A program made the position numbers and the translations under genes. A stretch of 64,000 bases of DNA from Escherichia coli. GTDB lineage: Bacteria > Pseudomonadota > Gammaproteobacteria > Enterobacterales > Enterobacteriaceae. The notes beneath the pieces were generated by a model, which ran no database searches, was not told the DNA's origin, and saw only the letters and a program-made list of their open reading frames with translations. How positions within the stretch are numbered: position 1 is the first letter of the stretch; each line of letters opens with the position of its first letter. The stretch is taken from the NCBI RefSeq assembly GCF_044647545.1, contig NZ_CP172818.1; one strand, 5' to 3'. Positions 1 through 64,000 of the stretch are shown piece after piece.

Positions 1-1093
1 GCTGTTAGGGATTCTGATGTTGCTATCGTGGTTCCTGGCCGCGCATATCCGTCGGCAAATGATGGGCATGGAGCCAAAGCAAATCGCACGCGTGGTCCGT
101 CAGCAAGAGGCGCTGTTTAGTTCGGTTTATGAAGGGCTCATTGCGGTGGATCCGCATGGTTACATTACCGCCATCAATCGTAACGCAAGAAAGATGCTGG
201 GTCTGAGTTCCCCCGGACGGCAATGGTTGGGTAAACCCATTGCTGAAGTGGTCAGGCCCGCCGATTTCTTTACCGAACAGATTGATGAAAAACGTCAGGA
301 TGTGGTGGCGAACTTTAACGGTCTGAGCGTTATTGCCAATCGGGAAGCTATTCGTTCAGGTGATGATTTGCTGGGGGCCATTATCAGCTTTCGTAGTAAA
401 GACGAAATTTCCACCCTCAATGCACAACTGACGCAAATTAAACAATACGTCGAGAGCCTGCGCACATTGCGACACGAGCATCTCAATTGGATGTCGACGC
501 TCAATGGTCTGTTGCAGATGAAAGAGTATGATCGCGTGTTGGCGATGGTGCAGGGGGAGTCTCAGGCCCAGCAACAGCTTATTGATAGCCTGCGCGAGGC
601 GTTTGCCGATCGCCAGGTGGCGGGGCTGCTTTTTGGTAAAGTGCAGCGCGCCCGCGAACTGGGGCTAAAAATGGTCATCGTCCCCGGAAGTCAGCTTTCG
701 CAACTGCCGCCAGGACTGGACAGCACCGAGTTTGCCGCCATTGTTGGCAATTTACTTGATAACGCCTTCGAAGCCAGCCTGCGTAGCGATGAAGGAAACA
801 AGATCGTTGAATTATTCCTCAGCGATGAAGGCGATGATGTGGTGATTGAAGTCGCCGATCAGGGCTGCGGCGTTCCAGAGTCTCTACGAGACAAAATATT
901 TGAGCAGGGTGTCAGTACGCGTGCTGACGAGCCCGGCGAACATGGCATTGGGTTGTACTTGATTGCCAGTTACGTAACGCGCTGCGGTGGTGTTATCACT
1001 CTCGAAGATAATGATCCCTGCGGTACCTTATTTTCAATCTATATTCCGAAAGTGAAACCTAATGACAGCTCCATTAACCCTATTGATCGTTGA
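1..1093 (+). CDS. dpiB: Sensor histidine kinase DpiB (CitA), C-terminal part; reading frame is open to the window start, so the gene is 5'-truncated
   Basis: ORF 17..1093 in frame back to position 2; translation carries a histidine-kinase/ATPase-like C-terminus (DNAFEAS, DQGCGVP, GIGLYL) and matches my memory of DpiB; overlaps the downstream response regulator. Confidence 0.85.
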   Translation, partial: LLGILMLLSWFLAAHIRRQMMGMEPKQIARVVRQQEALFSSVYEGLIAVDPHGYITAINRNARKMLGLSSPGRQWLGKPIAEVVRPADFFTEQIDEKRQDVVANFNGLSVIANREAIRSGDDLLGAIISFRSKDEISTLNAQLTQIKQYVESLRTLRHEHLNWMSTLNGLLQMKEYDRVLAMVQGESQAQQQLIDSLREAFADRQVAGLLFGKVQRARELGLKMVIVPGSQLSQLPPGLDSTEFAAIVGNLLDNAFEASLRSDEGNKIVELFLSDEGDDVVIEVADQGCGVPESLRDKIFEQGVSTRADEPGEHGIGLYLIASYVTRCGGVITLEDNDPCGTLFSIYIPKVKPNDSSINPIDR

Positions 1094-1742
1094 GGACGAA
1101 ACGCCGCTGGCAGAGATGCATGCGGAATATATTCGTCACATTCCCGGATTCAGTCAGATATTACTGGCGGGAAACCTGGCGCAGGCCCGAATGATGATCG
1201 AGCGTTTTAAGCCGGGGCTAATCTTGCTCGATAACTATCTTCCTGACGGTAGAGGGATTAATTTACTGCATGAACTGGTGCAGGCGCATTATCCCGGCGA
1301 CGTGGTGTTTACCACTGCAGCCAGCGATATGGAAACGGTGTCTGAAGCCGTACGTTGTGGTGTATTTGATTATCTCATTAAGCCCATTGCCTATGAACGG
1401 CTGGGGCAAACGCTAACCCGTTTCCGCCAGCGTAAACATATGCTGGAAAGTATTGATAGCGCCAGCCAGAAGCAAATCGATGAGATGTTTAATGCCTATG
1501 CTCGCGGTGAACCCAAAGACGAACTGCCGACCGGCATTGACCCCTTGACGCTAAACGCGGTGCGAAAACTGTTTAAAGAGCCTGGTGTCCAACATACGGC
1601 AGAAACGGTGGCGCAGGCACTGACCATCAGTCGCACCACTGCCAGGCGTTATCTTGAATATTGCGCCAGCCGCCATCTGATTATTGCTGAAATTGTTCAC
1701 GGCAAAGTTGGCAGACCGCAACGCATATACCACAGTGGGTGA
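1062..1742 (+). CDS. dpiA: Two-component response regulator DpiA (CitB), 226 aa
   Basis: ORF with receiver domain (LIVEDE..D) and C-terminal HTH; start overlaps dpiB by 32 nt. Confidence 0.9.
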   Translation: MTAPLTLLIVEDETPLAEMHAEYIRHIPGFSQILLAGNLAQARMMIERFKPGLILLDNYLPDGRGINLLHELVQAHYPGDVVFTTAASDMETVSEAVRCGVFDYLIKPIAYERLGQTLTRFRQRKHMLESIDSASQKQIDEMFNAYARGEPKDELPTGIDPLTLNAVRKLFKEPGVQHTAETVAQALTISRTTARRYLEYCASRHLIIAEIVHGKVGRPQRIYHSG

Positions 1743-1782
1743 CATGATAAAGCCGGAGGAAGCTTGCCTCCGGCATGACTAT

Positions 1783-3168
1783 TTACTTGCCTGTGACCGC
1801 GGCTGCCGTTCCTGGCACCATCAGCTCTGTAGCAACGATAACAATCACCAGCCCAACAAGCACCGGTACCGAGGTGCGTTTTACGACTTCAAATGGTGAG
1901 ATTTTCGCCATCCCGGCAACCGCAACGACTACGCCAGAAACGGGTGACAGGGTACGACCGAGGTTTGACGCCTGCAGCATTGGGATAGTCAAATACGCCG
2001 GGTTAATGCCGGAAGAGTGCGCCAGTTTCGGGATCATCTCAACAAACGCATAAAACGGCGCATTGCCTGAACCGGTCGTGACTGCCGCCAGCATTGTCAG
2101 GATCACTAATACCAGCATCAGGATGATACTCGCCGAACCAAACGAGGTGGCGATAGAAATCAGACTTTGAATAAAGCCGATGGTGCTAAGCCCCTGAGCG
2201 AATACCCCAGCGGCAACCAGCAGCATCACCACGTTAGCAAACGCATCGGCCATCCCGCGATAAGCCACTTCCAGACCAGAGAAAACTTTCTGGGTATTAA
2301 AGCTGCGGATGAACTCCAGAATGGAGGCAATCAGCATACAAATCACCAGAATAGTGATGATGTGTAATTGCGGACCCCATTTGCCGTCAAAAATCAGCAC
2401 TCCGATGATCGGCGTGAACGGCAAAATGGCATAAAACGCAGGAGCAGTAGTGGTGATTTCACTGACATCTAACATTTCATGAGAGATATGCTCTTTTTTA
2501 TCCAGATAACGTTGCCAGAAGAAGTGGGCGATCGCCATGCCGATAATTGCAGCAATTGAGATAGGCAGCGTCGTTTTGAAGGCGAAGTCAATCAGCGACA
2601 TTTCGGAAGCCTGCGCCGCCAGCACCACATCCCCTGAAGTCGGTGCGAGAATAATCGCCGCCGGGGAGGCACAAATAGCAGCAGCTGCACCACGGCTGAT
2701 ACCAACGTTTACCATCACCGGAAACAGGGTTGCCATCAGCAAAACACCCAGACCGGTTGCGGAAGAGACGGCCAGAGACATCAGACAGGCGACAAAATAG
2801 GCGGCAATCATCAGCAGGTAAGGGGAGTTAATATACTGCAATGGTTTTGACGCCAGCTTGACCACCATATCATTCGCGCCGATATGGGTCATGTAAGCGG
2901 CAAAGCCACACAGCATCATAATCATCATGCCGAGGTCGCCGCCGCGGCTCATTAGCAATATTTTAACGTATTCAACGATATCCGTGGCGCTGTAGCCTGT
3001 TGAAGCCTGGCTGGACGGTAACACTTTGTGCCCCATAATGGCACTGATAATCAGCAATAACAGGCCACCGACAAATAACACGCCAGTGGCGGAATACCCT
3101 TTAATGATGTAGCGAGCTACACCCACAATAACCATAACCCCAATAAGGAGTTCAATGAATGTCAGCAT
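1783..3168 (-). CDS. dcuC: Anaerobic C4-dicarboxylate transporter DcuC, 461 aa
   Basis: Long polytopic membrane ORF recognised as DcuC; position after dpiA as in E. coli. Confidence 0.9.
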   Translation of the reverse strand: MLTFIELLIGVMVIVGVARYIIKGYSATGVLFVGGLLLLIISAIMGHKVLPSSQASTGYSATDIVEYVKILLMSRGGDLGMMIMMLCGFAAYMTHIGANDMVVKLASKPLQYINSPYLLMIAAYFVACLMSLAVSSATGLGVLLMATLFPVMVNVGISRGAAAAICASPAAIILAPTSGDVVLAAQASEMSLIDFAFKTTLPISIAAIIGMAIAHFFWQRYLDKKEHISHEMLDVSEITTTAPAFYAILPFTPIIGVLIFDGKWGPQLHIITILVICMLIASILEFIRSFNTQKVFSGLEVAYRGMADAFANVVMLLVAAGVFAQGLSTIGFIQSLISIATSFGSASIILMLVLVILTMLAAVTTGSGNAPFYAFVEMIPKLAHSSGINPAYLTIPMLQASNLGRTLSPVSGVVVAVAGMAKISPFEVVKRTSVPVLVGLVIVIVATELMVPGTAAAVTGK

Positions 3169-3756
3169 AATTTTTCCTGTCTCCAGGCCCCAAAGTAAAT
3201 AATAAAAAATTCCTAAAAATTAAGGAAAAAATATGCCCAATAAATTGGCGGTGAATGCTGATTAAAATCAAGAAAAACTGCCATTAAGACATTGAAGTTG
3301 CTGTTTTTATACGTAGATAACAAAACGCATATTTAGCGGTTGGCAAATATCACATAATAATGTGTGTAAATTGATGGTGGATTGATGCAAATTTGTTAAT
3401 TGCAATGGTGTTAGCTGCGGCCATGCGCTCAAAAAATAATCTAATATGAGCATGGGTTGACGATATATATTATATACTTCGTTAAGATGATTGTTGTATC
3501 TCGTTAAAAAATAAAATAATTTTTCCTTGATTGCATTTTGTCATCAAAAAAGACTTGGTTTTTCTTTTTTGACTATTCCCATCGCAGAAAACGACGCATC
3601 ATCTTTAATCGATGCGCGGAAATATTTAACTTAAACAAGCGGAAATAAATAGAGCAGCTATTCAGATTATTTTTTATGTTGGGGCTATTAAGGTTATGTT
3701 AATTGTAGCTTTGCTATGCTAGTAGTAGATTTTTGATAAATGTTTAATGGTCACAA

Positions 3757-4317
3757 ATGAACGTGAGTAAATATGTCGCTATATTTTTCTTTGTTTTTAT
3801 TCAGTTAATCAGTGTTGGTAAAGTTTTTGCTAACGCTGATGAGTGGATGACAACGTTTAGAGAAAATATTGCACAAACCTGGCAACAGCCAGAACATTAT
3901 GATTTATATATTCCTGCCATCACCTGGCATGCGCGTTTTGCCTATGACAAAGAAAAAACCGATCGCTATAACGAGCGACCGTGGGGCGGCGGTTTTGGTC
4001 AGTCGCGTTGGGATGAAAAAGGAAACTGGCATGGCCTGTATGCCATGGCATTTAAGGACTCGTGGAACAAATGGGAACCGATTGCCGGATACGGATGGGA
4101 AAGTACCTGGCGACCGCTGGCGGATGAAAATTTTCATTTAGGCCTGGGATTTACCGCTGGCGTAACGGCGCGCGATAACTGGAATTACATCCCTCTTCCG
4201 GTTCTACTGCCATTGGCCTCTGTGGGGTATGGCCCCGCGACGTTTCAGATGACCTACATTCCGGGTACCTACAACAATGGCAATGTGTACTTTGCCTGGA
4301 TGCGCTTTCAGTTTTGA
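3757..4317 (+). CDS. pagP: Lipid A palmitoyltransferase PagP (CrcA), 186 aa outer-membrane beta-barrel
   Basis: ORF with N-terminal signal peptide, recognised as PagP; preceded by a long AT-rich intergenic region. Confidence 0.9.
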
Positions 4318-4491
4318 GACAAATGAAGTTTTAGTAAATTCTTTAAAATCAACCACTAAAATAATTAACATCAAAAATAACGCGACTTTTATCACTTTTT
4401 AGTAAAGTTGCACTGGACAAAGCGTACCACAATTGGTGTACTGGTAACCGACACAGCATTTGTGTCTATTTTTCATGTAAAGGTAATTTTG

Positions 4492-4701
4492 ATGTCTAAG
4501 ATTAAAGGTAACGTTAAGTGGTTTAATGAGTCCAAAGGATTCGGTTTCATTACTCCGGAAGACGGCAGCAAAGACGTGTTCGTACACTTCTCTGCAATCC
4601 AGACTAATGGTTTTAAAACTCTTGCTGAAGGTCAGCGCGTAGAGTTCGAAATCACTAACGGTGCCAAAGGCCCTTCTGCTGCAAACGTAATCGCTCTGTA
4701 A
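4492..4701 (+). CDS. cspE: Cold-shock-like protein CspE, 69 aa
   Basis: Internal ATG of ORF 4408..4701 gives [20 protein letters not shown]..., the CspE sequence with RNP motifs; long 5' leader. Confidence 0.95.
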
Positions 4702-4721
4702 GATACGTCAGCAAGAATTCA

Positions 4722-4750
4722 AAACCCGCTTAATCAGCGGGTTTTTTTTG
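4722..4750 (+). terminator. Rho-independent terminator after cspE
   Basis: Hairpin aaaacccgct-taatc-agcgggtttttttt directly after the cspE stop. Confidence 0.75.
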
Positions 4751-4754
4751 GTCT

Positions 4755-5138
4755 TTAGTGTGCGGTTGAGGCGGAAAACAGCCAGAAAGCCAGTGCGGTC
4801 ATGGCAAAAGACCCCAGAAGGTTGACGAAAACGTTCAGTAACGCCCAGCCAAAGCGGCCCTCTTGTAACAAAAACACCACTTCTGCCGAAAATGTTGAGA
4901 AGGTTGTTAGACCGCCACAAAATCCGGTGGTGATTAATACTTTCCACACTGGATCAATGTTCGTCATCCTGCTAAACCAGGCGAATCCCATTCCTATGAT
5001 GAATGCCCCAATCAGGTTTGCAGCCAGCGTCCCCAACGGAATCGCCTGATGCAGCGGGTTAAATCGCATACTTAACAGCCATCTCGCCACGCTTCCCGTA
5101 CCACCGCCTATAAAAACTGCTAAAAGAAGTTGTAACAC
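4755..5138 (-). CDS. crcB: Fluoride channel CrcB/FluC, 127 aa
   Basis: Small four-TM membrane ORF recognised as CrcB. Confidence 0.9.
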
Positions 5139-5227
5139 TGCAAAATCCTGCTATTTGATTTGTATGAGTGATAAGTGTAACGCCGAATAATCGCCGTTGG
5201 CGAATTTTACGACTCTGACAGGAGGAG

Positions 5228-6022
5228 GTGGCAATGCTGGTTGCCGCAGGACAGTTTGCTGTTACATCTGTGTGGGAAAAGAACGCTGAGATTTGTGCCT
5301 CGTTGATGGCGCAGGCGGCGGAAAACGACGTTTCGCTGTTTGTCCTGCCGGAAGCATTGTTGGCGCGTGATGATCATGATGCAGATCTATCGGTTAAATC
5401 AGCACAGCTGCTGGAAGGCGAATTCCTCGGACGTTTACGGCGAGAAAGTAAACGTAACATGATGACGACAATTCTGACGATTCATGTTCCTTCAACGCCG
5501 GGGCGCGCATGGAATATGCTGGTGGCGCTACAGGCAGGAAACATCGTCGCCCGTTATGCCAAACTGCATCTCTATGATGCATTTGCCATTCAGGAATCAC
5601 GCCATGTTGATGCTGGTAATGAAATAGCTCCATTACTGGAGGTGGAAGGGATGAAGGTCGGTCTGATGACCTGTTATGACTTACGCTTTCCAGAGCTGGC
5701 GCTGGCACAGGCATTACAGGGAGCTGAAATCCTGGTACTTCCTGCCGCCTGGGTTCGCGGGCCGCTCAAAGAGCATCACTGGTCAACGTTGCTTGCCGCT
5801 CGTGCGCTGGATACCACCTGTTATATGGTGGCGGCGGGGGAGTGCGGGAACAAAAATATCGGGCAAAGCCGGATTATAGATCCCTTTGGCGTCACCATTG
5901 CGGCAGCGTCAGAAATGCCTTCACTCATTATGGCGGAAGTGACGCCCGAACGTGTGCGTCAGGTGCGCGCGCAACTGCCCGTCTTAAACAACCGTCGCTT
6001 TGCGCCGCCGCAATTATTATGA
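5228..6022 (+). CDS. ybeM: C-N hydrolase (nitrilase-superfamily) protein, YbeM-like, 264 aa, intact here; true start may be the ATG at 5234
   Basis: Single uninterrupted frame containing the Glu (LFVLPE), Lys (AKLHLYD) and Cys ([10 protein letters not shown]) catalytic-triad contexts; AGGAGG immediately upstream. Confidence 0.75.
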
Positions 6023-6150
6023 TGTTTTTTTACTCGGCGCTTGATTCACCTTGTTACAGATTGCTATTGTGTGCGCGCGTCGAATGACCGTTAATATTCT
6101 CTGGTTTTTAAGGCGCGTTCTGTTGCCGGTTATATGTCAAGAAGGTATCT

Positions 6151-6354
6151 ATGGGTGAGATTAGTATTACCAAACTGCTGGTAGTTGCGGCGCTGGTCGT
6201 TCTGCTGTTTGGGACTAAGAAGTTACGTACGCTGGGCGGAGACCTTGGAGCGGCCATTAAAGGGTTCAAGAAGGCGATGAATGATGACGATGCTGCGGCG
6301 AAAAAAGGCGCAGACGTTGATCTTCAGGCTGAAAAGCTCTCTCATAAAGAGTGA
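6151..6354 (+). CDS. tatE: Twin-arginine translocase subunit TatE, 67 aa
   Basis: Small ORF with N-terminal TM helix and charged tail, recognised as TatE. Confidence 0.9.
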
Positions 6355-6393
6355 CGTGGCGAGCAGGACGCTCCCTCAATATCTTGTTCGATA

Positions 6394-6426
6394 CAAAAAA
6401 CCCGCTTCAAAAAGCGGGTTTTTTAT
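6394..6426. terminator. Bidirectional intrinsic terminator between convergent tatE and lipA
   Basis: Hairpin cccgctt-caaaa-aagcggg flanked by an A-run on one side and a T-run on the other. Confidence 0.7.
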
Positions 6427-6454
6427 CAGACAGATGTAAGTAATTATTACAGGA

Positions 6455-7420
6455 TTACTTAACTTCCATCCCTTTCGCCTGCAAATCGGCGTGGTAAGAC
6501 GAGCGGACAAACGGACCGCATGCAGCATGGGTAAAGCCCATCGCCAGCGCTTCGGCTTTCATTTCGTCGAACTCATCCGGGCTAACGTAACGTTGAACCG
6601 GCAGGTGATGGCGGCTTGGCTGCAAATATTGCCCCAGCGTTAACATCGTCACACCATGACGGCGCAGGTCGCGCATTACCTCAATAATTTCTTCATTGGT
6701 TTCACCCAGACCCACCATCAGACCAGACTTGGTCGGGATTTCCGGATGCGCTTCTTTAAAGCGTTCCAGCAGCTTCAGCGACCAGTTGTAATCTGCACCA
6801 GGCCGTACCTGACGGTAAATACGCGGTACGTTTTCCAGGTTATGGTTGAACACATCTGGTGGTGTGGCGGTCAGAATATCCAGAGCACGATCCATACGAC
6901 CGCGGAAATCAGGCACCAGAGTTTCAATTTTGATTTGCGGGCTTTTTTCCCGAATGGCAGTAATGCAATCCGCAAAGTGCTGGGCACCGCCATCGCGCAG
7001 GTCATCACGGTCAACGGAGGTGATAACCACATAACGCAGCGCCATATCGGCAATGGTTTGCGCCAGTTTCACTGGTTCATTGGCATCCGGAGCTACCGGG
7101 CGACCGTGGGCAACGTCACAGAACGGACAACGGCGGGTACAAATAGCGCCGAGGATCATAAACGTTGCTGTGCCGTGGTTGAAGCATTCCGCCAGGTTAG
7201 GGCAGGAGGCTTCCTCGCAGACAGAATGCAGGCCATTTTTGCGCATTGCGGCTTTGATGCCCTGGATACGTGTAGAGTCCGCTGGAAGCTTGATTTTCAT
7301 CCATTCCGGCTTGCGCAGCAGGGCTTCGCGCTCTGTTGCCACGTTTTTAACCGGGATAAGGGCCATCTTATCGGCATCGCGGTATTTAACACCGCGTTCC
7401 ATCACAATGGGTTTACTCAT
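6455..7420 (-). CDS. lipA: Lipoyl synthase LipA, 321 aa
   Basis: Radical-SAM CxxxCxxC (CTRRCPFC) plus second cysteine cluster; recognised as LipA. Confidence 0.95.
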
Positions 7421-7628
7421 AGCGTGCGTGTTCCAGTTGCGAATTACGAAGGAAAGCGTTTCAATTCAATAGATTGTTGTAATTATCAACTATTTTTGAA
7501 TTAACGACTGGCAGTATATCATTGAAACGGACCTGAAAGCAGCCAAAGCGGTCGCGAAAATGTAAAATTGTTGTTGGATTGTGCCATTTTTTCGTTCTTC
7601 GCTGTGATCTGGCTGTAACAATACTTTT

Positions 7629-8582
7629 TCAAAATGCATTACGGATAACATCTATTACCCCGTGCAGGATGGGATCACGCAGGCTGAATTTGTTGTAGTG
7701 GATAGAGAAATCTATTTGCTCCTCATTTAAGGACGGAAAAGGCAGTTTTTCCAGCGGCCAGCAACGGCTAAACAGGTTATAAAAACGGCTGGGAATAATC
7801 GCTAACATGTCACTGTTGGCAACCAGTGCAGCGATTGTCAAAATGTTGTAGCTGGTGAAACTGATTTGCCGGTCCGGAAACATCTCTTGAACTCTCTGCC
7901 GCAGACCGCTGAAATTTTGCCCTTCCGGTAACAGGAGTATATGCGCAGCGTTGTCGATAGTCTCTCTGTCATCTTCTAAAGAGAGTAGTGGATTTCCCTC
8001 ACGGCAAATTAACACCATATTGTCGGTGAACAGAACATGATGTTGCACCGTACGATTGGTGCAAAACATGTTATCGATGATGAGATCGGTTTGAAACTGA
8101 CTGAGTTGGTTTTCCGCGTCGCTGATGGGGGGGTTGCGCAGTAAAAGCTGCGGATAGTGAGATTTAATCGCCCGATAGATGACAGGAAGGACCAGGGCTC
8201 CGACCGAGGGGGTGGTCGCAATAGTTATCGTTCGTTGCTTATCATAGCTTCCTTCGATATCCAGCGCGCCAAGAATGGACTCAAGGCCCTGACTGATATA
8301 CTCATGTAGATGCATCGCAAATGCGGTAGGAGTGACACCCTGGCCTTTGCGAATAAACAATGGGTCAGGGAATATAACGCGCAGTTTCTGAATAGACTGA
8401 CTGATTGCCGAGGGTGTCAGATTAAGCACTTTCGCTGCATTAACGATCCCTTTATGTACATATACAGCTTCAAAAATAGTCAGAAGGTTAAGATCAATAT
8501 TTCGTAAGGTTGTAAATATTTGTGGTTTACCTTCTGACGACTTTCTGCTTAAACAGGTTTCAATTTGATTATTACTATCCAC
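7629..8582 (-). CDS. ybeF: LysR-family transcriptional regulator YbeF, 317 aa
   Basis: N-terminal HTH (LNLLTIFEAVYVHKGIVNAAKVLNLTPSAISQSIQKLR) with LysR substrate-binding-like C-terminus. Confidence 0.85.
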   Translation of the reverse strand: MDSNNQIETCLSRKSSEGKPQIFTTLRNIDLNLLTIFEAVYVHKGIVNAAKVLNLTPSAISQSIQKLRVIFPDPLFIRKGQGVTPTAFAMHLHEYISQGLESILGALDIEGSYDKQRTITIATTPSVGALVLPVIYRAIKSHYPQLLLRNPPISDAENQLSQFQTDLIIDNMFCTNRTVQHHVLFTDNMVLICREGNPLLSLEDDRETIDNAAHILLLPEGQNFSGLRQRVQEMFPDRQISFTSYNILTIAALVANSDMLAIIPSRFYNLFSRCWPLEKLPFPSLNEEQIDFSIHYNKFSLRDPILHGVIDVIRNAF

Positions 8583-8841
8583 GCACTTACTCCAATTTTA
8601 TTCATGGAAAAATAATATTAAAAAAAATTACAATAATCTTATGTCTAATTGGAACGGAACGCTTTTGCTCACCATAATCAACTATTTCAATAAGTTAATC
8701 AATGGGGTGAGTTACGGAGCAAGGCGTAGCATCGCATTTCTGCTAGTGATAAAGAAAATATACAAACGCGAAGGAGATGTAAAGCATTAGCAGGTATTAT
8801 GAGTAATGACCCAGTGTAAATTGGGCCATTGATGTATGCAA

Positions 8842-9483
8842 TTAAGCGGTAATATATTCGAAGTCAGGATTGTTTAGTAGCGCTAAAATATTTTCCAGTA
8901 AACGCGGTGCAATATTATTAGTCGTCGCTTCGGGTTTCCATTGTGATATTTTAGCCATTTCCATTCCGGCATACCCACAAGGATTAATACGTAAAAATGG
9001 TGAAAGATCCATATTGACGTTTAATGCCAGACCGTGGAATGAACAACCGCGTCGAATACGTAAACCCAGTGAGCAAATTTTCTTTTCCCCGACATAGACA
9101 CCAGGCGCGTCAGCCCGAGGATGCGCTTCTATACCCAGTTCAGCCAGGGTATTCACCACTGTTTGCTCAAGCAAGGTTACCAGTTCACGCACACCGAGTT
9201 TACGGCGTTTCAGGTTAAGCAACACATACATCACCTGTTGCCCCGGCCCGTGATAAGTCACCTGCCCACCGCGATCGCTCTTAATCACCGGAATATCACC
9301 CGGCATTAAAATGTGCTCCGCTTTTCCTGCCTGCCCTTGGGTAAATACCGGATAGTGCTCGACCAGCCAGATTTCATCAAGGGTACTTTCATCGCGGGTA
9401 TCGGTGAATTCATGCATAGCCTGGGAGATTGGCTCGTAAGGCTGAAGACCGAGCTGGCGGACAAGAATTTTATCCTGATACAA
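8842..9483 (-). CDS. lipB: Octanoyltransferase LipB, 213 aa
   Basis: Recognised as LipB; lies in the conserved lipB-ybeD-dacA arrangement. Confidence 0.9.
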
Positions 9484-9583
9484 AACGGCATCTCCGTGGA
9501 GAATGAGTAAAAGTGGGGGAAAAGTATATCACAGCGAGGAGAGGGGAGTTACCCGACCAGGAGCCGGGTAACGGAGAAGCGAG

Positions 9584-9847
9584 TTACAGAACCATGCGGA
9601 CAATATCGATTTTGCCCAGTTCTTCATACAGTGTTTCAACCTGCTCGATATGAGTCGCGTTGATAGTGATAGATACCGAGTGGTAGTTGCCTTTGCTGCT
9701 TGGTTTTACCGTTGGGGTGTAGTCACCTGGCGCATGGCGCTGTACCACTTCAACCACCTGATCAACCAGCTCAGGTAACGCCTGCCCCATAACTTTGTAA
9801 GTAAAAGGAGTAGGGAATTCAAGCAGTTCGTTAAGTTTGGTTTTCAT
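9584..9847 (-). CDS. ybeD: UPF0250 protein YbeD, 87 aa
   Basis: Small conserved ORF between lipB and dacA recognised as YbeD. Confidence 0.85.
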
Positions 9848-9868
9848 GTCAGCTCCGGCGTAACGTAA

Positions 9869-9905
9869 TTAAATAGCAACTCCCGCCAGAAGGCGGGAGT
9901 TTTTT
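9869..9905. terminator. Hairpin with T-run between dacA and ybeD (likely dacA terminator or attenuating structure)
   Basis: ctcccgcc-agaa-ggcgggag followed by TTTTTT on the + strand; strand assignment ambiguous. Confidence 0.5.
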
Positions 9906-9956
9906 ACTGATGCTTAGTATATGGGGACGGAAATTACACTTTCAAGTGTTCGATTT

Positions 9957-11168
9957 TTAACCAAACCAGTGATGGAACATTAATTTAATGTAATCAATGA
10001 TTTTGCCGAAGAAGTTGCCTTCCGGGATTTCTTGCAGCACAACCAGCGGGCGTTGTTCGATCGTTTTGCCATCAAGCTGGAAGTTGATAGTACCGACGAC
10101 CTGATTCTTTTGCAGCGGCGCATGCAATTCACTGCTGTTCAGCACATAGCTGGCTTTCAGATCTTTCATGCGGCCACGCGGAATGGTCAGATACACGTCT
10201 TTATCAACACCTAACGAAGCGCGATCAGAATCACCAAACCAAACCGGTTCAGAGGCGAACTCTTTACCTACTTTCAGTGGGTTAACGGTTTCGAAGAAAC
10301 GGAAGCCCCAGGTTAGCAGTTTTTTACTTTCGGCTTCACGGCCTTTAAAAGTACGTCCGCCCATCACCGCAGAGATCAAGCGCATCTGGCCTTCAGTCGC
10401 AGAAGCAACAAGGTTGTAACCTGCTTTGTCAGTGTGTCCGGTTTTGATGCCGTCGACATTCAGGCTGTTATCCCATAACAGGCCGTTACGGTTCAGCTGG
10501 CGAATACCGTTAAACGTAAATTCTTTTTCTTTATAGATCGAGTATTCATTCGGTACGTCACGGATCAACGCCTGGCCGATCAGCGCCATATCTCGCGCGG
10601 AGCTGTACTGACCATCAGCATCCAGACCATGTACCGTCTGGAAGTGGGTATTTTTCAGGCCCAGGGCGTTAACGTAGCTGTTCATCAAGCCAACAAAAGC
10701 GTCCTGGCTACCAGCGGCAAAATCGGCCATGGCGACACAAGCATCGTTACCCGATTGCAGGTTAATACCGCGGATTAGCTGAGAAACCGGAACCTGCATG
10801 CCCGGTTTGAGGAACATCAGTGAAGAACCTTTAAACACCGGGTTACCGGTGGCCCATGCGTCGTTGCCGATAGTGACTAAATCAGTTTCTTTAAATTTAC
10901 CGGCTTTCATTGCCTGGCCGATAACGTAACTGGTCATCATTTTGGTCAGGCTGGCAGGATCGCGGCGGACATCTGCGTTCTGTTCGGCGAGCACTTTGCC
11001 GGAGTTATAGTCAATCAGGATGTAGGACTCCGCATCGATCTGCGGTACACCCGGGATCATAGTTTTGATATTCAGGTCATCGGCATGTGCAGCAGAGATA
11101 AAGGCTGTGCAAAGAGCCGTGGTGAGCGCCAGGCGCTTCATGATACGAGCGGAAAAAATGGTATTCAT
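9957..11168 (-). CDS. dacA: D-alanyl-D-alanine carboxypeptidase DacA (PBP5), 403 aa
   Basis: Signal peptide, SxxK (SLTK) active-site motif, C-terminal amphipathic anchor. Confidence 0.95.
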
Positions 11169-11307
11169 GGTCTGAACTACGACATCCGTGATGGAATTAA
11201 AAAAAGTGCCCTACTATAGCAAATGCACTACCGGCAGGCATCTGACTTTCCGCGTGACTTTGTTAACGTCATTTACAGAAATTGACACATCAGATGCCTG
11301 CTTTACG

Positions 11308-12396
11308 CTACTGCGCGGTGGTAATAAATGACTGTAATTGGGCTTCGGTTTGCAAACGTTGCTGCAAGGTACTGGCTTCGGCTTTGCTGGCGAATGGGCC
11401 AAGCTGGATCCGCCAGACCGCGCCATTTTGAGTTACGCGACCGGGGACGCCGAACTTCTGTCCCAGTTGCTGTTGGTACTGTTGCGCACGAGCCTGATCG
11501 CTAACGGCCCCGACTTGCACCATAAAGTTGCCGCTGGCGCTTTGTGAGGCGGCTTGCGGTGTCACCATTGCAGGCGAGGTTGCAGGCGTTGTCGAGGGGG
11601 CTGTAACAACGGGCTGTGGTGCAGGTGTTGGTTCGCTGCCTTCCAGAACACCAGGCGCTAAGGTCGTTGGTGCACCGAGGAAACCGCTGCTGGTTACCGG
11701 CGCGCCGGTCGGATCTTCGCTTTTTAGCGTCGAATTACTGACCGGAAGAATGTCACCCTGCGGGCCAGACACTGAACTTGTTCCCGCGCCGCCGCTTAAA
11801 TCGGGAGGTGCAGGCAGGGCGTAAGTCTGTTTAGCAACTGTGGTACAGGCCATACCAGGACCAGAAAGCGAACCATCCTGGGCGACAATAATCGGATCGA
11901 TACGAACTTTGGTGTTGTTTGACGTGTTAAGACGGTCAGCTGCCGCGCGAGAAAGCGAAATAACGCGGTCGTTGCCGTAAGGACCGCGATCATTAATGCG
12001 CACCACGATCATTCGCCCGTTAGCCAGGTTAGTGATTCTGGCGTAGCTGGGGATCGGAAGCGTTGGATGGGCCGCCGTCAGCTGTGTCGGATCGAAAGCT
12101 TCGCCAGAGGCCGTCAGGTTACTGCCGGGTTCGGCATCATAGATTGCCGCCAGTCCCGCCTGGCTAAATCGAGACGGATCCTGCACGATTTTGTAGCTTT
12201 TACCGTCGCGCTGGTAATCCTGATTTGCCGTCGCGTTCAGTGGTTCGAAACGCGGGTCCGCCCCGCTAATTTCAACTATGGGGCCGTTACATACCGCAGG
12301 CTGCGGTACACTTACCGTCTGTTGCTGACCATCATCGCTTGTACATGCCGCGAGCATTCCTGCCGCGATGCAGATCCCGAGCCACTGCTTACGCAT
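11308..12396 (-). CDS. rlpA: Septal-ring lytic transglycosylase RlpA, 362 aa lipoprotein
   Basis: Lipobox (LAAC), Pro/Thr/Ala-rich linker, C-terminal SPOR-like region. Confidence 0.9.
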   Translation of the reverse strand: MRKQWLGICIAAGMLAACTSDDGQQQTVSVPQPAVCNGPIVEISGADPRFEPLNATANQDYQRDGKSYKIVQDPSRFSQAGLAAIYDAEPGSNLTASGEAFDPTQLTAAHPTLPIPSYARITNLANGRMIVVRINDRGPYGNDRVISLSRAAADRLNTSNNTKVRIDPIIVAQDGSLSGPGMACTTVAKQTYALPAPPDLSGGAGTSSVSGPQGDILPVSNSTLKSEDPTGAPVTSSGFLGAPTTLAPGVLEGSEPTPAPQPVVTAPSTTPATSPAMVTPQAASQSASGNFMVQVGAVSDQARAQQYQQQLGQKFGVPGRVTQNGAVWRIQLGPFASKAEASTLQQRLQTEAQLQSFITTAQ

Positions 12397-12406
12397 TGCG
12401 CACCTC

Positions 12407-13519
12407 TTACACGCTTTTCGACAACATTTTCCTGTGGGTGTGGATTGACATTACAATCCCGAACCCAGCCATCAGCACAATTAGCGCCGATCCTCCATAA
12501 CTGACCAGTGGGAGCGGAACCCCTACAACCGGCAGAATACCGCTTACCATACCAATATTTACGAAGACATAAACGAATAATATCAGCATTAAGCCGCCAG
12601 CCATGACGCGACCAAAGGTGGTTTGCGCTCTGGCGGCTATCCACAGCCCGCGCATGATCAGCAGAATGTAAAGAGCGAGCAGAATCAAAATGCCCACTAA
12701 TCCCAGCTCTTCCGCCAGTACCGCGAAGATAAAGTCGGTATGGCGTTCGGGGAGAAATTCAAGCTGTGACTGAGTGCCATGCAGCCAGCCTTTGCCGCGT
12801 AATCCGCCGGAGCCAATAGCAATTTTAGACTGAATAATGTGATAGCCCGCGCCGAGTGGGTCTGATTCCGGGTCCAGGAGCATCATTACGCGCTGGCGCT
12901 GGTAATCATGCATCAGGAAGAACCACAGAATCGGAATGAACGCCGCTACCAGCACTACTGCGACGCCAATCAGACGCCAGCTAAGGCCAGAGAGGAACAG
13001 TACAAACAGACCGGAAAGCGCAACGAGGATTGATGTTCCCAGGTCAGGCTGTGCAGCCACCAGCAGCGTGGGCATAAATATCAGCACCAGCGCGATAGCT
13101 GTATTCTTCAATGAAGGTGGGCAAACGTCGCGGTTGATAAAGCGTGCAACCATCAGTGGTACGGCTATCTTGGCAATTTCCGACGGTTGAAAACGAACAA
13201 TACCGAGGTCCAGCCAGCGTTGAGCGCCTTTAGAGATGGCACCGAAAGCATCTACCGCCACCAGCAAAATAATACAGATGATATAGAGATAGGGGGCCCA
13301 GCCTTCATAAACGCGTGGAGGAATTTGCGCCATCACCACCATGATGACCAGACCCATCGCAATCTGGCCGATTTTACGCTCCATCATGCCAATATCCTGA
13401 CCGCTGGCGCTCCAGATAACCAGGGCGCTGTAAACCAGCAATGCCAGTAAGATCAGCAGCATTGTGGGATCGAGATGGACTTTATCCCAGAATGTTTTTT
13501 TATTCGGATTATCCGTCAT
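12407..13519 (-). CDS. mrdB: Peptidoglycan glycosyltransferase RodA (MrdB), 370 aa SEDS protein
   Basis: Polytopic membrane ORF recognised as RodA; start abuts the mrdA stop. Confidence 0.95.
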
Positions 13520-13521
13520 GA

Positions 13522-15423
13522 TTAATGGTCCTCCGCTGCGGCAACCGCTGGATTTTCCGCAGGCAGATCGGTGTTGTTATCACCCAGCATAATGTGGTCG
13601 AGGATCTGGCGCATCAGCGTACCAACCGCCGGACCCGCGCCACCGTTCTCCAGAATCATGGCGACAGCCACTTGCGGATTGTTGTATGGCGCAAAGGCGG
13701 TCATCAGTTTGTGGTCACGTAAACGCTCGGCAATTTTGTGCGCATTATAGGTTTCGTTCGCTTTCAGGCCGAAGACCTGAGCCGTACCGGATTTTGCTGC
13801 AATTTTGTACGGTGCGCTGGCAAAGTATTTATGCGCCGTACCGTTAGGGCGGTTAGCAACACCGTACATACCGTCTTTTGCCAGCTCCCAGTAACCGGAA
13901 TGAATATCGCCGACGGGCGGTTCATGCGGTTGTACCCATGGCACCTGTTTGCCGTCTTCGGCGGTGCTCATCAGCAAATGCGGAACCTTCACGATACCGT
14001 CATTAATCAGGATCATCAGTGCCTTACTCATCTGGATTGGGGTCGCTGTCCAGTAACCCTGACCGATACCAACCGGAATGGTGTCACCCTGATACCACGG
14101 TTTTTTAAAGCGTTTCTGTTTCCATTCGCGGGTAGGCATGTTGCCGGAACGTTCTTCCGCCAGGTCGATACCGGTGTAATGACCATAACCGAATTTACCC
14201 ATCCATTCGGAGAGGCGATCGATTCCCATATCGTAGGCCACCTGATAGAAGAAGGTATCCGCAGATTCTTCCAGCGATCTTGTGACATTCAGACGCCCGT
14301 GGCCCCATTTTTTCCAGTCACGATAACGTTTTTCTGAACCTGGCAGTTGCCACCAGCCTGGGTCAAACAGCGTCGTATTGCGCGTGATCACCCCGGCACT
14401 CAATGCCGAAACCGCAACATAGGGTTTAACTGTAGACGCGGGAGGATAAACTCCCTGTGTGGCGCGGTTCACCAGCGGTGTATTCGGGTCGTTCAGCAAG
14501 GCGGAATAATCTTTGCTGGAGATACCGTCAACAAACAGGTTTGGGTCATAACTAGGCGTGGAAACCAGCGCCAACACCCCACCTGTACGCGGATCGGTGA
14601 CTACCACAGCTGCGCGGCTACCCGCCAGCAGCGTTTCAATATATTGCTGGAGTTTGAGATCCAGCGTCAGGTAAATATCGTGTCCGGCTTGCGGTGGTAC
14701 TTCTTTTAACTGGCGGATAACACGCCCACGGTTGTTAACTTCAACCTCTTCATAACCAGTCTGACCGTGCAGCACGTCTTCATAGTAACGCTCAATGCCC
14801 AGCTTACCTATATCATGCGTTGCCGCATAGTTGGCCAGTTTGCCGTCATTATTCAGGCGTTCGACGTCTTTATCGTTGATTTTCGACACATAGCCGATGA
14901 CGTGGGTCAACGCCGAACCGTAAGGATAGTAACGACGTTTATAGCCTTTAACTTCAACACCCGGAAAACGGTACTGATTGACGGCAAAGCGAGCTACTTG
15001 TACTTCGGTCAGGTTAGTTTTCACCGGAATAGAGGTGAAACGGTGTGAACGTGCGCGCTCTTTTCGGAATGCAGCAATATCATCATCGGTCAGATCAACC
15101 ACGCTGCGCAAAGCGTCCAGCGTTTGCTGCACATTATCGACTTTCTCCGGCATCATTTCTATCTGGTAGATAGTGCGGTTGAGAGCCAGAGGGATACCGT
15201 TACGGTCGTAGATAATGCCGCGGCTGGGTGCGATAGGCACCAGCTTAATGCGGTTTTCATTAGAGCGGGTCTGGTAGTCGGTAAAGCGAACAATTTGCAG
15301 ATTATACAGGTTGGCGATAAGCACGCCGGTCAGCAGCAAAATCCCCAAAAAGGCGACCAGCGCCCGGCGCACAAACAGCGCGGACTCTGCCGTATAGTCG
15401 CGAAAAGAGTTCTGTAGTTTCAT
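13522..15423 (-). CDS. mrdA: Penicillin-binding protein 2 (MrdA), 633 aa
   Basis: N-terminal TM anchor and transpeptidase motifs (STVK, SGT, KSGT); recognised as PBP2. Confidence 0.95.
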
Positions 15424-15453
15424 CCGCTGCGTTTTCTACTCAAAGCTCACTTA

Positions 15454-15921
15454 TCACTCACGGTGATAAGGATGGTTGGTGGTGATGCTCCACGCCCGGT
15501 ACAGACTCTCTGCGACCAGCACGCGAACCAGCGGATGGGGGAGGGTAAGCGCCGACAGCGACCAGCTCTGCTCCGCCGCCGCTTTACAGGCAGGCGACAA
15601 CCCTTCAGGCCCGCCAATCAGTAGACTGACGTCGCGACCATCCAGCTTCCAGCGTTCCAGCTCAGCGGCTAACTGCGGCGTATCCCAGGGCTTGCCTGGA
15701 ATATCGAGGGTGACAATGCGGTTTTTGCCTGCGGCCGCCAACATCTGCTCACCCTCTTTGTCGAGTATGCGCTTGATGTCCGCATTCTTGCCGCGTTTTC
15801 CGGCCGGAATTTCAATCAGCTCGAAGGGCATATCTTTCGGAAAACGACGCAGGTACTCGGTAAAACCGGTTTGTACCCAGTCCGGCATTTTCGTTCCCAC
15901 GGCGACAAGTTGCAGCTTCAC
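15454..15921 (-). CDS. rlmH: 23S rRNA (pseudouridine1915-N3)-methyltransferase RlmH, 155 aa
   Basis: Recognised as RlmH (YbeA); SPOUT-like size and position. Confidence 0.9.
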
Positions 15922-15924
15922 GCA

Positions 15925-16260
<336 letters not shown>

Positions 16261-16501
16261 TCAAATAGATAAAAATGGTCTGTCAGTATACCTGAACCAG
16301 AGGCGATTTCGGGACAATTGTCGCCGAATCGGCTTTCGAAAGTGGGCTATCATCCCACCCCGCGCCGCAGATTGCATCGCCATTTTTGTAAAACAATTTC
16401 TACAAAGTCGTGTCTGGCGAAAAAAGTCTGGCTGCGGAGAATATCAGCCTGCCCGGGGCTGTCAATGGTCGTTGCGGCTTACCCGTAAAAAAACAGAAAA
16501 G

Positions 16502-17113
16502 TCATGCATTCTCGACCCCGATGGCACGGCTATTGAGGACGCGTAGCGTCGCGAATTTTTGGTTGATATCAATGGCGCTCCAACACCCCTGGTCAACGCG
16601 AAAATGCCACATAGCCTCGGCAGGCATGCCAATTAAACGAGCGATTAACAGACTCAGTACACCCTGATGGCTGACGACTAAAATATTCTGATAGTGCTGA
16701 AATTCACTAAGCCTTGCGATAAACCGTTCCACACGTTGTGAAAATGCCTGAAATCCTTCACCGTTCGTGGGGATAGCATGCTGCCAGTCATTGCACCACG
16801 CGCTATAGTTTTCGGCATCTTCTTGCATGAGGTCGCGATGATGTCGCATCTCCCAGTCGCCAAAAAACATTTCGTTGAGTTCAGGGATGATTTGCACGGG
16901 GAGCTGGCGATCACTGAGAACCCGTCGAGCGGTATGCTGTGCCCGTTCCAGTTCACTGCATAAAACCAGGTCAAAGGAAACACCATGTAGCAGCGTATGC
17001 AGATTTTGCGCTTGCTCAATACCGCGCGCCGTCAGGGGAGTGGGCGCATGACCGCTGTACAGACCATCGACATTCGCTTGCGTTTCGCCATGACGAATTA
17101 ACCACAGTCGCAT
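16502..17113 (-). CDS. cobC: Adenosylcobalamin/alpha-ribazole phosphatase CobC (PhpB), about 203 aa
   Basis: Histidine-phosphatase RHGE motif at the N-terminus (MRLWLIRHGETQ); start trimmed one codon from the ORF track. Confidence 0.85.
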   Translation of the reverse strand: MRLWLIRHGETQANVDGLYSGHAPTPLTARGIEQAQNLHTLLHGVSFDLVLCSELERAQHTARRVLSDRQLPVQIIPELNEMFFGDWEMRHHRDLMQEDAENYSAWCNDWQHAIPTNGEGFQAFSQRVERFIARLSEFQHYQNILVVSHQGVLSLLIARLIGMPAEAMWHFRVDQGCWSAIDINQKFATLRVLNSRAIGVENA

Positions 17114-17136
17114 CATGCCCTCCGTAACGACAGGTA

Positions 17137-17778
17137 TCAGCGATACAAGCCTTGTTGGTTAATGTAAGTCAGTACCGGTTCCGGCAATAAATCCTCACAC
17201 GATTCACCGTTTTGCAAACGTTCGCGGATGATGGTCGCCGAGATGTTAAACCACGGCGTTTCAGCCAGATAAATTTTACCGGCAGGCTGAAGGTGAAGAT
17301 CTTCCGGGTTATGTGTCAAATGATCTTCCAGCCATTGCTGGTATTGCGGTTGCGCCATTTCAAGTGGGTAACCTGGACGCCGACAGACGATCAAATGTGC
17401 ATTGTCGAGTATCGTTTCGTATTCGTACCAGGTCGGAAAGGTCAGCAATGAATCCTGACCTATAATAAACGCCAGCGGCACGTCCGGCCCTTGTTCCTGC
17501 CGCCACTCTTTCAGTGTTTGCGCAGTGTAAGAAGGGGCATTGCGCTTTAGCTCGCGTTCATCAAGAGTAAATAATGGCTTGTCGGCAATCGCCAGTTCAA
17601 GCATGTGTTTACGCTGTACGCTGTTCGCTTCCGGCTGGGGACGATGCGGAGGAACATTATTAGGGATGATTGTGACCCGCGTCAGACCAATCAAATTCGC
17701 CAGCGTTTCCACGGGTTTAAGATGACCATAGTGCACCGGATCAAAGGTGCCACCAAACAGAGCCTGTAAAGATTTCAT
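17137..17778 (-). CDS. nadD: Nicotinate-nucleotide adenylyltransferase NadD, 213 aa
   Basis: [11 protein letters not shown] nucleotidyltransferase motif. Confidence 0.9.
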
Positions 17779-17779
17779 A

Positions 17780-18811
17780 TCAACCGTCGATAAATACGTC
17801 CGCCAGGGGTTTATGGCACAACAGAAGAGATAACCCTTCCAGCTCTGCCCACACTGACTGACCGTAATCTTGTTTGAGGGTGAGTTCCGTTCGTGTCAGG
17901 AGTTGCACGGCCTGACGTAACTGCGGCTGGCTTAAGCGATTTAACGCCTCGCCCATCATGCCCCGGCGGTTCTGCCATACCCGATGCTTATCAAACAATG
18001 CTCGCAGTGGCGTATGGGCAGACTGGCGTTTCAGGTTAACCAGTAACAACAGTTCACGTTGTAATGTGCGCAACAAAATAACCGGTTCGCTGCCTTCCAG
18101 ACGCAGTTGCTGAAGAATATGCAACGCGCGCTTACTTTTTCCCATCAACAAAGCATCAACCCAATGAAAAGGGGTGAAATGCGCGGCATCATTCACCGCC
18201 TGTTCAACGCGAGGTAATGTCAGTTTGCCGTCTGGCCAGAGTAGCGATAAACGCTCCAGTGCCTGAGCCAGCGCCAGCAGGTTACCTTCATAACAGTAGC
18301 AGAGCACCTGATTCGCCGCGTCATCCAGTTCTAAGTTGAGCTGTTTTGCGCGCGCAGCAACCCAGCGGGGAAGCTGAGCCTGCTCCGGCGTCTGACAGGT
18401 CACCTGCACGCTGCGATTCGCAAGAGCAGTAAACCAGGCGGCATTTTCTTGCGCTTTGCTTAATTTATTACCGCGGACGATCAACAGCAGGTCGTCATGC
18501 AGAAGTCCGGTGAGTGTGAGAAGTTGTTCATTGATCGCCGCATTCGGTCCGTTTTCTGGTAACAACAGCAATAGCGTTTGTCGACTGGCAAACAGACTCA
18601 TGGCCTGGCATAACGAAAAGATCGCATTCCAGTCAGTGTTGGGATCAATGGAAAAAGTGTGGTGTTCTTCGAATCCTTGTACCGCAGCTACCTGACGAAT
18701 AGCGTCCTGGCTTTCCTGCAATAACAGAGGATCGTTACCAAGTAAAAGATACGCCGCGCGCAGCCCTTCATTGAGCTGCGCGCGGAGTTGTTCCGGGTAC
18801 AACCGAATCAT
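17780..18811 (-). CDS. holA: DNA polymerase III delta subunit HolA, 343 aa
   Basis: Recognised as HolA; start overlaps the lptE stop by 1 nt. Confidence 0.9.
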
Positions 18812-19392
18812 CAGTTACCCAGCGTGGTAGAGACGCGTGCAGGCGTTGCCGGAGTATCCGTTGTGGTCGACGTCTGTTCTTCGTCGGAACGAATATCCGC
18901 AGCACGGATGCTTGGCAGCTTACGAATCAGCTGTTCGGCAGCACGGTCGTACATCTCTTTTACGATCATGTCTTGTTCGTTATCTTTCGCTAACGCCATT
19001 TGCGGGTTATCGAAGAACGAACGGAAGACTTTGGCGCTAATCGGGTAGATGTCACGGCCGGGGATCAACACGGTCGCATTGACCGTCATGATCATCTGAT
19101 ACTCTGCTGTTTGACCGTTACGGAATACCGATGCGGTATCTTTCGCGATGCTCACTTTACCCAAACGCAGGGATGGAACGTCCTTACGCGTGGTTTCTTT
19201 ATCAAGCAACTCGACACCATTCAGACGTAACTGGTTACGCACCGCACGGCTTAATGGCCCGTTCGGATCGCCTGAGTCCAGGATCATGACCTTCATAGTG
19301 GAAGGAACCTGCGTGGTATCACGCAGATGCCAGCCACACCCGGCGGTGATTAACACCGCCAGAGATAACAACAATGTTGCCAGATATCGCAC
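18811..19392 (-). CDS. lptE: LPS-assembly lipoprotein LptE (RlpB), 193 aa
   Basis: Lipobox (ITAGC); recognised as LptE. Confidence 0.9.
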
Positions 19393-19406
19393 GCTTCCTC
19401 CCGCGC

Positions 19407-21989
19407 TTAGCCAACGACCAGATTGAGGAGTTTACCGGGTACGTAAATCACTTTACGCACGGTAACGCCATCAAGATATTTTGCTACCAGATGTTCCTGG
19501 CCAGCACGTTCGCGAACCTGTTCTTCCGTTGCGTCCACCGGAACGGTGATTTTTGCACGGACTTTACCGTTAACCTGCACCACGACCAGCGTGGAGTCTT
19601 CCACCATCGCTTTTTCGTCGGCAACCGGCCACGGCGCGTTGTCGATATCGCCTTCGCCTTTCAGTTCCTGCCACAGCGTGAAGCAGATGTGCGGGGTGAA
19701 CGGGTTAAGCATACGGACAACGGCCAGCAGTGCTTCCTGCATCAGGGCGCGGTCCTGCTCGCCATCGGTCGGTGCTTTCGCCAGTTTGTTCATCAGCTCC
19801 ATAATCGCCGCAATTGCGGTGTTGAAGGTCTGACGACGGCCGATATCATCGGTCACTTTAGCGATCGTTTTATGCACATCGCGACGCAGCGCTTTCTGAT
19901 CTTCAGTCAGCGCATCAACGTTCAGTGCTGCAACATCACCTTTCGCTGTGTGCTCGTAAACCAGTTTCCAGACACGTTTCAGGAAGCGGTTAGCCCCTTC
20001 CACGCCGGATTCCTGCCATTCGAGAGTCATATCAGCCGGAGAAGCAAACATCATAAACAGACGAACGGTGTCCGCGCCGTAACGTTCAACCATCACCTGC
20101 GGGTCGATACCGTTGTTCTTCGACTTGGACATTTTGCTCATGCCGGTATAAACCAGTTCATGGCCTGCCGCATCTTTCGCTTTCACGATACGGCCTTTCT
20201 CGTCACGTTCAACGATAGCATCAACCGGGGAAACCCAGTTACGTTCGCCGTTTTCGCCAACATAGTAGAAGGCATCTGCCAGCACCATACCCTGACACAG
20301 CAACTGTTTTGCTGGTTCGTCAGAGTTCACCATGCCTGCATCACGCATCAGTTTGTGGAAGAAGCGGAAGTAGAGCAGGTGCATAATGGCGTGTTCGATA
20401 CCACCAATGTAGATATCCACCGGCAGCCAGTAGTTAGCCGCTTTGGAATCCAGCATACCTTCTTTGTACTCCGGGCAAGTGTAGCGCGCATAGTACCAGG
20501 AGGACTCCATAAAGGTGTCGAAAGTGTCGGTTTCACGCAGCGCTGGCATACCGTTAACGGTAGTTTTTGCCCACTCCGGATCTGCTTTAATCGGGCTGGT
20601 AATGCCGTCCATCACCACATCTTCCGGCAGGATCACCGGCAGCTGGTCGTCCGGGGTCGGCATTACGGTACCGTCTTCCAGCGTCACCATCGGAATCGGC
20701 GCGCCCCAGTAACGCTGACGAGAAACACCCCAGTCGCGCAGGCGGTAGTTCACTTTACGCTCGCCAACGCCCATCGCAGTCAGTTTATCGGCGATGGCGT
20801 TGAAGGCCGCTTCATGGTCAAGACCGTTGAACTCGCCAGAGTTGAACAGCACGCCTTTTTCAGTCAGGGCTTGCTGAGAAAGATCTGGCTCAGAGCCGTC
20901 AGCTGCCAGGATAACCGGTTTGATATTCAGGCCGTATTTAGAGGCAAACTCGTAGTCGCGCTGGTCGTGACCCGGAACCGCCATAACTGCGCCCGTGCCG
21001 TATTCCATCAATACGAAGTTTGCTGCCCAAACGGGAATTTCTTCGCCCGTTAATGGGTGAACCGCTTTAAAGCCAGTATCGACGCCTTTTTTCTCCATCG
21101 TCGCCATTTCAGCTTCGGCAACTTTGGTGTTACGGCATTCGTCAATAAAGGCCGCCAGTTCAGGATTATTTTCCGCCGCTTTCTGCGCCAGCGGATGACC
21201 CGCCGCTACCGCCAGGTAGGTACAACCCATAAAGGTGTCCGGACGGGTAGTGTAAACGGTCAGCGTGTTGTCATAGTCGTTAACGTTGAAGGTGATTTCC
21301 ACGCCTTCGGAACGACCGATCCAGTTACGCTGCATGGTTTTAACGGTGTCTGGCCAGTGATCCAGTTTATCCAGATCGTTAAGCAGCTCGTCAGCGTAAG
21401 CGGTGATTTTGATAAACCACTGCGGGATCTCTTTACGTTCAACTTTGGTATCGCAGCGCCAGCAGCAGCCGTCGATAACTTGTTCGTTCGCCAGTACGGT
21501 CTGGTCGTTCGGGCACCAGTTGACCGCAGAAGTCTTTTTATATACCAGGCCTTTTTTATACAGCTCGGTGAAGAATTTCTGTTCCCAACGGTAGTATTCC
21601 GGCGTACAGGTTGCCAGCTCGCGGCTCCAGTCATAACCAAAGCCCAGCATTTTGAGCTGGTTTTTCATGTATGCGATGTTGTCGTACGTCCACGGTGCCG
21701 GAGCGGTGTTGTTTTTTACCGCCGCGCCTTCCGCAGGCAGACCAAATGCGTCCCAGCCAATCGGCTGCAGAACGTTTTTGCCCAGCATGCGCTGGTAACG
21801 GGCGATCACGTCACCGATGGTGTAGTTACGTACGTGGCCCATGTGTAGTCGACCAGAAGGATAGGGAAGCATAGACAGGCAGTAATACTTCTCTTTGCTC
21901 TCGTCTTCGGTTACTTCAAATGTGCGCTTCTCATCCCAATGAAGCTGTACTTTGGATTCTATCTCTTCCGGGCGGTATTGCTCTTGCAT
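19407..21989 (-). CDS. leuS: Leucyl-tRNA synthetase LeuS, 860 aa (ORF track extends 47 codons further upstream; MQEQYRPEE is the likely true start)
   Basis: Class I aaRS HMGH (HMGHVRNY) and KMSKS (KMSKSKNN) motifs. Confidence 0.95.
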
Positions 21990-22223
21990 GGCAGCCAGTG
22001 GTCCTGTTTTCAATACGGCTACAAATGTAGCGTTGAGGTGGTTTTTCAGATCCGCATAGCATAGCCCAAACGTCCGCGTCAAAACAGCCTTTCGCGCACT
22101 CGACGTTGAAATGATGCCCGGATTATTCATACATTAATTTACAGAGTTTGTGGGCGTATTAGCAAAGCAAGGAACAAAGAACGTCTATTATTATAGTCAG
22201 TTAACGACCCGGGAGATGAAACG

Positions 22224-22706
22224 ATGAACAAGGTTGCTCAATATTACCGTGAACTGGTCGCGTCACTGAGCGAACGCCTGCGTAATGGCGAACGTGATAT
22301 CGACGCACTGGTGGAACAGGCGCGCGAGCGCGTAATAAAAACAGGGGAGTTAACGCGAACCGAGGTCGATGAGCTGACGCGAGCTGTCAGACGTGACCTG
22401 GAAGAGTTCGCCATGAGCTATGAAGAGAGCCTGAAAGAAGAATCTGACAGCGTCTTTATGCGGGTGATTAAAGAAAGCTTGTGGCAGGAGCTGGCAGACA
22501 TCACCGATAAAACGCAGCTTGAATGGCGCGAAGTTTTCCAGGACCTCAATCATCATGGGGTTTATCACAGCGGAGAAGTGGTAGGGCTGGGAAATCTGGT
22601 CTGCGAGAAATGTCACTTCCATCTCCCGATCTACACACCGGAAGTGCTGACGCTATGCCCGAAATGTGGTCATGACCAGTTCCAGAGACGCCCGTTCGAG
22701 CCTTAA
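22224..22706 (+). CDS. ybeL: YbeL, 160 aa, C-terminal zinc-ribbon-like protein of unknown function
   Basis: Two CxxC pairs (CEKCHF ... CPKCGH) at the C-terminus; recognised as YbeL. Confidence 0.85.
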   Translation: MNKVAQYYRELVASLSERLRNGERDIDALVEQARERVIKTGELTRTEVDELTRAVRRDLEEFAMSYEESLKEESDSVFMRVIKESLWQELADITDKTQLEWREVFQDLNHHGVYHSGEVVGLGNLVCEKCHFHLPIYTPEVLTLCPKCGHDQFQRRPFEP

Positions 22707-22775
22707 TGGTCTGATTTCGCACAGCAATAAAGATATATGGGCCGAATAAAATTCCCCGGCCCTTGTTTTTATCTC

Positions 22776-23759
22776 TTACAGTAAATCTTCAATCTCACGG
22801 ATTTTTTGACTGACATCCCTGGTACCGGATGACTGAGCTTTACGATACAGATCGAGAGCCTGTCGGAGATCGACAGGTCTTCCTTCTCCGTAATGATACA
22901 TAATGGCAAGGTTATACCAGGCAGTGGCATTATCGCATTCAGCGGCTTTCGTAAACCATTCAAAGGCGGCCTGATAATCTTTCTCAACGCCTTGTCCATG
23001 TTTATACATATAACCGATGTTGACGTAAGCGCCGACGCTTTCCTGAGCGGCAGCCTTCAGATACCAGTACATCGCTTGCTTATAGTCCTGGTCCACCCCT
23101 TCGCCAGCGTTATAATCCCATGCAATTTGAAACTGGGCATGCCGATTACCCTGCTGTGCGCTTTTCAAATACCAGAATGCGGCGAGTGTCTTATTTTGAG
23201 CAACGCCTTCTCCGTCTTTATAGAGATCGGCCAGGTTGTCTTGCGCGTAACTATGGCCTTGTAATGCAGCTTGTTTGTACCAGAAAAATGCCAGCGCATA
23301 GTCTTGTGCGACTCCGTTGCCATTTCTGTACATCCACCCAAGATTATTTTGCGCATAAGACATTCCGCTCTCCGCGGCTATCTGATACCAGGCAACCGCT
23401 TCTTTATAGTTGGGGTCTTCTCCACGATCCTGTATCCAGCCAAGGGCGTTGGAAGCGAAAGTATGGCCTTGTAGGGCAGCTTTTTTCAGCCAAAAGATGG
23501 CTTGCCCATTATCTTTATGACGGCTTTTATCCTCGGTATACTTTTGCCCTAAGGAATATTGTGCTTCACAATGACCTTGCTCAGCGGCAAGCTTCAGCCA
23601 GTAAAAGGCCTTTTCGTCGTCCGGAGAGTCAATTGCGCTATCGCGATTATAATAAAACCCAATAATATATTGAGCCTCGCAATCGCCTTTTTCAGCACGT
23701 TCGATAATCTCATCTATTGATAAATTATCGCAGCAACTTGACGTAAAAATCATTATCAT
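22776..23759 (-). CDS. ybeQ: Sel1-repeat (TPR-like) protein YbeQ, about 325 aa
   Basis: About eight tandem ~36-aa repeats with the Sel1 signature (AxxWYxKAAxQGxxxAQxxLGxxY); no obvious signal peptide; exact start (23759 vs 23753) uncertain. Confidence 0.85.
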   Translation of the reverse strand: MIMIFTSSCCDNLSIDEIIERAEKGDCEAQYIIGFYYNRDSAIDSPDDEKAFYWLKLAAEQGHCEAQYSLGQKYTEDKSRHKDNGQAIFWLKKAALQGHTFASNALGWIQDRGEDPNYKEAVAWYQIAAESGMSYAQNNLGWMYRNGNGVAQDYALAFFWYKQAALQGHSYAQDNLADLYKDGEGVAQNKTLAAFWYLKSAQQGNRHAQFQIAWDYNAGEGVDQDYKQAMYWYLKAAAQESVGAYVNIGYMYKHGQGVEKDYQAAFEWFTKAAECDNATAWYNLAIMYHYGEGRPVDLRQALDLYRKAQSSGTRDVSQKIREIEDLL

Positions 23760-23916
23760 TTCCTTATGGTTGCATATAAAGCATATTATATTTTTATGTG
23801 TTCCATTTTTGCGTAAGCCTTATTTTATGCGTATTATGTTGCGTCAGAAAAGTATAAATAAATGAGCCTCGCAACGTGGTTAATATTCATTGAATGAATA
23901 TTTAAGGATAAATTAT

Positions 23917-24624
23917 ATGGACATGGAGTCGCAAAAAATATTGTTTGCACTTTCCACTCCGATGGAAATACGCAATGAATGCTGTTTACCTTCGCATTCA
24001 TCCCCCAAAATGTATTTAGGTACACGCTTTTTTGACCTTTCTTCCTCCTGGGGAATTGATGACCGTGATGACCTGCTGCGCACAATTCACCGAATGATCG
24101 ATAACGGTCATGCCGCTCGGTTGGCAGGGCTTTATCACCGCTGGTTTCGTTATTCTCCGTGTGAATGGCGTGACTATCTTGCTGAACTAAATGAGCAAGG
24201 TCAGGCTTATGCGCAATTTGTCGCCAGCACCGCCGAATGCTGTGGCGAAGGGGGAATCAAAGCCTGGGATTATGTCCGGATGGGTTTTTTAAGCCGAATG
24301 GGCGTACTTAATAACTGGTTGAGTGAAGAAGAAAGCCTGTGGATCCAGTCGCGCATTCATCTACGGGCTCTACGTTATTATAGTAACTGGCAGCAATACT
24401 TTGCCGGTTATACCTTTGGTCGGCAATATTGGCAGTCTCCCGAGGATGATGATCTGCCTTTATTACGTGAATTCTTAGCGCGTAAAGAATACGACGATTC
24501 CGGCAATGATATGTTTTATCAATTATTTGCCAGTGACGATGCATATTACGCGACCTTACCCTGGCAACCACTGGCTGACTACCCCACATGCCCGGAAACG
24601 CTTAAGGATATGAGCGACCTATGA
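23917..24624 (+). CDS. ybeR: YbeR, 235 aa, DUF1266-like protein (family name from memory); paralogue of YbeU
   Basis: Start chosen at internal ATG so length matches the YbeU paralogue; shares [20 protein letters not shown] and ATLPWQPL...LKD(M/V)SDL with YbeU. Confidence 0.8.
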
Positions 24625-26048
24625 AAAATTGCTGGAAGATTCTCGAAATAGAGGAAACGACTGACGTCGATATTATCCGCCGCGCTTATCTGGCGCTGTT
24701 ACCGTCCTTTCATCCAGAAACCGATCCGCAGGGTTTTAAACAACTTCGTCAGGCGTATGAGGACGCGCTACGGATTGCGCAGTCGCCTGCTAAATCTGTT
24801 TGGCAACCAGAAGAACATGAAGTTGCAGAACATGAAATTCTGCTCGCCTTTCGTGCGTTACTCGCCTCTGATAGCGAACGTTTTCTGCCCTCTGCCTGGC
24901 AGCGATTCATTCAGCAATTAAATTATTGCTCGATGGAAGATATTGATGAATTACGCTGGTCGCTGTGCACAATAGCCATGAACACTGCCCATTTATCCTT
25001 CGAGTGCGTGGTGTTATTAGCAGAAAGATTGCGGTGGTTGCAGGAGGAAAACGTCGGGGAAATAGACGAAGAAGAACTGGAATCCTTTTTATATGCCATT
25101 GCGAAGGGGAATGTTTTTAACTTCCAGACCATTCTGCATCTGCCCGTTGCCGTACAAAATGACACCATTGATTTTTACCAAATGTTCGCTCGGATTTGGT
25201 CATCGCATCCAGAATGGCTGACATTGTATTTAGCGCAACATCGCGCAGTGATTATCCCCGATGATGCAAATTTGCACAGAAATTTACTCCGCTGGTATAG
25301 CACAAGCCGTCTGGATATCCCCGAACTTCTGGATTACGCCCGGTCGTGGCGGGAAGCTGAACCTGATAATGAAGATGCGCGTTATTATGAATACGCGCAA
25401 CGCGTCTATTGTGGAGAAGGCGAAAGCCTGCTGGCAGAACTTTGTGACTACTGGCGCGAGTATCCCTCCACCCAGGCGGATGCTTTAATGTTGCAATGGT
25501 GCCGTCAGCATCGGGTCGATTATTACCCGTTAGTGGTGATGATGATTGAAGCGCGTGATCTGGTTAACGATCAGGGAAAACCGCTACTTTATGTCCCTGG
25601 TGACAGCGCTCGTACGCGTTTTCATTTATACGAAATACTCAGTGATGAAAAACTCTCTGCGCTGGGGCGTTCTCTGGTCGAGATGGTTTTGCACAAAGGA
25701 CGTAAGCCGCGGATCTCACTCACGCGTGATACAGAACATACCTTATGGTCATTATATCTAGTTGCCAAACAATTAGTGCAGGCCAGCCAACCGACAGAAG
25801 AATCATTAATGCCGATTGTGAGCCGCCTTGATGCAGAAGATCGTTGTCCTCTGGAAGCATTAATTATTCGACGGTTATTAATTCAGGCGGCGAATTTTAC
25901 CGAGAAGCAAACCGTCGAACCGGAGCCGCAACCGCAGTCGATGCCCGTTGACGATGGTGGGCCGGGCTGTCTGGGCGTCATCAAAATTATTTTCTACATT
26001 TTTATCTTTGCCGGTTTAATAGGGAAAATACTCCATCTGTTCGGGTGA
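24621..26048 (+). CDS. djlB: J-domain co-chaperone DjlB (YbeS), 475 aa, with C-terminal hydrophobic anchor
   Basis: N-terminal J-like domain ([33 protein letters not shown]), C-terminal hydrophobic segment ([21 protein letters not shown]); start overlaps ybeR stop as ATGA. Confidence 0.85.
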
Positions 26049-26057
26049 CAGTCGACG

Positions 26058-26612
26058 TTAATGTGCGGGAAGCCCGGCAAGTAATCTTTCCGCGTTTTTG
26101 TAATGTTGTTTGGCGGCCAGTTTTAACCATTTTTGAGATTCATAATGGTTAACATTAATACCTGAGCCATTTCTGTAGATCAAACCCAAAGTATATTGAG
26201 CATGAGCATACCCTTGTTCAGCTGCTTCCTTATACCAGAGAATTGCTTTACGGGTATCGGGTTTGACCCCCAGACCTTTGAGGTAGATCCACCCCAGTTT
26301 ACTTTGCGCGCGTGGATTTTCCTGTTCCGCTGATTGCTCATACCAGTATCTCGCCTGTGTATAATCCAGTGGTTTACCGTCGCTACCATGAAGATAAAAT
26401 TCTCCAAGGCGATATTGCGACGTTGAGTGACCATGAATCGCGGAAAGCTCCGTGGCTGCCGTGGTGAATGGAAGACTGCCCGGTGAGCTTAAATAATCAA
26501 AGGCATAATTCGCCATGGCTTTATCACGCAACGTCGTTTTCTTGGGTTGGCTAATACAGGTTATTGCTGCAACTATAAATATTGCGAATGTATACATTAA
26601 TTTTTTATTCAT
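26058..26612 (-). CDS. ybeT: Sel1-repeat protein YbeT, 184 aa, with N-terminal signal-peptide-like segment
   Basis: Hydrophobic N-terminus ([21 protein letters not shown]) followed by about three Sel1 repeats. Confidence 0.85.
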
Positions 26613-26713
26613 GTGTGAATGCTTCGATTTTCTTTTTATTTTGAAAGCGTCAAGTTTATACTCATCAATAATAAAAAAGTAGTCAGTTAATGCACTTAAG
26701 GGATTATTAACAA

Positions 26714-27421
26714 ATGAATAAGGAAGAACAATATCTTCTTTTTGCGCTTTCTACGCCCATGGAAATACTTAATCAGGGTTGCAAGCCCGCGCATGACTCG
26801 CCAAAAATGTATACCGGGATAAAAGAATTCGATCTCTCATCATCCTGGGGAATAAATAATCGTGATGATTTAATTCAGACTATTTATCAGATGACCGATG
26901 ATGGTCATGCCAATGATTTAGCTGGCTTATATCTGACATGGCATCGCTCTTCCCCTGAAGAGTGGAAAGCATTAAATGCTGGTGGCTCGGAGAGAGGGTT
27001 GATTTATACCCAATTCGTTGCCCAAACCGCTATGTGTTGTGGGGAAGGGGGAATCAAAGCCTGGGATTATGTGCGGATGGGTTTTTTATCACGGGTTGGT
27101 GTGCTCAACAAGTGGCTGACGGAAGACGAGAGTTTATGGCTGCAATCGCGCGTCTATATACGAGCACACCATTACTATCACAGCTGGATGCACTATTTTT
27201 CCGCCTATTCGTTAGGGCGTCTCTACTGGCAATCTTCTCAGTGCGAAGACAACGCTTCGCTACGCGAGGCGCTAACCCTGTACAAATACGATAGCGCCGG
27301 GAGTCGGATGTTCGAAGAGCTGGCAGCGGGAAGCGACCGTTTCTATGCCACGCTTCCCTGGCAGCCATTAACTGTCCAGCCTGAATGCCCGGTAACGCTT
27401 AAGGATGTGAGCGACCTATGA
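26714..27421 (+). CDS. ybeU: YbeU, 235 aa, DUF1266-like protein; paralogue of YbeR
   Basis: Collinear similarity to YbeR over the full length. Confidence 0.85.
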
Positions 27422-28869
27422 AAACATGTTGGCAAATCCTCGAAATTGAAAGCACGACGCAAATAGACATTATCCGCCAGGCTTATCTTGTTCGCTTACC
27501 GTTGTGTCATCCCGAAACCGATCCGCAGGGGTTTAAAGCATTACGCCAGGCCTATGAAGAGGCGCTGCGACTGGCGGTAAATCCTGTCGAGGAGGCAGAT
27601 GATGAAGAAAAAGATGCCGCCGCTGAACATGAAATACTACGTGCATTCAGGGCATTACTGGATTCTGAAAGTGATCGTTTTCAGCCCTCCGCCTGGCAGA
27701 AATTTATTCAGCAATTAAATACCTGGAACATGGAGGATGTCGATCAATTACGCTGGCCGCTGTGTGCAGTCGCTATAGAAGCGCGATATCTTTCATTAAA
27801 TTGTGCTTCTTTGCTGGCAGAGCGTTTGAACTGGCATTCGTTTAATGACAGCGAAGGAATGGATGAGGAAGAAAGGGAGGCTTTTCTTGAGGCCATTCAG
27901 GCTGGTGATTGTTTCGATTTCCTTAGCCTTCTGGAATATCCCGTCGCGTTGCAGAACCAGACTGTTGAGTATTACTTCGCGCTGGAACGCTGCTGCCGTT
28001 ACCATCCTGACTATGTCACTGCGTTTATGGCAATGGAAGGTCCGTGGTTCATTCCTGATGATGTCAAGTTACATCGCAAACTGTTGCGCTGGTACAGCTC
28101 GGTGAAAACAGGTATGGCGGAACTTATTCCTGTTGCCCAACAGTGGCAAGCAGAAAATCCAGAAAGCGAAGATGCCCGTTATTACCAGTGTGCGCAACGG
28201 TTGTACTGTGGCGAGGGGGAAAGCCTGCTTGCCGATCTCTGCGCATACCGGGAGAGTTACCCATCTACACAAGCTGATAATTTGTTGTTGCAGTGGAGCA
28301 AGCGTCATTGCCCGGATTATTTCGCGTTATTAGTGATGGTTATCGAAGCGCGAAGCATGATAGATGCGCAAGGTCAACCGTTGAAATATGTTCCTGGTGA
28401 GAGCGCCCGGACGCGGCTGTTATGGGCGGAAATTTTACATAGCGGAAAATTATCGCCGTTAGGTCAATCGTTTATTGAGTCGTTATTCTTCAAGCGCAAA
28501 GCATGGGCATGGTGGAAATCGAGAGTCGGTAGCGAGACAGAACAAGATTCACCGTTACTGGATTTGTATCGGGTAGCGGAACAGGTTGTGCTGGAAGCGT
28601 TCCCGAAACAAGAGATGCTGGCCCGTCTTAATACAAGGCTGGAAGGTGGAGATGCTCATCCATTAGAGGCCATTATCACGCGGATGCTGTTGACGAAAGT
28701 GAAACTCGAGCCGGAGGATGAAGATGTCGATGAGCCAACACCTGAAAACCACGAAGAAAAAAATGATGAGGATGAAAAACCACAGAGCATTACCAGCATT
28801 ATCAAAATCAGCTTAACGGTGCTGGTGATAGGTTATGCTCTCGGAAAAATCGCGATGTTGTTTAGCTGA
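27418..28869 (+). CDS. djlC: J-domain co-chaperone DjlC (YbeV), 483 aa, with acidic tail and C-terminal hydrophobic anchor
   Basis: J-like domain ([13 protein letters not shown]), acidic stretch ([24 protein letters not shown]), terminal hydrophobic helix; start overlaps ybeU stop as ATGA. Confidence 0.85.
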
Positions 28870-28928
28870 GGATGTGTTTTTTGCGCCGATGCCGGATGCA
28901 GCGTTTATGCCGCATCCGGCAGCCGTGT
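28870..28928. repeat. REP (repetitive extragenic palindrome) element between convergent djlC and hscC
   Basis: gccgatgccggatgcagcgtttatgccgcatccggcagcc palindrome typical of E. coli REP units. Confidence 0.6.
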
Positions 28929-30599
28929 TTAAGGGATCTCAATAGCCAAATAATCGCTCGCCCGTCGCCGAACTTCATCGACGCGGGCCATATCGTTTGA
29001 CTGCAACGCCGCATCAAAATCGGTGATCACCCGGCCGATCTCTTCTCGCTCGTCACCCAGCGCCCGCGCCCACAACTCTTCCAGTTTGGCCTTAAAGGTG
29101 CGGTTGATGAGCATATCGCGCGGATAAATTTTCAATGCGGATAACCGCGTCCGACTCTCTTCAATCTGCTGTGCGCTCAATGTTACAGGACTGTGATTAA
29201 TGACTCTGGACTTAACGCTGCCGTCTTCCAGAAGCACGTCAACTTCAAGCAACCCGTTGATATCATAACTAAAGCGAATATCAATCGACTGATAAGCCCC
29301 GGTTTTCTTCAACGGCACATCGAAGGATTCCACCAGAATGTTATTTTTAACTTTGTGGTTTTCTCCCTGATAGACGTTAACCGTAATTGAATCCTGTTCC
29401 CGGTGCATGGTCGAGTAAGTTTCTACACGCGACACCGGTACAGTGGTGTTTCGTTCAATAATCGGCGAGAAAATGCCGGAAACGCCCTGGCGGTTAACTT
29501 CAACACCCAACGAGTAAGGGCAAATATCAGTGAGGATCACCTCTTCAATATCTTCACTGCGTAAGCGGCAGGCGGCCTGGATTGCTGCGCCCAGCGCGAC
29601 AATGGTGCTCGGATCGTAACTTTGATACGGTAATTTGCCAAACAGACGCACGGCGATTCGCTGCACCAGCGGCATTTGTGATGCGCCGCCAACCAGCACC
29701 AGACTGTCGATTTGACTTGGCTTCAGACGTGCATCGCGCAACGCCTGTTCAATCGGTACTCGCAAGCGATTGAGCAGCGGCAACCACAAATCTTCCAGTT
29801 CGTTCTCGTAAAATTCGCACTCACGCGTTTCTTCCTGACACTGCCAGCTAATTTGCAGCGGTAATTGATTGCTGCATTTTGCCGCTTCCACGCTGGTGTA
29901 CAGGGCTGCCAGCTCACTTTCGTTGAGCATGTTTTTAGCCACTGCGGCGCGTTTTAAAACTTCATCCACCAGCATATGAGTAAAATCTTCGCCGCCAAGA
30001 AAGTTGTCGCCAGCGGAGGCGTGAACTTCAATCACCGGCGTGGCGTATTCGAGCACCGTGACGTCAAACGTGCCGCCACCGAGATCAAAAACCAGCGAGC
30101 GGGTATTTTGTTGCGTATGCAGGCCATATGCCATCGCAGCTGCTGTGGGTTCATTAATTAAGCGTACCGCATTTAACCCGGCTAACTCCGCTGCTAAACG
30201 GGTATGCTTGCGTTGTTCATCGCTGAAATAAGCCGGAACGGAGATCACCACATCTTTAATCGGACGTTGCAGAAATTCTTCGGCATCTTCTTTTAATGAG
30301 CGTAATACCAAAGAGGACAGTTCTGGCGCGTTAAATGTGTCGCTGCCTAACCGCCAGTTGGTATTACTGCCCATTGCACGTTTAAATAACGCTGCCGTTT
30401 TATCCGGATGCGAAGTACGCCGTGATACAGCCGGTTTTCCGACTAAAATATGATTATTTTCATCCATGCTAATTATGGATGGTGTTAAATATTCACCGAA
30501 CTTATTTGGAATTAATTGCGCGGCACCGTCTTTCCAGACGGCAATTAAACTATTGGTAGTACCGAGATCGATACCAATGGCGAGTTCTGCATTATCCAT
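28929..30599 (-). CDS. hscC: Hsp70-family chaperone HscC (Hsc62), 556 aa
   Basis: Hsp70 ATPase signatures (IGIDLGTTNS, DLGGGTFD, VLVGGASQMP) and substrate-binding domain. Confidence 0.9.
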   Translation of the reverse strand: MDNAELAIGIDLGTTNSLIAVWKDGAAQLIPNKFGEYLTPSIISMDENNHILVGKPAVSRRTSHPDKTAALFKRAMGSNTNWRLGSDTFNAPELSSLVLRSLKEDAEEFLQRPIKDVVISVPAYFSDEQRKHTRLAAELAGLNAVRLINEPTAAAMAYGLHTQQNTRSLVFDLGGGTFDVTVLEYATPVIEVHASAGDNFLGGEDFTHMLVDEVLKRAAVAKNMLNESELAALYTSVEAAKCSNQLPLQISWQCQEETRECEFYENELEDLWLPLLNRLRVPIEQALRDARLKPSQIDSLVLVGGASQMPLVQRIAVRLFGKLPYQSYDPSTIVALGAAIQAACRLRSEDIEEVILTDICPYSLGVEVNRQGVSGIFSPIIERNTTVPVSRVETYSTMHREQDSITVNVYQGENHKVKNNILVESFDVPLKKTGAYQSIDIRFSYDINGLLEVDVLLEDGSVKSRVINHSPVTLSAQQIEESRTRLSALKIYPRDMLINRTFKAKLEELWARALGDEREEIGRVITDFDAALQSNDMARVDEVRRRASDYLAIEIP

Positions 30600-30682
30600 T
30601 GCATTTATATCTTGAAAGAAAAAGAGATAAACAGATTAAGACCACCCAGGTAACGCGTGGTGATCTTAATCAATGACGTGTG

Positions 30683-31618
30683 TTAAGCGTAAAATTTCAG
30701 ACGATCGGCCAGTAAATCAACAAAGCCCTGACGATCAACATCGACCATTACAGTGGCATTCGGTTTATTGCCAGTCAGATAATAATAATCAACAACCGTC
30801 ATACCCTGGGTATATTTCCCTTGTGTTTCCACGCCAACCCAGCGCTCAACAGTGGTAAACAACTCCGGTTTTAACAGCCAGGCGATGGTGCATGGGTCAT
30901 GCAGCGGTGCGCCGACAAAGCCCCATTTTTCGTCTTTATGATATTCGAGGAAGAAATCCAGCAGTTCGGCAACAATGGTTGAAACAGGGTTGCCAATCGC
31001 GCGGAAACGCTCAGTGTCTTCAACGTGGATTTGTGCTTTGTGAGTAACATCCAGACCGGCCATCACCACCGGAATTCCTGACTGGAAGACAATTTCTGCC
31101 GCTTCCGGGTCAACGTAAATATTAAATTCAGCCGCAGGCGTCCAGTTACCAAGCCCCATTGCGCCGCCCATAATCACGATACGGGCAATTTTGCTATGCA
31201 GTTCCGGGTGGCTATTGAGCAGCAAGGCAACGTTCGTTTGCGGTCCGGTAGAAACAATGGTGACAGGTTCCGCACTTTCACGCAGCGTTTTCGCCATCAG
31301 CTCCACCGCCGTACAGTTTTGCGGTGCGAACGTCGGTTCCGGTAATGCAGGGCCGTCGAGACCGCTTTCGCCGTGCACATTGTCCGCGATAATCAAATCA
31401 CGCATTAATGGTTTTACCGCACCGCTTGCTACCGGAATATCGGTGCGATTAAGCAAGGTCAGCATACGCAGAACATTGCGTAAGGTTTTTTCTGGTGTCT
31501 GGTTTCCGGCGGAAGACGTAATTGCTTTGACATCAAGCTCTGGTGAGGCGAGGGCGAGAACGATTGCGATAGCGTCATCATGACCAGGGTCGCAATCTAA
31601 CAGAATTGGCAGTGCCAT
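30683..31618 (-). CDS. rihA: Pyrimidine-specific ribonucleoside hydrolase RihA, 311 aa
   Basis: Nucleoside hydrolase N-terminal DxDxxxDD motif (DCDPGHDDA); start set at [15 protein letters not shown]. Confidence 0.9.
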
Positions 31619-31735
31619 TGTTGCTCCTTGTTGTGTGCTTCTTTGCGACAAGGGTACCGCCAGGATGTAACAGATACGAGGAGCGAAACGATAAAGCGTG
31701 AGATGGCGCGCACTTGGGTATGCGCGCCAGAGTGA

Positions 31736-32461
31736 TTAATGCAGGATTTTTGCGAGGAAGTCTTTTGCGCGGTCCGATTTCGGATCATCGAAGAAAGCGT
31801 CTTTCGGCGAGTCTTCGACAATTTTACCCTCGTCCATAAAGATCACCCGATTCGCCACTTTACGGGCAAAGCCCATTTCGTGGGTCACCACCATCATGGT
31901 CATTCCTTCGTTCGCCAGTTCCACCATCACGTCCAGCACTTCGTTGATCATCTCCGGATCCAGCGCCGATGTCGGTTCGTCGAACAGCATCGCGATAGGA
32001 TCCATGCACAATGCGCGAGCGATCGCCACACGCTGCTGCTGACCGCCGGAAAGCTGCGCCGGAAACTTATTGGCATGAGCGGAAAGCCCGACGCGCTCCA
32101 GCAATTTCAATGCTTTTTCACGAGCGGGGGCTTTATCGCGTTTAAGCACTTTCACCTGCGCCAGGGTCAGGTTTTCAATAATCGACAAATGGGGGAACAA
32201 CTCGAAATGCTGGAACACCATCCCGACGCGGGAACGCAGCTTTGCCAGATCGGTTTTCTTATCGTTAACCACGATACCATCGACGGTAATTTCACCTTGC
32301 TGCACCGGTTCGAGGCCGTTGACGGTTTTAATCAGCGTTGATTTGCCGGAACCAGACGGGCCGCAAACCACCACCACTTCGCCTTTTTTCACTTCGGTTG
32401 AGCAGTCGGTCAGCACCTGAAAGTGACCATACCATTTTGAAACATTTTTCAGGGTAATCAT
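31736..32461 (-). CDS. gltL: Glutamate/aspartate ABC transporter ATP-binding protein GltL, 241 aa
   Basis: Walker A (GPSGSGKST), ABC signature (LSGGQQQR), Walker B ([10 protein letters not shown]). Confidence 0.95.
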
Positions 32462-33135
32462 TATGCTGTCCTTCTTTTCAAGTAGCTGACCAACAACGAT
32501 GCGCTAAGGCTAATAACGAAATAAACAAATCCGGCAAACAGGATCATCTCGACCTGCGTACCATCACGCTCACCAATGGTTGAGGCGGTACGGAAGAAAT
32601 CGGCCAGAGATAACACATACACCAGTGAGGTATCCTGGAACAGTACGATGCCCTGAGTGAGCAGAAGCGGCACCATCGCGCGGAAAGCCTGCGGCAGAAT
32701 AATCAGTTTCATCGACTGCCAGTGAGTCATCCCCAACGCCAGCGCGGCGCTCGACTGACCACGGGAAATACTTTGAATACCGGCACGGATAATCTCTGAA
32801 TAGTAGGCCGCTTCAAACATCGAAAACGCCACCATCGCCGAGATTAAACGGATATCATTTTTTGGCGATAATCCCAGCACGTTTTGCAGAAAACCCGGCA
32901 CAATCAGGTAAAACCACAGCAAAACCATAACTAAAGGAATCGAGCGGAATACGTTAACGTAGGCTTTGGCAAACCACGCTACGGGCGCAAAGCTGGACAA
33001 GCGCATCACCGCCAGCATGGTGCCCCACAAAATACCAATCACGACTGCCGTGACGGTGATTTTCAGGGTGATCACCAGCCCATCCAGCAGATACGGCAGG
33101 GAAGGAACAATGGAACTCCAGTCAAACTCGTACAT
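32461..33135 (-). CDS. gltK: Glutamate/aspartate ABC transporter permease GltK, 224 aa
   Basis: Polytopic permease; start overlaps the gltJ stop and the stop overlaps the gltL start. Confidence 0.9.
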
Positions 33136-33875
33136 TATTTGCCCCCCATGTTGCCGGGCAGGCGAACTTTACGTTCAACCAGCGTCATCACCAGCATGAT
33201 AAAAGCGTTAATCAACACATACGCAAGCGTAATGGCGGTAAACGACTCCCAGGCGTGAGCGGAGTAATCGAGTAATTTACCCGCCTGCGCCGCCATATCT
33301 ACCAGACCGATAGTCGAGGCGATGGCGGAGTTTTTCACCAGGTTCATCATCTCGGAGGTCATCGGCGGGACGATAACGCGATAAGCGTTAGGCAACAGTA
33401 CGTAGCGGTAAGCCTGCGGTAGCGTCAGCCCCATCGCCAGCGCGGCATTCTTCTGCCCACGCGGCAGCGACTGAATAGCGGCGCGTACCTGTTCGCAAAC
33501 ACGGGCGGCGGTAAACAGCCCCAGGCAAAGCATGGATGAAAGGAAAAACTGAATATTGGGATCCAGCTCGGCCTTAAACCACATGCCGATTTTCTCCGGC
33601 AGCAGCTCCGGGATCACCAGATACCAGGTAAAGAATTGCACAATCAACGGCACGTTGCGGAACAGTTCGACATACAACGTACCCAGACCGGAGAGAAAAC
33701 GGTTTGGAACGGTACGTAAAATGCCGAAAAATGAACCGACGAGGAAAGCGATAATCCAGGCGCAGATCGACAAAGCGATCGTCACCTGAAAGCCACTCCA
33801 GATCCAACCAAGATAGGTGGTGTTGCCGAACGGGGCTTGTTGTAAAAAAATACCCCAGTTCCAGTCTATAGACAT
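33135..33875 (-). CDS. gltJ: Glutamate/aspartate ABC transporter permease GltJ, 246 aa
   Basis: Polytopic permease recognised as GltJ. Confidence 0.9.
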
Positions 33876-33879
33876 AAAT

Positions 33880-34043
33880 CTACTCCAGAAAAAAGAGGGT
33901 AGCAGCGTTAACTGCTACCCTCGAAGATTGTTACCCAGCGTATTGCGGTTTTCAGGCCCGATGGGGAACGACCACCAGGCGTATAGTCTGTCCGTGCTAC
34001 GTAACAATCGAGAGGGCTGGAATTTCCGCCCCTGGTTCTTGTA
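33880..34043 (-). ncRNA. sroC: Candidate sRNA SroC in the gltI-gltJ intergenic region
   Basis: Position matches the known SroC locus; on the minus strand a strong hairpin (gagggtagcag-ttaac-gctgctaccctc) plus a T-run ends just upstream of the gltJ RBS; SroC sequence itself not verified from memory. Confidence 0.5.
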
Positions 34044-34044
34044 A

Positions 34045-34953
34045 TTAGTTCAGTGCCTTGTCATTCGGTTCTTTGAACAGTGCTTTCATTTCGTCTGACA
34101 GTTCGAAATTCATGTTCAGGTTTTTCGGCGGAATTGGGTTTTTGAACCACTTATCAAACCATTTTTCCGCTTCACCGGAGGTCTGCACCTGAGCGATAGT
34201 GTCATCCATCAGCTTTTTGAACTGCGGATCGTCTTTACGCAACATGCAACCGTAGGCTTCCTGAGACTGCGGCTTGCCGACGATTTCCCAGTTGTCTGGT
34301 TTCTTCGCTTTCGCACGTTCACCGGCCAGCAGGGCATCATCCATCATAAAGGCAACGGCACGACCGCTTTCCAGGGTGCGGAAAGAGTCACCGTGATCTT
34401 TGGCGCTGATGATGCGCATGTTCATTTTTTGCTCTTCATTCAGTTTGTTGAGCAAAACTTCAGAGGTGGTGCCGGAAGTGACTACGACGGCTTTGTCTTT
34501 CAGATCGGCAAAATCTTTAATATCGCCGCCTTTTTTTGTCAGCAGGCGCGTACCGACCACGAAAATAGTGTCGGAGAAAGCCGCCTGTTTTTGGCGTTCG
34601 ACGTTGTTGGTGGTAGAACCGCATTCAAAATCGAAAGTGCCGTTTTGCAGCAGTGGAATACGGTTTTGTGAGGTGATCGGAATCAATTTCACCTGTAAGT
34701 CTGGTTTGTTGAGTTTCTTTTTCACTGCTTCAACAATGGCGTTGGAGTAATCCTGCGAGTAGCCCACCACTTTTTGCTGATTGTCGTAATAAGAGAAAGG
34801 TACTGAAGATTCACGGTGACCGACGACAATCACGCCGTTTTTGGCGATTTTGTCCAGCGTGCTGCCTGCTGCCGGGGCGGCGTCATCTGCCTGTGCCAGT
34901 CCTGCGGAAAGCGCCAGGGCCAGGATTGCTGTGGCAGGTTTACGTAATTGCAT
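34045..34953 (-). CDS. gltI: Glutamate/aspartate periplasmic binding protein GltI, about 302 aa
   Basis: Signal peptide plus solute-binding protein fold; start set at second ATG (MQLRKPATA). Confidence 0.9.
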   Translation of the reverse strand: MQLRKPATAILALALSAGLAQADDAAPAAGSTLDKIAKNGVIVVGHRESSVPFSYYDNQQKVVGYSQDYSNAIVEAVKKKLNKPDLQVKLIPITSQNRIPLLQNGTFDFECGSTTNNVERQKQAAFSDTIFVVGTRLLTKKGGDIKDFADLKDKAVVVTSGTTSEVLLNKLNEEQKMNMRIISAKDHGDSFRTLESGRAVAFMMDDALLAGERAKAKKPDNWEIVGKPQSQEAYGCMLRKDDPQFKKLMDDTIAQVQTSGEAEKWFDKWFKNPIPPKNLNMNFELSDEMKALFKEPNDKALN

Positions 34954-35050
34954 ATCCAACTCCTTTATCTTCTGCGTTAAAAACGCATGGATACCCGTTG
35001 TGAGTGTTTGTGTTGTTATCTCTGCGACTTTTTGTGCGGTTGTGTTTTGG

Positions 35051-35082
<32 letters not shown>

Positions 35083-35689
35083 TTAGGTAACATTTAGTTT
35101 GGATAAATGTAAAGGTATTGCTGTTTTATTGTTTGTTTTTGCGAGATGCGCCGCACCATTCCGAAGCAAAATTCTTAAACTGCACCTTTTTGGTGCTACC
35201 GCTGATTTGTGGTGGTGCAACCCGGTTGCGTCGCGGTTGATTTCATTGCTTACACAGTAAATAAAGCAACTTACATGCCAAAAAATACTTAGGGGTGCAT
35301 TAATTACGATTGTAATTTCAGTTTGAAAAAGTCATATTTCGGACAGTGTTAACTTTTCGGTGTGGGAATTTTGCCGGGATGATAACTACACACGGGAAAA
35401 TGTTTTTTACTAGTCTTTTCAAGGAAAAATCACTTTATGTCTGCATCTTCGGTTAAGCCGTTAAATGTTCAATTACCCGCAATAACCCTGATCCTTTTTG
35501 CGCTCTGTGTTGGGATATTTTGTTACCTCGCACAATGGATGAGTTACAAAAAAGTCAATAAATCCGCACTCATCCATCTCGGCGCTAACTTTCTCTCTCT
35601 CACGTTGTCGGGTAAACCCTGGCGTTTATTTAGCAGTGTCTTTTTACAGTATTTTTTCTCTTTTATAGATATATATTTTTGCACTCTGG

Positions 35690-36790
35690 TTAGGGGGGAG
35701 GGGGGGAAGGGAAAATGGGGAAAAGGGGATCCCTATTGTTTGCCTTTTTCTCTCGGGTTTGTGTGGTGAGCACATCGTCTTGTGTTATGCGCGAAAAAAA
35801 AGAGAAAAGATAGATAGGTGGGGGGGCCGGGGGAAAAAAGGAAAAAAAGGGGGGGCGGTAAGAAAAAAACACTTCTTTAGGGGGGAGAACACAATAAAAA
35901 ACAGCGGCGAGGTTTTTTCCTTTTTGGTGGGGTGGCGCTAACGTTGTGTTGCGGCCCGGGAAAAAGAGAAAAAAAAAGCCTCTTCAATGGCGGGGCCGTG
36001 GGTGGGGGGGGGGGTTGGGTGGGGGGGGGCCCGGTTAGGTGGGACAAAACCGTTTCGTAAGGAAGGGCGAGTTTTTTGTGGCTCTTCTTTTCTCCGGCGG
36101 GGTATTTCGGGTGTGCAGCAGCAGAATGATGAAAAATTTTTTTAAAATAGGGGAAAACCGCGTGAAAAGTTTTTTTCCCAGGAGAATAAACAAAAGGAGC
36201 GAAAAAAAAAACAACAATTTAGGGGGGAGGGCAAAGCCCCCACCGAAACATTATCCGCTCCGGTAAGTCGTGAGGAGGCCAGTGGTGATTTACTCGCTGA
36301 GATTGCCGATAACCATGATATGGCGATCAATCGGGATGGTAATACGTTATATGCCGCAAATGAAAACACGAACAGTATTTTTTTTTTCGACCTCGGACAA
36401 AAGAAAATCTCCCATACTTTTATACCGCCCATAGCAAAAAAAAAAAAACACAAAAATTGTGGGGTCTGTAAAAATAAGGGGGTAAGATGGCGGTGGTTAA
36501 GCCCGAAAAAAAGGTTTTTTTATCCACTTTTATTTAAAATGAATGCGTGATCGTTAATAAAGGGGCGGAGGGGGGGGATAATTCAGTCAATAACCACCTG
36601 CACACATCCTGACAGTTTTATCCTCTCGTGGAATGAAAAAAAAGCTGGGTGAATAATGCAACCAATAAAATGTATTTATTCATCTATTGATTTATTAACT
36701 TATAAGGAAGGAGATGCCGCCCGAAAAAAAAAAAACGGGGGGGGGAGGAGGGGAAAAAGACGCCCGTGTGATATTACTCTCCGCGGTAAA
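35690..36790. other. Low-complexity purine-rich block with long poly-G and poly-A runs; no coherent coding frame; probable artefact or degraded DNA
   Basis: Runs such as gggggggaggggggg, gtggggggggggggttgggtggggggggg, aaaaaaaaaaaac and gggggggggagg; every overlapping ORF translates to low-complexity G/K/F/P-rich peptides. Confidence 0.8.
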
Positions 36791-37423
36791 AAAACATTGT
36801 TGATACCGCTTGGATTGAGAGAAAGCATATTCGAATCAATAACATCACGAATCATAAAGTAGAATTTCCCACATGTGATGGGTGTGGTGTCGTTGTTGTG
36901 ATGGGAGTATGATAACGAAAAAATAATAGTATTTTTATCGATAATATCGAGGGTATACGAGTAAAAGTTTAAGGATAGAAAAAAAAGAAGCAAAGATCAA
37001 AAGGGAGTGGTGAAACCGTTATCTCTATTAGGTTGAGAGGCAGGAGTGTAAATAGTTGTGTTTTGGTCTGGATGGCAAAGGGATTGTAACCTTTTTTAAT
37101 ATAAAGCCGGGGAAAAGATTGGCGGTTTTTCTCCCCATAACTTTTATTCTTCTCTGTTTTTCAGCGGATGGTAGAAAGATATTTGTTATGGCGAAGAACG
37201 GGTTAATCCAAATGGACAGGACGCGCTCGCTTGATCCGCAGGCAATTATTCGGCATCCCCAATATGGTGATGTGGCTTGTATCCCTGAACCGTAAGAAAA
37301 AGGGGCATGATAATCACGCCCGAAGTAATGAGAAAGTACGTTTTGTTGATACCGGATGCGGTGTTAACGGTTTATTTAGCCTGCAAAAATGATGCAATTT
37401 TGCAGGCCAGCGCATCATTTACA

Positions 37424-38965
37424 TCAACGTTTACGTCGCTGACGCAGACTCATCAACACAGCGGCAAAACCAAACAGCGCCGTAAGCACCCACAGCGGCC
37501 AGTTGCCGGTACGTGCGTACGGTGTGAGTCCGGTAGTCGGCGTCACGTTAGTGGTCAACACTTCGCGGGTGAACTGCGGGATCATTGCCTGAATCTCACC
37601 CTGCGGGCCAATCACCGCCGTAATACCGTTGTTGGTGCTACGCAGCAATGGGCGCGCCAGCTCCAACGCACGCATTCGCGCCATCTGGAAGTGCTGCCAT
37701 GGACCAATAGACTTACCAAACCACGCATCGTTGGAGATAGTCAGCAGATAGTCGGTATCCGGGCGGAAGTTATCGCGCACTTGCTCGCCGAGAATGATCT
37801 CGTAGCAAATAGCCGCAGTAAGCTCAATACCATTTACCGACAGCGGCGGCTGGATATATGGCCCACGGCTGAACGACGACATCGGCAGATCAAAGAACGG
37901 TGCTAACGGACGCAGAATCGACTCCAGCGGGACAAACTCGCCAAACGGCACCAGATGGTTTTTGTTATAGCGATCGGCTGATTCATAGCTGTACGGTGCG
38001 CCTTTACCCAGTGTGATGATGGTGTTGTAGGTATCGTAGCGGTTCTGCTTATTGAGACGCGCGTCGACAATCCCGGTGACCAGCGAGCTACCTTTATCGC
38101 GCAACTCACCGTCCAGAGCTTTGAGGAACGGTTGCTGATTAATTTCCAGATCGGTTATCGCCGACTCCGGCCAGATAATCAACGATGATTTGCCCATCAG
38201 CGGTGCCGTTGCGTTGTAGTAAATCTTCAGCGTATTAAGAAGCTGGCCTTCGTCCCATTTCAGCGATTGCGGAATATCGCCCTGAACCATCGAAACCTGA
38301 ATGGTTTTCTCCGGTTGCGGGGTAAACCACTGGATGTAACGCAGCGGGAAGGGTAGGGCAAACAGCACGACGGCCACCACCAGCGGACGCCAGTTGCGTT
38401 TGACTAACGCCAGTGCCAGCAGGCCGCTAACCATCATAAGCAGGAAGTTAATGGCTTCCACGCCCATTAGCGGTGCCAGCCCTTTTAACGGGCCATCAAT
38501 CTGGCTATAGCCGAACTGTAACCACGGGAAGCCAGTCAGCACCCAACCGCGCAGAAACTCGGTCACTTGCCAGAGAGCAGGAGCGGCAATCGCCACGCGC
38601 AGCCAGGTGGTTTTCGGCCACAGACGCGACAGCACGCCAGCAAACAGTCCGGTATACAGCGACAAATACGCCGCCAGCAGTACCACCAGGAAGATGTTAA
38701 CCGGGCCAGGCATTCCGCCAAAGGTCGCGATGCTGACATAGACCCAGTTAATACCGCTGCCAAAGAGACCAAATCCCCAGCAAAAGCCAATAGCGGCAGA
38801 CTGGAGTGGACGGCGGTTAAAGGTCAGCGCCTGAAGCCCCATCAGCGAAATAATCGCCGCAGGCCAGACATCGTAAGGAGAGAAGGCCAGCGTTCCGCAG
38901 GCACCGAATAATAACGCCAGCAGCAGGCGAATGCGCTGGCGTTCAATTAATGAGGCAAAAGCCAT
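37424..38965 (-). CDS. lnt: Apolipoprotein N-acyltransferase Lnt (CutE), about 512 aa
   Basis: N-terminal multi-TM region and C-terminal nitrilase-like domain; recognised as Lnt. Confidence 0.9.
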
Positions 38966-38989
38966 GTAGTTATCTATCCAGTTTCGGTT

Positions 38990-39868
38990 TTATTCATCCA
39001 GCTTCGGCTGGGGTGAGTCATCCGGGATTTTGACATGAACCTGAATAATACGCCGACTGTCGGCCATCGCCACTTTGAACTGGTAACCGTCGATGTCGAT
39101 GGTTTCGCCACGCGCCGGAAGATGCCCAAATGCCTGCATCACCAGACCACCGATAGTGTCAACCTCTTCATCGCTAAAGTGGGTACCGAACGCTTCGTTG
39201 AAGTCTTCAATGGAAGCCAGTGCGCGCACGGTCCAGGTATGACGACTCAACTGACGGAAGTCGATATCATCTTCTTCGTCATACTCGTCTTCAATCTCAC
39301 CAACAATCAGTTCCAGGATGTCTTCAATGGTCACCAGACCGGAAACCCCACCGAATTCGTCAATGACGATCGCCATGTGGTAACGCTGAGAGCGAAACTC
39401 TTTCAGCATCCGGTCTACGCGCTTACTTTCAGGAACGACAACCGCCTGACGTAACACTTTGTCCATGCTGAAGGCTTCAGCATCGCTGCGCATAAACGGC
39501 AGCAAGTCTTTCGCCATCAGAATCCCTTCAATGTGATCTTTGTCTTCGCTAATCACCGGGAAACGTGAGTGGGCGGACTCGATGATGACATCAAGGCATT
39601 CGTCCAGTGTCTGGTTGCGTTTCAGGGTAATCATCTGGGAGCGGGGGATCATGATGTCGCGGACGCGTTGGTCTGCGATGTCCATCACCCCTTCGAGCAT
39701 ATCGCGCGTATCTTCGTCGATAAGGTCGTTCTGCCCGGAATCACGGATCAGCGCCAGCAGTTCGTCACGGTTTTTCGGTTCACCGTGGAAAAGTTGGCTG
39801 AGTAACAGGGAGAAAAATCCCTTCTTGTTGCTTATCGTGTCACTACTGTGTGAATTGTCGTCGCTCAT
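38990..39868 (-). CDS. corC: Mg/Co efflux-associated CBS-domain protein CorC (YbeX), 292 aa
   Basis: CBS pair plus CorC/HlyC C-terminal domain; recognised as YbeX. Confidence 0.9.
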
Positions 39869-39957
39869 GGCGTCGTATGGGTTCTCATGTTAGTTAATCA
39901 AAACGCCGTCGTTAATCACCAACGGCGGGGACGTCTGCCAGTCAAATGCCTGGCAAA

Positions 39958-40425
39958 TTATTCTTTCTCGGCAATGTACGGATCCTCATAGCCCAGAGCA
40001 AGCATAATCTCTGTTTCGAGGGCTTCCATTTCTTCTGCTTCGTCATCTTCGATGTGATCGTAACCTAACAAATGCAGACTGCCGTGCACCACCATATGCG
40101 CCCAGTGCGCCTCCAGTGGTTTGCCTTGCTCCTGAGCTTCCTTCTCAACCACCTGACGGCAGATAACCAGATCGCCCAGTAGCGACATTTCCATGCCAGG
40201 CGGCACTTCAAACGGGAAGGAGAGCACGTTGGTCGGCTTATCCTTACCGCGATAGGTCAGATTCAGACTGTGGCTTTCGGCGGTATCGACCACGCGAATA
40301 GTCACTTCCGACTCTTCCTGAAACTGCGGGATCACCGCATTCAGCCATGTCTGAAACTGGCTCTCTTCCGGTAACCCGGAATTATCTTCACATGCCAGTT
40401 GTAAATCGAGGATCACCTGACTCAT
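39958..40425 (-). CDS. ybeY: Endoribonuclease YbeY, 155 aa
   Basis: HxxxH...H zinc motif ([11 protein letters not shown]). Confidence 0.9.
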
Positions 40426-41501
40426 TTTTGTTCCTGTTCTTCGCGCTTGCGTTCTGCTGCCAGCGCCGCTTTACGTTTTTGTTCGGCTTCTTCCCAGGCT
40501 TCATAAGCGTTAACGATACGCGCCACCACCGGGTGACGAACCACGTCTTCGCTGTGGAAGAAGTTAAAGCTGATCTCTTCAACATCGGCCAGCACTTCGA
40601 TGGCGTGACGCAAGCCTGACTTGGTATTACGCGGCAGGTCGATCTGTGTGACGTCGCCGGTGATAACCGCTTTTGAGTTAAAACCGATACGGGTCAGGAA
40701 CATCTTCATCTGTTCGATGGTGGTGTTCTGGCTCTCATCGAGAATGATAAACGCGTCGTTCAGCGTACGACCACGCATATAGGCCAGCGGCGCGACTTCA
40801 ATAACGTTGCGCTCAATCAGTTTCTCGACTTTCTCAAAGCCCAGCATTTCAAACAGCGCGTCGTACAGTGGGCGCAAATACGGGTCTACTTTCTGGCTTA
40901 AATCGCCAGGCAGGAAGCCCAGTTTCTCACCGGCTTCTACCGCCGGACGAGTCAGCAGAATACGGCGAATTTCCTGACGCTCCAGGGCATCAACTGCCGC
41001 AGCCACTGCCAGGTAGGTTTTACCCGTACCCGCCGGGCCAACGCCGAAGGTGATGTCATGGTCGAGAATATTGGCGATGTACTGCGCCTGGTTTGGCGTG
41101 CGCGGCTTGATTACGCCGCGTTTGGTTTTGATATTGACCGCTTTGCCGTACTCCGGCACGCTCTCCGCGCTTTGCTCCAGTACCCGCGCTTCTTTAATCG
41201 CAAGGTGGATCTGTTCCGGTTCGATATCCTGAATCTGACCACGCATCGGGGCAGTATCGACATACAGGCTACGCAGAATGTCTGCCGCAGCGGTGACGCA
41301 AATCGGACGGCCGGTCAGTTTAAAGTGGTTATCGCGGCGATTGATCTCGATGCCGAGACGGCGTTCGAGCTGCTTGATGTTGTCATCAAACGGGCCGCAC
41401 AGGCTCAACAGACGCGCATTGTCTGCTGGCTCCAGGGTGATTTCGCGAGTGTCTATGTTCAAACCGTTCCTCTTATCTGTATGCCGCCGGAAGCTGAACA
41501 T
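40422..41501 (-). CDS. ybeZ: PhoH-like ATPase YbeZ, up to 359 aa (annotated start may be shorter)
   Basis: Walker A (GPAGTGKT); stop overlaps the ybeY start by 4 nt. Confidence 0.85.
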
Positions 41502-41614
41502 TCACCGGCCTATAAGGAAATTATTCACGCCACAGGAAAAAGGCGCAAGCATTGCGATAAAGATGGGGATAAAGAGAGAAAAAACAAGGCCCACCGGAAC
41601 GGCGGGCCTGAGAA

Positions 41615-43039
41615 TTACGGCTGATAATAACCCACGCCAAGGTCGTTTTCTTTGCGGGTACGGGCAATCACCGATTCCGGCGTTTCTGCCACGCGCAGAC
41701 CCATTTCATCTTCAGTACGCACCACTTTACCGCGCAGAGAGTTCGGGTAGACGTCGGTAATTTCTACATCGACGAATTTACCGATCATATCTGGCGTGCC
41801 TTCAAAGTTGACCACGCGGTTATTTTCAGTGCGACCGGAAAGCTCCATGATGCTCTTACGCGATGTACCTTCTACCAGAATACGCTGGGTGGTGCCGAGC
41901 ATCCGGCGGCTCCATGCCATTGCTTGCTGATTAATACGTTCTTGCAGAATATACAGACGCTGCTTCTTCTCTTCTTCCGGAACATCATCAACCATATCGG
42001 CGGCTGGTGTACCTGGACGTGCAGAGAAGATAAAGCTGTAGCTCATGTCGAAATTGACGTCGGCAATCAGCTTCATCGTTTTCTCGAAGTCTTCGGTGGT
42101 TTCGCCAGGGAAGCCAACGATGAAGTCAGAACTGATCTGAATATCCGGACGCGCCGCACGCAGTTTACGGATGATCGCTTTGTACTCCAGCGCTGTATGG
42201 GTACGTCCCATCAGGTTCAGAATGCGATCGGAACCGCTCTGTACCGGCAGATGCAGGAAGCTCACCAGCTCCGGCGTGTCGCGATACACTTCGATGATAT
42301 CGTCGGTGAATTCGATCGGATGGCTGGTGGTAAAGCGAATACGATCGATCCCGTCGATCGCCGCAACCAGACGCAGCAGATCGGCAAACGATCCGGTGGT
42401 GCCGTCGTAGTTTTCACCACGCCAGGCGTTCACGTTCTGACCGAGCAGGTTGACTTCACGCACGCCCTGAGCCGCAAGCTGGGCAATTTCAAACAGAATA
42501 TCGTCGGACGGACGGCTTACCTCTTCACCACGGGTGTAAGGCACCACGCAGTAGGTGCAATATTTATTGCAGCCTTCCATGATGGAGACAAACGCGGTCG
42601 GCCCTTCGGCGCGCGGTTCTGGCAGACGGTCAAACTTCTCGATTTCCGGGAAGCTGATATCTACAACCGGGCTGCGGTCGCCGCGCACGGAGTTGATCAT
42701 CTCCGGCAGACGGTGCAGCGTTTGCGGCCCAAAAATAATATCGACATAGTGGGCGCGCTGGCGAATGTGCTCGCCTTCTTGCGATGCCACGCAGCCGCCG
42801 ACGCCGATTATCAGGTCTGGATTCTTCTCTTTTAACAGTTTCCAGCGACCCAACTGATGGAAGACTTTTTCCTGAGCCTTCTCGCGGATTGAGCAGGTGT
42901 TCAGCAGCAGCACATCCGCTTCTTCCGCCACGTCGGTCAGTTGATAGCCGTGGGTGGCATCCAGCAGATCGGCCATCTTCGATGAATCGTACTCGTTCAT
43001 CTGACAGCCCCAGGTTTTAATATGGAGTTTTTTGGTCAT
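41615..43039 (-). CDS. miaB: tRNA-2-methylthio-N6-isopentenyladenosine synthase MiaB, 474 aa
   Basis: Radical-SAM CxxxCxxC (CNKYCTYC), N-terminal MTTase cysteines, TRAM C-terminus. Confidence 0.95.
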
Positions 43040-43184
43040 CGACTTGCTCTTGCGAAATAGTAGCCAGGAATGCAGGGCGCATAGTGTAATGCTTTGCTGC
43101 CGTTGTGACCAGTATGAGCGTTATCAGCCCTTGGGGGTAAAAATCCTGTAAACTTAAAGCATATTGCTAACAGGATGATTGACC

Positions 43185-44360
43185 ATGACAAATCAACCAA
43201 CGGAAATTGCCATTGTCGGCGGAGGAATGGTCGGCGGCGCACTGGCGCTGGGGCTGGCACAGCACGGATTTGCGGTAACGGTGATCGAGCACGCAGAACC
43301 TGCACCGTTTGTCGCTGACAGCCAGCCTGACGTGCGGATCTCGGCGATTAGTGCGGCTTCGGTATCATTGCTTAAAGGTTTAGGCATCTGGGACGCGGTA
43401 CAGGCTATGCGTTGCCATCCTTACCGCAGACTGGAAACGTGGGAGTGGGAAACGGCGCATGTGGTGTTTGACGCCGCTGAACTTAAGCTACCGTTGCTTG
43501 GCTACATGGTGGAAAACACTGTCCTGCAACAGGCGCTGTGGCAGGCGCTGGAAGCGCATCCGAAAGTAACGTTACGTGTGCCAGGCTCGCTGATTGCATT
43601 ACATCGAGATAATGATCTTCAGGAGCTGGAGCTGAAAGGCGGTGAAGTGATCCAGGCGAAGCTGGTGATTGGCGCTGACGGTGCAAATTCGCAGGTGCGG
43701 CAAATGGCGGGAATTGGCGTTCATGCCTGGCAGTATGCGCAGTCGTGTATGTTGATTAGCGTACAGTGCGAGAATGATCCCGGCGACAGCACCTGGCAGC
43801 AGTTTACTCCGGACGGGCCGCGTGCGTTTTTGCCGCTGTTTGATAACTGGGCGTCGCTGGTGTGGTATGACTCTCCGGCGCGTATTCGCCAGTTGCAGAA
43901 TATGAATATGGCGCAGCTCCAGGCGGAAATCGCGAAGCATTTCCCGTCGCGTCTGGGTTACGTGACACCGCTTGCCGCTGGTGCGTTTCCGCTGACACGT
44001 CGCCATGCGTTGCAGTATGTGCAACCAGGGCTTACGCTGGTGGGCGATGCCGCGCACACCATTCATCCGTTGGCGGGGCAGGGGGTTAACCTCGGTTATC
44101 GCGATGTTGATGCGCTGATTGACGTTCTGGTGAATGCCCGCAGCTACGGTGAAGCGTGGGCCAGTTATCCTGTCCTCAAGCGTTACCAGATGCGGCGTAT
44201 GGCGGATAACTTCATTATGCAAAGCGGTATGGATTTGTTTTATGCCGGATTCAGCAATAATCTGCCACCACTGCGTTTTATGCGTAATCTCGGATTAATG
44301 GCGGCGGAGCGTGCTGGCGTGTTGAAACGTCAGGCGCTGAAATATGCGTTAGGGTTGTAG
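43185..44360 (+). CDS. ubiF: 2-octaprenyl-3-methyl-6-methoxy-1,4-benzoquinol hydroxylase UbiF, about 391 aa
   Basis: FAD-binding GxGxxG (IVGGGMVGG); start set two codons into the ORF. Confidence 0.9.
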   Translation: MTNQPTEIAIVGGGMVGGALALGLAQHGFAVTVIEHAEPAPFVADSQPDVRISAISAASVSLLKGLGIWDAVQAMRCHPYRRLETWEWETAHVVFDAAELKLPLLGYMVENTVLQQALWQALEAHPKVTLRVPGSLIALHRDNDLQELELKGGEVIQAKLVIGADGANSQVRQMAGIGVHAWQYAQSCMLISVQCENDPGDSTWQQFTPDGPRAFLPLFDNWASLVWYDSPARIRQLQNMNMAQLQAEIAKHFPSRLGYVTPLAAGAFPLTRRHALQYVQPGLTLVGDAAHTIHPLAGQGVNLGYRDVDALIDVLVNARSYGEAWASYPVLKRYQMRRMADNFIMQSGMDLFYAGFSNNLPPLRFMRNLGLMAAERAGVLKRQALKYALGL

Positions 44361-44364
44361 CCTT

Positions 44365-44460
44365 ACAACATTGCCGGATGCATGCCAACCGTAGGTCGGA
44401 TAAGACGCGTCAGCGTCGCATCCGACTTTGAAGGATAAGACGTGTCAACATCGCATTCGA
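44365..44460. repeat. Cluster of REP-like palindromic units downstream of ubiF
   Basis: gccggatgcatgcc...taggtcggataagacgcgtcagcgtcgcatccgac...ggataagacgtgtcaacatcgcattcgac. Confidence 0.6.
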
Positions 44461-44479
44461 CATTGAATATACGCAGAAA

Positions 44480-44510
44480 AGCAAAAAGCTCGCCGAAGCG
44501 AGCTTTTTTA
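44480..44510 (-). terminator. Intrinsic terminator of the metT tRNA operon
   Basis: agctcgc-ttcg-gcgagct hairpin followed by a T-run on the minus strand, just distal to the last tRNA. Confidence 0.7.
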
Positions 44511-44513
44511 ATG

Positions 44514-44588
44514 TGGCTGGGGTACGAGGATTCGAACCTCGGAATGCCGGAATCAGAATCCGGTGCCTTACCGCTTGGCGATACCCCA
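44514..44588 (-). tRNA. glnX: tRNA-Gln (anticodon CUG)
   Basis: Reverse complement is a 75-nt tRNA-Gln (UGGGGUAUCGCC...GGAUUCUGAUUCC...CCAGCCA). Confidence 0.9.
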
Positions 44589-44625
44589 ACTGGGTGCACT
44601 TACAAGGTAAGCGTCTTGAATAAAT

Positions 44626-44700
44626 TGGCTGGGGTACGAGGATTCGAACCTCGGAATGCCGGAATCAGAATCCGGTGCCTTACCGCTTGGCGATACCCCA
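44626..44700 (-). tRNA. glnV: tRNA-Gln (anticodon CUG)
   Basis: Identical copy of the preceding tRNA-Gln(CUG). Confidence 0.9.
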
Positions 44701-44748
44701 ACAAATTGGTTTTTGAATTTGCCGAACTTATTCGACACATTCAGAATT

Positions 44749-44825
44749 TGGTGGCTACGACGGGATTCGAACCTGTGACCCCATCATTATGAGTGATGTG
44801 CTCTAACCAACTGAGCTACGTAGCC
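44749..44825 (-). tRNA. metU: tRNA-Met elongator (anticodon CAU)
   Basis: Reverse complement is a 77-nt elongator tRNA-Met (GGCUACGUAGCUCAGUUGG...CUCAUAA...CCA). Confidence 0.9.
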
Positions 44826-44840
44826 AGATTGTTTCTTCGA

Positions 44841-44915
44841 TGGCTGGGGTACCTGGATTCGAACCAGGGAATGCCGGTATCAAAAACCGGTGCCTTACCG
44901 CTTGGCGATACCCCA
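44841..44915 (-). tRNA. glnW: tRNA-Gln (anticodon UUG)
   Basis: tRNA-Gln variant with anticodon loop GGUUUUUGAUACC and acceptor/T-arm differences from the CUG copies. Confidence 0.9.
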
Positions 44916-44949
44916 ATAACCGGGCGGTGAACCGCTTACTCGAAGAAGA

Positions 44950-45024
44950 TGGCTGGGGTACCTGGATTCGAACCAGGGAATGCCGGTATCAAAAACCGGT
45001 GCCTTACCGCTTGGCGATACCCCA
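44950..45024 (-). tRNA. glnU: tRNA-Gln (anticodon UUG)
   Basis: Identical copy of the preceding tRNA-Gln(UUG). Confidence 0.9.
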
Positions 45025-45047
45025 TCCGTACAACGCTTTCTGGTGAA

Positions 45048-45132
45048 TGGTGCGGGAGGCGAGACTTGAACTCGCACACCTTGCGGCGCCAGAACCTAAA
45101 TCTGGTGCGTCTACCAATTTCGCCACTCCCGC
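45048..45132 (-). tRNA. leuW: tRNA-Leu (long variable arm; leuW-type)
   Basis: 85-nt class II tRNA (GCGGGAGUGGCGAAAUUGGUAGACGCACCAGAUUUAGGUUCUGGCGCCGCAAGGUGUGCGAGUUCAAGUCUCGCCUCCCGCACCA). Confidence 0.9.
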
Positions 45133-45140
45133 AAAAAAGA

Positions 45141-45217
45141 TGGTGGCTACGACGGGATTCGAACCTGTGACCCCATCATTATGAGTGATGTGCTCTAACC
45201 AACTGAGCTACGTAGCC
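45141..45217 (-). tRNA. metT: tRNA-Met elongator (anticodon CAU)
   Basis: Identical to the metU copy; first gene of the operon. Confidence 0.9.
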
Positions 45218-45244
45218 ATCTTTTTTTTCGCGATACCTTATCGG

Positions 45245-45295
45245 CGTTGCGGGGCGCATTATGCGTATAGAGCCTTGCAGCGTCAACCTCTTTTT
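45245..45295 (-). promoter_or_regulatory. Putative sigma70 promoter of the metT tRNA operon with GC-rich discriminator
   Basis: On the minus strand: TTGACG ... CATAAT-like -10 ... GCGCCCCGC discriminator about 25-70 nt upstream of metT. Confidence 0.5.
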
Positions 45296-45586
45296 CAAGG
45301 AAAATTGCTCGAAAGTGACTGTTTGGTTAGGTTGCGAACAGCGTGGCGCTATATTCGTCAATTATTGTTTACTTTGTGTTTTTTCCCCACCCTACAGCCA
45401 TTCTTTTGTCATACAGGATGAAATTCGGAATTCAACAATAGTGGTGGGAAATTAATCTATGAAATACTCCCTTCAACAACACAGGATTACCTCATTTCTA
45501 CCACACATTTATTAGGAATACTATCTTTTATACATTATTACTTAAACCTCCAACCAAACCGAAAAAAATATTTTTTAAAATTAAAA

Positions 45587-45645
<59 letters not shown>

Positions 45646-45744
45646 GAAGCGTGGCCTACAGTGATGAATTGTCAAACAGTGATGTGGCAAACCCGGAACA
45701 TTTCCTTACTGCATATCAGAATCAACAAGCACCTCAATAACTGA

Positions 45745-45781
45745 AACAGCCCCGGATTTTACCGGGGCTGTTTCGCATTTC
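45745..45781 (-). terminator. Probable intrinsic terminator downstream of asnB
   Basis: cagccccgg-atttta-ccggggctg hairpin adjacent to the asnB stop; weak T-run. Confidence 0.5.
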
Positions 45782-47446
45782 TTACTTGTACGCCGACTGG
45801 TGAACACCAACCGCACGACCAGATGGATCGTCCATTTTTTTGAACGCTTCATCCCATTCGATCGCTTTAGCGGAAGAACACGCGACGGAAGGACCGCCCG
45901 GCACGCACTCAGCGGCGCTCGGAAGCGGGAACAGTTCTTCAAAGATCTCGCGGTACAGATACGCTTCTTTGGACGTCGGCGTGTTGTACGGGAAGCGGAA
46001 GCGGGCAGTTTCCAGCTGTTGATCAGAAACCTGCTGCGCCGCCACTTCTTTCAGGGTGTCGATCCAACTGTAACCGACGCCATCGGAGAACTGCTCTTTC
46101 TGCCGCCAGGCCACGCTTGCGGGCAGATACGCTTCAAAACATTCACGCAGGATGTGTTTTTCCATTTTGCCGTTACCGCACATTTTATCCTGTGGGTTAA
46201 TGCGCATCGCCACGTCGAGGAATTTTTTGTCGAGGAACGGAACGCGTGCTTCCACGCCCCAGGCGGACATCGCTTTGTTGGCACGCGCGCAGTCATACAT
46301 ATGCAGGGCCAGCAGTTTACGCACCGTCTCTTCATGCAGTTCTTTGGCATTCGGCGCTTTGTGGAAGTATAGATAACCGCCAAACACTTCATCAGATCCT
46401 TCACCGGACAGCACCATTTTAATGCCCATCGCCTTGATCTTACGCGACATTAAATACATCGGTGTTGAAGCGCGAATAGTGGTCACATCATAGGTTTCGA
46501 TGTGGTAAATCACGTCGCGGATGGCGTCCAGACCTTCCTGTACAGTGAAGTGAATTTCATGATGCACAGTGCCCAGATGGTTTGCCACTTCCTGGGCTGC
46601 CTTCAGATCCGGTGAACCCGGCAGACCTACAGCAAAGGAGTGCAGCTGCGGCCACCAGGCTTCAGAGCGTTCCTGATCTTCCACGCGACGGGCGGCGTAT
46701 TTCTTGGTGATAGCGGAAATGATTGAGGAATCCAGGCCACCAGATAGCAGCACACCGTAAGGCACATCAGACATCAGATGGCTTTTAACGGAATCTTCCA
46801 GTGCCTGACGCAGCTCGTTTTTGTCGGTCACGTTATCTTTCACCGCATCGTAGTCGAACCAGTCGCGATGATAATAAGAACGGATTTCGCCGTCCTGACT
46901 CCACAAATAGCTCCCCGCCGGAAACTCTTTAATCGTGCGGCAAACTGGCACGAGGGCTTTCATTTCTGAGGCCACATACAGCTGACCGTGTTCGTCATAG
47001 CCCATATACAGTGGGATGATCCCCAGATGGTCGCGACCAATCAGATATGCATCTTTTTCGCTGTCGTACAGGGCAAAGGCAAACATGCCCTGCAAGTCGT
47101 CGAGAAATTCCGGCCCTTTTTCCTGATACAGCGCGAGGATCACTTCACAGTCAGACCCGGTCTGGAATTGGTAACGATCGCCATATTCAGCGCGCAATGC
47201 CTGGTGGTTGTAGATTTCACCGTTTACTGCCAGCACATGAGTTTTTTGTTGGTTGTAGAGAGGTTGCGCCCCCGCGTTAACGTCAACAATTGACAGACGT
47301 TCGTGGGCGAGAATGGCGTTATCGCTGGCATAAATACCGGACCAGTCCGGGCCACGATGACGCATCAGGCGTGACAGCTCGAGTGCTTTCTTACGCAGCT
47401 CAACTGCGTCTGTTTTGATATCGAATACGCCAAAAATTGAACACAT
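45782..47446 (-). CDS. asnB: Asparagine synthetase B (glutamine-hydrolysing) AsnB, 554 aa
   Basis: N-terminal MCSIFGVFD nucleophile cysteine, PP-loop SGGLDSS; ORF track starts 21 codons upstream of the likely true start. Confidence 0.95.
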   Translation of the reverse strand: MCSIFGVFDIKTDAVELRKKALELSRLMRHRGPDWSGIYASDNAILAHERLSIVDVNAGAQPLYNQQKTHVLAVNGEIYNHQALRAEYGDRYQFQTGSDCEVILALYQEKGPEFLDDLQGMFAFALYDSEKDAYLIGRDHLGIIPLYMGYDEHGQLYVASEMKALVPVCRTIKEFPAGSYLWSQDGEIRSYYHRDWFDYDAVKDNVTDKNELRQALEDSVKSHLMSDVPYGVLLSGGLDSSIISAITKKYAARRVEDQERSEAWWPQLHSFAVGLPGSPDLKAAQEVANHLGTVHHEIHFTVQEGLDAIRDVIYHIETYDVTTIRASTPMYLMSRKIKAMGIKMVLSGEGSDEVFGGYLYFHKAPNAKELHEETVRKLLALHMYDCARANKAMSAWGVEARVPFLDKKFLDVAMRINPQDKMCGNGKMEKHILRECFEAYLPASVAWRQKEQFSDGVGYSWIDTLKEVAAQQVSDQQLETARFRFPYNTPTSKEAYLYREIFEELFPLPSAAECVPGGPSVACSSAKAIEWDEAFKKMDDPSGRAVGVHQSAYK

Positions 47447-47659
47447 AACCTTCTCCGTTAACCTGGTATTTGTTGCTTGTTGTGTTTGCTTGTTTAAAAA
47501 ATGCCGCAAAGCAGCACGGTGCGCAAGCGATTTGGCGGTGGAAAAATAAAAAACGTAATGGCGATTGCTGATTTGTGAAAAAGGATAGGGTGTGGTGGCG
47601 TATTTATTGATGGATCGATAATTTTTGACGGGTTTTATTGAATAGGATGATTTTAATGA

Positions 47660-47698
47660 TGGCTAAAATAAGAAACCACGCCCTGAGGCGTGGTTGCT
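47660..47698 (-). terminator. Intrinsic terminator after umpH
   Basis: aaccacgccctgaggcgtggtt hairpin followed on the minus strand by a T-rich run. Confidence 0.65.
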
Positions 47699-47700
47699 AT

Positions 47701-48453
47701 TCAGATAACGTCGATTTCAGCGACCGACGGGTAAATCCAGCTTGGGCGGAACGGCATACTGTCGATATCGTCGAGCGATGAAACACCAGAAAGCACCAGA
47801 ATCGTCTCCAGACCCGCCTGGAAGCCCGCCAGAATATCGGTACGCAGGTTATCGCCGACAATCACCGTTTCTTCCGAATGCGCCTGCATTTTGTTTAATG
47901 CCGCGCGGATGATCCACGGACTCGGTTTACCAACATAGAACGGTTTACGCCCGGAGATTTTTTCGATCCCTGCACACAACGCGCCACAGGCCGGATAAAA
48001 ACCGCGCCCGTGGGTGTCCGGGTTGGTGGCGATAAAGCGTGCACCGTTAGCGACGAAATAGGCTGCTTTATGCATCATGTCCCAGTTGTAGGAACGCGTT
48101 TCACCAACAATCACGAAATCAGGGTTCACATCGGTAATAGTGAAACCGGCTTTGTACAGTTCATGAATCAGTGCGCCTTCGCCCACCACATACGCTTTCT
48201 TGCCTTCCTGGCGACGCAGGAAATCGGCGGTCGCCATTGCAGAGGTATAAAACACGCTGTCAGGTACATCGACACCGGCAGTGGCAAAGCGGTTCGCCAG
48301 ATCTTGCCCGGTCTGCGAAGGATAGTTGGTCAGCAACACCAGCGGCAGGCCTTTATCCATAATCCCGTGCAAAAATTCCGCTGCACCCGGTACGGCGACG
48401 TTATCGTGCATCAGCACGCCGTCGATATCGCAAATTACATTTTTAATGGTCAT
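47701..48453 (-). CDS. umpH: UMP phosphatase UmpH (NagD), 250 aa HAD-family
   Basis: HAD motif I DIDGVL near the N-terminus; last gene of the nag cluster. Confidence 0.9.
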   Translation of the reverse strand: MTIKNVICDIDGVLMHDNVAVPGAAEFLHGIMDKGLPLVLLTNYPSQTGQDLANRFATAGVDVPDSVFYTSAMATADFLRRQEGKKAYVVGEGALIHELYKAGFTITDVNPDFVIVGETRSYNWDMMHKAAYFVANGARFIATNPDTHGRGFYPACGALCAGIEKISGRKPFYVGKPSPWIIRAALNKMQAHSEETVIVGDNLRTDILAGFQAGLETILVLSGVSSLDDIDSMPFRPSWIYPSVAEIDVI

Positions 48454-48500
48454 GGACTACCCAGAATATTGACAACAATAAGCGCCACTATAAAAGCACA

Positions 48501-49721
48501 TTAATTTTCCAGCAAATGCTGGAGCAAAATACCGTTGAGCATGGCGCGTTTTACCAGCGCAAAAGCGCCGATTGCCGAGCGGTGATCCAGCTCAGAACGT
48601 ACCACCGGCAGATTAGTGCGAAACGCCTTCAGCGCCTGGGTATTAATGCAGCTTTCAATAGCAGGGAGCAGCACTTTATCGGCTTCGGTGATTTCACCAG
48701 CAATAACAATTTTTTGCGGGTTAAATAAGTTGATAGCAATGGCGATGGTTTTACCCAGATGACGACCGACATATTCAATCACTTCCGACGCCAGGCTATC
48801 GCCCTTGTTCGCGGCTTTGCAGATAGTTTTGATGGTGCAGTCGTCCAGCGGCACGCGGCTCTGGTAGCCCTGCTTTAACAGATTCAACACCCGTTGTTCA
48901 ATGGCAGCGTTGGCGGCGATAGTTTCCAGGCAGCCAAAGTTGCCGCAGTGGCAGCGTTCACCCAGCGGTTCGACCTGAATATGGCCAATTTCACCGACGT
49001 TGCCGTTGCGCCCGATAAAAATTCGCCCGTTAGAGATAATCCCGGCCCCGGTTCCACGATGGACACGCACCAGAATGGAGTCTTCGCAATCCTGACTTGC
49101 ACCGAAGTAGTGCTCTGCCAGCGCCAGACTGCGGATATCGTGGCCGACAAAACAGGTCACTTTAAAACGTTCTTCCAGTGCTTCTACCAGCCCCCAGTTT
49201 TCTACCTGAATATGCGGCATGTAATGAATTTTGCCGCTGTCCGGGTCAACAAGTCCTGGCAGGATCACGGAAATGGCGATCAGCTCGCGCAGTTTGCGCT
49301 GGTAGCTATCAATAAACTGAGCAATGGCGTTAAGCAGGGCATGTTCCAGCGTCTGCTGGGTACGTTCCGGCAGCGGGTAATGTTCTTCTGCCAGCACTTT
49401 GCTACTAAGATCAAACAGAGTGATGGTGGCGTCGTGACGACCAAGCCGTACGCCGATTGCGTGGAAATTGCGGGTTTCGGTGACGATAGAGATAGCGCGG
49501 CGGCCCCCGGTGGAGGCCTGCTGATCAACTTCTTTGATCAGCCCGCGTTCGATAAGCTGACGCGTAATTTTGGTTACGCTGGCGGGGGCAAGCTGACTTT
49601 GCTCGGCAATCTGAATCCGCGAGATTGGTCCGTACTGGTCAATCAGGCGATAAACCGCCGCGCTGTTAAGCTGTTTTACGAGATCAACATTACCTATCTG
49701 AGCTTGTCCGCCTGGTGTCAT
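48501..49721 (-). CDS. nagC: N-acetylglucosamine repressor NagC, 406 aa ROK family
   Basis: N-terminal HTH plus ROK sugar-kinase-like domain with CxCGxxGC zinc motif (CHCGNFGC). Confidence 0.95.
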   Translation of the reverse strand: MTPGGQAQIGNVDLVKQLNSAAVYRLIDQYGPISRIQIAEQSQLAPASVTKITRQLIERGLIKEVDQQASTGGRRAISIVTETRNFHAIGVRLGRHDATITLFDLSSKVLAEEHYPLPERTQQTLEHALLNAIAQFIDSYQRKLRELIAISVILPGLVDPDSGKIHYMPHIQVENWGLVEALEERFKVTCFVGHDIRSLALAEHYFGASQDCEDSILVRVHRGTGAGIISNGRIFIGRNGNVGEIGHIQVEPLGERCHCGNFGCLETIAANAAIEQRVLNLLKQGYQSRVPLDDCTIKTICKAANKGDSLASEVIEYVGRHLGKTIAIAINLFNPQKIVIAGEITEADKVLLPAIESCINTQALKAFRTNLPVVRSELDHRSAIGAFALVKRAMLNGILLQHLLEN

Positions 49722-49729
49722 ACTTTCTC

Positions 49730-51738
<2,009 letters not shown>

Positions 51739-52070
51739 TATTCACCTCAATAAGTAAAATGTAAGCCGTTGGCGGATTAGGCATCTTTAAGCGTAACCTG
51801 GATTTGCGCAGACAGGCGTCAATCCGACCTGATTTTTTGAATGATAAAATAAGTTTTCTGGTTTAGCCAGTAAAAGGGAGTGATGATAACGATATTTGGT
51901 GACAAAACTCACAAAAGACACGCGTTTAATTTGCGATACGAATTAAATTTTCACACACTCTGTAGCAGATGATCTAACAATCTGATTACAGAACATCGGC
52001 AGTACAATTTGCAGCAAAATAAAAATACGGCTTTAAATGAGCCAAATAGGGTTCTCGTAGGGGGAATAAG
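51739..52070. promoter_or_regulatory. Divergent nagB/nagE control region (NagC operators and CRP site expected)
   Basis: 332-bp AT-rich intergenic region between divergent nagB and nagE; individual operators not mapped by eye. Confidence 0.55.
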
Positions 52071-54017
52071 ATGAATATTTTAGGTTTTTTCCAGCGACTC
52101 GGTAGGGCGTTACAGCTCCCTATCGCGGTGCTGCCGGTGGCGGCGCTGTTGCTGCGATTCGGTCAGCCAGATTTACTTAACGTTGCGTTTATTGCCCAGG
52201 CGGGCGGTGCGATTTTTGATAACCTCGCATTAATCTTCGCCATCGGTGTGGCATCCAGCTGGTCGAAAGACAGCGCAGGTGCGGCGGCACTGGCGGGTGC
52301 GGTAGGTTACTTTGTGTTAACCAAAGCGATGGTTACCATCAACCCAGAAATTAACATGGGTGTACTGGCGGGTATCATTACCGGTCTGGTTGGTGGCGCA
52401 GCTTATAACCGTTGGTCCGATATTAAACTGCCGGACTTCCTGAGTTTCTTCGGCGGCAAACGCTTTGTGCCGATTGCCACCGGCTTCTTCTGCCTGGTGC
52501 TGGCGGCCATTTTTGGTTACGTCTGGCCGCCGGTACAGCACGCTATCCATGCAGGCGGCGAGTGGATCGTTTCTGCGGGCGCGCTGGGTTCCGGTATCTT
52601 TGGTTTCATCAACCGTCTGCTGATCCCAACCGGTCTGCATCAGGTGCTGAACACCATCGCCTGGTTCCAGATTGGTGAATTCACCAACGCGGCGGGTACG
52701 GTTTTCCACGGTGATATCAACCGCTTCTATGCCGGTGACGGCACCGCGGGGATGTTCATGTCCGGCTTCTTCCCGATCATGATGTTCGGTCTGCCGGGTG
52801 CGGCGCTGGCGATGTACTTCGCAGCACCGAAAGAGCGCCGTCCGATGGTTGGCGGGATGTTGCTTTCTGTTGCTGTTACTGCGTTCCTGACCGGTGTGAC
52901 TGAGCCGCTGGAATTCCTGTTCATGTTCCTTGCACCGCTGCTGTACCTCCTGCACGCACTGCTGACCGGTATCAGCCTGTTTGTGGCAACGTTGCTGGGT
53001 ATCCATGCCGGCTTCTCTTTCTCTGCGGGGGCTATCGACTACGCGTTGATGTATAACCTGCCGGCCGCCAGCCAGAACGTCTGGATGCTGCTGGTGATGG
53101 GGGTTGTCTTCTTCGCTATCTACTTCGTGGTGTTCAGTTTGGTTATCCGCATGTTCAACCTGAAAACGCCGGGTCGTGAAGATAAAGAAGACGAGATCGT
53201 TACTGAAGAGGCTAACAGCAATACTGAAGAAGGTCTCAATCAACTGGCAACCAACTATATTGCTGCGGTTGGCGGCACTGACAACCTGAAAGCAATTGAC
53301 GCCTGTATCACCCGTCTGCGCCTTACAGTGGCTGACTCTGCCCGCGTTAACGATACGATGTGTAAACGTCTGGGTGCTTCTGGGGTAGTGAAACTGAACA
53401 AACAGACTATTCAGGTGATTGTTGGCGCGAAAGCAGAATCCATCGGCGATGCGATGAAGAAAGTCGTTGCCCGTGGTCCGGTAGCCGCTGCGTCAGCTGA
53501 AACTGCGCCTGCAACTGCCGCGCCTGTAGCAAAACCGCAGGCTGTACCAAACGCGGTGTCTGTCGCGGAGCTGGTATCGCCGATTACCGGTGATGTTGTG
53601 GCACTGGATCAGGTTCCTGACGAAGCATTCGCCAGCAAAGCGGTGGGTGACGGTGTGGCGGTGAAACCGACAGATAAAATCGTCGTATCACCAGCCGCAG
53701 GGACTATCGTGAAAATCTTCAACACCAACCACGCATTCTGCCTGGAAACTGAAAAAGGCGCGGAGATTGTCGTCCATATGGGTATCGACACCGTAGCGCT
53801 GGAAGGTAAAGGCTTTAAACGTCTGGTGGAAGAGGGCGCGCAAGTAAGCGCAGGGCAACCGATTCTGGAAATGGATCTGGATTATCTGAACGAAAACGCC
53901 CGCTCGATGATTAGCCCGGTGGTTTGCAGCAATATCGACGATTTCAGCGGCTTGATCATTAAAGCTCAGGGCCATGTCGTGGCGGGTCAAACGCCGCTGT
54001 ATGAAATCAAAAAGTAA
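52071..54017 (+). CDS. nagE: PTS N-acetylglucosamine-specific EIICBA component NagE, 648 aa
   Basis: Polytopic EIIC, EIIB cysteine motif (ACITRLR), EIIA domain; Ala/Pro-rich linkers. Confidence 0.95.
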   Translation: MNILGFFQRLGRALQLPIAVLPVAALLLRFGQPDLLNVAFIAQAGGAIFDNLALIFAIGVASSWSKDSAGAAALAGAVGYFVLTKAMVTINPEINMGVLAGIITGLVGGAAYNRWSDIKLPDFLSFFGGKRFVPIATGFFCLVLAAIFGYVWPPVQHAIHAGGEWIVSAGALGSGIFGFINRLLIPTGLHQVLNTIAWFQIGEFTNAAGTVFHGDINRFYAGDGTAGMFMSGFFPIMMFGLPGAALAMYFAAPKERRPMVGGMLLSVAVTAFLTGVTEPLEFLFMFLAPLLYLLHALLTGISLFVATLLGIHAGFSFSAGAIDYALMYNLPAASQNVWMLLVMGVVFFAIYFVVFSLVIRMFNLKTPGREDKEDEIVTEEANSNTEEGLNQLATNYIAAVGGTDNLKAIDACITRLRLTVADSARVNDTMCKRLGASGVVKLNKQTIQVIVGAKAESIGDAMKKVVARGPVAAASAETAPATAAPVAKPQAVPNAVSVAELVSPITGDVVALDQVPDEAFASKAVGDGVAVKPTDKIVVSPAAGTIVKIFNTNHAFCLETEKGAEIVVHMGIDTVALEGKGFKRLVEEGAQVSAGQPILEMDLDYLNENARSMISPVVCSNIDDFSGLIIKAQGHVVAGQTPLYEIKK

Positions 54018-54024
54018 TCTGCTT

Positions 54025-54058
54025 TATGCCTGATGCGACGCTTGAGCGTCGCATCCAA
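54025..54058. repeat. REP-like palindrome after nagE
   Basis: gcctgatgcgacgcttgagcgtcgcatcc. Confidence 0.5.
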
Positions 54059-54219
54059 CAATGACAAGCGGTGGAGATCTTCTCTGTCGCTTTTTTTTTC
54101 ATCAATCATCCCCATAATCTCAGTGAGATTTTCGATTTTCACTAACTAACAGTTGTCAGCCTGTCCCGCTTATAAGATCATACGCCGTTATACGTTGTTT
54201 ACGCTTTGAGGAATCCACG

Positions 54220-55884
54220 ATGAGTGAGGCAGAAGCCCGCCCGACTAACTTTATTCGTCAGATCATCGATGAAGATCTGGCCAGTGGTAAGCACACCACA
54301 GTACACACCCGTTTCCCGCCGGAGCCGAATGGCTATCTGCATATTGGCCATGCGAAATCTATCTGCCTGAACTTCGGGATCGCCCAGGACTATAAAGGCC
54401 AGTGCAACCTGCGTTTCGACGACACTAACCCGGTAAAAGAAGATATCGAGTATGTTGAGTCGATCAAAAACGACGTTGAGTGGTTAGGTTTTCACTGGTC
54501 TGGTAACGTCCGTTACTCCTCCGATTATTTTGATCAGCTCCACGCCTATGCGATCGAACTGATCAATAAAGGCCTGGCGTACGTTGATGAACTGACACCG
54601 GAACAGATCCGCGAATACCGCGGCACCCTGACGCAGCCGGGTAAAAACAGCCCGTACCGCGACCGCAGCGTTGAAGAGAACCTGGCGCTGTTCGAGAAAA
54701 TGCGTACCGGCGGTTTTGAAGAAGGTAAAGCCTGCCTGCGTGCGAAGATCGACATGGCTTCGCCGTTTATCGTGATGCGCGATCCGGTGCTGTACCGCAT
54801 TAAGTTTGCTGAACACCACCAGACTGGCAACAAGTGGTGCATCTACCCGATGTACGACTTTACCCACTGCATCAGCGATGCGCTGGAAGGTATTACGCAC
54901 TCTCTGTGTACGCTTGAGTTCCAGGACAACCGTCGCCTGTACGACTGGGTGCTGGACAACATCACCATTCCTGTTCACCCGCGCCAGTACGAATTCTCGC
55001 GCCTGAATCTGGAATACACTGTGATGTCCAAGCGTAAGCTGAACCTGCTGGTGACCGACAAGCACGTTGAAGGCTGGGATGACCCGCGTATGCCGACCAT
55101 TTCCGGTCTGCGTCGTCGTGGTTACACTGCGGCTTCTATTCGTGAGTTCTGCAAACGCATCGGCGTGACCAAGCAGGACAACACCATTGAGATGGCGTCG
55201 CTGGAATCCTGCATCCGTGAAGATCTCAACGAAAACGCCCCGCGCGCAATGGCGGTTATCGATCCGGTGAAACTGGTTATCGAAAACTATCAGGGCGAAG
55301 GCGAAATGGTTACCATGCCGAACCATCCGAACAAACCGGAAATGGGGAGCCGTCAGGTGCCGTTTAGCGGTGAGATTTGGATCGATCGCGCCGATTTCCG
55401 CGAAGAAGCTAACAAGCAGTACAAACGTCTGGTGCTGGGTAAAGAAGTGCGTCTGCGTAATGCTTACGTCATTAAGGCAGAACGCGTGGAGAAAGATGCC
55501 GAAGGCAATATCACCACCATCTTCTGTACTTATGACGCCGACACCTTAAGCAAAGATCCGGCAGATGGTCGTAAAGTCAAAGGCGTTATTCACTGGGTGA
55601 GCGCGGCACATGCGCTGCCGGTTGAAATCCGTTTGTATGACCGTCTGTTCAGCGTGCCGAACCCTGGTGCTGCGGATGATTTCCTGTCGGTGATTAACCC
55701 GGAATCGCTGGTGATCAAACAGGGCTTTGCTGAACCGTCGCTGAAAGATGCGGTAGCGGGTAAAGCATTCCAGTTTGAGCGTGAAGGTTACTTCTGTCTC
55801 GACAGCCGCCATTCTACGGCGGAAAAACCGGTATTTAACCGCACCGTTGGGTTGCGTGATACCTGGGCGAAAGTAGGCGAGTAA
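54220..55884 (+). CDS. glnS: Glutaminyl-tRNA synthetase GlnS, 554 aa
   Basis: Class I HIGH (HIGHAKS) and MSK (VMSKRK) motifs. Confidence 0.95.
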
Positions 55885-55892
55885 GTTTACGT

Positions 55893-55925
55893 TGTCGGAT
55901 AGAGCGTTCACGCCGCATCCGGCAA
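55893..55925. repeat. REP-like palindrome after glnS
   Basis: gcgttcacgccgcatccggc. Confidence 0.5.
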
Positions 55926-55943
55926 AAAATAGCAAACAAACCC

Positions 55944-55972
55944 AAACGCCGCGCTCCGCGGCGTTTTTTTTC
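55944..55972 (+). terminator. Rho-independent terminator of glnS
   Basis: aacgccgcg-ctc-cgcggcgtt followed by TTTTTTTT. Confidence 0.75.
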
Positions 55973-56324
55973 TGCTTTTCTTCGCGAATTAATTCCGCTT
56001 CGTAATTTATTCATAAAGCAAATTTAAAATTACAAATCATAATTAAATAAAATGTAACCGCTTTCATCTTGCTGGAAATTCACGCATTTTTTCTTCAACA
56101 CACCTTTCAACTACAACTTAAGCCTTGTAACAAAAATCATCAAAATATGTGCGGTTGCTCATGTTCTTACATTCTGGTTACAGAAAGAGATTGATAATTC
56201 GCGTCGCGAAAAATAGTCTGTTCCTGTAGTCAGCGAGACTTTTCTCAACGCTACTTTTTTAATTTTTATTTTTTTCGCTGTTCACCTTTGGTGCAGCAAT
56301 TTATACGTCAAAGAGGATTAACCC

Positions 56325-57731
56325 ATGCGTGCGTTTAGTGGCAAACGTAGTACGCTGGCGCTGGCTATCGCCGGTGTTACAGCAATGTCGGGCTTTGTGG
56401 CAATGCCAGAGGCTCGCGCCGAAGGATTCTTCGAAGATTCAACCTTAACCGGCGGTATCTATTACTGGCAGCGTGAACGTGACCGTAAAGATGTTACCGA
56501 CGGCGACAAATATAAAACCAACCTTTCTCACTCCACCTGGAACGCTAATCTCGATTTTCAGTCTGGCTATGCCGCTGATATGTTCGGTCTGGATATTGCC
56601 GCGTTTACAGCGATTGAAATGGCAGAAAACGGCGACAGCTCTCACCCGAACGAAATCGCGTTTTCAAAAAGTAATAAAGCCTATGACGAAGACTGGTCCG
56701 GCGATAAAAGCGGTATAAGCCTGTATAAAGCAGCGGCCAAATTTAAATACGGTCCGGTATGGGCGAGGGCAGGTTATATTCAGCCAACCGGTCAGACGCT
56801 GTTAGCGCCACACTGGAGCTTTATGCCGGGTACTTATCAGGGGGCGGAGGCCGGGGCGAATTTTGATTACGGCGATGCTGGTGCGTTGAGTTTCTCCTAC
56901 ATGTGGACCAACGAATACAAAGCACCGTGGCATCTGGAAATGGATGAGTTTTATCAGAACGATAAAACCACCAAAGTTGATTATCTGCACTCCATCGGTG
57001 CGAAGTACGACTTCAAAAATAACTTTGTACTGGAAGCAGCGTTTGGTCAGGCGGAAGGGTATATCGATCAATACTTTGCCAAAGCCAGCTACAAATTTGA
57101 TATCGCCGGTAGCCCGTTAACCACCAGCTACCAGTTCTACGGTACGCGCGATAAAGTTGACGATCGCAGCGTCAACGATCTTTATGACGGCACCGCCTGG
57201 CTGCAGGCGTTGACCTTTGGTTACCGGGCGGCTGACGTAGTGGATTTGCGCCTCGAAGGTACCTGGGTTAAGGCTGACGGTCAGCAGGGATACTTCCTGC
57301 AACGTATGACTCCAACCTACGCTTCCTCCAACGGCCGCCTGGATATCTGGTGGGATAACCGTTCCGACTTCAACGCTAACGGCGAAAAAGCGGTCTTCTT
57401 CGGTGCGATGTATGACCTGAAAAACTGGAATCTTCCAGGCTTCGCCATCGGCGCTTCCTACGTTTACGCATGGGATGCTAAACCCGCTACCTGGCAGAGC
57501 AATCCGGATGCGTACTACGACAAAAACCGGACTATTGAAGAGTCTGCCTACAGCCTGGATGCGGTCTACACCATTCAGGACGGTCGCGCCAAAGGCACGA
57601 TGTTCAAACTGCACTTCACCGAATACGACAACCACTCCGACATCCCAAGCTGGGGCGGTGGTTACGGCAACATCTTCCAGGATGAGCGTGACGTGAAATT
57701 TATGGTAATCGCACCATTCACCATCTTCTGA
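56325..57731 (+). CDS. chiP: Chitoporin ChiP (YbfM), 468 aa outer-membrane porin
   Basis: Signal peptide and C-terminal aromatic residue (...PFTIF); long AT-rich leader upstream, as expected for the ChiX-regulated mRNA. Confidence 0.9.
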
Positions 57732-57780
57732 TGCCCGACGCGGCAGGTTTTGTGCCTGCCGCACGTTTGAGGAATTTGCT

Positions 57781-58107
57781 ATGAAAAAACTGATTCTCAT
57801 CGCCATAATGGCATCGGGGCTGGTAGCTTGTGCGCAATCAACCGCGCCACAGGAAGACAGTCGTCTGAAAGAGGCATACAGCGCCTGTATCAACACCGCA
57901 CAAGGTTCGCCAGAAAAAATTGAAGCCTGCCAGAGCGTGTTAAACGTGCTGAAGAAAGAGAAACAACATCAGCAGTTTGCCGACCAGGAAAGTGTCCGCG
58001 TACTGGATTATCAGCAGTGTCTGCGCGCAACGCAAACCGGAAATGATCAGGCGGTGAAAGCCGATTGTGATAAGGTCTGGCAGGAAATTCGCAGTAATAA
58101 CAAATAA
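57781..58107 (+). CDS. chiQ: Lipoprotein ChiQ (YbfN), 108 aa
   Basis: Lipobox (LVAC); downstream of chiP in the same orientation. Confidence 0.85.
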   Translation: MKKLILIAIMASGLVACAQSTAPQEDSRLKEAYSACINTAQGSPEKIEACQSVLNVLKKEKQHQQFADQESVRVLDYQQCLRATQTGNDQAVKADCDKVWQEIRSNNK

Positions 58108-58147
58108 GTGAGAGCTGTAACTCTCGCTTTTCTTATTTCCCTTGCAT

Positions 58148-58180
58148 AAAAAAGCCAACCCGCAGGTTGGCTTTTCTCGT
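58148..58180. terminator. Bidirectional terminator between convergent chiQ and fur
   Basis: aaaaaagccaacc-cgca-ggttggcttttct hairpin flanked by A and T runs. Confidence 0.65.
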
Positions 58181-58190
58181 TCAGGCTGGC

Positions 58191-58637
58191 TTATTTGCCT
58201 TCGTGCGCGTGCTCATCTTCGCGGCAATCGCCTTCGGCACAGTGACCGTAAAGATAGAGACTGTGGTTAGTCAGGCGAATGCCATGTTTTGCGGCAATTT
58301 CACGCTGACGCGCTTCGATGGAATCATCACTAAATTCGATTACCTTGCCGCAGTCGAGGCAGATCAGGTGATCGTGGTGATGTTGCTGTGTCAGTTCAAA
58401 TACGGATTTACCGCCTTCAAAATTGTGGCGGGTGACGATACCAGCGTCGTCAAACTGGTTCAGTACGCGATATACCGTAGCCAGACCAATTTCTTCACCC
58501 ATATCGATCAGACGTTTGTATAAATCTTCCGCACTGACGTGATGGTTGTCCGGCTCCTGAAGAACTTCCAGGATTTTTAAACGAGGAAGCGTTACTTTCA
58601 GGCCAGCTTTCTTTAGGGCGGTATTGTTATCAGTCAT
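58191..58637 (-). CDS. fur: Ferric uptake regulator Fur, 148 aa
   Basis: Recognised as Fur (MTDNNTALKKAGLKVTLPRLKILEVL...); C-terminal His/Cys metal sites. Confidence 0.95.
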   Translation of the reverse strand: MTDNNTALKKAGLKVTLPRLKILEVLQEPDNHHVSAEDLYKRLIDMGEEIGLATVYRVLNQFDDAGIVTRHNFEGGKSVFELTQQHHHDHLICLDCGKVIEFSDDSIEARQREIAAKHGIRLTNHSLYLYGHCAEGDCREDEHAHEGK

Positions 58638-58925
58638 GCGGAATCTGTCCTGTTACTAAGCGGTTCACTTCATTAGAAGAAGTGACAGAATTTGCTCTTG
58701 AGATAATGCGTATCATTATAGAATTGCCACGCCTAAATGAAAACCACAAGTCCCTGGCAAATATTGTTAATAAAAACGTGGCACAGCTTACATTTACAAC
58801 GGCAAGGCCACTTGAACACCGGGACATTGTACAGGTACAACAGCAAAAGTTACAAATTTGTAGCAATTATTTTGATTGGCATTATCTATTAATACGGCGT
58901 AGACATGAGTCTACGCCGCATCACA

Positions 58926-59456
58926 TCAGGCATTGAGAATTTCGTCGAGATGCAGCTCTTCAGAAATTTGTTTAACCCATTTTTCTACACGTTCAGCGGT
59001 CAGTTCCGGCTGACGATCTTCGTCGATAGCCAGACCGACAAAGTGGTCATCATCAGCCAGACCTTTTGACGCTTCGAAGTGGTAGCCCGCAGTTGGCCAG
59101 TGACCAACGATAGTTGCGCCGCGCGGTTCAATGATGTCGCGGATGGTGCCCAATGCATCGCAGAAGTATTCTGCGTAATCTTCCTGGTCGCCACAACCAA
59201 ACAGCGCAACCAGTTTACCATTAAAATCAATCTCTTCGAGAGTCGGGAAGAAGTCATCCCAGTCACACTGCGCTTCGCCGTAATACCAGGTTGGGATGCC
59301 CAGCAGCAGAATGTCATAAGCTTCCAGATCTTCTTTGCTGCTTTTTGCAATGTCATGGACATCGGCAACGTCTTTACCAAGCTGTTTTTGAATCATTTTT
59401 GCGATATTTTCGGTATTACCGGTGTCGCTGCCGAAAAAGATGCCAGTGATAGCCAT
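58926..59456 (-). CDS. fldA: Flavodoxin 1 FldA, 176 aa
   Basis: FMN-binding loop SDTGNTE near the N-terminus ([16 protein letters not shown]); ORF track extends upstream of the true start. Confidence 0.9.
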
Positions 59457-59595
59457 GAGTGAAATAACCTCTTGAAACTTATTGAAATGGGGGTGGAAAA
59501 TTGCCCACGGATAAAGGCAATCATAGCAGAACAGGCAGTCTTGCGGAATCAGCAAACGAGCAGGACTGCACACTGTGCTACATGAAAGTGGAAAT

Positions 59596-59889
59596 TTAAA
59601 CGATGCCCTGACTACGCAGCGCCGCCAGTTGCTGCATTAACATCTCTTCGATCAGTTCGCTACGGCTCATATTGCGCGACTCCGCCAGCTCGTTCAGTGC
59701 CTCGACAGCTTCCGCGTTCAGCTTCAGTTCGACACGCTTAAGGCCACGTACTTTGTCGCGTTTTAGTTGGTTACGTTTATTAATACGCAGCTGTTCATCG
59801 CGCGAAAGCGGATTAGTTTTCGGTCGTCCCGGTCGACGCTCGTGCGCGAACAGATCTAATGTCGTACGGTCCGTTTGTTCTTTGGCCAT
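59596..59889 (-). CDS. ybfE: YbfE, about 97 aa, small basic protein (LexA-regulated in E. coli)
   Basis: Start set at [14 protein letters not shown]; Arg/Lys-rich, CopG/RHH-like C-terminus. Confidence 0.75.
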
Positions 59890-60028
59890 GATCTTGGTGA
59901 CTTCGGGGGAAACAATCAGCCAGGCCTCTGCCCGGATGGATAGCGCGCCATAATACATCAGCGTGAGGAGTCACGCCAACGTCCACGCGCGGAAAGCGAC
60001 GCGGACGCTGGGTTTTTAATCAGTTGCG

Positions 60029-60793
60029 TTAATCATTGAGATAGCGACGGATAGCGCGTAATACCGCATCCGGTTTTTCAGCATGGACCCAGTGACCCGC
60101 GCCTGCAATCACATGCGCCCGAGCCTGTGGAAATTGTGCCAGTAAATCATCACGGTACTGCTCGCTAACATACGGAGAATTGCCGCCAGGGATAAACAGG
60201 GTAGGATGATCCCATGCCGGGATTTTCTCCCAACCCACAATATGCGGATACTGATCCCACAATACTGGCACGTTAAAGCGCCACTCCCCGTCAACAAAAG
60301 ATTTCAACAGAAACTGAATCACCCCTTCTTCATTAAGATGCTGGCGCATTATTGCCGCTGCTTGCTGGCGTGTTTGTGCGTCTGATTCACTGACTGCGTT
60401 GATGGCCGCGAAAATCTCATCATGACGGCGTACGTGATAGTCGACCGGCGCAATATCAATCGCCACCAGCTTGTCAATGCGATCGGGGGCTAGTGCAGTA
60501 AGAGCCATTACCGCTTTACCGCCCATTGAGTGACCGATAAATGTTGCTTTGTCGATCTGCTGTGCATCCAGGGTATCAACAAGATCCTGCGCCATCGCCG
60601 GGTAATTCATTACCGGATCTCTCGGTGAAAGACCGTGGTTACGCATATCAACCTGGATGATATTGTGATCGTTTACCAGATCGCGAGCCAGTACGCCAAG
60701 GTTGTCGAGGCTGCCAAACAGACCATGGACAAGAACGATGGGAGAATTATTGTGCTGGTTTTGTGCAGTTTGCGCGCGGATATTCAATTTCAT
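60029..60793 (-). CDS. ybfF: Esterase YbfF, 254 aa alpha/beta hydrolase
   Basis: GxSxG nucleophile elbow (GHSMGG); recognised as YbfF. Confidence 0.9.
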   Translation of the reverse strand: MKLNIRAQTAQNQHNNSPIVLVHGLFGSLDNLGVLARDLVNDHNIIQVDMRNHGLSPRDPVMNYPAMAQDLVDTLDAQQIDKATFIGHSMGGKAVMALTALAPDRIDKLVAIDIAPVDYHVRRHDEIFAAINAVSESDAQTRQQAAAIMRQHLNEEGVIQFLLKSFVDGEWRFNVPVLWDQYPHIVGWEKIPAWDHPTLFIPGGNSPYVSEQYRDDLLAQFPQARAHVIAGAGHWVHAEKPDAVLRAIRRYLND

Positions 60794-60977
60794 GGCAAAG
60801 TTCTTTTTTTCGCGTTGTCGGGTTAGGGTATTATGTTGACCATTGTGCCACAGGGCTGCAACAAATAAGGTTTATTCCGAGTTTTTCTGCAAGCCAGGCT
60901 TGACGCTATCCGCTGCCGGGATTTATTCATATACTCCTGGCGACTTGTATTCAGCTAAGACACTGCACTGGATTAAG

Positions 60978-61523
60978 ATGAAAACGATTGAAGTTGATGA
61001 TGAACTCTACAGCTATATTGCCAGCCACACTAAGCATATCGGCGAGAGCGCATCCGACATTTTACGGCGTATGTTGAAATTTTCCGCCGCATCACAGCCT
61101 GCTGCTCCGGTGACGAAAGAGGTTCGCGTTGCGTCACCTGCTATCGTCGAAGCGAAGCCGGTCAAAACGATTAAAGACAAGGTTCGCGCAATGCGTGAAC
61201 TTCTGCTTTCGGATGAATACGCAGAGCAAAAGCGAGCGGTCAATCGCTTTATGCTGCTGTTGTCTACACTATATTCTCTTGACGCCCAGGCGTTTGCCGA
61301 AGCAACGGAATCGTTGCACGGTCGTACACGCGTTTACTTTGCGGCAGATGAACAAACGCTGCTGAAAAATGGTAATCAGACCAAGCCGAAACATGTGCCT
61401 GGTACGCCGTATTGGGTGATCACCAACACCAACACCGGCCGTAAATGCAGCATGATCGAACACATCATGCAGTCGATGCAATTCCCGGCGGAATTGATTG
61501 AGAAGGTTTGCGGAACTATCTAA
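60978..61523 (+). CDS. seqA: Replication-initiation negative regulator SeqA, 181 aa
   Basis: Starts [17 protein letters not shown]; ORF track extends upstream of the true start. Confidence 0.9.
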
Positions 61524-61548
61524 AACGTTGCAGACAAAGGACAAAGCA

Positions 61549-63189
61549 ATGGCAATCCACAATCGTGCAGGCCAACCTGCACAACAGAGTGATTTGATTA
61601 ACGTCGCCCAACTGACGGCGCAATATTATGTACTGAAACCAGAAGCAGGGAATGCGGAGCACGCGGTGAAATTCGGTACTTCCGGTCACCGTGGCAGTGC
61701 AGCGCGCCACAGCTTTAACGAGCCGCACATTCTGGCGATCGCTCAGGCAATTGCTGAAGAACGTGCGAAAAACGGCATCACTGGCCCTTGCTATGTGGGT
61801 AAAGATACTCACGCCCTGTCCGAGCCTGCGTTCATTTCCGTTCTGGAAGTGCTGGCAGCGAACGGCGTTGATGTTATTGTGCAGGAAAACAATGGCTTCA
61901 CTCCAACGCCTGCCGTTTCCAATGCCATCCTGGTTCACAATAAAAAAGGTGGCCCGCTGGCAGACGGTATCGTGATTACACCGTCCCATAACCCGCCGGA
62001 AGATGGTGGTATCAAGTACAACCCGCCAAATGGCGGCCCGGCTGATACCAACGTCACTAAAGTGGTGGAAGACAGGGCCAACGCACTGATGGCCGATGGC
62101 CTGAAAGGTGTGAAGCGTATCTCCCTCGACGAAGCGATGGCATCCGGTCATGTGAAAGAGCAGGATCTGGTGCAGCCGTTTGTGGAAGGTCTGGCCGATA
62201 TCGTTGATATGGCGGCGATTCAGAAAGCGGGCCTGACGCTGGGCGTTGATCCGCTGGGCGGTTCCGGTATCGAATACTGGAAGCGTATTGGCGAGTATTA
62301 CAACCTTAACCTGACCATCGTTAACGATCAGGTCGATCAAACCTTCCGCTTTATGCACCTCGATAAAGACGGCGCGATCCGTATGGACTGCTCCTCCGAG
62401 TGTGCGATGGCGGGTCTGCTGGCACTGCGTGATAAGTTCGATCTGGCGTTTGCTAACGACCCGGATTATGACCGTCACGGTATCGTCACTCCGGCAGGTT
62501 TGATGAATCCGAACCACTACCTGGCGGTGGCGATCAATTACCTGTTCCAGCATCGTCCGCAGTGGGGCAAAGATGTTGCCGTTGGTAAAACGCTGGTTTC
62601 TTCTGCGATGATCGACCGTGTGGTCAATGATTTGGGCCGCAGGCTGGTGGAAGTGCCGGTAGGCTTCAAATGGTTTGTTGATGGCCTGTTCGACGGCAGC
62701 TTCGGCTTTGGCGGCGAAGAGAGCGCAGGGGCTTCCTTCCTGCGTTTCGACGGCACGCCGTGGTCCACCGACAAAGACGGCATCATTATGTGTCTGCTGG
62801 CGGCGGAAATCACCGCTGTCACCGGTAAGAACCCGCAGGAACACTACAACGAACTGGCAAAACGCTTTGGTGCGCCGAGCTACAACCGTTTGCAGGCAGC
62901 TGCGACTTCCGCACAAAAAGCGGCGCTGTCTAAGCTGTCTCCGGAAATGGTGAGCGCCAGCACCCTGGCAGGTGACCCGATCACCGCGCGCCTGACTGCT
63001 GCTCCGGGCAACGGTGCTTCTATTGGCGGTCTGAAAGTGATGACTGACAACGGCTGGTTCGCCGCGCGTCCGTCAGGCACAGAAGACGCATACAAAATCT
63101 ACTGCGAAAGCTTCCTCGGGGAAGAACATCGCAAGCAGATTGAGAAAGAAGCGGTTGAGATTGTTAGCGAAGTTCTGAAAAACGCGTAA
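61549..63189 (+). CDS. pgm: Phosphoglucomutase Pgm, 546 aa
   Basis: Active-site serine loop (TPSHNP), Mg-binding DPDYDR-like motif; start at MAIHNRAGQ. Confidence 0.95.
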
Positions 63190-63204
63190 ACACATTTAAT
63201 AAGA

Positions 63205-63235
63205 AAAAGGGCGGTCAGAAGATCGCCCTTTTTTA
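63205..63235 (+). terminator. Rho-independent terminator of pgm
   Basis: aaagggcg-gtcagaagat-cgccctttttt. Confidence 0.7.
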
Positions 63236-63345
63236 CTTATGACTGCCTGATGCGCTACGCTTATCAGGCTTGGGAAGATGGTGCAATATATTGAATTTAC
63301 GCGATTTTGTAGGCCGGATAAGGCGTTCACGCCGCATCCGGCATG
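63236..63345. repeat. REP element cluster between pgm and ybfP
   Basis: gcctgatgcgctacgcttatcaggc ... gccggataaggcgttcacgccgcatccggc. Confidence 0.6.
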
Positions 63346-63393
63346 AACAACGAGCACTTTGCCAACAAACTGAATAGCTCAAGGGAATTCAAA

Positions 63394-63888
63394 ATGAAGA
63401 CCAAAAGGAGTCTGGTCGTCAGAGTGGCATTAATTACCGCCACACTACTGCTGACAGCATGCGCCCAACCTGAACAATCATCATTAGCTGGTGACTGGTT
63501 ACTGACCCCTAAAGATAAAACCAGAGGATTAACGGGGAGCATTGCGGTAAATATTGCGCCTTCCCGGTGTAAGACAAATTGCCGTGGCGATAACTTACCT
63601 GATAATACCCGCCGCTGGCAGTTGTCAGGCGGGAACGAAAAAGAACTTACTTATCTTCATGATATGTCAGCACAAGAAAAGACCGGTTTAAATCCTGAAT
63701 GGCAATGCTACACCTCATTTTTTATGGGGATTTGCCAGGGTAAGCCCGGCACTCGACCGATAGTTAATGAGGATTATGTCAGCGAAAGCGGATTTTTTGG
63801 CTCGATGATGCATGTCGGGATTATTGAGTTGCGACGCTGTCAGTCAGAAAATTGCCAGCAAGAATTGAAAGCGATAAACACACATTAA
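63394..63888 (+). CDS. ybfP: Lipoprotein YbfP, about 164 aa
   Basis: Signal peptide with lipobox (LLTAC); start at MKTKRSLVV. Confidence 0.8.
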   Translation: MKTKRSLVVRVALITATLLLTACAQPEQSSLAGDWLLTPKDKTRGLTGSIAVNIAPSRCKTNCRGDNLPDNTRRWQLSGGNEKELTYLHDMSAQEKTGLNPEWQCYTSFFMGICQGKPGTRPIVNEDYVSESGFFGSMMHVGIIELRRCQSENCQQELKAINTH

Positions 63889-64000
63889 AATAGCGAGTCC
63901 GGGAATGAAACCCGGACCTGAACATGTCTTATTGCGTGATTGTTTCTTTCATTTGATACTGCATTTCCCAGAGTTCAGTAAGCGAAATAACTTTTCTTGT

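Follow-up and report, generated by a model that had tools for sequence, protein, structure and literature searches.

The open reading frame (ORF) that begins at position 35437 of the window, the whole 64,000-nt stretch of E. coli DNA analysed here, is the authentic 5' end of a rhomboid membrane protease gene, namely the E. coli orthologue of rhom7, which is known from E. coli and Shigella alike. From the comparison of sequences we infer, with high confidence, that this known gene has been corrupted in the window by a non-biological process. A sequence-only reading of the same DNA had described the ORF as a putative membrane protein with a rhomboid-like segment, whose frame runs into low complexity after about 70 codons.

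The identification of the ORF is based on a DNA-level match to annotated genomes; a Pfam scan of the fragment is uninformative. A megablast search with positions 34900-37500 against 5,426 complete E. coli genomes matched the gltI / rhomboid protease / lnt locus in many of them, and the annotation found there between gltI and lnt is "rhomboid family intramembrane serine protease". The allele of FDAARGOS_497 (NZ_CP033850.1) is 1878 nt long and encodes a protein of 625 aa (WP_022645354.1), which scores 100.3 bits on the Pfam family Rhomboid (PF01694; gathering cut-off 22.6) over residues 59-201 and displays the motifs W62-R63, H71-x4-H76-x3-N80, G-A-S133-G and H187-I-G-G. With a score above the gathering cut-off and all of these motifs present, the undamaged allele qualifies as a rhomboid protease, and the assignment to the rhomboid family that had been proposed from the WR motif (W62-R63) was correct. 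Residues ~290-570 of the intact protein match several beta-propeller families in Pfam. The closest solved structure is that of Haemophilus influenzae GlpG (2nr9, E = 1e-9) for residues 13-204 and a YVTN beta-propeller (1l0q, E = 1e-24) for the C-terminal domain, and a crude Kyte-Doolittle scan of the undamaged allele yields hydrophobic stretches at residues 6-37, 72-96, 98-120, 125-146 and 210-235. The intact enzyme would comprise a six-helix catalytic core (with Ser133 and His187), a seventh helix and a C-terminal YVTN/WD40-like beta-propeller. An intact ORF of 625 codons was present in all three natural alleles examined for it (FDAARGOS_497, RM6927 and Nissle), each of which keeps H71, H76, N80, S133 and H187.

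The characterised relative of this protein is Rhom7 of Shigella sonnei (SSON_0610; Liu et al. 2020, EMBO J 39:e102922, PMC7232013). Both proteins are 625 aa long, colinear and ~91.5% identical (559 of 611 aligned residues, using the machine-read sequence from Fig EV1 of PMC7232013), and they have in common the N-terminus MSASSVKPLNVQLPAITLILFALC..., the numbering of Ser133 and His187, a predicted seventh transmembrane (TM) helix and the C-terminal domain. At the level of sequence, this full-length colinearity, high identity and identical numbering of catalytic residues place the undamaged allele in the Rhom7 orthologue group. For S. sonnei Rhom7, Ser133 and His187 are catalytic, the exchanges S133A and H187A abolish activity, and Phobius predicts seven TM domains (PMC7232013). 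The same study reports that Rhom7 is closer to Providencia AarA (30% identity) and that it cleaves HybA and FdnH, orphan subunits of respiratory complexes, an activity demonstrated for the S. sonnei protein only (PMC7232013). Compared with Rhom7, the window copy is recognisable over approximately the first 70 codons only; the His/Asn motif of TM2, Ser133, His187 and the beta-propeller lack a readable frame.

GlpG of E. coli and H. influenzae are the prototype rhomboid proteases. Both (2ic8 and 2nr9, respectively) share the Pfam family PF01694 with the intact Rhom7-type protein, which matches 2ic8 with E = 6e-4, compared with the 1e-9 obtained for 2nr9. GlpG and Rhom7 have in common the WR motif (loop L1), H-x4-H-x3-N (TM2), GxSG (TM4) and a histidine in TM6, with residue equivalences that we assume from the GlpG structure. 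Unlike GlpG, Rhom7 has no N-terminal cytoplasmic domain, and it adds the predicted seventh TM helix and the beta-propeller of ~350 aa.

We then considered the ORF itself, which comprises 110 codons on the + strand (35437-35769; ATG at 35437-35439, stop at 35767-35769) and is preceded by AAGGA at 35421-35425, 11 nt before the ATG. According to the ORF listing and the translation, the sequence-only reading had given the start codon, the upstream AAGGA and the 110-aa product exactly. In the DNA alignment to FDAARGOS_497, the ATG at 35437 coincides with the annotated start of WP_022645354.1. That reading had also proposed a homology search with the first 70 residues. In BLASTP, the ORF matches the intact 625-aa E. 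coli protein with E = 3e-45; residues 1-37 are identical, as are 62 of the first 70, so the N-terminus is not a chance ORF and the opening codons do encode the credible protein for which they had been taken. Codons 1-70 represent the true N-terminus of rhom7, i.e. TM1 and the L1 loop with W62-R63. In Pfam, no family was found for the 110-aa ORF at E ≤ 0.01, nor for its first 71 aa at E ≤ 10; the undamaged N-terminal 71 aa likewise have no match, since a fragment of this size is too short to carry the Rhomboid domain.

Between codons 38 and 71, the ORF differs from the intact protein by E38K, E39K, D41N, Q42K, V52F, A53L, E60K and H71Q. Codons 38-42 hold four of these changes, each due to an A that replaced a G or C in an A-rich context, which indicates the nature of the process, namely that bases are overwritten by their neighbours. 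The segment G-K-P-W62-R63-L-F with the WR motif of loop L1 is found in the ORF; the H-x4-H-x3-N motif of TM2 is lost in the window copy, in which FLHSSFSHLLMN has become FLQYFFSFIDIY. The frame closes with the stop at codon 111, before Ser133 and His187 are reached, and codons 71-110 are artefactual low-complexity junk. In this state the DNA could encode no more than a 110-aa product, TM1 plus the L1 loop, without catalytic Ser/His or a Pfam domain; this product is a corruption artefact and not an evolved small protein. The upstream DNA had been called promoter-like, which was not borne out by a simple consensus scan (a weak test): on the + strand before the ATG, neither the window nor the intact locus showed a sigma-70-like site.

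The gene order in the window is cit, dpiBA, ... gltLKJI, the region in question, lnt-corC-ybeYZ-miaB ... nag, fur, pgm. The left neighbour gltI, encoding the binding protein of the glutamate/aspartate ABC transporter (34045-34953, - strand), is undamaged and 100% identical to FDAARGOS_497, and the right neighbour lnt, encoding apolipoprotein N-acyltransferase (37424-38965, - strand), is undamaged as well. Between gltI and gltJ lies an intact sroC sRNA (33887-34049, - strand; Rfam RF00369, 172.6 bits). The intact homologue and genomic context that the sequence-only reading suggested looking for are thus the 625-aa gene between gltI and lnt, and the native protein does not continue with low-complexity sequence. 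Of the 5,426 complete E. coli genomes, 3,231 (~60%) carry at least 80% of the 2.5-kb locus at 94-100% identity, with Nissle, BL21 and KO11 among them; it is absent from K-12 and O157:H7. Natural alleles of the locus differ by up to ~6%. At the rhom7 site, K-12 MG1655 carries IS5D and a deletion, which explains why the ORF had not been recognised as a K-12 gene, a judgement that was right.

The damage in the window is extensive and local. Compared with FDAARGOS_497, positions 1-34175 contain only two SNPs and positions 45651-64000 a single 1-nt indel, so that flanks of 34 kb and 18 kb, i.e. 52 kb, are 99.99% identical. The two SNPs, at 2048 (G for A) and 11419 (C for A), are probably ordinary strain SNPs. 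A first damaged patch lies in the spacer between gltI and rhom7 (35020-35078), where an A-rich insert with a run of 28 A (35051-35078) comes after a small number of indels and substitutions and the alignment contains a 32-column insertion. The upstream region of rhom7 (35079-35436, + strand) is perfect up to 35367 and has five substitutions within 35368-35434, two of which fall between AAGGA and the ATG. The equivalent of the rhom7 gene spans 35437-37295 on the + strand, 1859 nt compared with 1878 nt in the intact allele, and is 73-74% identical overall to the FDAARGOS_497 allele, with the alignment in register throughout; from its start, sound sequence extends over ~200 nt only.

Calculated in 100-nt bins against FDAARGOS_497, identity is 1.00 up to 35299 (except for the patch at 35020-35078) and falls to 0.98, 0.97, 0.93, 0.82, 0.66 and 0.58 in the successive bins of 35300-35899. 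A scrambled core of G/A-rich low complexity with poly-G and poly-A runs occupies 35640-37160 (+ strand), at 47-87% identity per 100 nt except for a near-intact island at 36240-36400 (+ strand, ~96% identity; 0.96 in the bin 36300-36399). The island covers the linker and the first beta-propeller blade, and encodes ...SAPVSRE.ASGDLLAEIAD..HDMAINRDGNTLYAA.ENTNSI.... As a widespread gene remnant it was not found: the genomes sampled have the locus almost complete or else no more than its flanks. Identity is 0.47 at 37000-37099 and has returned to 0.99 at 37200-37299, and the 3' end of rhom7 (37160-37295, + strand), with the last ~45 codons and the TAA stop, is intact. Residual damage between rhom7 and lnt (37296-37423) consists of a 1-nt deletion of A, a scrambled 8-nt patch at 37322-37326 and two substitutions. 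A terminator-like hairpin of lnt in this interval (37303-37321, - strand) has 8 pairs compared with 9 in the intact sequence, and its T tract is one base shorter. Read straight from the ATG at 35437, the frame contains 34 stops; with tblastn, the protein can be recovered only in fragments that are spread over three frames, at 40-55% identity, and the damaged block holds no ORF longer than 110 aa. The in-register alignment, the identities of 47-66% in the worst 100-nt bins and the 34 in-frame stops bear out the earlier proposal that a real gene is corrupted partway through.

The 444 substitutions are spread over codon positions 1/2/3 as 157/144/143, compared with 29/16/66 for the natural variation between two alleles. 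Among the substituted bases, 71% are the same as a base next to them in the true sequence, compared with 47% expected for random replacement. Within 35640-37160, we counted 32 homopolymers of at least 6 nt (3 in the intact allele) and 12 of at least 8 nt (none in the intact allele), and the C content is 14.5% compared with 21.6%, in agreement with the low-complexity decay that had been noticed after codon ~70. No single mutational signature fits, because all twelve types of substitution occur together with indels; directed mutagenesis by a diversity-generating retroelement (DGR) or a deaminase was ruled out on the same grounds. At allele-informative sites, the window follows FDAARGOS_497 by 76:16 against RM6927 and by 49:14 against Nissle, so the damage sits on the strain's own allele and not on an imported one. 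A flat spread over codon positions cannot by itself tell an artefact from the decay of a pseudogene; what sets the artefact apart from decay is the combination of 99.99% identical flanks, the bias towards copying neighbours and the collapse into homopolymers.

A second scrambled block is located at 45468-45650, where 429 nt of the true sequence, comprising most of a hypothetical gene (WP_000943487.1), have collapsed to 183 nt. Its G content drops from 29% to 4%, its first ~100 nt correspond to the true sequence with the G's deleted, and it ends in a run of 49 A. The block sits between the metT tRNA cluster and asnB, in a segment absent from K-12. Seven intact tRNA genes (44517-45217, - strand; Gln, Gln, Met, Gln, Gln, Leu and Met in the reference annotation) form a cluster that ends ~250 nt before this block. 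A scan of 30000-48000 at Rfam gathering thresholds found only sroC and the seven tRNAs, and no Rfam family in the damaged blocks.

The placement of the two blocks is tied to K-12. When the window is compared with K-12 MG1655, the only segments of more than 100 nt without homology are 35045-37429 and 45469-45651. The poly-A run at 35051-35078 lies ~8 nt upstream of the TTAG target site at which K-12 carries IS5D. Just past IS5D, K-12 has a counterpart of 35079-~35290, and the window is perfect over 35079-35367; the damage begins at 35368 and ends just before 37430, where homology to K-12 resumes. Even the lone 1-nt indel (at 47669) falls within a 30-nt stretch (47644-47673) that does not align to K-12. 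With the exception of the two SNPs, all differences from FDAARGOS_497 are found in segments without a colinear counterpart in K-12 MG1655. This confinement suggests a reconstruction step that depended on a reference or a model, rather than biology or random read error.

The proposed course of events is that a non-biological process corrupted the strain's own rhom7 allele, with errors building up from ~35368; most affected bases would have been replaced by their neighbours, giving the homopolymer-rich G/A text, until perfect sequence returned at ~37160. On the evidence of the sequence alone, possible sources are a consensus that was reference-guided or gap-filled and drew on poor reads, or a reconstruction done in silico or by a model. 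Within the high probability that we assign to a non-biological origin, an in-silico cause and a cause in the wet lab or the assembly have about equal shares. No single, simple error model obviously accounts for both blocks: block 1 is dominated by substitutions and nearly keeps its length, whereas block 2 is dominated by deletions with dropout of G. The near-perfect island at 36240-36400 is a further point against this reading.

To an in-silico artefact, produced by a sequence model or by deliberate degradation, we give about an even chance. Here, well-represented sequence would be rendered faithfully and sequence absent from the reference genomes would drift into homopolymers, which accords with the confinement to non-K-12 segments, and also with the build-up of errors, the collapse into poly-A and poly-G and the abrupt resynchronisation at three sites. 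The damaged text is, moreover, absent from every public collection searched, as is the ORF, while the intact protein is very common. In the complete E. coli genomes, the best full-length match to the damaged text reaches 76%; an exact damaged 45-mer is missing from GTDB representative genomes and JGI metagenomes; and an exact look-up has no record of the 110-aa product as a called gene, whereas the intact 625-aa protein, as a positive control, has index entries in 7,085 blocks of that collection. Two observations are difficult to reconcile with this origin. The flanks keep the strain's own SNPs (97.8% identity to K-12 but 99.99% to FDAARGOS_497), which means that the process must have had access to the true sequence, and the block keeps the register of the true gene for 1.8 kb, which would not be expected of free generation.

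A wet-lab or assembly artefact is a serious contender, which we rate a little short of an even chance. It would involve a K-12-guided build in which non-K-12 segments were filled by single low-quality reads or by a poor long-read consensus decaying along the read. The restriction of the damage to segments without a K-12 counterpart is explained equally by such a build; in addition, identity decays from left to right twice (from 35300 to 36000 and from 36400 to 37100), the neighbour-copy errors fit phasing or broad-peak miscalls, and the G dropout of block 2 resembles the loss of one signal channel. As in other low-quality or misassembled genome regions, whether the genome was deposited or reconstructed, an error-dense, homopolymer-rich stretch is embedded in otherwise perfect sequence, and its errors carry no selective signature. 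The window differs from the usual cases in its long poly-A runs and in a placement tied exactly to non-K-12 segments. The 28- and 49-nt poly-A runs and the abrupt return to perfect sequence are atypical of read ends, and none of the public assemblies searched contains the damaged text.

Biological origins fare far worse. That rhom7 was inactivated as a natural pseudogene and then decayed or hypermutated in vivo is highly improbable, even if the gene is dispensable (~40% of complete E. coli genomes are without it, and K-12 has the deletion) and the missing codon-position bias would fit relaxed selection. A divergence of 26-50% amid flanks of 99.99% identity would require a local mutation rate thousands of times higher; the twelve substitution types and indels show neither a deaminase-like nor a DGR-like signature; and neighbour-copy bias, poly-A and poly-G runs and a dropout of G in a second, unrelated block are no known outcomes of mutation. 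Less probable still is that the scrambled text is real DNA, whose accessory segments (rhom7 and the 429 nt at 45468) were hypermutated and turned into homopolymers by some in-vivo process that left the core untouched.

Least probable of all, to the point of being negligible, is that recombination brought in a divergent allele, or that the ORF encodes a small membrane protein or a rhomboid-like pseudoprotease (His to Gln) that is real and has evolved. The start codon of the ORF, its AAGGA at 11 nt from the ATG, its TM helix and its WR motif can be cited in favour. Against it, the informative sites follow the FDAARGOS_497 allele and no foreign one, no ORF longer than 110 aa survives, the 110-aa product is unrecorded and without a Pfam match, its last 40 codons are low-complexity junk, and each of the four natural alleles examined has kept H71. 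The FDAARGOS_497 pattern at these sites ruled out a recombinant foreign allele as a candidate. An iRhom/Derlin-like pseudoprotease was likewise rejected, as the active-site residues are conserved in natural alleles: the segment FLHSS.SHLLMN is kept in all four, and Gln71 is confined to the damaged copy in the window. The WR-type segment with His replaced by Gln, as described in the sequence-only reading, can indeed be seen in the ORF, but the replacement is no natural feature; H71Q is a corrupting substitution.

For the interpretation of this DNA, a corrupted copy of rhom7 means that neither the 110-aa "membrane protein" nor the low-complexity stretch of 1.5 kb behind it should be given an annotation or a biological interpretation, and that other findings within 35020-37420 and 45468-45650 should likewise be read as damage. 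The gene itself is already characterised in Shigella, where it serves the quality control of orphan respiratory-complex subunits, and it is common in E. coli; to find it at the gltI-lnt locus is nothing unusual in strains other than K-12 and O157.

Follow-up and report, generated by a model that had tools for sequence, protein, structure and literature searches.

The homopolymer-rich block between gltI and lnt in an Escherichia coli chromosome record is very probably an assembly artefact lying over an ordinary rhomboid protease gene

Introduction

The window, which is the whole 64,000-nt stretch of Escherichia coli DNA analysed here, holds between gltI and lnt a block of sequence dominated by long runs of single bases. 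An earlier note on this DNA had placed the block at positions 35,690–36,790, described it as homopolymer-rich, strand-asymmetric, purine-rich and without a coherent reading frame, and favoured a failure of base calling or assembly over a biological element. The question raised by this locus is whether the strain carries such DNA at all and, if it does not, what stands there instead and how the record came to be damaged. On the basis of sequence comparisons, we believe with a probability of about 0.9 that the block is a technical artefact of the record's assembly, which would have been guided by K-12, and that the strain has no such DNA. Almost certainly, the strain carries a normal, intact gltI–rhomboid protease–lnt interval like that of its clonal relatives.

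Composition and extent of the block

The anomaly is real and far beyond chance, as its run counts lie outside those of shuffled sequence and of the other tiles of the window, and its purine content and GC skew outside those of the other tiles. Positions 35,690–36,790 contain 27 homopolymer runs of at least 6 nt, 11 of at least 8 nt, and a longest run of 13 nt. Composition-matched shuffles of the same stretch gave 1.38 ± 1.13 runs of at least 6 nt (maximum 6), and the other 1.1-kb tiles in the window (n = 105) had a mean of 1.41 (maximum 7). The purine fraction is 0.614, compared to 0.455–0.549 in the remaining tiles, and the GC skew is +0.31, compared to −0.11 to +0.15, in agreement with the compositional description given earlier. 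The absence of a coherent reading frame was also borne out, with 19–34 stops per frame across the former coding sequence and a longest open stretch of 134 codons. No RNA family was found in the damaged stretches (Rfam). Two further bins of the window, 3,001–4,000 and 6,001–7,000, are dense in homopolymers, with 8 and 5 runs of at least 6 nt, respectively. These runs are common to the clonal reference described below, because positions 1–35,019 differ from it only at 2,048 and 11,419, and the two bins give a natural upper bound on run density.

While the anomaly does occupy positions 35,690–36,790, its span proved to be larger: heavy damage covers 35,340–37,170, with traces to 37,420, and a separate damaged junction containing a run of 28 A's (A28) lies at 35,020–35,082. 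The longest uninterrupted purine tracts are only 24–30 nt (24–27 nt in the block; 30 and 49 nt at the A-runs described below), so the block does not form a single long polypurine tract. Runs of A, T, and G have each expanded within it, and those of A and T are as common as those of G.

Comparison with a clonal relative

The earlier note had proposed aligning the gltI–lnt region to K-12 and other genomes, and this alignment revealed a garbled rhomboid gene with damage at the breakpoints relative to K-12. For comparison, we used E. coli FDAARGOS_497 (NZ_CP033850.1) as the reference, to which the window is a near-perfect match over about 62 kb. The 3 kb on either side of the gltI–lnt gap are 100% identical to it, positions 1–35,019 differ by 2 SNPs, positions 45,651–64,000 differ by one 1-nt indel, and between 37,144 and 45,485 the differences are confined to the edges of the damaged patches. 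The two SNPs, at 2,048 and 11,419, are isolated, are the only ones in 35 kb, and both match the K-12 allele; they may be ancestral alleles or uncorrected template bases. Elsewhere in this flank, a 54-nt segment found at 24,238–24,291 and 27,035–27,088 (94% identity) is common to the paralogous pairs ybeR-djlB and ybeU-djlC. The features of the gltI–lnt region are as follows (positions in the window).

34045–34953, minus strand: gltI, intact left flank, 100% identical to NZ_CP033850.1
35020–35082: damaged junction with four single-base deletions at 35,020–35,038 and then A28 (35,051–35,078), which is absent from the reference
35083–35228: clean 146-nt K-12-homologous stretch from the IS5D site to the next breakpoint, 100% identical to the reference and 91.8% to K-12
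35229–37429: segment with no K-12 counterpart, the garbled block, 2,201 nt (intact reference 2,224 nt)
35340–36260: first error hill, up to 48% mismatched columns in a 40-nt error profile
35437–37295, plus strand: wreck of the rhomboid-family protease gene, from the reference coding sequence mapped onto the window
36260–36370: nearly clean island with about 3% error, halfway along the K-12-absent segment to within about 15 nt
36380–37170: second error hill, up to 56% mismatched columns in the 40-nt profile, with an abrupt end
37170–37429: near-clean right margin with residual C losses at 37,296, 37,322–37,326, 37,376 and 37,420
37424–38965, minus strand: lnt, intact right flank, identical to the reference

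In the reference, the gltI–lnt interval (3,064,779–3,067,241) encodes an intact rhomboid-family intramembrane serine protease of 625 aa (WP_022645354.1; 1,878 bp, 3,065,232–3,067,109), with a Pfam Rhomboid domain (PF01694) at residues 59–201 (E = 1.4e-28) and a C-terminal beta-propeller. The gap had seemed larger than expected for K-12, but at about 2.47 kb in the window it is of normal size for strains with this gene, the reference having 2,463 nt. A megablast search with the garbled gap, run on 5,426 complete E. coli genomes, gave a syntenic interval of near-equal length in about 1,071 of them at about 84% identity, annotated in the matching genomes as a rhomboid family intramembrane serine protease. 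The best match to the garbled version in this set is 84.2%, and no independent assembly among the 5,426 contains it, in a comparison that carries its own positive control. Of the same genomes, 3,231, including BL21, have the intact interval at 93.7–100% identity, 86 of them at 99% or more. About 60% of the complete genomes thus have the rhomboid gene interval, which is deleted in K-12. A literature search returned no description of a rhomboid-plus-beta-propeller gene at gltI–lnt.

It had been suggested that the block, if real, would be an extraordinary polypurine/polypyrimidine tract capable of non-B DNA structure. Although 21 overlapping G4 motif starts were counted in the garbled block, no purine or pyrimidine tract of at least 15 nt and no G4 motif occur in the true (reference) sequence, and the non-B reading falls for this reason. 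A natural H-DNA or G-quadruplex tract is accordingly absent from this locus.

Damage profile of the rhomboid gene

Because the block aligns in register with the reference throughout, it is a degraded copy of the real 1,878-bp gene. It carries about 440 substitutions and about 70 indel bases relative to the reference, and the identity of the window copy to the intact gene is 84% overall and 45–75% locally. Position, orientation and length are the same as in the intact gltI–rhomboid–lnt interval of non-K-12 E. coli, and the flanks are identical. The window copy is nearly identical to the intact coding sequence over its initial 230 nt and final 125 nt, yet it has roughly 433 substitutions and 67 indel bases in the coding sequence as a whole and no open frame. 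The alternative of filler sequence can be set aside, since what stands in the record is an in-register degraded version of a real gene-bearing segment of 2.2 kb.

The errors are not spread evenly, and form two hills. Positions 35,300–37,170 hold 438 substitutions plus indels, and mismatches per 100 nt run 2, 3, 7, 15, 30, 38, 36, 26, 30, 13, and 4, and continue with 23, 27, 25, 30, 25, 39, 47, 18, and 0. Inside the K-12-absent segment there are clean margins of 140 nt on the left and about 260 nt on the right, and the resets are abrupt. No K-12 homology that might anchor the island at 36,260–36,370 was found in 66 kb of K-12 or in the 154-nt remnant at the K-12 breakpoint.

The changes are blind to coding. 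The 433 substitutions mapped to the coding sequence fall almost evenly on the three codon positions (153/140/140) and are 25.6% synonymous compared to 23.8% expected at random; 11 are nonsense changes, and a further 24 bases are inserted and 43 deleted. The ORF from the native start ends after 110 codons, leaving no uninterrupted ORF for PF01694, and the garbled 110-aa product has no exact match in the protein collection. Substitutions tend to copy a neighbor: in 303 of 438 (69%) the new base is an adjacent true base, compared to 194.5 ± 9.9 in shuffles, a count to which ±1-nt register slips scored by the aligner may contribute part of the signal. Runs of at least 5 nt rise from 12 in the true sequence to 52 in the garbled copy, and the 27 runs of at least 6 nt in the garbled 1.1 kb compare to just 1 in the true sequence. 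Composition shifts from 21.6% to 15.6% C and from 24.3% to 30.6% A. At the leading edge (35,340–35,660), each of the 17 substitutions replaces a true G or C, with A or T as the new base in 16 cases. The error rate correlates weakly with true GC content (rho 0.41, p = 0.05). A low-pass mechanism, in which each base is replaced by a local majority, was also tried; the majority filter predicted the garbled bases at 0.66 compared to an identity of 0.67 with the true sequence itself, with a likelihood peak at a blur of about 1 nt, and it forms no part of the mechanism proposed below.

These results bear on whether the DNA might be genuine, that is, a hypermutated or decayed pseudogene or a divergent recombinant allele that is rich in homopolymers and prone to non-B structure. 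The sequence does stand in the record, the locus is accessory DNA, and the 21 G4 motif starts and purine tracts of 24–30 nt would suit such a view. Descent, however, cannot produce 25–55% divergence inside the block next to flanks that differ at no more than 2 sites in 35 kb, and a recombinant allele would have kept an open frame, while here all frames are riddled with stops and the codon-position profile is flat; we reject both readings of biological divergence on these grounds. The garbled version is moreover absent from a genome set in which the intact one is common, and the same damage recurs at an unrelated locus and at an IS5 site that is private to K-12 (both described below). A genuine hypermutated, homopolymer-rich rhomboid relic, potentially able to form G4 and triplex structures within a chromosome that is otherwise clonal, is therefore so improbable that we give it practically no weight. 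If the DNA were real, it would imply a new and extremely focused mutagenic process that had struck another accessory locus as well as the K-12 IS5 site. As a biological feature, the garbled block is not real.

The composition of the damage also speaks to the sequencing chemistry. The long G and A homopolymers resemble the poly-G artefacts of two-colour and the poly-A artefacts of four-colour Illumina instruments, and two-colour poly-G had been proposed as an explanation. Unlike in such artefacts, T runs are frequent in the window, and at the damage edges true G, instead of being over-called, disappears among the first bases. With a length of 500–900 nt, the gradients also exceed the read length, and their onset is at K-12 breakpoints. 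An origin in SOLiD colour space was considered and rejected by reasoning, as uncompensated colour errors would not give an in-register identity of 55–70%.

Coincidence with the structure of K-12 MG1655

Alignments to K-12 MG1655 were made for the window as well as for the intact reference. Two further features of the window enter here.

45469–45651: second damaged patch, 426 nt reduced to 183 nt and ending in A49-T-A8; absent from K-12, between tRNA-Met and asnB
47643–47674: further structural difference, about 170 nt in K-12 and 31 nt here, correct save that an A-run has lost 1 nt at 47,664

The damage in the window begins and ends at places where the structure of this strain departs from that of K-12. 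Breakpoints at 35,044 and 35,083 flank the site of IS5D, where the A28 run is located; breakpoints at 35,228 and 37,430 bound the 2.2-kb K-12-absent segment that is the garbled block; and breakpoints at 45,468 and 45,652 bound a 426-nt K-12-absent segment, which is the second damaged patch. All three structural differences of at least 426 nt are thus damaged. Smaller indels relative to K-12 are rendered correctly: about 20 measure 1–4 nt, and single ones measure 11 nt, about 130 nt and about 170 nt. Over the last 18 kb, the deletion at 47,664, inside the last of these events, alone distinguishes the window from the reference, and apart from the defects at K-12 structural differences, the only other departures from the reference are the two SNPs. 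Where the rhomboid gene is deleted, K-12 has a 154-nt sequence of its own (689,192–689,345), in which no similarity to the 2.2-kb segment could be detected. At 1,386 positions the flanks depart from K-12 in a strain-specific way and match the clonal reference, and the sequence data must therefore have come from the strain itself.

The presence of IS5 between gltI and lnt in K-12 MG1655, which had been mentioned in the earlier note, was confirmed by the alignment, with IS5D (1.2 kb) situated there. No IS5 sequence, transposase ORF or terminal inverted repeats occur in the window, and K-12 IS5D has no counterpart in it, again as had been stated. The A28 run lies in the same intergenic region as IS5D and starts within a few nucleotides of its target site. 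The GGAA preceding the run could echo an IS5 terminus, but it equally corresponds to the strain's own GGTAA with dropped bases. A paper on the genomic contexts of IS5 reportedly mentions gltI and lnt. Since the breakpoints coincide with the damage and IS5D belongs to the K-12 record and not to the strain, we conclude that the damage tracks the structure of K-12. DNA that is absent from K-12 is also accessory DNA, and biology might in principle account for part of the coincidence, but the occurrence of A28 at an insertion point private to K-12 speaks strongly against this.

The A-runs themselves are informative. A28 and the bases before it can be derived by deletions alone from about 146 nt of the true sequence downstream, and beyond the first 40 nt this ghost keeps 25 of 25 A's and none of 81 other bases; the true sequence behind it then recurs intact directly afterwards, at 35,079–35,228. 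The second patch, which shows that the rest of the window is not clean as had been believed, covers a segment encoding the hypothetical protein WP_000943487.1 and has its A49 run at 45,588. It too derives from the true sequence by deletions alone, keeping 112 of 122 A's and 8 of 137 G's. Loss of G starts at the first base past the K-12 breakpoint and consists of pure deletions, and C and T fade along the patch until A alone is left. In both patches G and C are lost before T, and T before A. They differ in that bases are replaced in the first and deleted in the second. The A-runs hold about as many A's as the true sequence that they replace and, being deletion-only subsequences from which the other three bases have been lost, they are a residue of real sequence and not filler.

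This retention of true bases is also relevant to a synthetic origin, according to which the non-K-12 parts of a real genome were overwritten with simulated, model-generated or lossily reconstructed sequence. The collapse into repeats of one symbol and into A alone does resemble the degenerate output of a sequence model or an encoding that defaults to A, and the damage is tied to the structure of a reference and to nothing physical in the strain. Against this, the garble stays in register at 45–75% identity over 2.2 kb, and the second patch preserves nearly every true A, from which it follows that the generating process had real sequence data as its input. We regard a synthetic origin as very improbable.

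A K-12-guided assembly as the proposed cause

Three lines of evidence carry the reading of the block as an artefact: the 35-kb and 18-kb flanks have 0–2 differences from the reference compared to 25–55% mismatch inside the block, the changes are indifferent to codon position and their synonymous fraction is like that of random change, and the version in the record is private to it among the genomes searched. Together with the coincidence with K-12, they bear out the preference for a failure of base calling or assembly over a biological element. The use of K-12 MG1655 as a template or scaffold of the record is our inference from this coincidence. In the mechanism that we propose, the record would have been built on, or guided by, the structure of E. 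coli K-12 MG1655. Where the strain is collinear with K-12, the consensus would come out near-perfect and true to the strain, including about 1,400 SNPs and every indel no longer than about 170 nt. The consensus step may then have failed to align the data to the template at the three large structural differences and produced degraded sequence there, in which G and C would be lost first and then T, with A surviving. Lost bases would either be filled with a copy of a neighbor, giving the in-register runs of the reported block, or be dropped outright, giving the A-runs. The loss of G in the second patch from the very first base past the breakpoint leads us to favor alignment-dependent software over a pure decay of signal. 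This explanation does not account for the clean island in the middle of the segment or for replacement in the first patch as opposed to deletion in the second.

Reference-guided assembly usually produces artefacts of another kind, namely a missing insertion, retained reference sequence or Ns. The window is similar to such cases of reference bias in that it is perfect where it is collinear with the template and fails at large structural differences, according to the size of the event. It is unlike the usual outcome in that the insertion is present at about its full length yet garbled, with a base-specific order of loss. We know of no pipeline or tool with this exact error pattern, and a literature search for this kind of artefact found nothing relevant.

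The damage might instead have arisen at the level of the instrument, if the gaps of a K-12-scaffolded assembly had been closed with single untrimmed low-quality reads, such as the Sanger tails of PCR products, in which peak resolution is lost and neighboring bases bleed together. In-register, neighbor-copying errors that rise gradually over about 500–900 nt are on the scale of a read tail, the length of the segment is nearly kept (2,201 compared to 2,224 nt), and damage at structural differences from K-12 is what gap closure in such an assembly predicts. The immediate onset of G loss in the second patch, by pure deletion, is difficult to reconcile with a fading read. The right margin, the island in mid-segment and the shape of the second hill are likewise a poor fit to converging forward and reverse reads, and a de novo contig would have had no reason to break at the IS5D site of K-12. 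The lineage, with relatives labelled ST648, may also point to a recent assembly from after the Sanger era. We consider this origin unlikely and prefer a failure in a K-12-guided consensus step.

Implications

If K-12 did serve as the template, each sizeable island of non-K-12 DNA in this record would be damaged in the same way, and the record would be unfit for calling pangenome, virulence or resistance genes. Records of this kind could be flagged automatically by the combination seen here, of perfect collinear DNA with garble at the breakpoints relative to a reference and A-runs at insertions found only in that reference. For the biology of the strain, the import of the block is nil, as an ordinary copy of the gene is almost certainly what the strain carries. 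What the record does hide, behind nonsense ORFs, is an intact, widespread and uncharacterised gene that joins a rhomboid protease to a beta-propeller.

Follow-up and report, generated by a model that had tools for sequence, protein, structure and literature searches.

A short coding patch in the 64,000-nucleotide stretch of Escherichia coli chromosomal DNA analysed here (the window) is very probably the readable part of a known gene, the rest of which appears to have been garbled by base-calling errors, making the homopolymer-rich block around it an artefact of the record. We infer this artefact from the pattern of the sequence, in which homology, collinearity, the error spectrum and the decay profile could be observed directly. 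The gene in question encodes a rhomboid protease with a C-terminal beta-propeller, and the features of the locus are as follows.

34045-34953, - strand: gltI, intact and to the left of the gene (annotated in the matching reference; 99.98% identity over 1-35047).
35437-37295, + strand: the Rhom7-type rhomboid protease gene from start to stop (global alignment; orthologue WP_022645354.1, 625 aa).
36244-36420, + strand: cleanly read island, corresponding to residues ~270-334 (error rate and BLASTP).
37424-38965, - strand: lnt, the intact right neighbour (513-aa ORF and reference annotation).

The observation from which the analysis started is real. The translation of 36239-36433 on the + strand, PTETLSAPVSREEASGDLLAEIADNHDMAINRDGNTLYAANENTNSIFFFDLGQKKISHTFIPPI, holds exactly the peptide that the sequence-only reading had singled out as a coding patch of normal complexity amid homopolymers, and the sequence around it is dominated by runs of A, G and T (for instance, A10 at 36202-36211, A13 at 36436-36448, and G11 and G9 within 36004-36029). 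Its similarity to a known protein is far above chance, as 56 of 64 positions agree with residues 274-337 of an E. coli protein of 625 aa (BLASTP, E 1e-36). BLASTP also gave a second, weaker match (E 1e-4) to residues 361-423 of this protein, which shows the fragment to be one unit of an internal repeat. The island takes in the end of a linker and, in the C-terminal domain, the first repeat of the beta-propeller, and its clean stretch sets in abruptly at 36244 and fades gradually past about 36375.

The fragment itself carries errors, with around 10 differences from the nearest strain within 36275-36418, and in those inspected in the alignment the changed base now equals its neighbour. For example, the T10 at 36378-36387 is one such error, in which ATTGTTGTTTTC of the reference has become ATTTTTTTTTTC. 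The corrected peptide of the fragment reads ...ADIHDMAINRDGNTLYAAIENTNSIVVFDLGQKKILHTF..., and owing to the errors the true ...ADIHD...YAAIENTNSIVVFD...KILHTF is read as ...ADNHD...YAANENTNSIFFFD...KISHTF.

When a 5-kb query centred on the fragment was compared with 5426 complete E. coli genomes, 5424 gave a match, which covered at least 80% of the query in 3229 of them; beneath it lie gltI, a gene annotated as "rhomboid family intramembrane serine protease", lnt and corC. The best-matching genomes carry the rhomboid gene as an undamaged CDS of 1878 nt (625 aa, WP_022645354.1) with gltI and lnt on either side. Global alignment of 35300-37400 showed that the window copy is collinear with positions 2408-4285 of the reference (L001), all the way from the start codon (ATG, 35437) to the stop codon (37295); identity is 76.5%, with 306 mismatched and 151 gapped columns, and BLAST over the block returned a single HSP of 1876 columns with 81.7% identity. 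Alignment to the reference holds up even in the most damaged part, 36890-37164 (z = 9.5 over shuffles), and this collinearity from start to stop argues for an artefact. The patch had been taken for a remnant of coding sequence, but the whole gene is present, its 1859 nt compared with 1878 nt in the intact gene. The sequence-only reading had also called the gene degraded or mis-assembled; the former word holds for the base calls of the record and not for the gene biologically, and the latter, if taken to mean that pieces were wrongly joined, is not supported by the order and spacing of gltI, the rhomboid gene and lnt, which do not differ from those in 3229 complete E. coli genomes. In the letters of the record, the window copy lacks a long ORF and is split into many short ones, which are caused by base-call errors.

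The rhomboid gene is annotated in 3232 of the 5426 complete E. coli genomes, with 94-100% identity, and it is an accessory, dispensable gene in this species, missing from about 40% of the complete genomes. In at least one genome (H43), the last 143 bp of the gene are all that remains. None of the 5426 complete E. coli genomes carries the junk version, and the contrast between this and the wide distribution of the intact gene is a further argument for an artefact. The same conclusion is favoured by searches for the junk sequence itself, in which an exact 39-mer had no match in the genome or metagenome contig collections and the exact product of a 110-aa junk ORF was missing from the protein and contig collections.

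The intact orthologue allows the protein to be described in some detail. Residues 59-201 match the Pfam Rhomboid model PF01694 (E 1.4e-28, 100.3 bits, with a cut-off of 22.6), and Ser133 and His187 are found within GASGA and CHIGG, respectively. An additional hydrophobic segment at 210-236 is a seventh TM, and it is followed by a C-terminal region of ~390 aa. This C-terminal half scores 58.7 bits against the YVTN beta-propeller repeat model TIGR02276 (cut-off 27.85) and 22.3 bits against Lactonase PF10282 (cut-off 21.7), with weaker matches to YncE and WD40-type models, and its closest solved relative is 1L0Q (E 1.1e-24), the YVTN propeller of an archaeal surface-layer protein; the N-terminal part matches GlpG structures. 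The blade of a YVTN/lactonase-type propeller that had been recognised by eye in the fragment is thus borne out by the intact orthologue. In contrast, the 65-aa fragment by itself reaches no propeller model above cut-off in Pfam or NCBIfam (E 0.012-0.026, 13.6-14.4 bits, with cut-offs of at least 21.7), so that the proposed search of propeller models succeeded with the whole protein and not with the fragment. Because the fragment alone is below threshold, the family assignment was taken from the intact orthologue, and the fragment is assigned to the propeller by its position within the whole protein, together with the match to the internal repeat at E 1e-4. The protein is predicted to have a six-helix core that contains Ser133 and His187, then a seventh TM helix and a charged linker, and finally a YVTN-type beta-propeller, which is presumably periplasmic.

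Judged from its published features, Rhom7 of Shigella sonnei would be the orthologue of this E. coli gene. Liu et al. (EMBO J 2020, PMC7232013) described Rhom7 (SSON_0610) as a seven-TM rhomboid protease that cleaves orphan HybA and FdnH, with catalytic positions Ser133 and His187, seven TM and a C-terminal domain that was not needed for an artificial substrate to be cleaved. The intact E. coli protein has Ser133 and His187 at identical numbering, a seventh TM and a large C-terminal domain, and Shigella members belong to the same 90%-identity protein cluster, which comprises 8814 sequences from E. coli, E. fergusonii and Shigella, nearly all of them 625 aa long. Two differences should be mentioned. 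The intact E. coli protein matches propeller models, whereas the Rhom7 paper does not call the C-terminal domain a beta-propeller, the word "propeller" having no occurrence in its text (PMC7232013). In addition, the catalytic codons are unreadable in the window copy, where the codons for Ser133 (about 35833) and His187 (about 35995) lie inside the corrupted stretch and only the first ~70 codons can be read.

Outside the damaged positions, the window is almost identical to strain IMT16316, with 99.983% identity over 1-35047, 99.8% over 37144-45485 and 99.995% over 45651-64000. Away from the block edges there are just three differences (21175 A>G, 24539 C>A and a 1-nt A deletion at 47664), so that across 60 kb the source strain is all but identical to the IMT16316 lineage. 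By coordinate conversion, position 47664 lies between nagD and asnB. That the flanks are nearly identical to IMT16316 while the gene copy reaches just 76.5% also points to an artefact. The damage at the locus can be divided into the following parts.

35020-35078, + strand: small upstream artefact, in which three A and one T are lost as 1-base deletions, with some garbled bases before a run of 28 A.
35079-36243, + strand: error segment A, with error rates by quarter of 0.01, 0.08, 0.32 and 0.28 (Spearman rho 0.32, p 9e-30).
36244-37164, + strand: error segment B, with error rates by quarter of 0.10, 0.28, 0.29 and 0.39 (Spearman rho 0.22, p 2e-12).
37296-37420, + strand: scattered errors 3' of the gene relative to IMT16316 (C deletions at 37323-37326; C>T at 37376 and 37420).

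The A run of the upstream artefact, at 35051-35078, is missing in the reference and lies in the intergenic region between gltI and the rhomboid gene, with perfect sequence from 35079. A further corrupted block is found at 45468-45652, where G is lost first and then C and T, down to a 49-nt A run (45588-45636), so that 166 bp stand in for 409 bp of the reference before perfect sequence is abruptly back at 45653. This damage destroys most of the gene for a 145-aa hypothetical protein (WP_000943487.1 in IMT16316), located between asnB and a tRNA Met-Leu-Gln cluster. Another region, 3000-4100, had been flagged as a possible junk block on account of its homopolymer density and low GC, and it proved to be normal intergenic DNA, identical to the reference.

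The errors inside the junk block (35368-37164), which is collinear with the intact 1878-nt gene, do not resemble natural variation. The 306 substitutions comprise 105 transitions and 201 transversions, a ratio of 0.52, and they are spread evenly over the codon positions (103/101/102); random substitution is expected to give transitions and transversions at about 1:2. A natural allele with 94% identity (L005), by comparison, has 114 differences, a transition to transversion ratio of 72:42 (1.7), codon positions of 28/18/68 and no indels. The ratio, the even codon positions and the 151 gap columns, set against this allele, are thus non-biological in character and argue for an artefact. The wrong bases point in the same direction, since 226 of the 306 (74%) equal an adjacent base, runs of at least five multiply from 8 in the reference to 46 in the window copy, the share of C drops from 21.7% to 14.5%, and that of A increases from 24.6% to 31.9%. 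Reference A is the least changed base (24 substitutions and 10 deletions, compared with 114 and 33 for C). The recurrence of the same signature at 35020-35078 and 45468-45652 is another reason to favour an artefact.

The distribution of the errors along the sequence is equally informative. Segment A takes in the promoter region, the rhomboid core with the Ser133 and His187 codons, the seventh TM helix and the linker, and segment B takes in most of the beta-propeller domain. Both start abruptly with clean sequence at their left end and worsen rightwards, a profile that argues for an artefact; it counts against this that the decay of segment A levels off instead of dropping steadily. At the boundary between them (36244), the error rate drops from 0.24 in the 60 columns before it to 0.03 in the 60 after it, and at 37165 it passes from 0.32 on the left to 0.00 on the right, where perfect sequence begins. 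The clean opening of segment B is the fragment itself.

These observations suggest that the record here may have been built from single, untrimmed, low-quality stretches in the + direction. Each stretch would begin clean and decay into calls that copy the neighbouring base, giving runs of A, G and T, then into dropped bases and finally into runs of A, and the fragment would be the well-called start of the second stretch, whose quality would then fall towards the right end. Untrimmed low-quality read tails and single-read gap bridges are a known class of assembly artefact. The block in the window resembles them in its clean start, one-way loss of accuracy, neighbour copying, base drop-out and terminal A runs, with perfect sequence immediately past it, a likeness drawn from the pattern of the letters alone. 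The errors at 37296-37420, which lie amid clean sequence, do not fit a simple one-directional decay of a read tail, and noise that entered in silico once sequencing was done would give the same picture. The real gene of the source strain is most likely intact, as it is in every near-identical strain.

Other explanations have to be weighed against an artefact of base calling. The gene could be a genuine pseudogene, a rhom7-type gene that has truly decayed and of which the fragment is the best-preserved remnant. Its dispensability, with about 40% of complete E. coli genomes lacking it, and the lack of a long ORF in the window copy as written would be consistent with such a decay, but the divergence of about 23% is limited to 1.8 kb between flanks that are both 99.98% identical to relatives, its boundaries are abrupt and its decay is directional. 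Moreover, the ratio of transitions to transversions (0.52 vs 1.7), the gap columns (151 vs 0) and the neighbour copying are unlike natural variation in the gene, and the same signature is found in intergenic DNA and in an unrelated gene 10 kb off, all of which makes a pseudogene very unlikely. A broader reading that also takes the letters as real DNA, in which a massively scrambled rhom7 allele and two similar lesions close by would have arisen from a local error-prone process that copies neighbours and drops G or C, seems to us extremely unlikely.

The sharp shift in composition at 35001-37000 (GC 0.41, with a GC skew of +0.22 to +0.26) might instead suggest that foreign or low-complexity DNA was joined in by mis-assembly or insertion, bringing a stray gene fragment with it. 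However, the length, order and neighbours of the block match the reference (gltI, the gene, lnt), the alignment runs base for base throughout, and nothing has been added except the 28-nt A run at 35051-35078. Collinearity and conserved length thus contradict an insertion or misjoin, which we consider hardly credible. Targeted hypermutation of the propeller domain, for instance of the kind produced by diversity-generating retroelements, deserves mention because beta-propellers and other binding domains can be diversified and the changes are centred on one gene. Retroelement mutagenesis alters A-templated positions and preserves length, whereas here A changes least of all the bases, 151 gap columns occur along with frameshifts, and the changes extend to the rhomboid core, to the promoter region and to intergenic DNA. 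The annotation of the syntenic 65 kb in a near-identical strain includes no reverse transcriptase. The error spectrum thus contradicts a target of this type, and the probability of hypermutation is practically nil.

The value of the finding lies in data hygiene, as base calls are corrupted in three or more blocks of the record, which would lead automated scans to call pseudogenes, short ORFs and "low-complexity islands" that are not real. Both 35020-37420 and 45468-45652 are unreliable, and findings drawn there should be discounted. Biologically, the finding adds nothing new: the gene underlying the block is an already known one, an accessory rhomboid protease of E. coli and Shigella.

Follow-up and report, generated by a model that had tools for sequence, protein, structure and literature searches.

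Rhomboid proteases and the gltI-lnt locus

GlpG, the canonical rhomboid of Escherichia coli, comprises six transmembrane domains (TMDs) and an N-terminal cytoplasmic domain. Rhom7 of Shigella sonnei (SSON_0610) is an active rhomboid that carries a seventh TMD and a C-terminal domain (PMC7232013). The catalytic residues published for Rhom7 are Ser133 and His187 and, when over-expressed, the enzyme cuts the transmembrane segments of the orphan respiratory-complex subunits HybA and FdnH (PMC7232013). The DNA analysed here, termed the window, is a stretch of 64,000 nt from E. coli assembly GCF_044647545.1 (contig NZ_CP172818.1), in which the 2.4 kb between gltI and lnt are a mixture of ordinary-looking and homopolymer-rich sequence. 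Positions 36800-37300 of this gap had been described, in an original prediction made from the sequence alone, as unrecognised DNA of normal complexity adjoining lnt. It is very probable that this interval constitutes the 3′ third of a known rhomboid gene, scrambled by consensus building and not by any biological process.

Identity of the locus

The gltI-lnt gap of the window (35000-37430) is collinear over its full extent with the rhomboid locus of E. coli FDAARGOS_497 (NZ_CP033850.1) and keeps its length, 34900-37500 (2,601 nt) corresponding to 2,594 nt in the reference. In FDAARGOS_497, gltI is followed by a forward coding sequence of 1,878 nt (WP_022645354.1, 625 aa) and then by lnt. The PGAP annotation of WP_022645354.1 is "rhomboid family intramembrane serine protease". 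The gene of the window resides in the same gltI/lnt slot and on the same strand as the reference, convergent with lnt, and displays homology to WP_022645354.1 over its whole length. The features of the region, with the evidence that defines them, are as follows:

34045-34959, minus strand: gltI, the left anchor, 100% identical to the reference (alignment)
35020-35078: small errors in the gltI upstream region plus an inserted run of 28 A (A28, 35051-35078) that looks like a scar (alignment)
35229-37429: segment of true strain sequence missing from K-12 MG1655, with patch 1 wholly inside it (comparison with K-12)
35368-37155: corrupted patch 1 (base-by-base alignment to FDAARGOS_497)
35437-37295, plus strand: corrupted rhomboid gene of probable Rhom7 type (collinear alignment to the WP_022645354.1 coding sequence, tblastn)
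35437-35766, plus strand: spurious open reading frame (ORF) of 110 aa, the true rhomboid N-terminus followed by noise (protein-collection look-up)
36800-37300, plus strand: rhomboid codons 461-625 and stop, the C-terminal β-propeller blades (alignment)
37056-37295, plus strand: 79-aa ORF with a TTG start (ORF list, alignment, tblastn)
37303-37410: native intergenic DNA between the rhomboid gene and lnt (alignment, hairpin scan)
37424-38965, minus strand: lnt, the right anchor, 99-100% identical to the reference (alignment)

All 625 reference residues were recovered by tblastn on 35437-37292, in collinear order and dispersed over the three forward frames, while the start and stop positions of the reference are occupied by an ATG (35437) and a TAA (37293-37295). 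The copy in the window extends over 1859 nt, against 1878 nt for the true gene. Reading through from the retained ATG meets its first stop at codon 111, with 34 stops in frame 1.

Similarity searches against complete E. coli genomes revealed how widespread the locus is. A search with 34900-37500 retrieved it from more than 1,200 genomes at 90% coverage, at an identity of only ~85%. The BLASTN comparison that had been proposed for the interval was performed as a megablast of 36780-37430 and was informative in part, with matches at the rhomboid-lnt locus in 3,237 of 5,426 complete genomes, annotated as "rhomboid family intramembrane serine protease" and lnt, that were confined to the final 44% of the query. 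Between gltI and lnt, 3,236 of the 5,426 genomes (~60%) carry the rhomboid gene and ~40% lack it, K-12 MG1655 among them. The underlying gene thus ranks among the known, common accessory genes of E. coli, and the statement that nothing in the interval could be placed in the lnt-gltI region is overturned by its alignment with the rhomboid gene that these 3,236 genomes carry at the locus. In K-12 the rhomboid slot holds 154 nt of unrelated sequence, with IS5D located further to the left. The natural polymorphism at the slot consists of a replacement, of 154 nt (K-12; extract L004, 5193-5346) versus 2.2 kb (extract L001, 1800-4023). No flanking repeats able to explain the replacement between the K-12 type and the rhom7 type were seen at the locus.

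Two hairpins (37303-37321 and 37376-37410) were located in the native intergenic DNA beside lnt, with a few small errors nearby, at 37297 and 37325-37335. Scanning of the region for promoters and terminators returned nothing besides these hairpins, the extra "terminators" predicted inside patch 1 being by-products of G, A and T runs. An RNA gene was considered and rejected, as the Rfam search found no RNA family in the region and its sole match, sroC, lies outside it. The sroC sRNA (33887-34049, minus strand; RF00369, 172.6 bits), positioned between gltI and gltJ, is ordinary and intact.

Architecture of the encoded protein

The clean copy of the gene (extract L001, 2008-3882) comprises a Pfam Rhomboid domain (PF01694, residues 59-201, 1.4e-28) and, at the C-terminus, a YVTN-type β-propeller (TIGR02276, 4.1e-16, plus several propeller families). 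The putative catalytic residues are Ser133, within the motif VGASGA (GxSG), and His187, within ACHIGG. The clean protein belongs to a cluster of 8,814 members at 90% identity, termed "rhomboid family intramembrane serine protease", whose sources are E. coli, E. fergusonii and Shigella, a Shigella flexneri member included. Taken jointly with the artefactual origin of the damage, it is highly probable that the underlying gene is of the Rhom7 type, with a predicted rhomboid domain, seventh transmembrane segment and periplasmic YVTN β-propeller. The proposed equivalence with S. sonnei SSON_0610 is based on the numbering of the catalytic residues, on the architecture and on the Shigella member of the same 90% cluster.

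The clean copy thus shares with Rhom7 the Pfam Rhomboid domain, the serine at position 133 within GASGA, His187 and the long C-terminal domain. In contrast, the copy in the window is unable to encode the protein, and no fragment of the window produces a Pfam match, which reflects the corruption. The codons of Ser133 and His187 fall within garbled sequence and are unreadable there. Because the damage is a corruption of the sequence, the copy in the window is uninformative on function. GlpG belongs to the same superfamily, and the clean copy matches TIGR04239 below threshold (7e-11; 42 bits, cut-off 250). It differs from GlpG in being another gene at another locus, in its accessory status and in the C-terminal YVTN β-propeller.

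The interval adjoining lnt

Positions 36800-37300 align collinearly with nt 1382-1878 of the rhomboid gene at an overall identity of 72.7%, with 76, 59, 55, 79 and 99% identity over successive 100-nt segments. Identity to the reference is 63.0% over the garbled part (36800-37155), versus 48.6 ± 1.5% for shuffled controls, and tblastn places reference residues 515-625 on 36969-37292. From 37156 to 37296 the window matches the reference exactly, in agreement with the earlier view that the right end of the interval is native DNA beside lnt. Exact identity to a common E. coli sequence, as had been envisaged, was found for 37156-37300 only, where it represents the end of a gene and not intergenic DNA.

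No long ORF is present in the interval and, as originally noted, the 79-aa frame with a TTG start at 37056-37295 is the only sizeable forward ORF. It is a chimera in which 34 meaningless codons precede the true last 45 codons and the stop of the rhomboid gene. Its description as unrecognised is correct insofar as it has no Pfam match, and exact look-up did not find it in the protein collection; yet its 45 C-terminal residues, FSADGRKIFVMAKNGLIQMDRTRSLDPQAIIRHPQYGDVACIPEP, do not differ from those of the reference protein and constitute the true rhomboid C-terminus. The "normal complexity" attributed to the interval is an approximation, since the mean homopolymer run is 1.49 versus a true value of 1.37, C is down to 14% and a run of eight A occupies 36979-36986. 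The homopolymer-rich sequence reported to its left was confirmed, with runs of at least 8 nt extending into the interval (35794-36986). When the interval was proposed to be the far edge of the same insertion or artefact, it was the artefact that proved correct (one corrupted stretch occupies 35368-37155 and the sequence is exact from 37156), and not an unknown insertion. The alternative of a small accessory remnant survives as regards the accessory gene, absent from K-12, but not as a genuine remnant, the interval being the 3′ third of a known gene.

Pattern of corruption in patch 1

Identity to FDAARGOS_497 falls smoothly from the left, from 98% in the 35300s to about 65% at 35700-36200, recovers in an island of about 96% at 36230-36400 and then ranges from 55 to 77% over 36400-37155, before an abrupt return to exact sequence at 37156. 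The error rate climbs away from both edges of the patch, identity decreasing from the right from 100% to about 55%. The flanking segments 33400-35000, 35079-35367, 37156-37296 and 37500-39000 are 100% identical to the reference and only 2 SNPs and 1 indel separate the window from FDAARGOS_497 across the ~61 kb that lie outside the two patches. The SNPs are located at 2048 and 11419, one resulting in DcuC V374A and the other silent in rlpA. As only two SNPs and one 1-nt deletion were found in ~61 kb, the source strain is, judged from the sequence, a near-clonal relative of FDAARGOS_497, ST648 and ECONIH1-type genomes. In the real strain the rhomboid gene is almost certainly undamaged, given the intact copy of its near-clonal relative FDAARGOS_497.

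Between 35300 and 37200 the alignment contains 291 substitutions together with 91 indel events, a total of about 380 differences within 1.8 kb. The substitutions in patch 1 are spread evenly over the codon positions (96/95/95), and 219 of the 291 (75%) copy the base to their left or right. Random substitution would yield 127 ± 7.7 such events (44%), so that the observed value lies ~12 SD above the control. The composition of the patch is shifted from 21 to 15% C and from 24.5 to 30.7% A, and the mean homopolymer run increases from a true value of 1.37 to about 1.63-1.66, the longest run observed being 13 nt. Fifteen of the 20 homopolymer runs of at least 8 nt in the window are located within or next to the patches; the remaining five are shared with the reference and are the only ones that the clean reference contains over the same region. 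This error pattern is non-biological. The garbled sequence is found in no complete RefSeq E. coli genome (5,426), a 48-mer scan of the GTDB species-representative genomes gave no match either, and a sensitive blastn of 36400-37170 against these genomes returned no allele more than 72% identical, all matches being to the same rhomboid gene. The true GC contents of the patch 1 and patch 2 segments, 47.7% and 48.8% versus 50.1%, are ordinary, and no errors occur in a control stretch of lower GC (40.6%, window 3001-5000), which excludes a bias of coverage or composition as the cause.

Coincidence with structural differences from K-12

Comparison of the clean, reference-type sequence with K-12 MG1655 across the window revealed only two large insertions, of 2,365 nt (about 35057-37423) and 426 nt (45465-45652), and these correspond exactly to the two garbled patches. 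The small differences from K-12, comprising 1-3-nt insertions and 1-11-nt deletions, are all clean. Tested against the structural differences from K-12, the damage coincides with them, and nothing else in the window is damaged. The second patch is as follows:

45468-45651: corrupted patch 2, in the gene for hypothetical protein WP_000943487.1 (alignment)

Patch 2 lies between the metT-leuW-glnUW-metU-glnVX tRNA cluster and asnB, where 426 nt of true, strain-specific sequence have shrunk to about 184 nt. Along the patch G's are lost first, the sequence then collapses into A49 plus A8 and identity returns abruptly to 100%. Its boundaries fall, to the base, on the GGCC direct repeat that marks the deletion junction of K-12.

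The damage at 35020-35078 comprises two 1-nt deletions, a few substitutions and the A28 insertion. The A28 run abuts the TTAG target site (35083-35086) at which K-12 carries IS5D; an IS5 occupies this site in only 350 of 5426 genomes, and those listed are K-12 laboratory strains. The run looks like the scar of the removal of an IS from a K-12-type backbone. At 47664, in the asnB-nagD intergenic region, a 1-nt deletion (A) relative to FDAARGOS_497 was observed, the sole indel within 18 kb that are otherwise identical. This position falls in a third structural difference from K-12, of 171 nt in K-12 versus 31 nt in the strain type.

Origin of the corruption

A reference-guided route, on a K-12-type backbone, is the most likely origin of the corruption; the case for it is circumstantial and draws on 64 kb, and the exact software or read type behind it is something that we infer. 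Under this route, the genome would have been rebuilt on a K-12-type backbone. In DNA homologous to the backbone the consensus would be near perfect and retain the strain's own SNPs, whereas at the large insertions relative to K-12 (2.4 kb, and 426 nt at 45.5 kb) the reads would be in register only at the flanks. Register jitter would increase away from these anchors, and a column-wise majority call would turn into a local "mode filter", generating neighbour copies, homopolymers and small indels while roughly keeping the length. Removal of the IS5 that K-12 carries in addition would leave a poly-A scar.

A simulated flank-anchored, unaligned consensus of the true sequence displayed decay from both anchors with conserved length, a neighbour-copy fraction of 0.61-0.89 (observed 0.75), a mean run of 1.6-2.4 (observed 1.63) and longest runs of 14-26 nt (observed 13). 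Neither the lack of errors over the first 140-300 nt nor the island of 96% identity at 36230-36400 nor the shrinkage of patch 2 emerged from this simple simulation, and the real pipeline is thus more complex; against a pure blur also stands the combined loss of G/C and length in patch 2. Reference-guided consensus errors at insertions and poly-A or poly-G filler are known classes of assembly artefact, in which the commoner outcome is an insertion that is simply missing or replaced by Ns. The present case shares with known artefacts the damage at structural differences from a reference, the error rising away from anchors, the homopolymer filler and the spurious database ORFs. It differs in that the true sequence is partly kept (55-96% identity) over 1.8 kb, which is unusual.

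An artefact that was not reference-guided, arising from locally poor read quality or coverage in an unpolished consensus (low-quality tails in gap closure, or dropout), is unlikely. Low-quality read tails would indeed look similar, with identity decaying gradually and homopolymers smeared, but such an origin does not account for the fact that the patches, the A28 scar and the 1-nt indel all fall on structural differences from K-12, and it is at odds with the ordinary true GC of both segments and the error-free stretch at 40.6% GC. A genuine, heavily decayed rhomboid pseudogene or remnant in the strain, to which the lack of an intact ORF, the many frameshifts and stops and the even spread of substitutions over codon positions (the expectation in the absence of selection) would point, is very improbable and effectively refuted. 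It would demand about 30% divergence and 91 indels in 1.8 kb next to flanks with 2 SNPs in ~61 kb, together with changes that copy neighbouring bases and build homopolymer runs, which is not an ordinary replication-error spectrum. Moreover, the error rate is a smooth function of the distance from the edge, a similar allele was found in none of the 5,426 genomes, and a second, unrelated gene (WP_000943487.1) is damaged alike.

Equally, effective refutation applies to a foreign insertion, the edge of a mobile element or a divergent allele acquired by recombination, the probability of which we regard as negligible. The segment is indeed accessory, missing from K-12 and about 40% of genomes, and its apparent GC in the window is low; however, the low GC was made by the corruption itself (true GC 47.7%), and the whole of 35079-37430 is covered by collinear alignment of conserved length to the ordinary locus. 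The terminal inverted or direct repeats that had been suggested as a check for a mobile element were not found, and neither was a transposase or integrase ORF. A functional divergent allele would keep its ORF and a third-position bias, and neither is seen. A mobile element was likewise rejected from inspection of the clean copy, which contains only short chance repeats. It is almost inconceivable that the scrambling is real in the cell, through a process that hypermutated or "smeared" two accessory segments and spared the DNA shared with K-12.

Implications for the deposited assembly

The gene beneath the corruption is already known from the annotation of thousands of genomes and from experimental work on Rhom7, and the locus holds no new biology; the practical value of the analysis is a data-quality warning on a deposited assembly, in which corruption appears to affect every site where the strain carries a large insertion that a K-12-type backbone lacks. 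One spurious ORF, at minimum, has already passed from the corrupted stretch into a public protein collection. Six garbled ORFs were looked up exactly and only the 110-aa frame at 35437-35766, which starts MSASSVKPLNVQLPAITLILFALCVGIFCYLAQWMSYKKVNKSAL, was found, exactly once in a collection of 15 billion proteins, as a singleton cluster with an NCBI source. The NCBI contig that contains this ORF measures 4,499,902 bp, less than K-12 and much less than the 5.23 Mb of a close relative, a size that fits a backbone-guided reconstruction shedding most of the accessory DNA. Because the same corruption lies behind them, findings described as "unrecognised" or homopolymer-rich at 35051-35078, 35368-37155 and 45468-45651 should be discounted, and probably those in the rest of the genome as well.

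Elsewhere in the window, BLAST against the reference identified the ybeR-djlB (23944-25618) and ybeU-djlC (26741-28415) regions as paralogous sets of about 67-69% identity, a tandem paralogy that is known and is found in K-12 too.

Follow-up and report, generated by a model that had tools for sequence, protein, structure and literature searches.

The cluster of seven tRNA genes described here was confirmed to be the E. coli metT operon, a seven-tRNA transcription unit that is already known. Our reading of the whole locus, in which we have very high confidence, is that this metT operon would be transcribed as a single precursor, that nothing has been integrated at the site, and that an A-rich stretch lying upstream of it is probably a technical corruption of the sequence. 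All positions refer to the window, i.e., the whole 64-kb stretch of E. coli DNA that was analyzed.

Identity and gene content of the operon

ARAGORN found seven tRNA genes in the 64-kb window, and no more, all of them on the minus strand, and each of the seven matched the Rfam tRNA model with scores of 57.6 to 71.1 bits (E values of 1e-11 to 1e-14), the gathering score of the model being 29. In the direction of transcription, the first gene of the operon is metT, coding for an elongator tRNA-Met(CAU) (45141-45217), followed by leuW, a tRNA-Leu(UAG) gene of 85 nt with a long variable arm (45048-45132), and by glnU (45024-44950) and glnW (44915-44841), both for tRNA-Gln(UUG). After them come metU (44825-44749), again an elongator tRNA-Met(CAU) gene, and the two tRNA-Gln(CUG) genes glnV (44700-44626) and glnX (44588-44514), the latter being the last gene of the operon. 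Each assignment was obtained with both ARAGORN and Rfam and also agrees with the K-12 annotation. Read along one strand, the genes run Met(CAU)-Leu(UAG)-Gln(UUG)-Gln(UUG)-Met(CAU)-Gln(CUG)-Gln(CUG), as in the E. coli metT operon, and the chromosomal place is also the same as that of the metT operon of K-12, with ubiF downstream and asnB upstream.

An earlier note on this DNA, made from the letters alone, had reported seven minus-strand tRNAs and considered the locus ordinary biology. The genes were indeed recovered at the same coordinates and in the same order by ARAGORN, Rfam, and the K-12 annotation, and the ordinary reading is supported by the K-12 gene order, anticodons, and neighbors, as well as by genes, promoter, and terminator that are base-identical to those of K-12. 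Alignment gave 100% identity within each of the pairs metT and metU, glnU and glnW, and glnV and glnX, so that the two identical copies of elongator tRNA-Met and the two identical pairs of tRNA-Gln mentioned in that note are both real. However, its description of the Gln pairs as differing in anticodon was too narrow, since tRNA-Gln(UUG) and tRNA-Gln(CUG) differ at seven aligned positions: the wobble base of the anticodon and sites in its stem and in the T stem where the changes are paired or compensatory.

Promoter, leader, and terminator

The motifs of one promoter upstream of metT and of one rho-independent terminator after glnX are present, and their activity is predicted. The putative promoter (45250..45310, minus strand) was located with a consensus scan and does not differ between the window, an ST648-type genome, and K-12. 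It consists of a -35 element TTGACG (45286-45281) with an A/T-rich stretch upstream of it, a 17-nt spacer, and a -10 element CATAAT (45263-45258), with 10 of the 12 hexamer positions matching the consensus, and right after the -10 comes a G+C-rich discriminator, GCGCCCCG (45257-45250). This combination of TTGACG, 17 nt, and CATAAT is the only sigma-70-like site within 43500-46500 and lies ca. 34 nt upstream of metT. The stable-RNA-type promoter with a GC-rich discriminator proposed earlier thus appears to be well founded, both the hexamers and GCGCCCCG being identical to those of K-12. Judged from the discriminator, the metT promoter would fall in the class under growth-rate and stringent control. 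If the start point is placed from the -10 hexamer, the predicted 5' leader (45218..45251, minus strand) has ca. 34 nt, a length consistent with the metT species of ca. 125 nt whose 5' end is unprocessed and which accumulates in RNase P mutants (PMC2241853).

The rho-independent terminator (44473..44508, minus strand) was identified by a terminator scan, its fold, its identity to K-12, and the published experiments (PMC2241853). It begins 5 nt past the CCA end of glnX, after the A/U-rich CAUUA, and is made of an 11-bp stem, AAAAAGCUCGC-UUCG-GCGAGCUUUUU, at 44508..44483, followed by the U-rich tail UUUUUGCUUUU. The predicted folding energy is -17.9 kcal/mol (z = -4.0 against 200 shuffles). The hairpin terminator claimed earlier is therefore present, with this z score and identical to K-12, but it sits just outside the 44514 boundary that had been given to the operon. 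The consensus scans by themselves were not above chance, either for the promoter (one found against 3.2 expected) or for the terminator (five found against 3.9 expected), so the case for both elements rests on their position, the z score of the fold, the identity to K-12, and the experiments in PMC2241853.

Transcription, processing, and essentiality

In K-12, Mohanty and Kushner detected a full-length transcript in which the seven tRNAs and the terminator were all included; the latter, whose presence inhibits RNase P, is normally taken off first by RNase E, and RNase P then separates the tRNAs, while RNase E also helps to separate metU-glnV-glnX (PMC2241853). Since the sequence of the operon is identical to that of K-12, we assume that cotranscription and processing by RNase E and RNase P operate in the same way here. 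Transcription would start at the sigma-70 promoter of stable-RNA type, ca. 34 nt before metT, to give one polycistronic precursor that would span all seven genes and end at the UUCG-loop hairpin 5 nt after glnX. RNase E would then remove the terminator, RNase P would cut the 5' ends of the tRNAs, RNase E would help to part the last three of them, and exonucleases would trim the tRNAs to their encoded CCA ends.

Tiefenbacher et al. could delete this transcription unit only when a complementing plasmid was present, and the unit holds all the genes for elongator tRNA-Met(CAU), tRNA-Leu(UAG), tRNA-Gln(UUG), and tRNA-Gln(CUG) (PMC11480407). As the sole source of every tRNA-Gln, of elongator tRNA-Met, and of the only tRNA-Leu(UAG), the unit is essential.

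Conservation and closest genomes

An 831-bp query covering the operon matched 5,424 of the 5,426 complete E. coli genomes, with a coverage of at least 80% in 5,356 and an identity of at least 99% in 5,296 of them; in about 68 genomes no single place matched at 80%. Over 18 kb, the window was 100.0% identical to E. coli of the ST648 type (for instance, IMT16316, ST648, MS6198, and ECONIH1). Compared with IMT16316, the whole 64 kb differs only by one single-nucleotide polymorphism (SNP), one 1-bp indel, and two patches. The SNP is a G/A substitution at 21175, and the indel is a change from A5 to A4 at 47668, in the asnB-nagD spacer. Secondary BLAST hits also revealed an internal duplication, with two paralogous stretches (23944-24967 and 26741-27764) ca. 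67% identical to each other in the djlB/ybeR and djlC/ybeU region.

Two patches of altered sequence

The first patch is an anomalous A/T-rich segment of 182 bp (45469..45650) outside the operon, which became apparent in the comparison with ST648-type genomes. It contains a run of 49 A (45588-45636) and another of eight (45638-45645). The segment has the metT promoter region on one side and the asnB terminator on the other. It starts ca. 218 nt upstream of the predicted start site, and from there to the promoter the sequence is intact. It was absent from the earlier note, just beyond the upstream range that had been proposed there for scanning. In the closest genomes, its place is taken by a 429-bp spacer segment that includes most of a 145-amino-acid open reading frame (ORF), WP_000943487.1, with a signal-peptide-like start and without any match in Pfam. 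The 429-bp segment is a presence/absence polymorphism: 986 of the 5,426 complete genomes have it and K-12 does not, and TGGCC stands at both junctions. The part of the metT-asnB spacer of IMT16316 at 2720-3200 of the extracted locus corresponds to ca. 45469-45650 of the window.

A gap-tolerant alignment paired the first ca. 108 nt of the patch (45469-45576), in order, with the opening 177 bases of the native segment, giving 105 matches, 3 mismatches, and 69 deletions (score z = 11.9 against shuffles). Among the deleted bases, 41 were G, i.e., 85% of the 48 G of the native sequence, and none was A. The remaining ca. 250 bp of the native segment are replaced by the A runs. Searches of the 5,426 E. 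coli genomes, of phages and plasmids, of the GTDB representatives, and of JGI metagenomes gave no match to the 182-bp segment. Foreign DNA and a retro-inserted polyadenylated RNA were both considered as its source and rejected, given that its letters follow those of the native spacer in order, depleted of G.

The second patch (35020-37420) covers the spacer upstream of gltI and the gene of a 625-amino-acid rhomboid-family protease. It has kept the native length, with an identity of ca. 79 to 82% and 66 gap openings, and the rhomboid-family gene is broken into small ORFs, no long ORF being left in the patch. Long runs are also found here (A28 at 35051-35078, G11, A13, and A12); indeed, all the homopolymers of at least 10 bases in the window fall within the two patches, while the same region of IMT16316 has none longer than nine. 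In the second patch, 70% of the 459 substitutions copy a neighboring base, against a baseline of 46%, and 34 of the 48 inserted bases are A. Along the plus direction, the identity decays gradually and returns abruptly to 100%. Natural divergence or recombination was discarded for this patch, because the best match among the 5,426 genomes is the same ST648 locus, at 79% over the same length, and also because of the 66 gap openings, the lack of a long ORF, and the neighbor-copying substitutions. Targeted A-specific hypermutation similar to that of diversity-generating retroelements (DGRs) was rejected as well, considering the many indels and the presence of all substitution types.

We had to consider whether the 182-bp segment with its A49 run could be real DNA, either foreign and AT-rich or reverse transcribed from a polyadenylated RNA. 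It does look, superficially, like the 3' end of an mRNA with a poly(A) tail, with ATTAAA just before the A run, and it is unique among all the collections searched. Still, we consider a real origin very unlikely. Outside the poly(A), the sequence runs collinear to the native spacer, 85% of the G and no A having been dropped, a pattern of drop-out that rules out a foreign source and fits no known mutational process; no target-site duplication was seen at the junctions of 45469-45650, and in the second patch homopolymers are smeared in the same manner although the genome is identical elsewhere. We know of no mutational process by which 85% of the G would be lost, or bases smeared into neighboring ones, within a genome that is otherwise identical. 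Technical corruption of the native spacer, rather than biology, is the most likely explanation of 45469-45650, as suggested by its letters, and we read both patches as probable products of base calling, gap filling, or a later alteration of the sequence. Speculatively, their lack of a match among the RefSeq complete genomes might mean that the record had been left out of that set for its quality.

That an uninterrupted A49·T49 segment, ca. 220 to 400 bp upstream of the start site, exists in an ST648-type strain deserves very little credence. If true, it would far exceed in length every other homopolymer of the complete E. coli genome regions examined here, and it would be a hypermutable and rigid A-tract that replaces a small secreted-protein gene near an essential stable-RNA promoter. 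Features that touch 35020-37420 or 45469-45650, for example, runs of poly(A), an unusual composition, or the broken rhomboid-family gene, are probable artifacts.

Search for an integrated element

Genes for tRNAs are common targets of integration, and among the sites used by prophages and genomic islands are leuX, pheV, selC, and ssrA. The last 23 to 25 nt at the 3' end of tRNA-Gln, tRNA-Met, and tRNA-Leu had no further copy in the 64 kb, even allowing up to three mismatches. The ORFs of the flanks gave no significant match in Pfam, whether to an integrase, a recombinase, or any other domain; a hit to bAvd was at chance level (E value of 0.15, 13 bits against a cutoff of 40). The flanks of the cluster are collinear with other E. 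coli genomes and their synteny is undisturbed, with no block of foreign DNA breaking it, the only noncollinear stretch being the garbled native sequence described above. The absence of an integrase or att-like remnant after the cluster, as had been stated earlier, was thus borne out by the tRNA 3'-end search over the 64 kb and by the Pfam scan of the flank ORFs.

Near the cluster, the only other repeat is a pair of tandem 35-nt palindromic units at 44398-44467, in the interval from the ubiF stop codon to the terminator. Neither unit derives from a tRNA. We take them to be REP-like from their resemblance to the REP consensus, and K-12 has them too, apart from a few substitutions.

Two other views of the cluster can be weighed on these data. 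According to one, it would bear the scar of an integrated prophage or island, of which the odd upstream segment would be a remnant. In its favor are the general targeting of tRNA genes and the polymorphism of the metT-asnB spacer, with the 429-bp segment in 986 of 5,426 genomes and TGGCC at both junctions. Yet that segment is on the promoter side and not at a tRNA 3' end, has just 429 bp, and carries no mobility gene; moreover, there is no partial copy of a tRNA 3' end anywhere in the window, neither the flank ORFs nor the 145-amino-acid ORF contains an integrase or any significant Pfam domain, and ubiF and asnB are in their usual places, all of which reduces the probability of a scar to nearly nil. 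According to the other, the cluster would be a decayed or nonfunctional copy, with a working operon elsewhere. Nothing was found in favor of this view, which is just as hard to sustain and to which we give next to no weight, given that the seven genes are identical to the functional genes of K-12, that the CCA ends, promoter, and terminator are intact, that the locus is the normal chromosomal site, and that the unit is single copy and essential in E. coli (PMC11480407). The data support an intact metT operon with nothing integrated at the locus.

Recombination between identical copies

The identical tandem copies had also been pointed out as potential substrates for recombination, and two cases bear this out, a 112-bp deletion in one complete E. 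coli genome and an event between metT and metU in Salmonella (PMC5400242). The former is that of E. coli STS63-1-E (NZ_CP162163.1), which has a six-gene operon after the clean loss of one 112-bp glnV/glnX unit, keeping the upstream context of glnV and the downstream context of glnX. Recombination between the identical copies would leave such a structure, but so would their collapse in the assembly, which is a known error for identical copies of 75 to 77 nt. In Salmonella, a spontaneous recombination of metT with metU on a plasmid deleted leuW-glnU-glnW (PMC5400242).

The chromosome record of another strain, E. coli CEA224S (NZ_CP166080.1), lacks all seven genes, with a cut running exactly from the 3' end of glnX to the 5' end of metT (1391-1922 of the extracted locus), the promoter and the terminator remaining in place. 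No other copy of the operon was found in this record. Given that K-12 cannot do without the unit, a biological loss is less likely here than a fault of the assembly or a relocation. In E. coli DH1 (NC_017638.1), the annotation gives only three of the four Gln genes as tRNA-Gln; the missing one is presumably supE44, the amber suppressor allele of glnV in this laboratory strain.

Comparison with known systems

The metT operon is a textbook case that has been sequenced, whose processing has been dissected and whose essentiality has been shown, and the finding adds little as a discovery. What the check does is to close the question of an integration site at the metT locus. The likeness to prophages and islands integrated at tRNAs is limited to the presence of tRNA genes, as the window has neither an integrase nor a second copy of a tRNA 3' end, nor any block of foreign DNA.

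The two patches, for their part, resemble unpolished or miscalled stretches of assemblies, with which both share homopolymer inflation, base drop-out, a directional decay, and an abrupt return to identity. Unlike the usual scattered indels of assemblies, they show neighbor-copying substitutions and the loss of 85% of the G, while the rest of the window is essentially error free.

In K-12 MG1655, the operon (b0664-b0673) comprises glnX, glnV, metU, glnW, glnU, leuW, and metT arranged and oriented as in the window, with ubiF and asnB on either side, and no base differs between the two in any of the seven genes, in the promoter, or in the terminator. Every difference falls in the spacers or upstream of the promoter, with seven single-base differences (substitutions or indels) in the ubiF-side and inter-tRNA spacers and another two in the spacer upstream of the promoter. 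For example, the metT-leuW spacer has 8 nt in the window and 9 in K-12. As for the metT-asnB spacer, the window has that of the ST648 type, which includes the extra segment, here garbled; K-12 lacks this segment. Outside the genus, the metT operon of Salmonella enterica, likened here by its description, has the same seven-gene layout next to asnB (PMC5400242).
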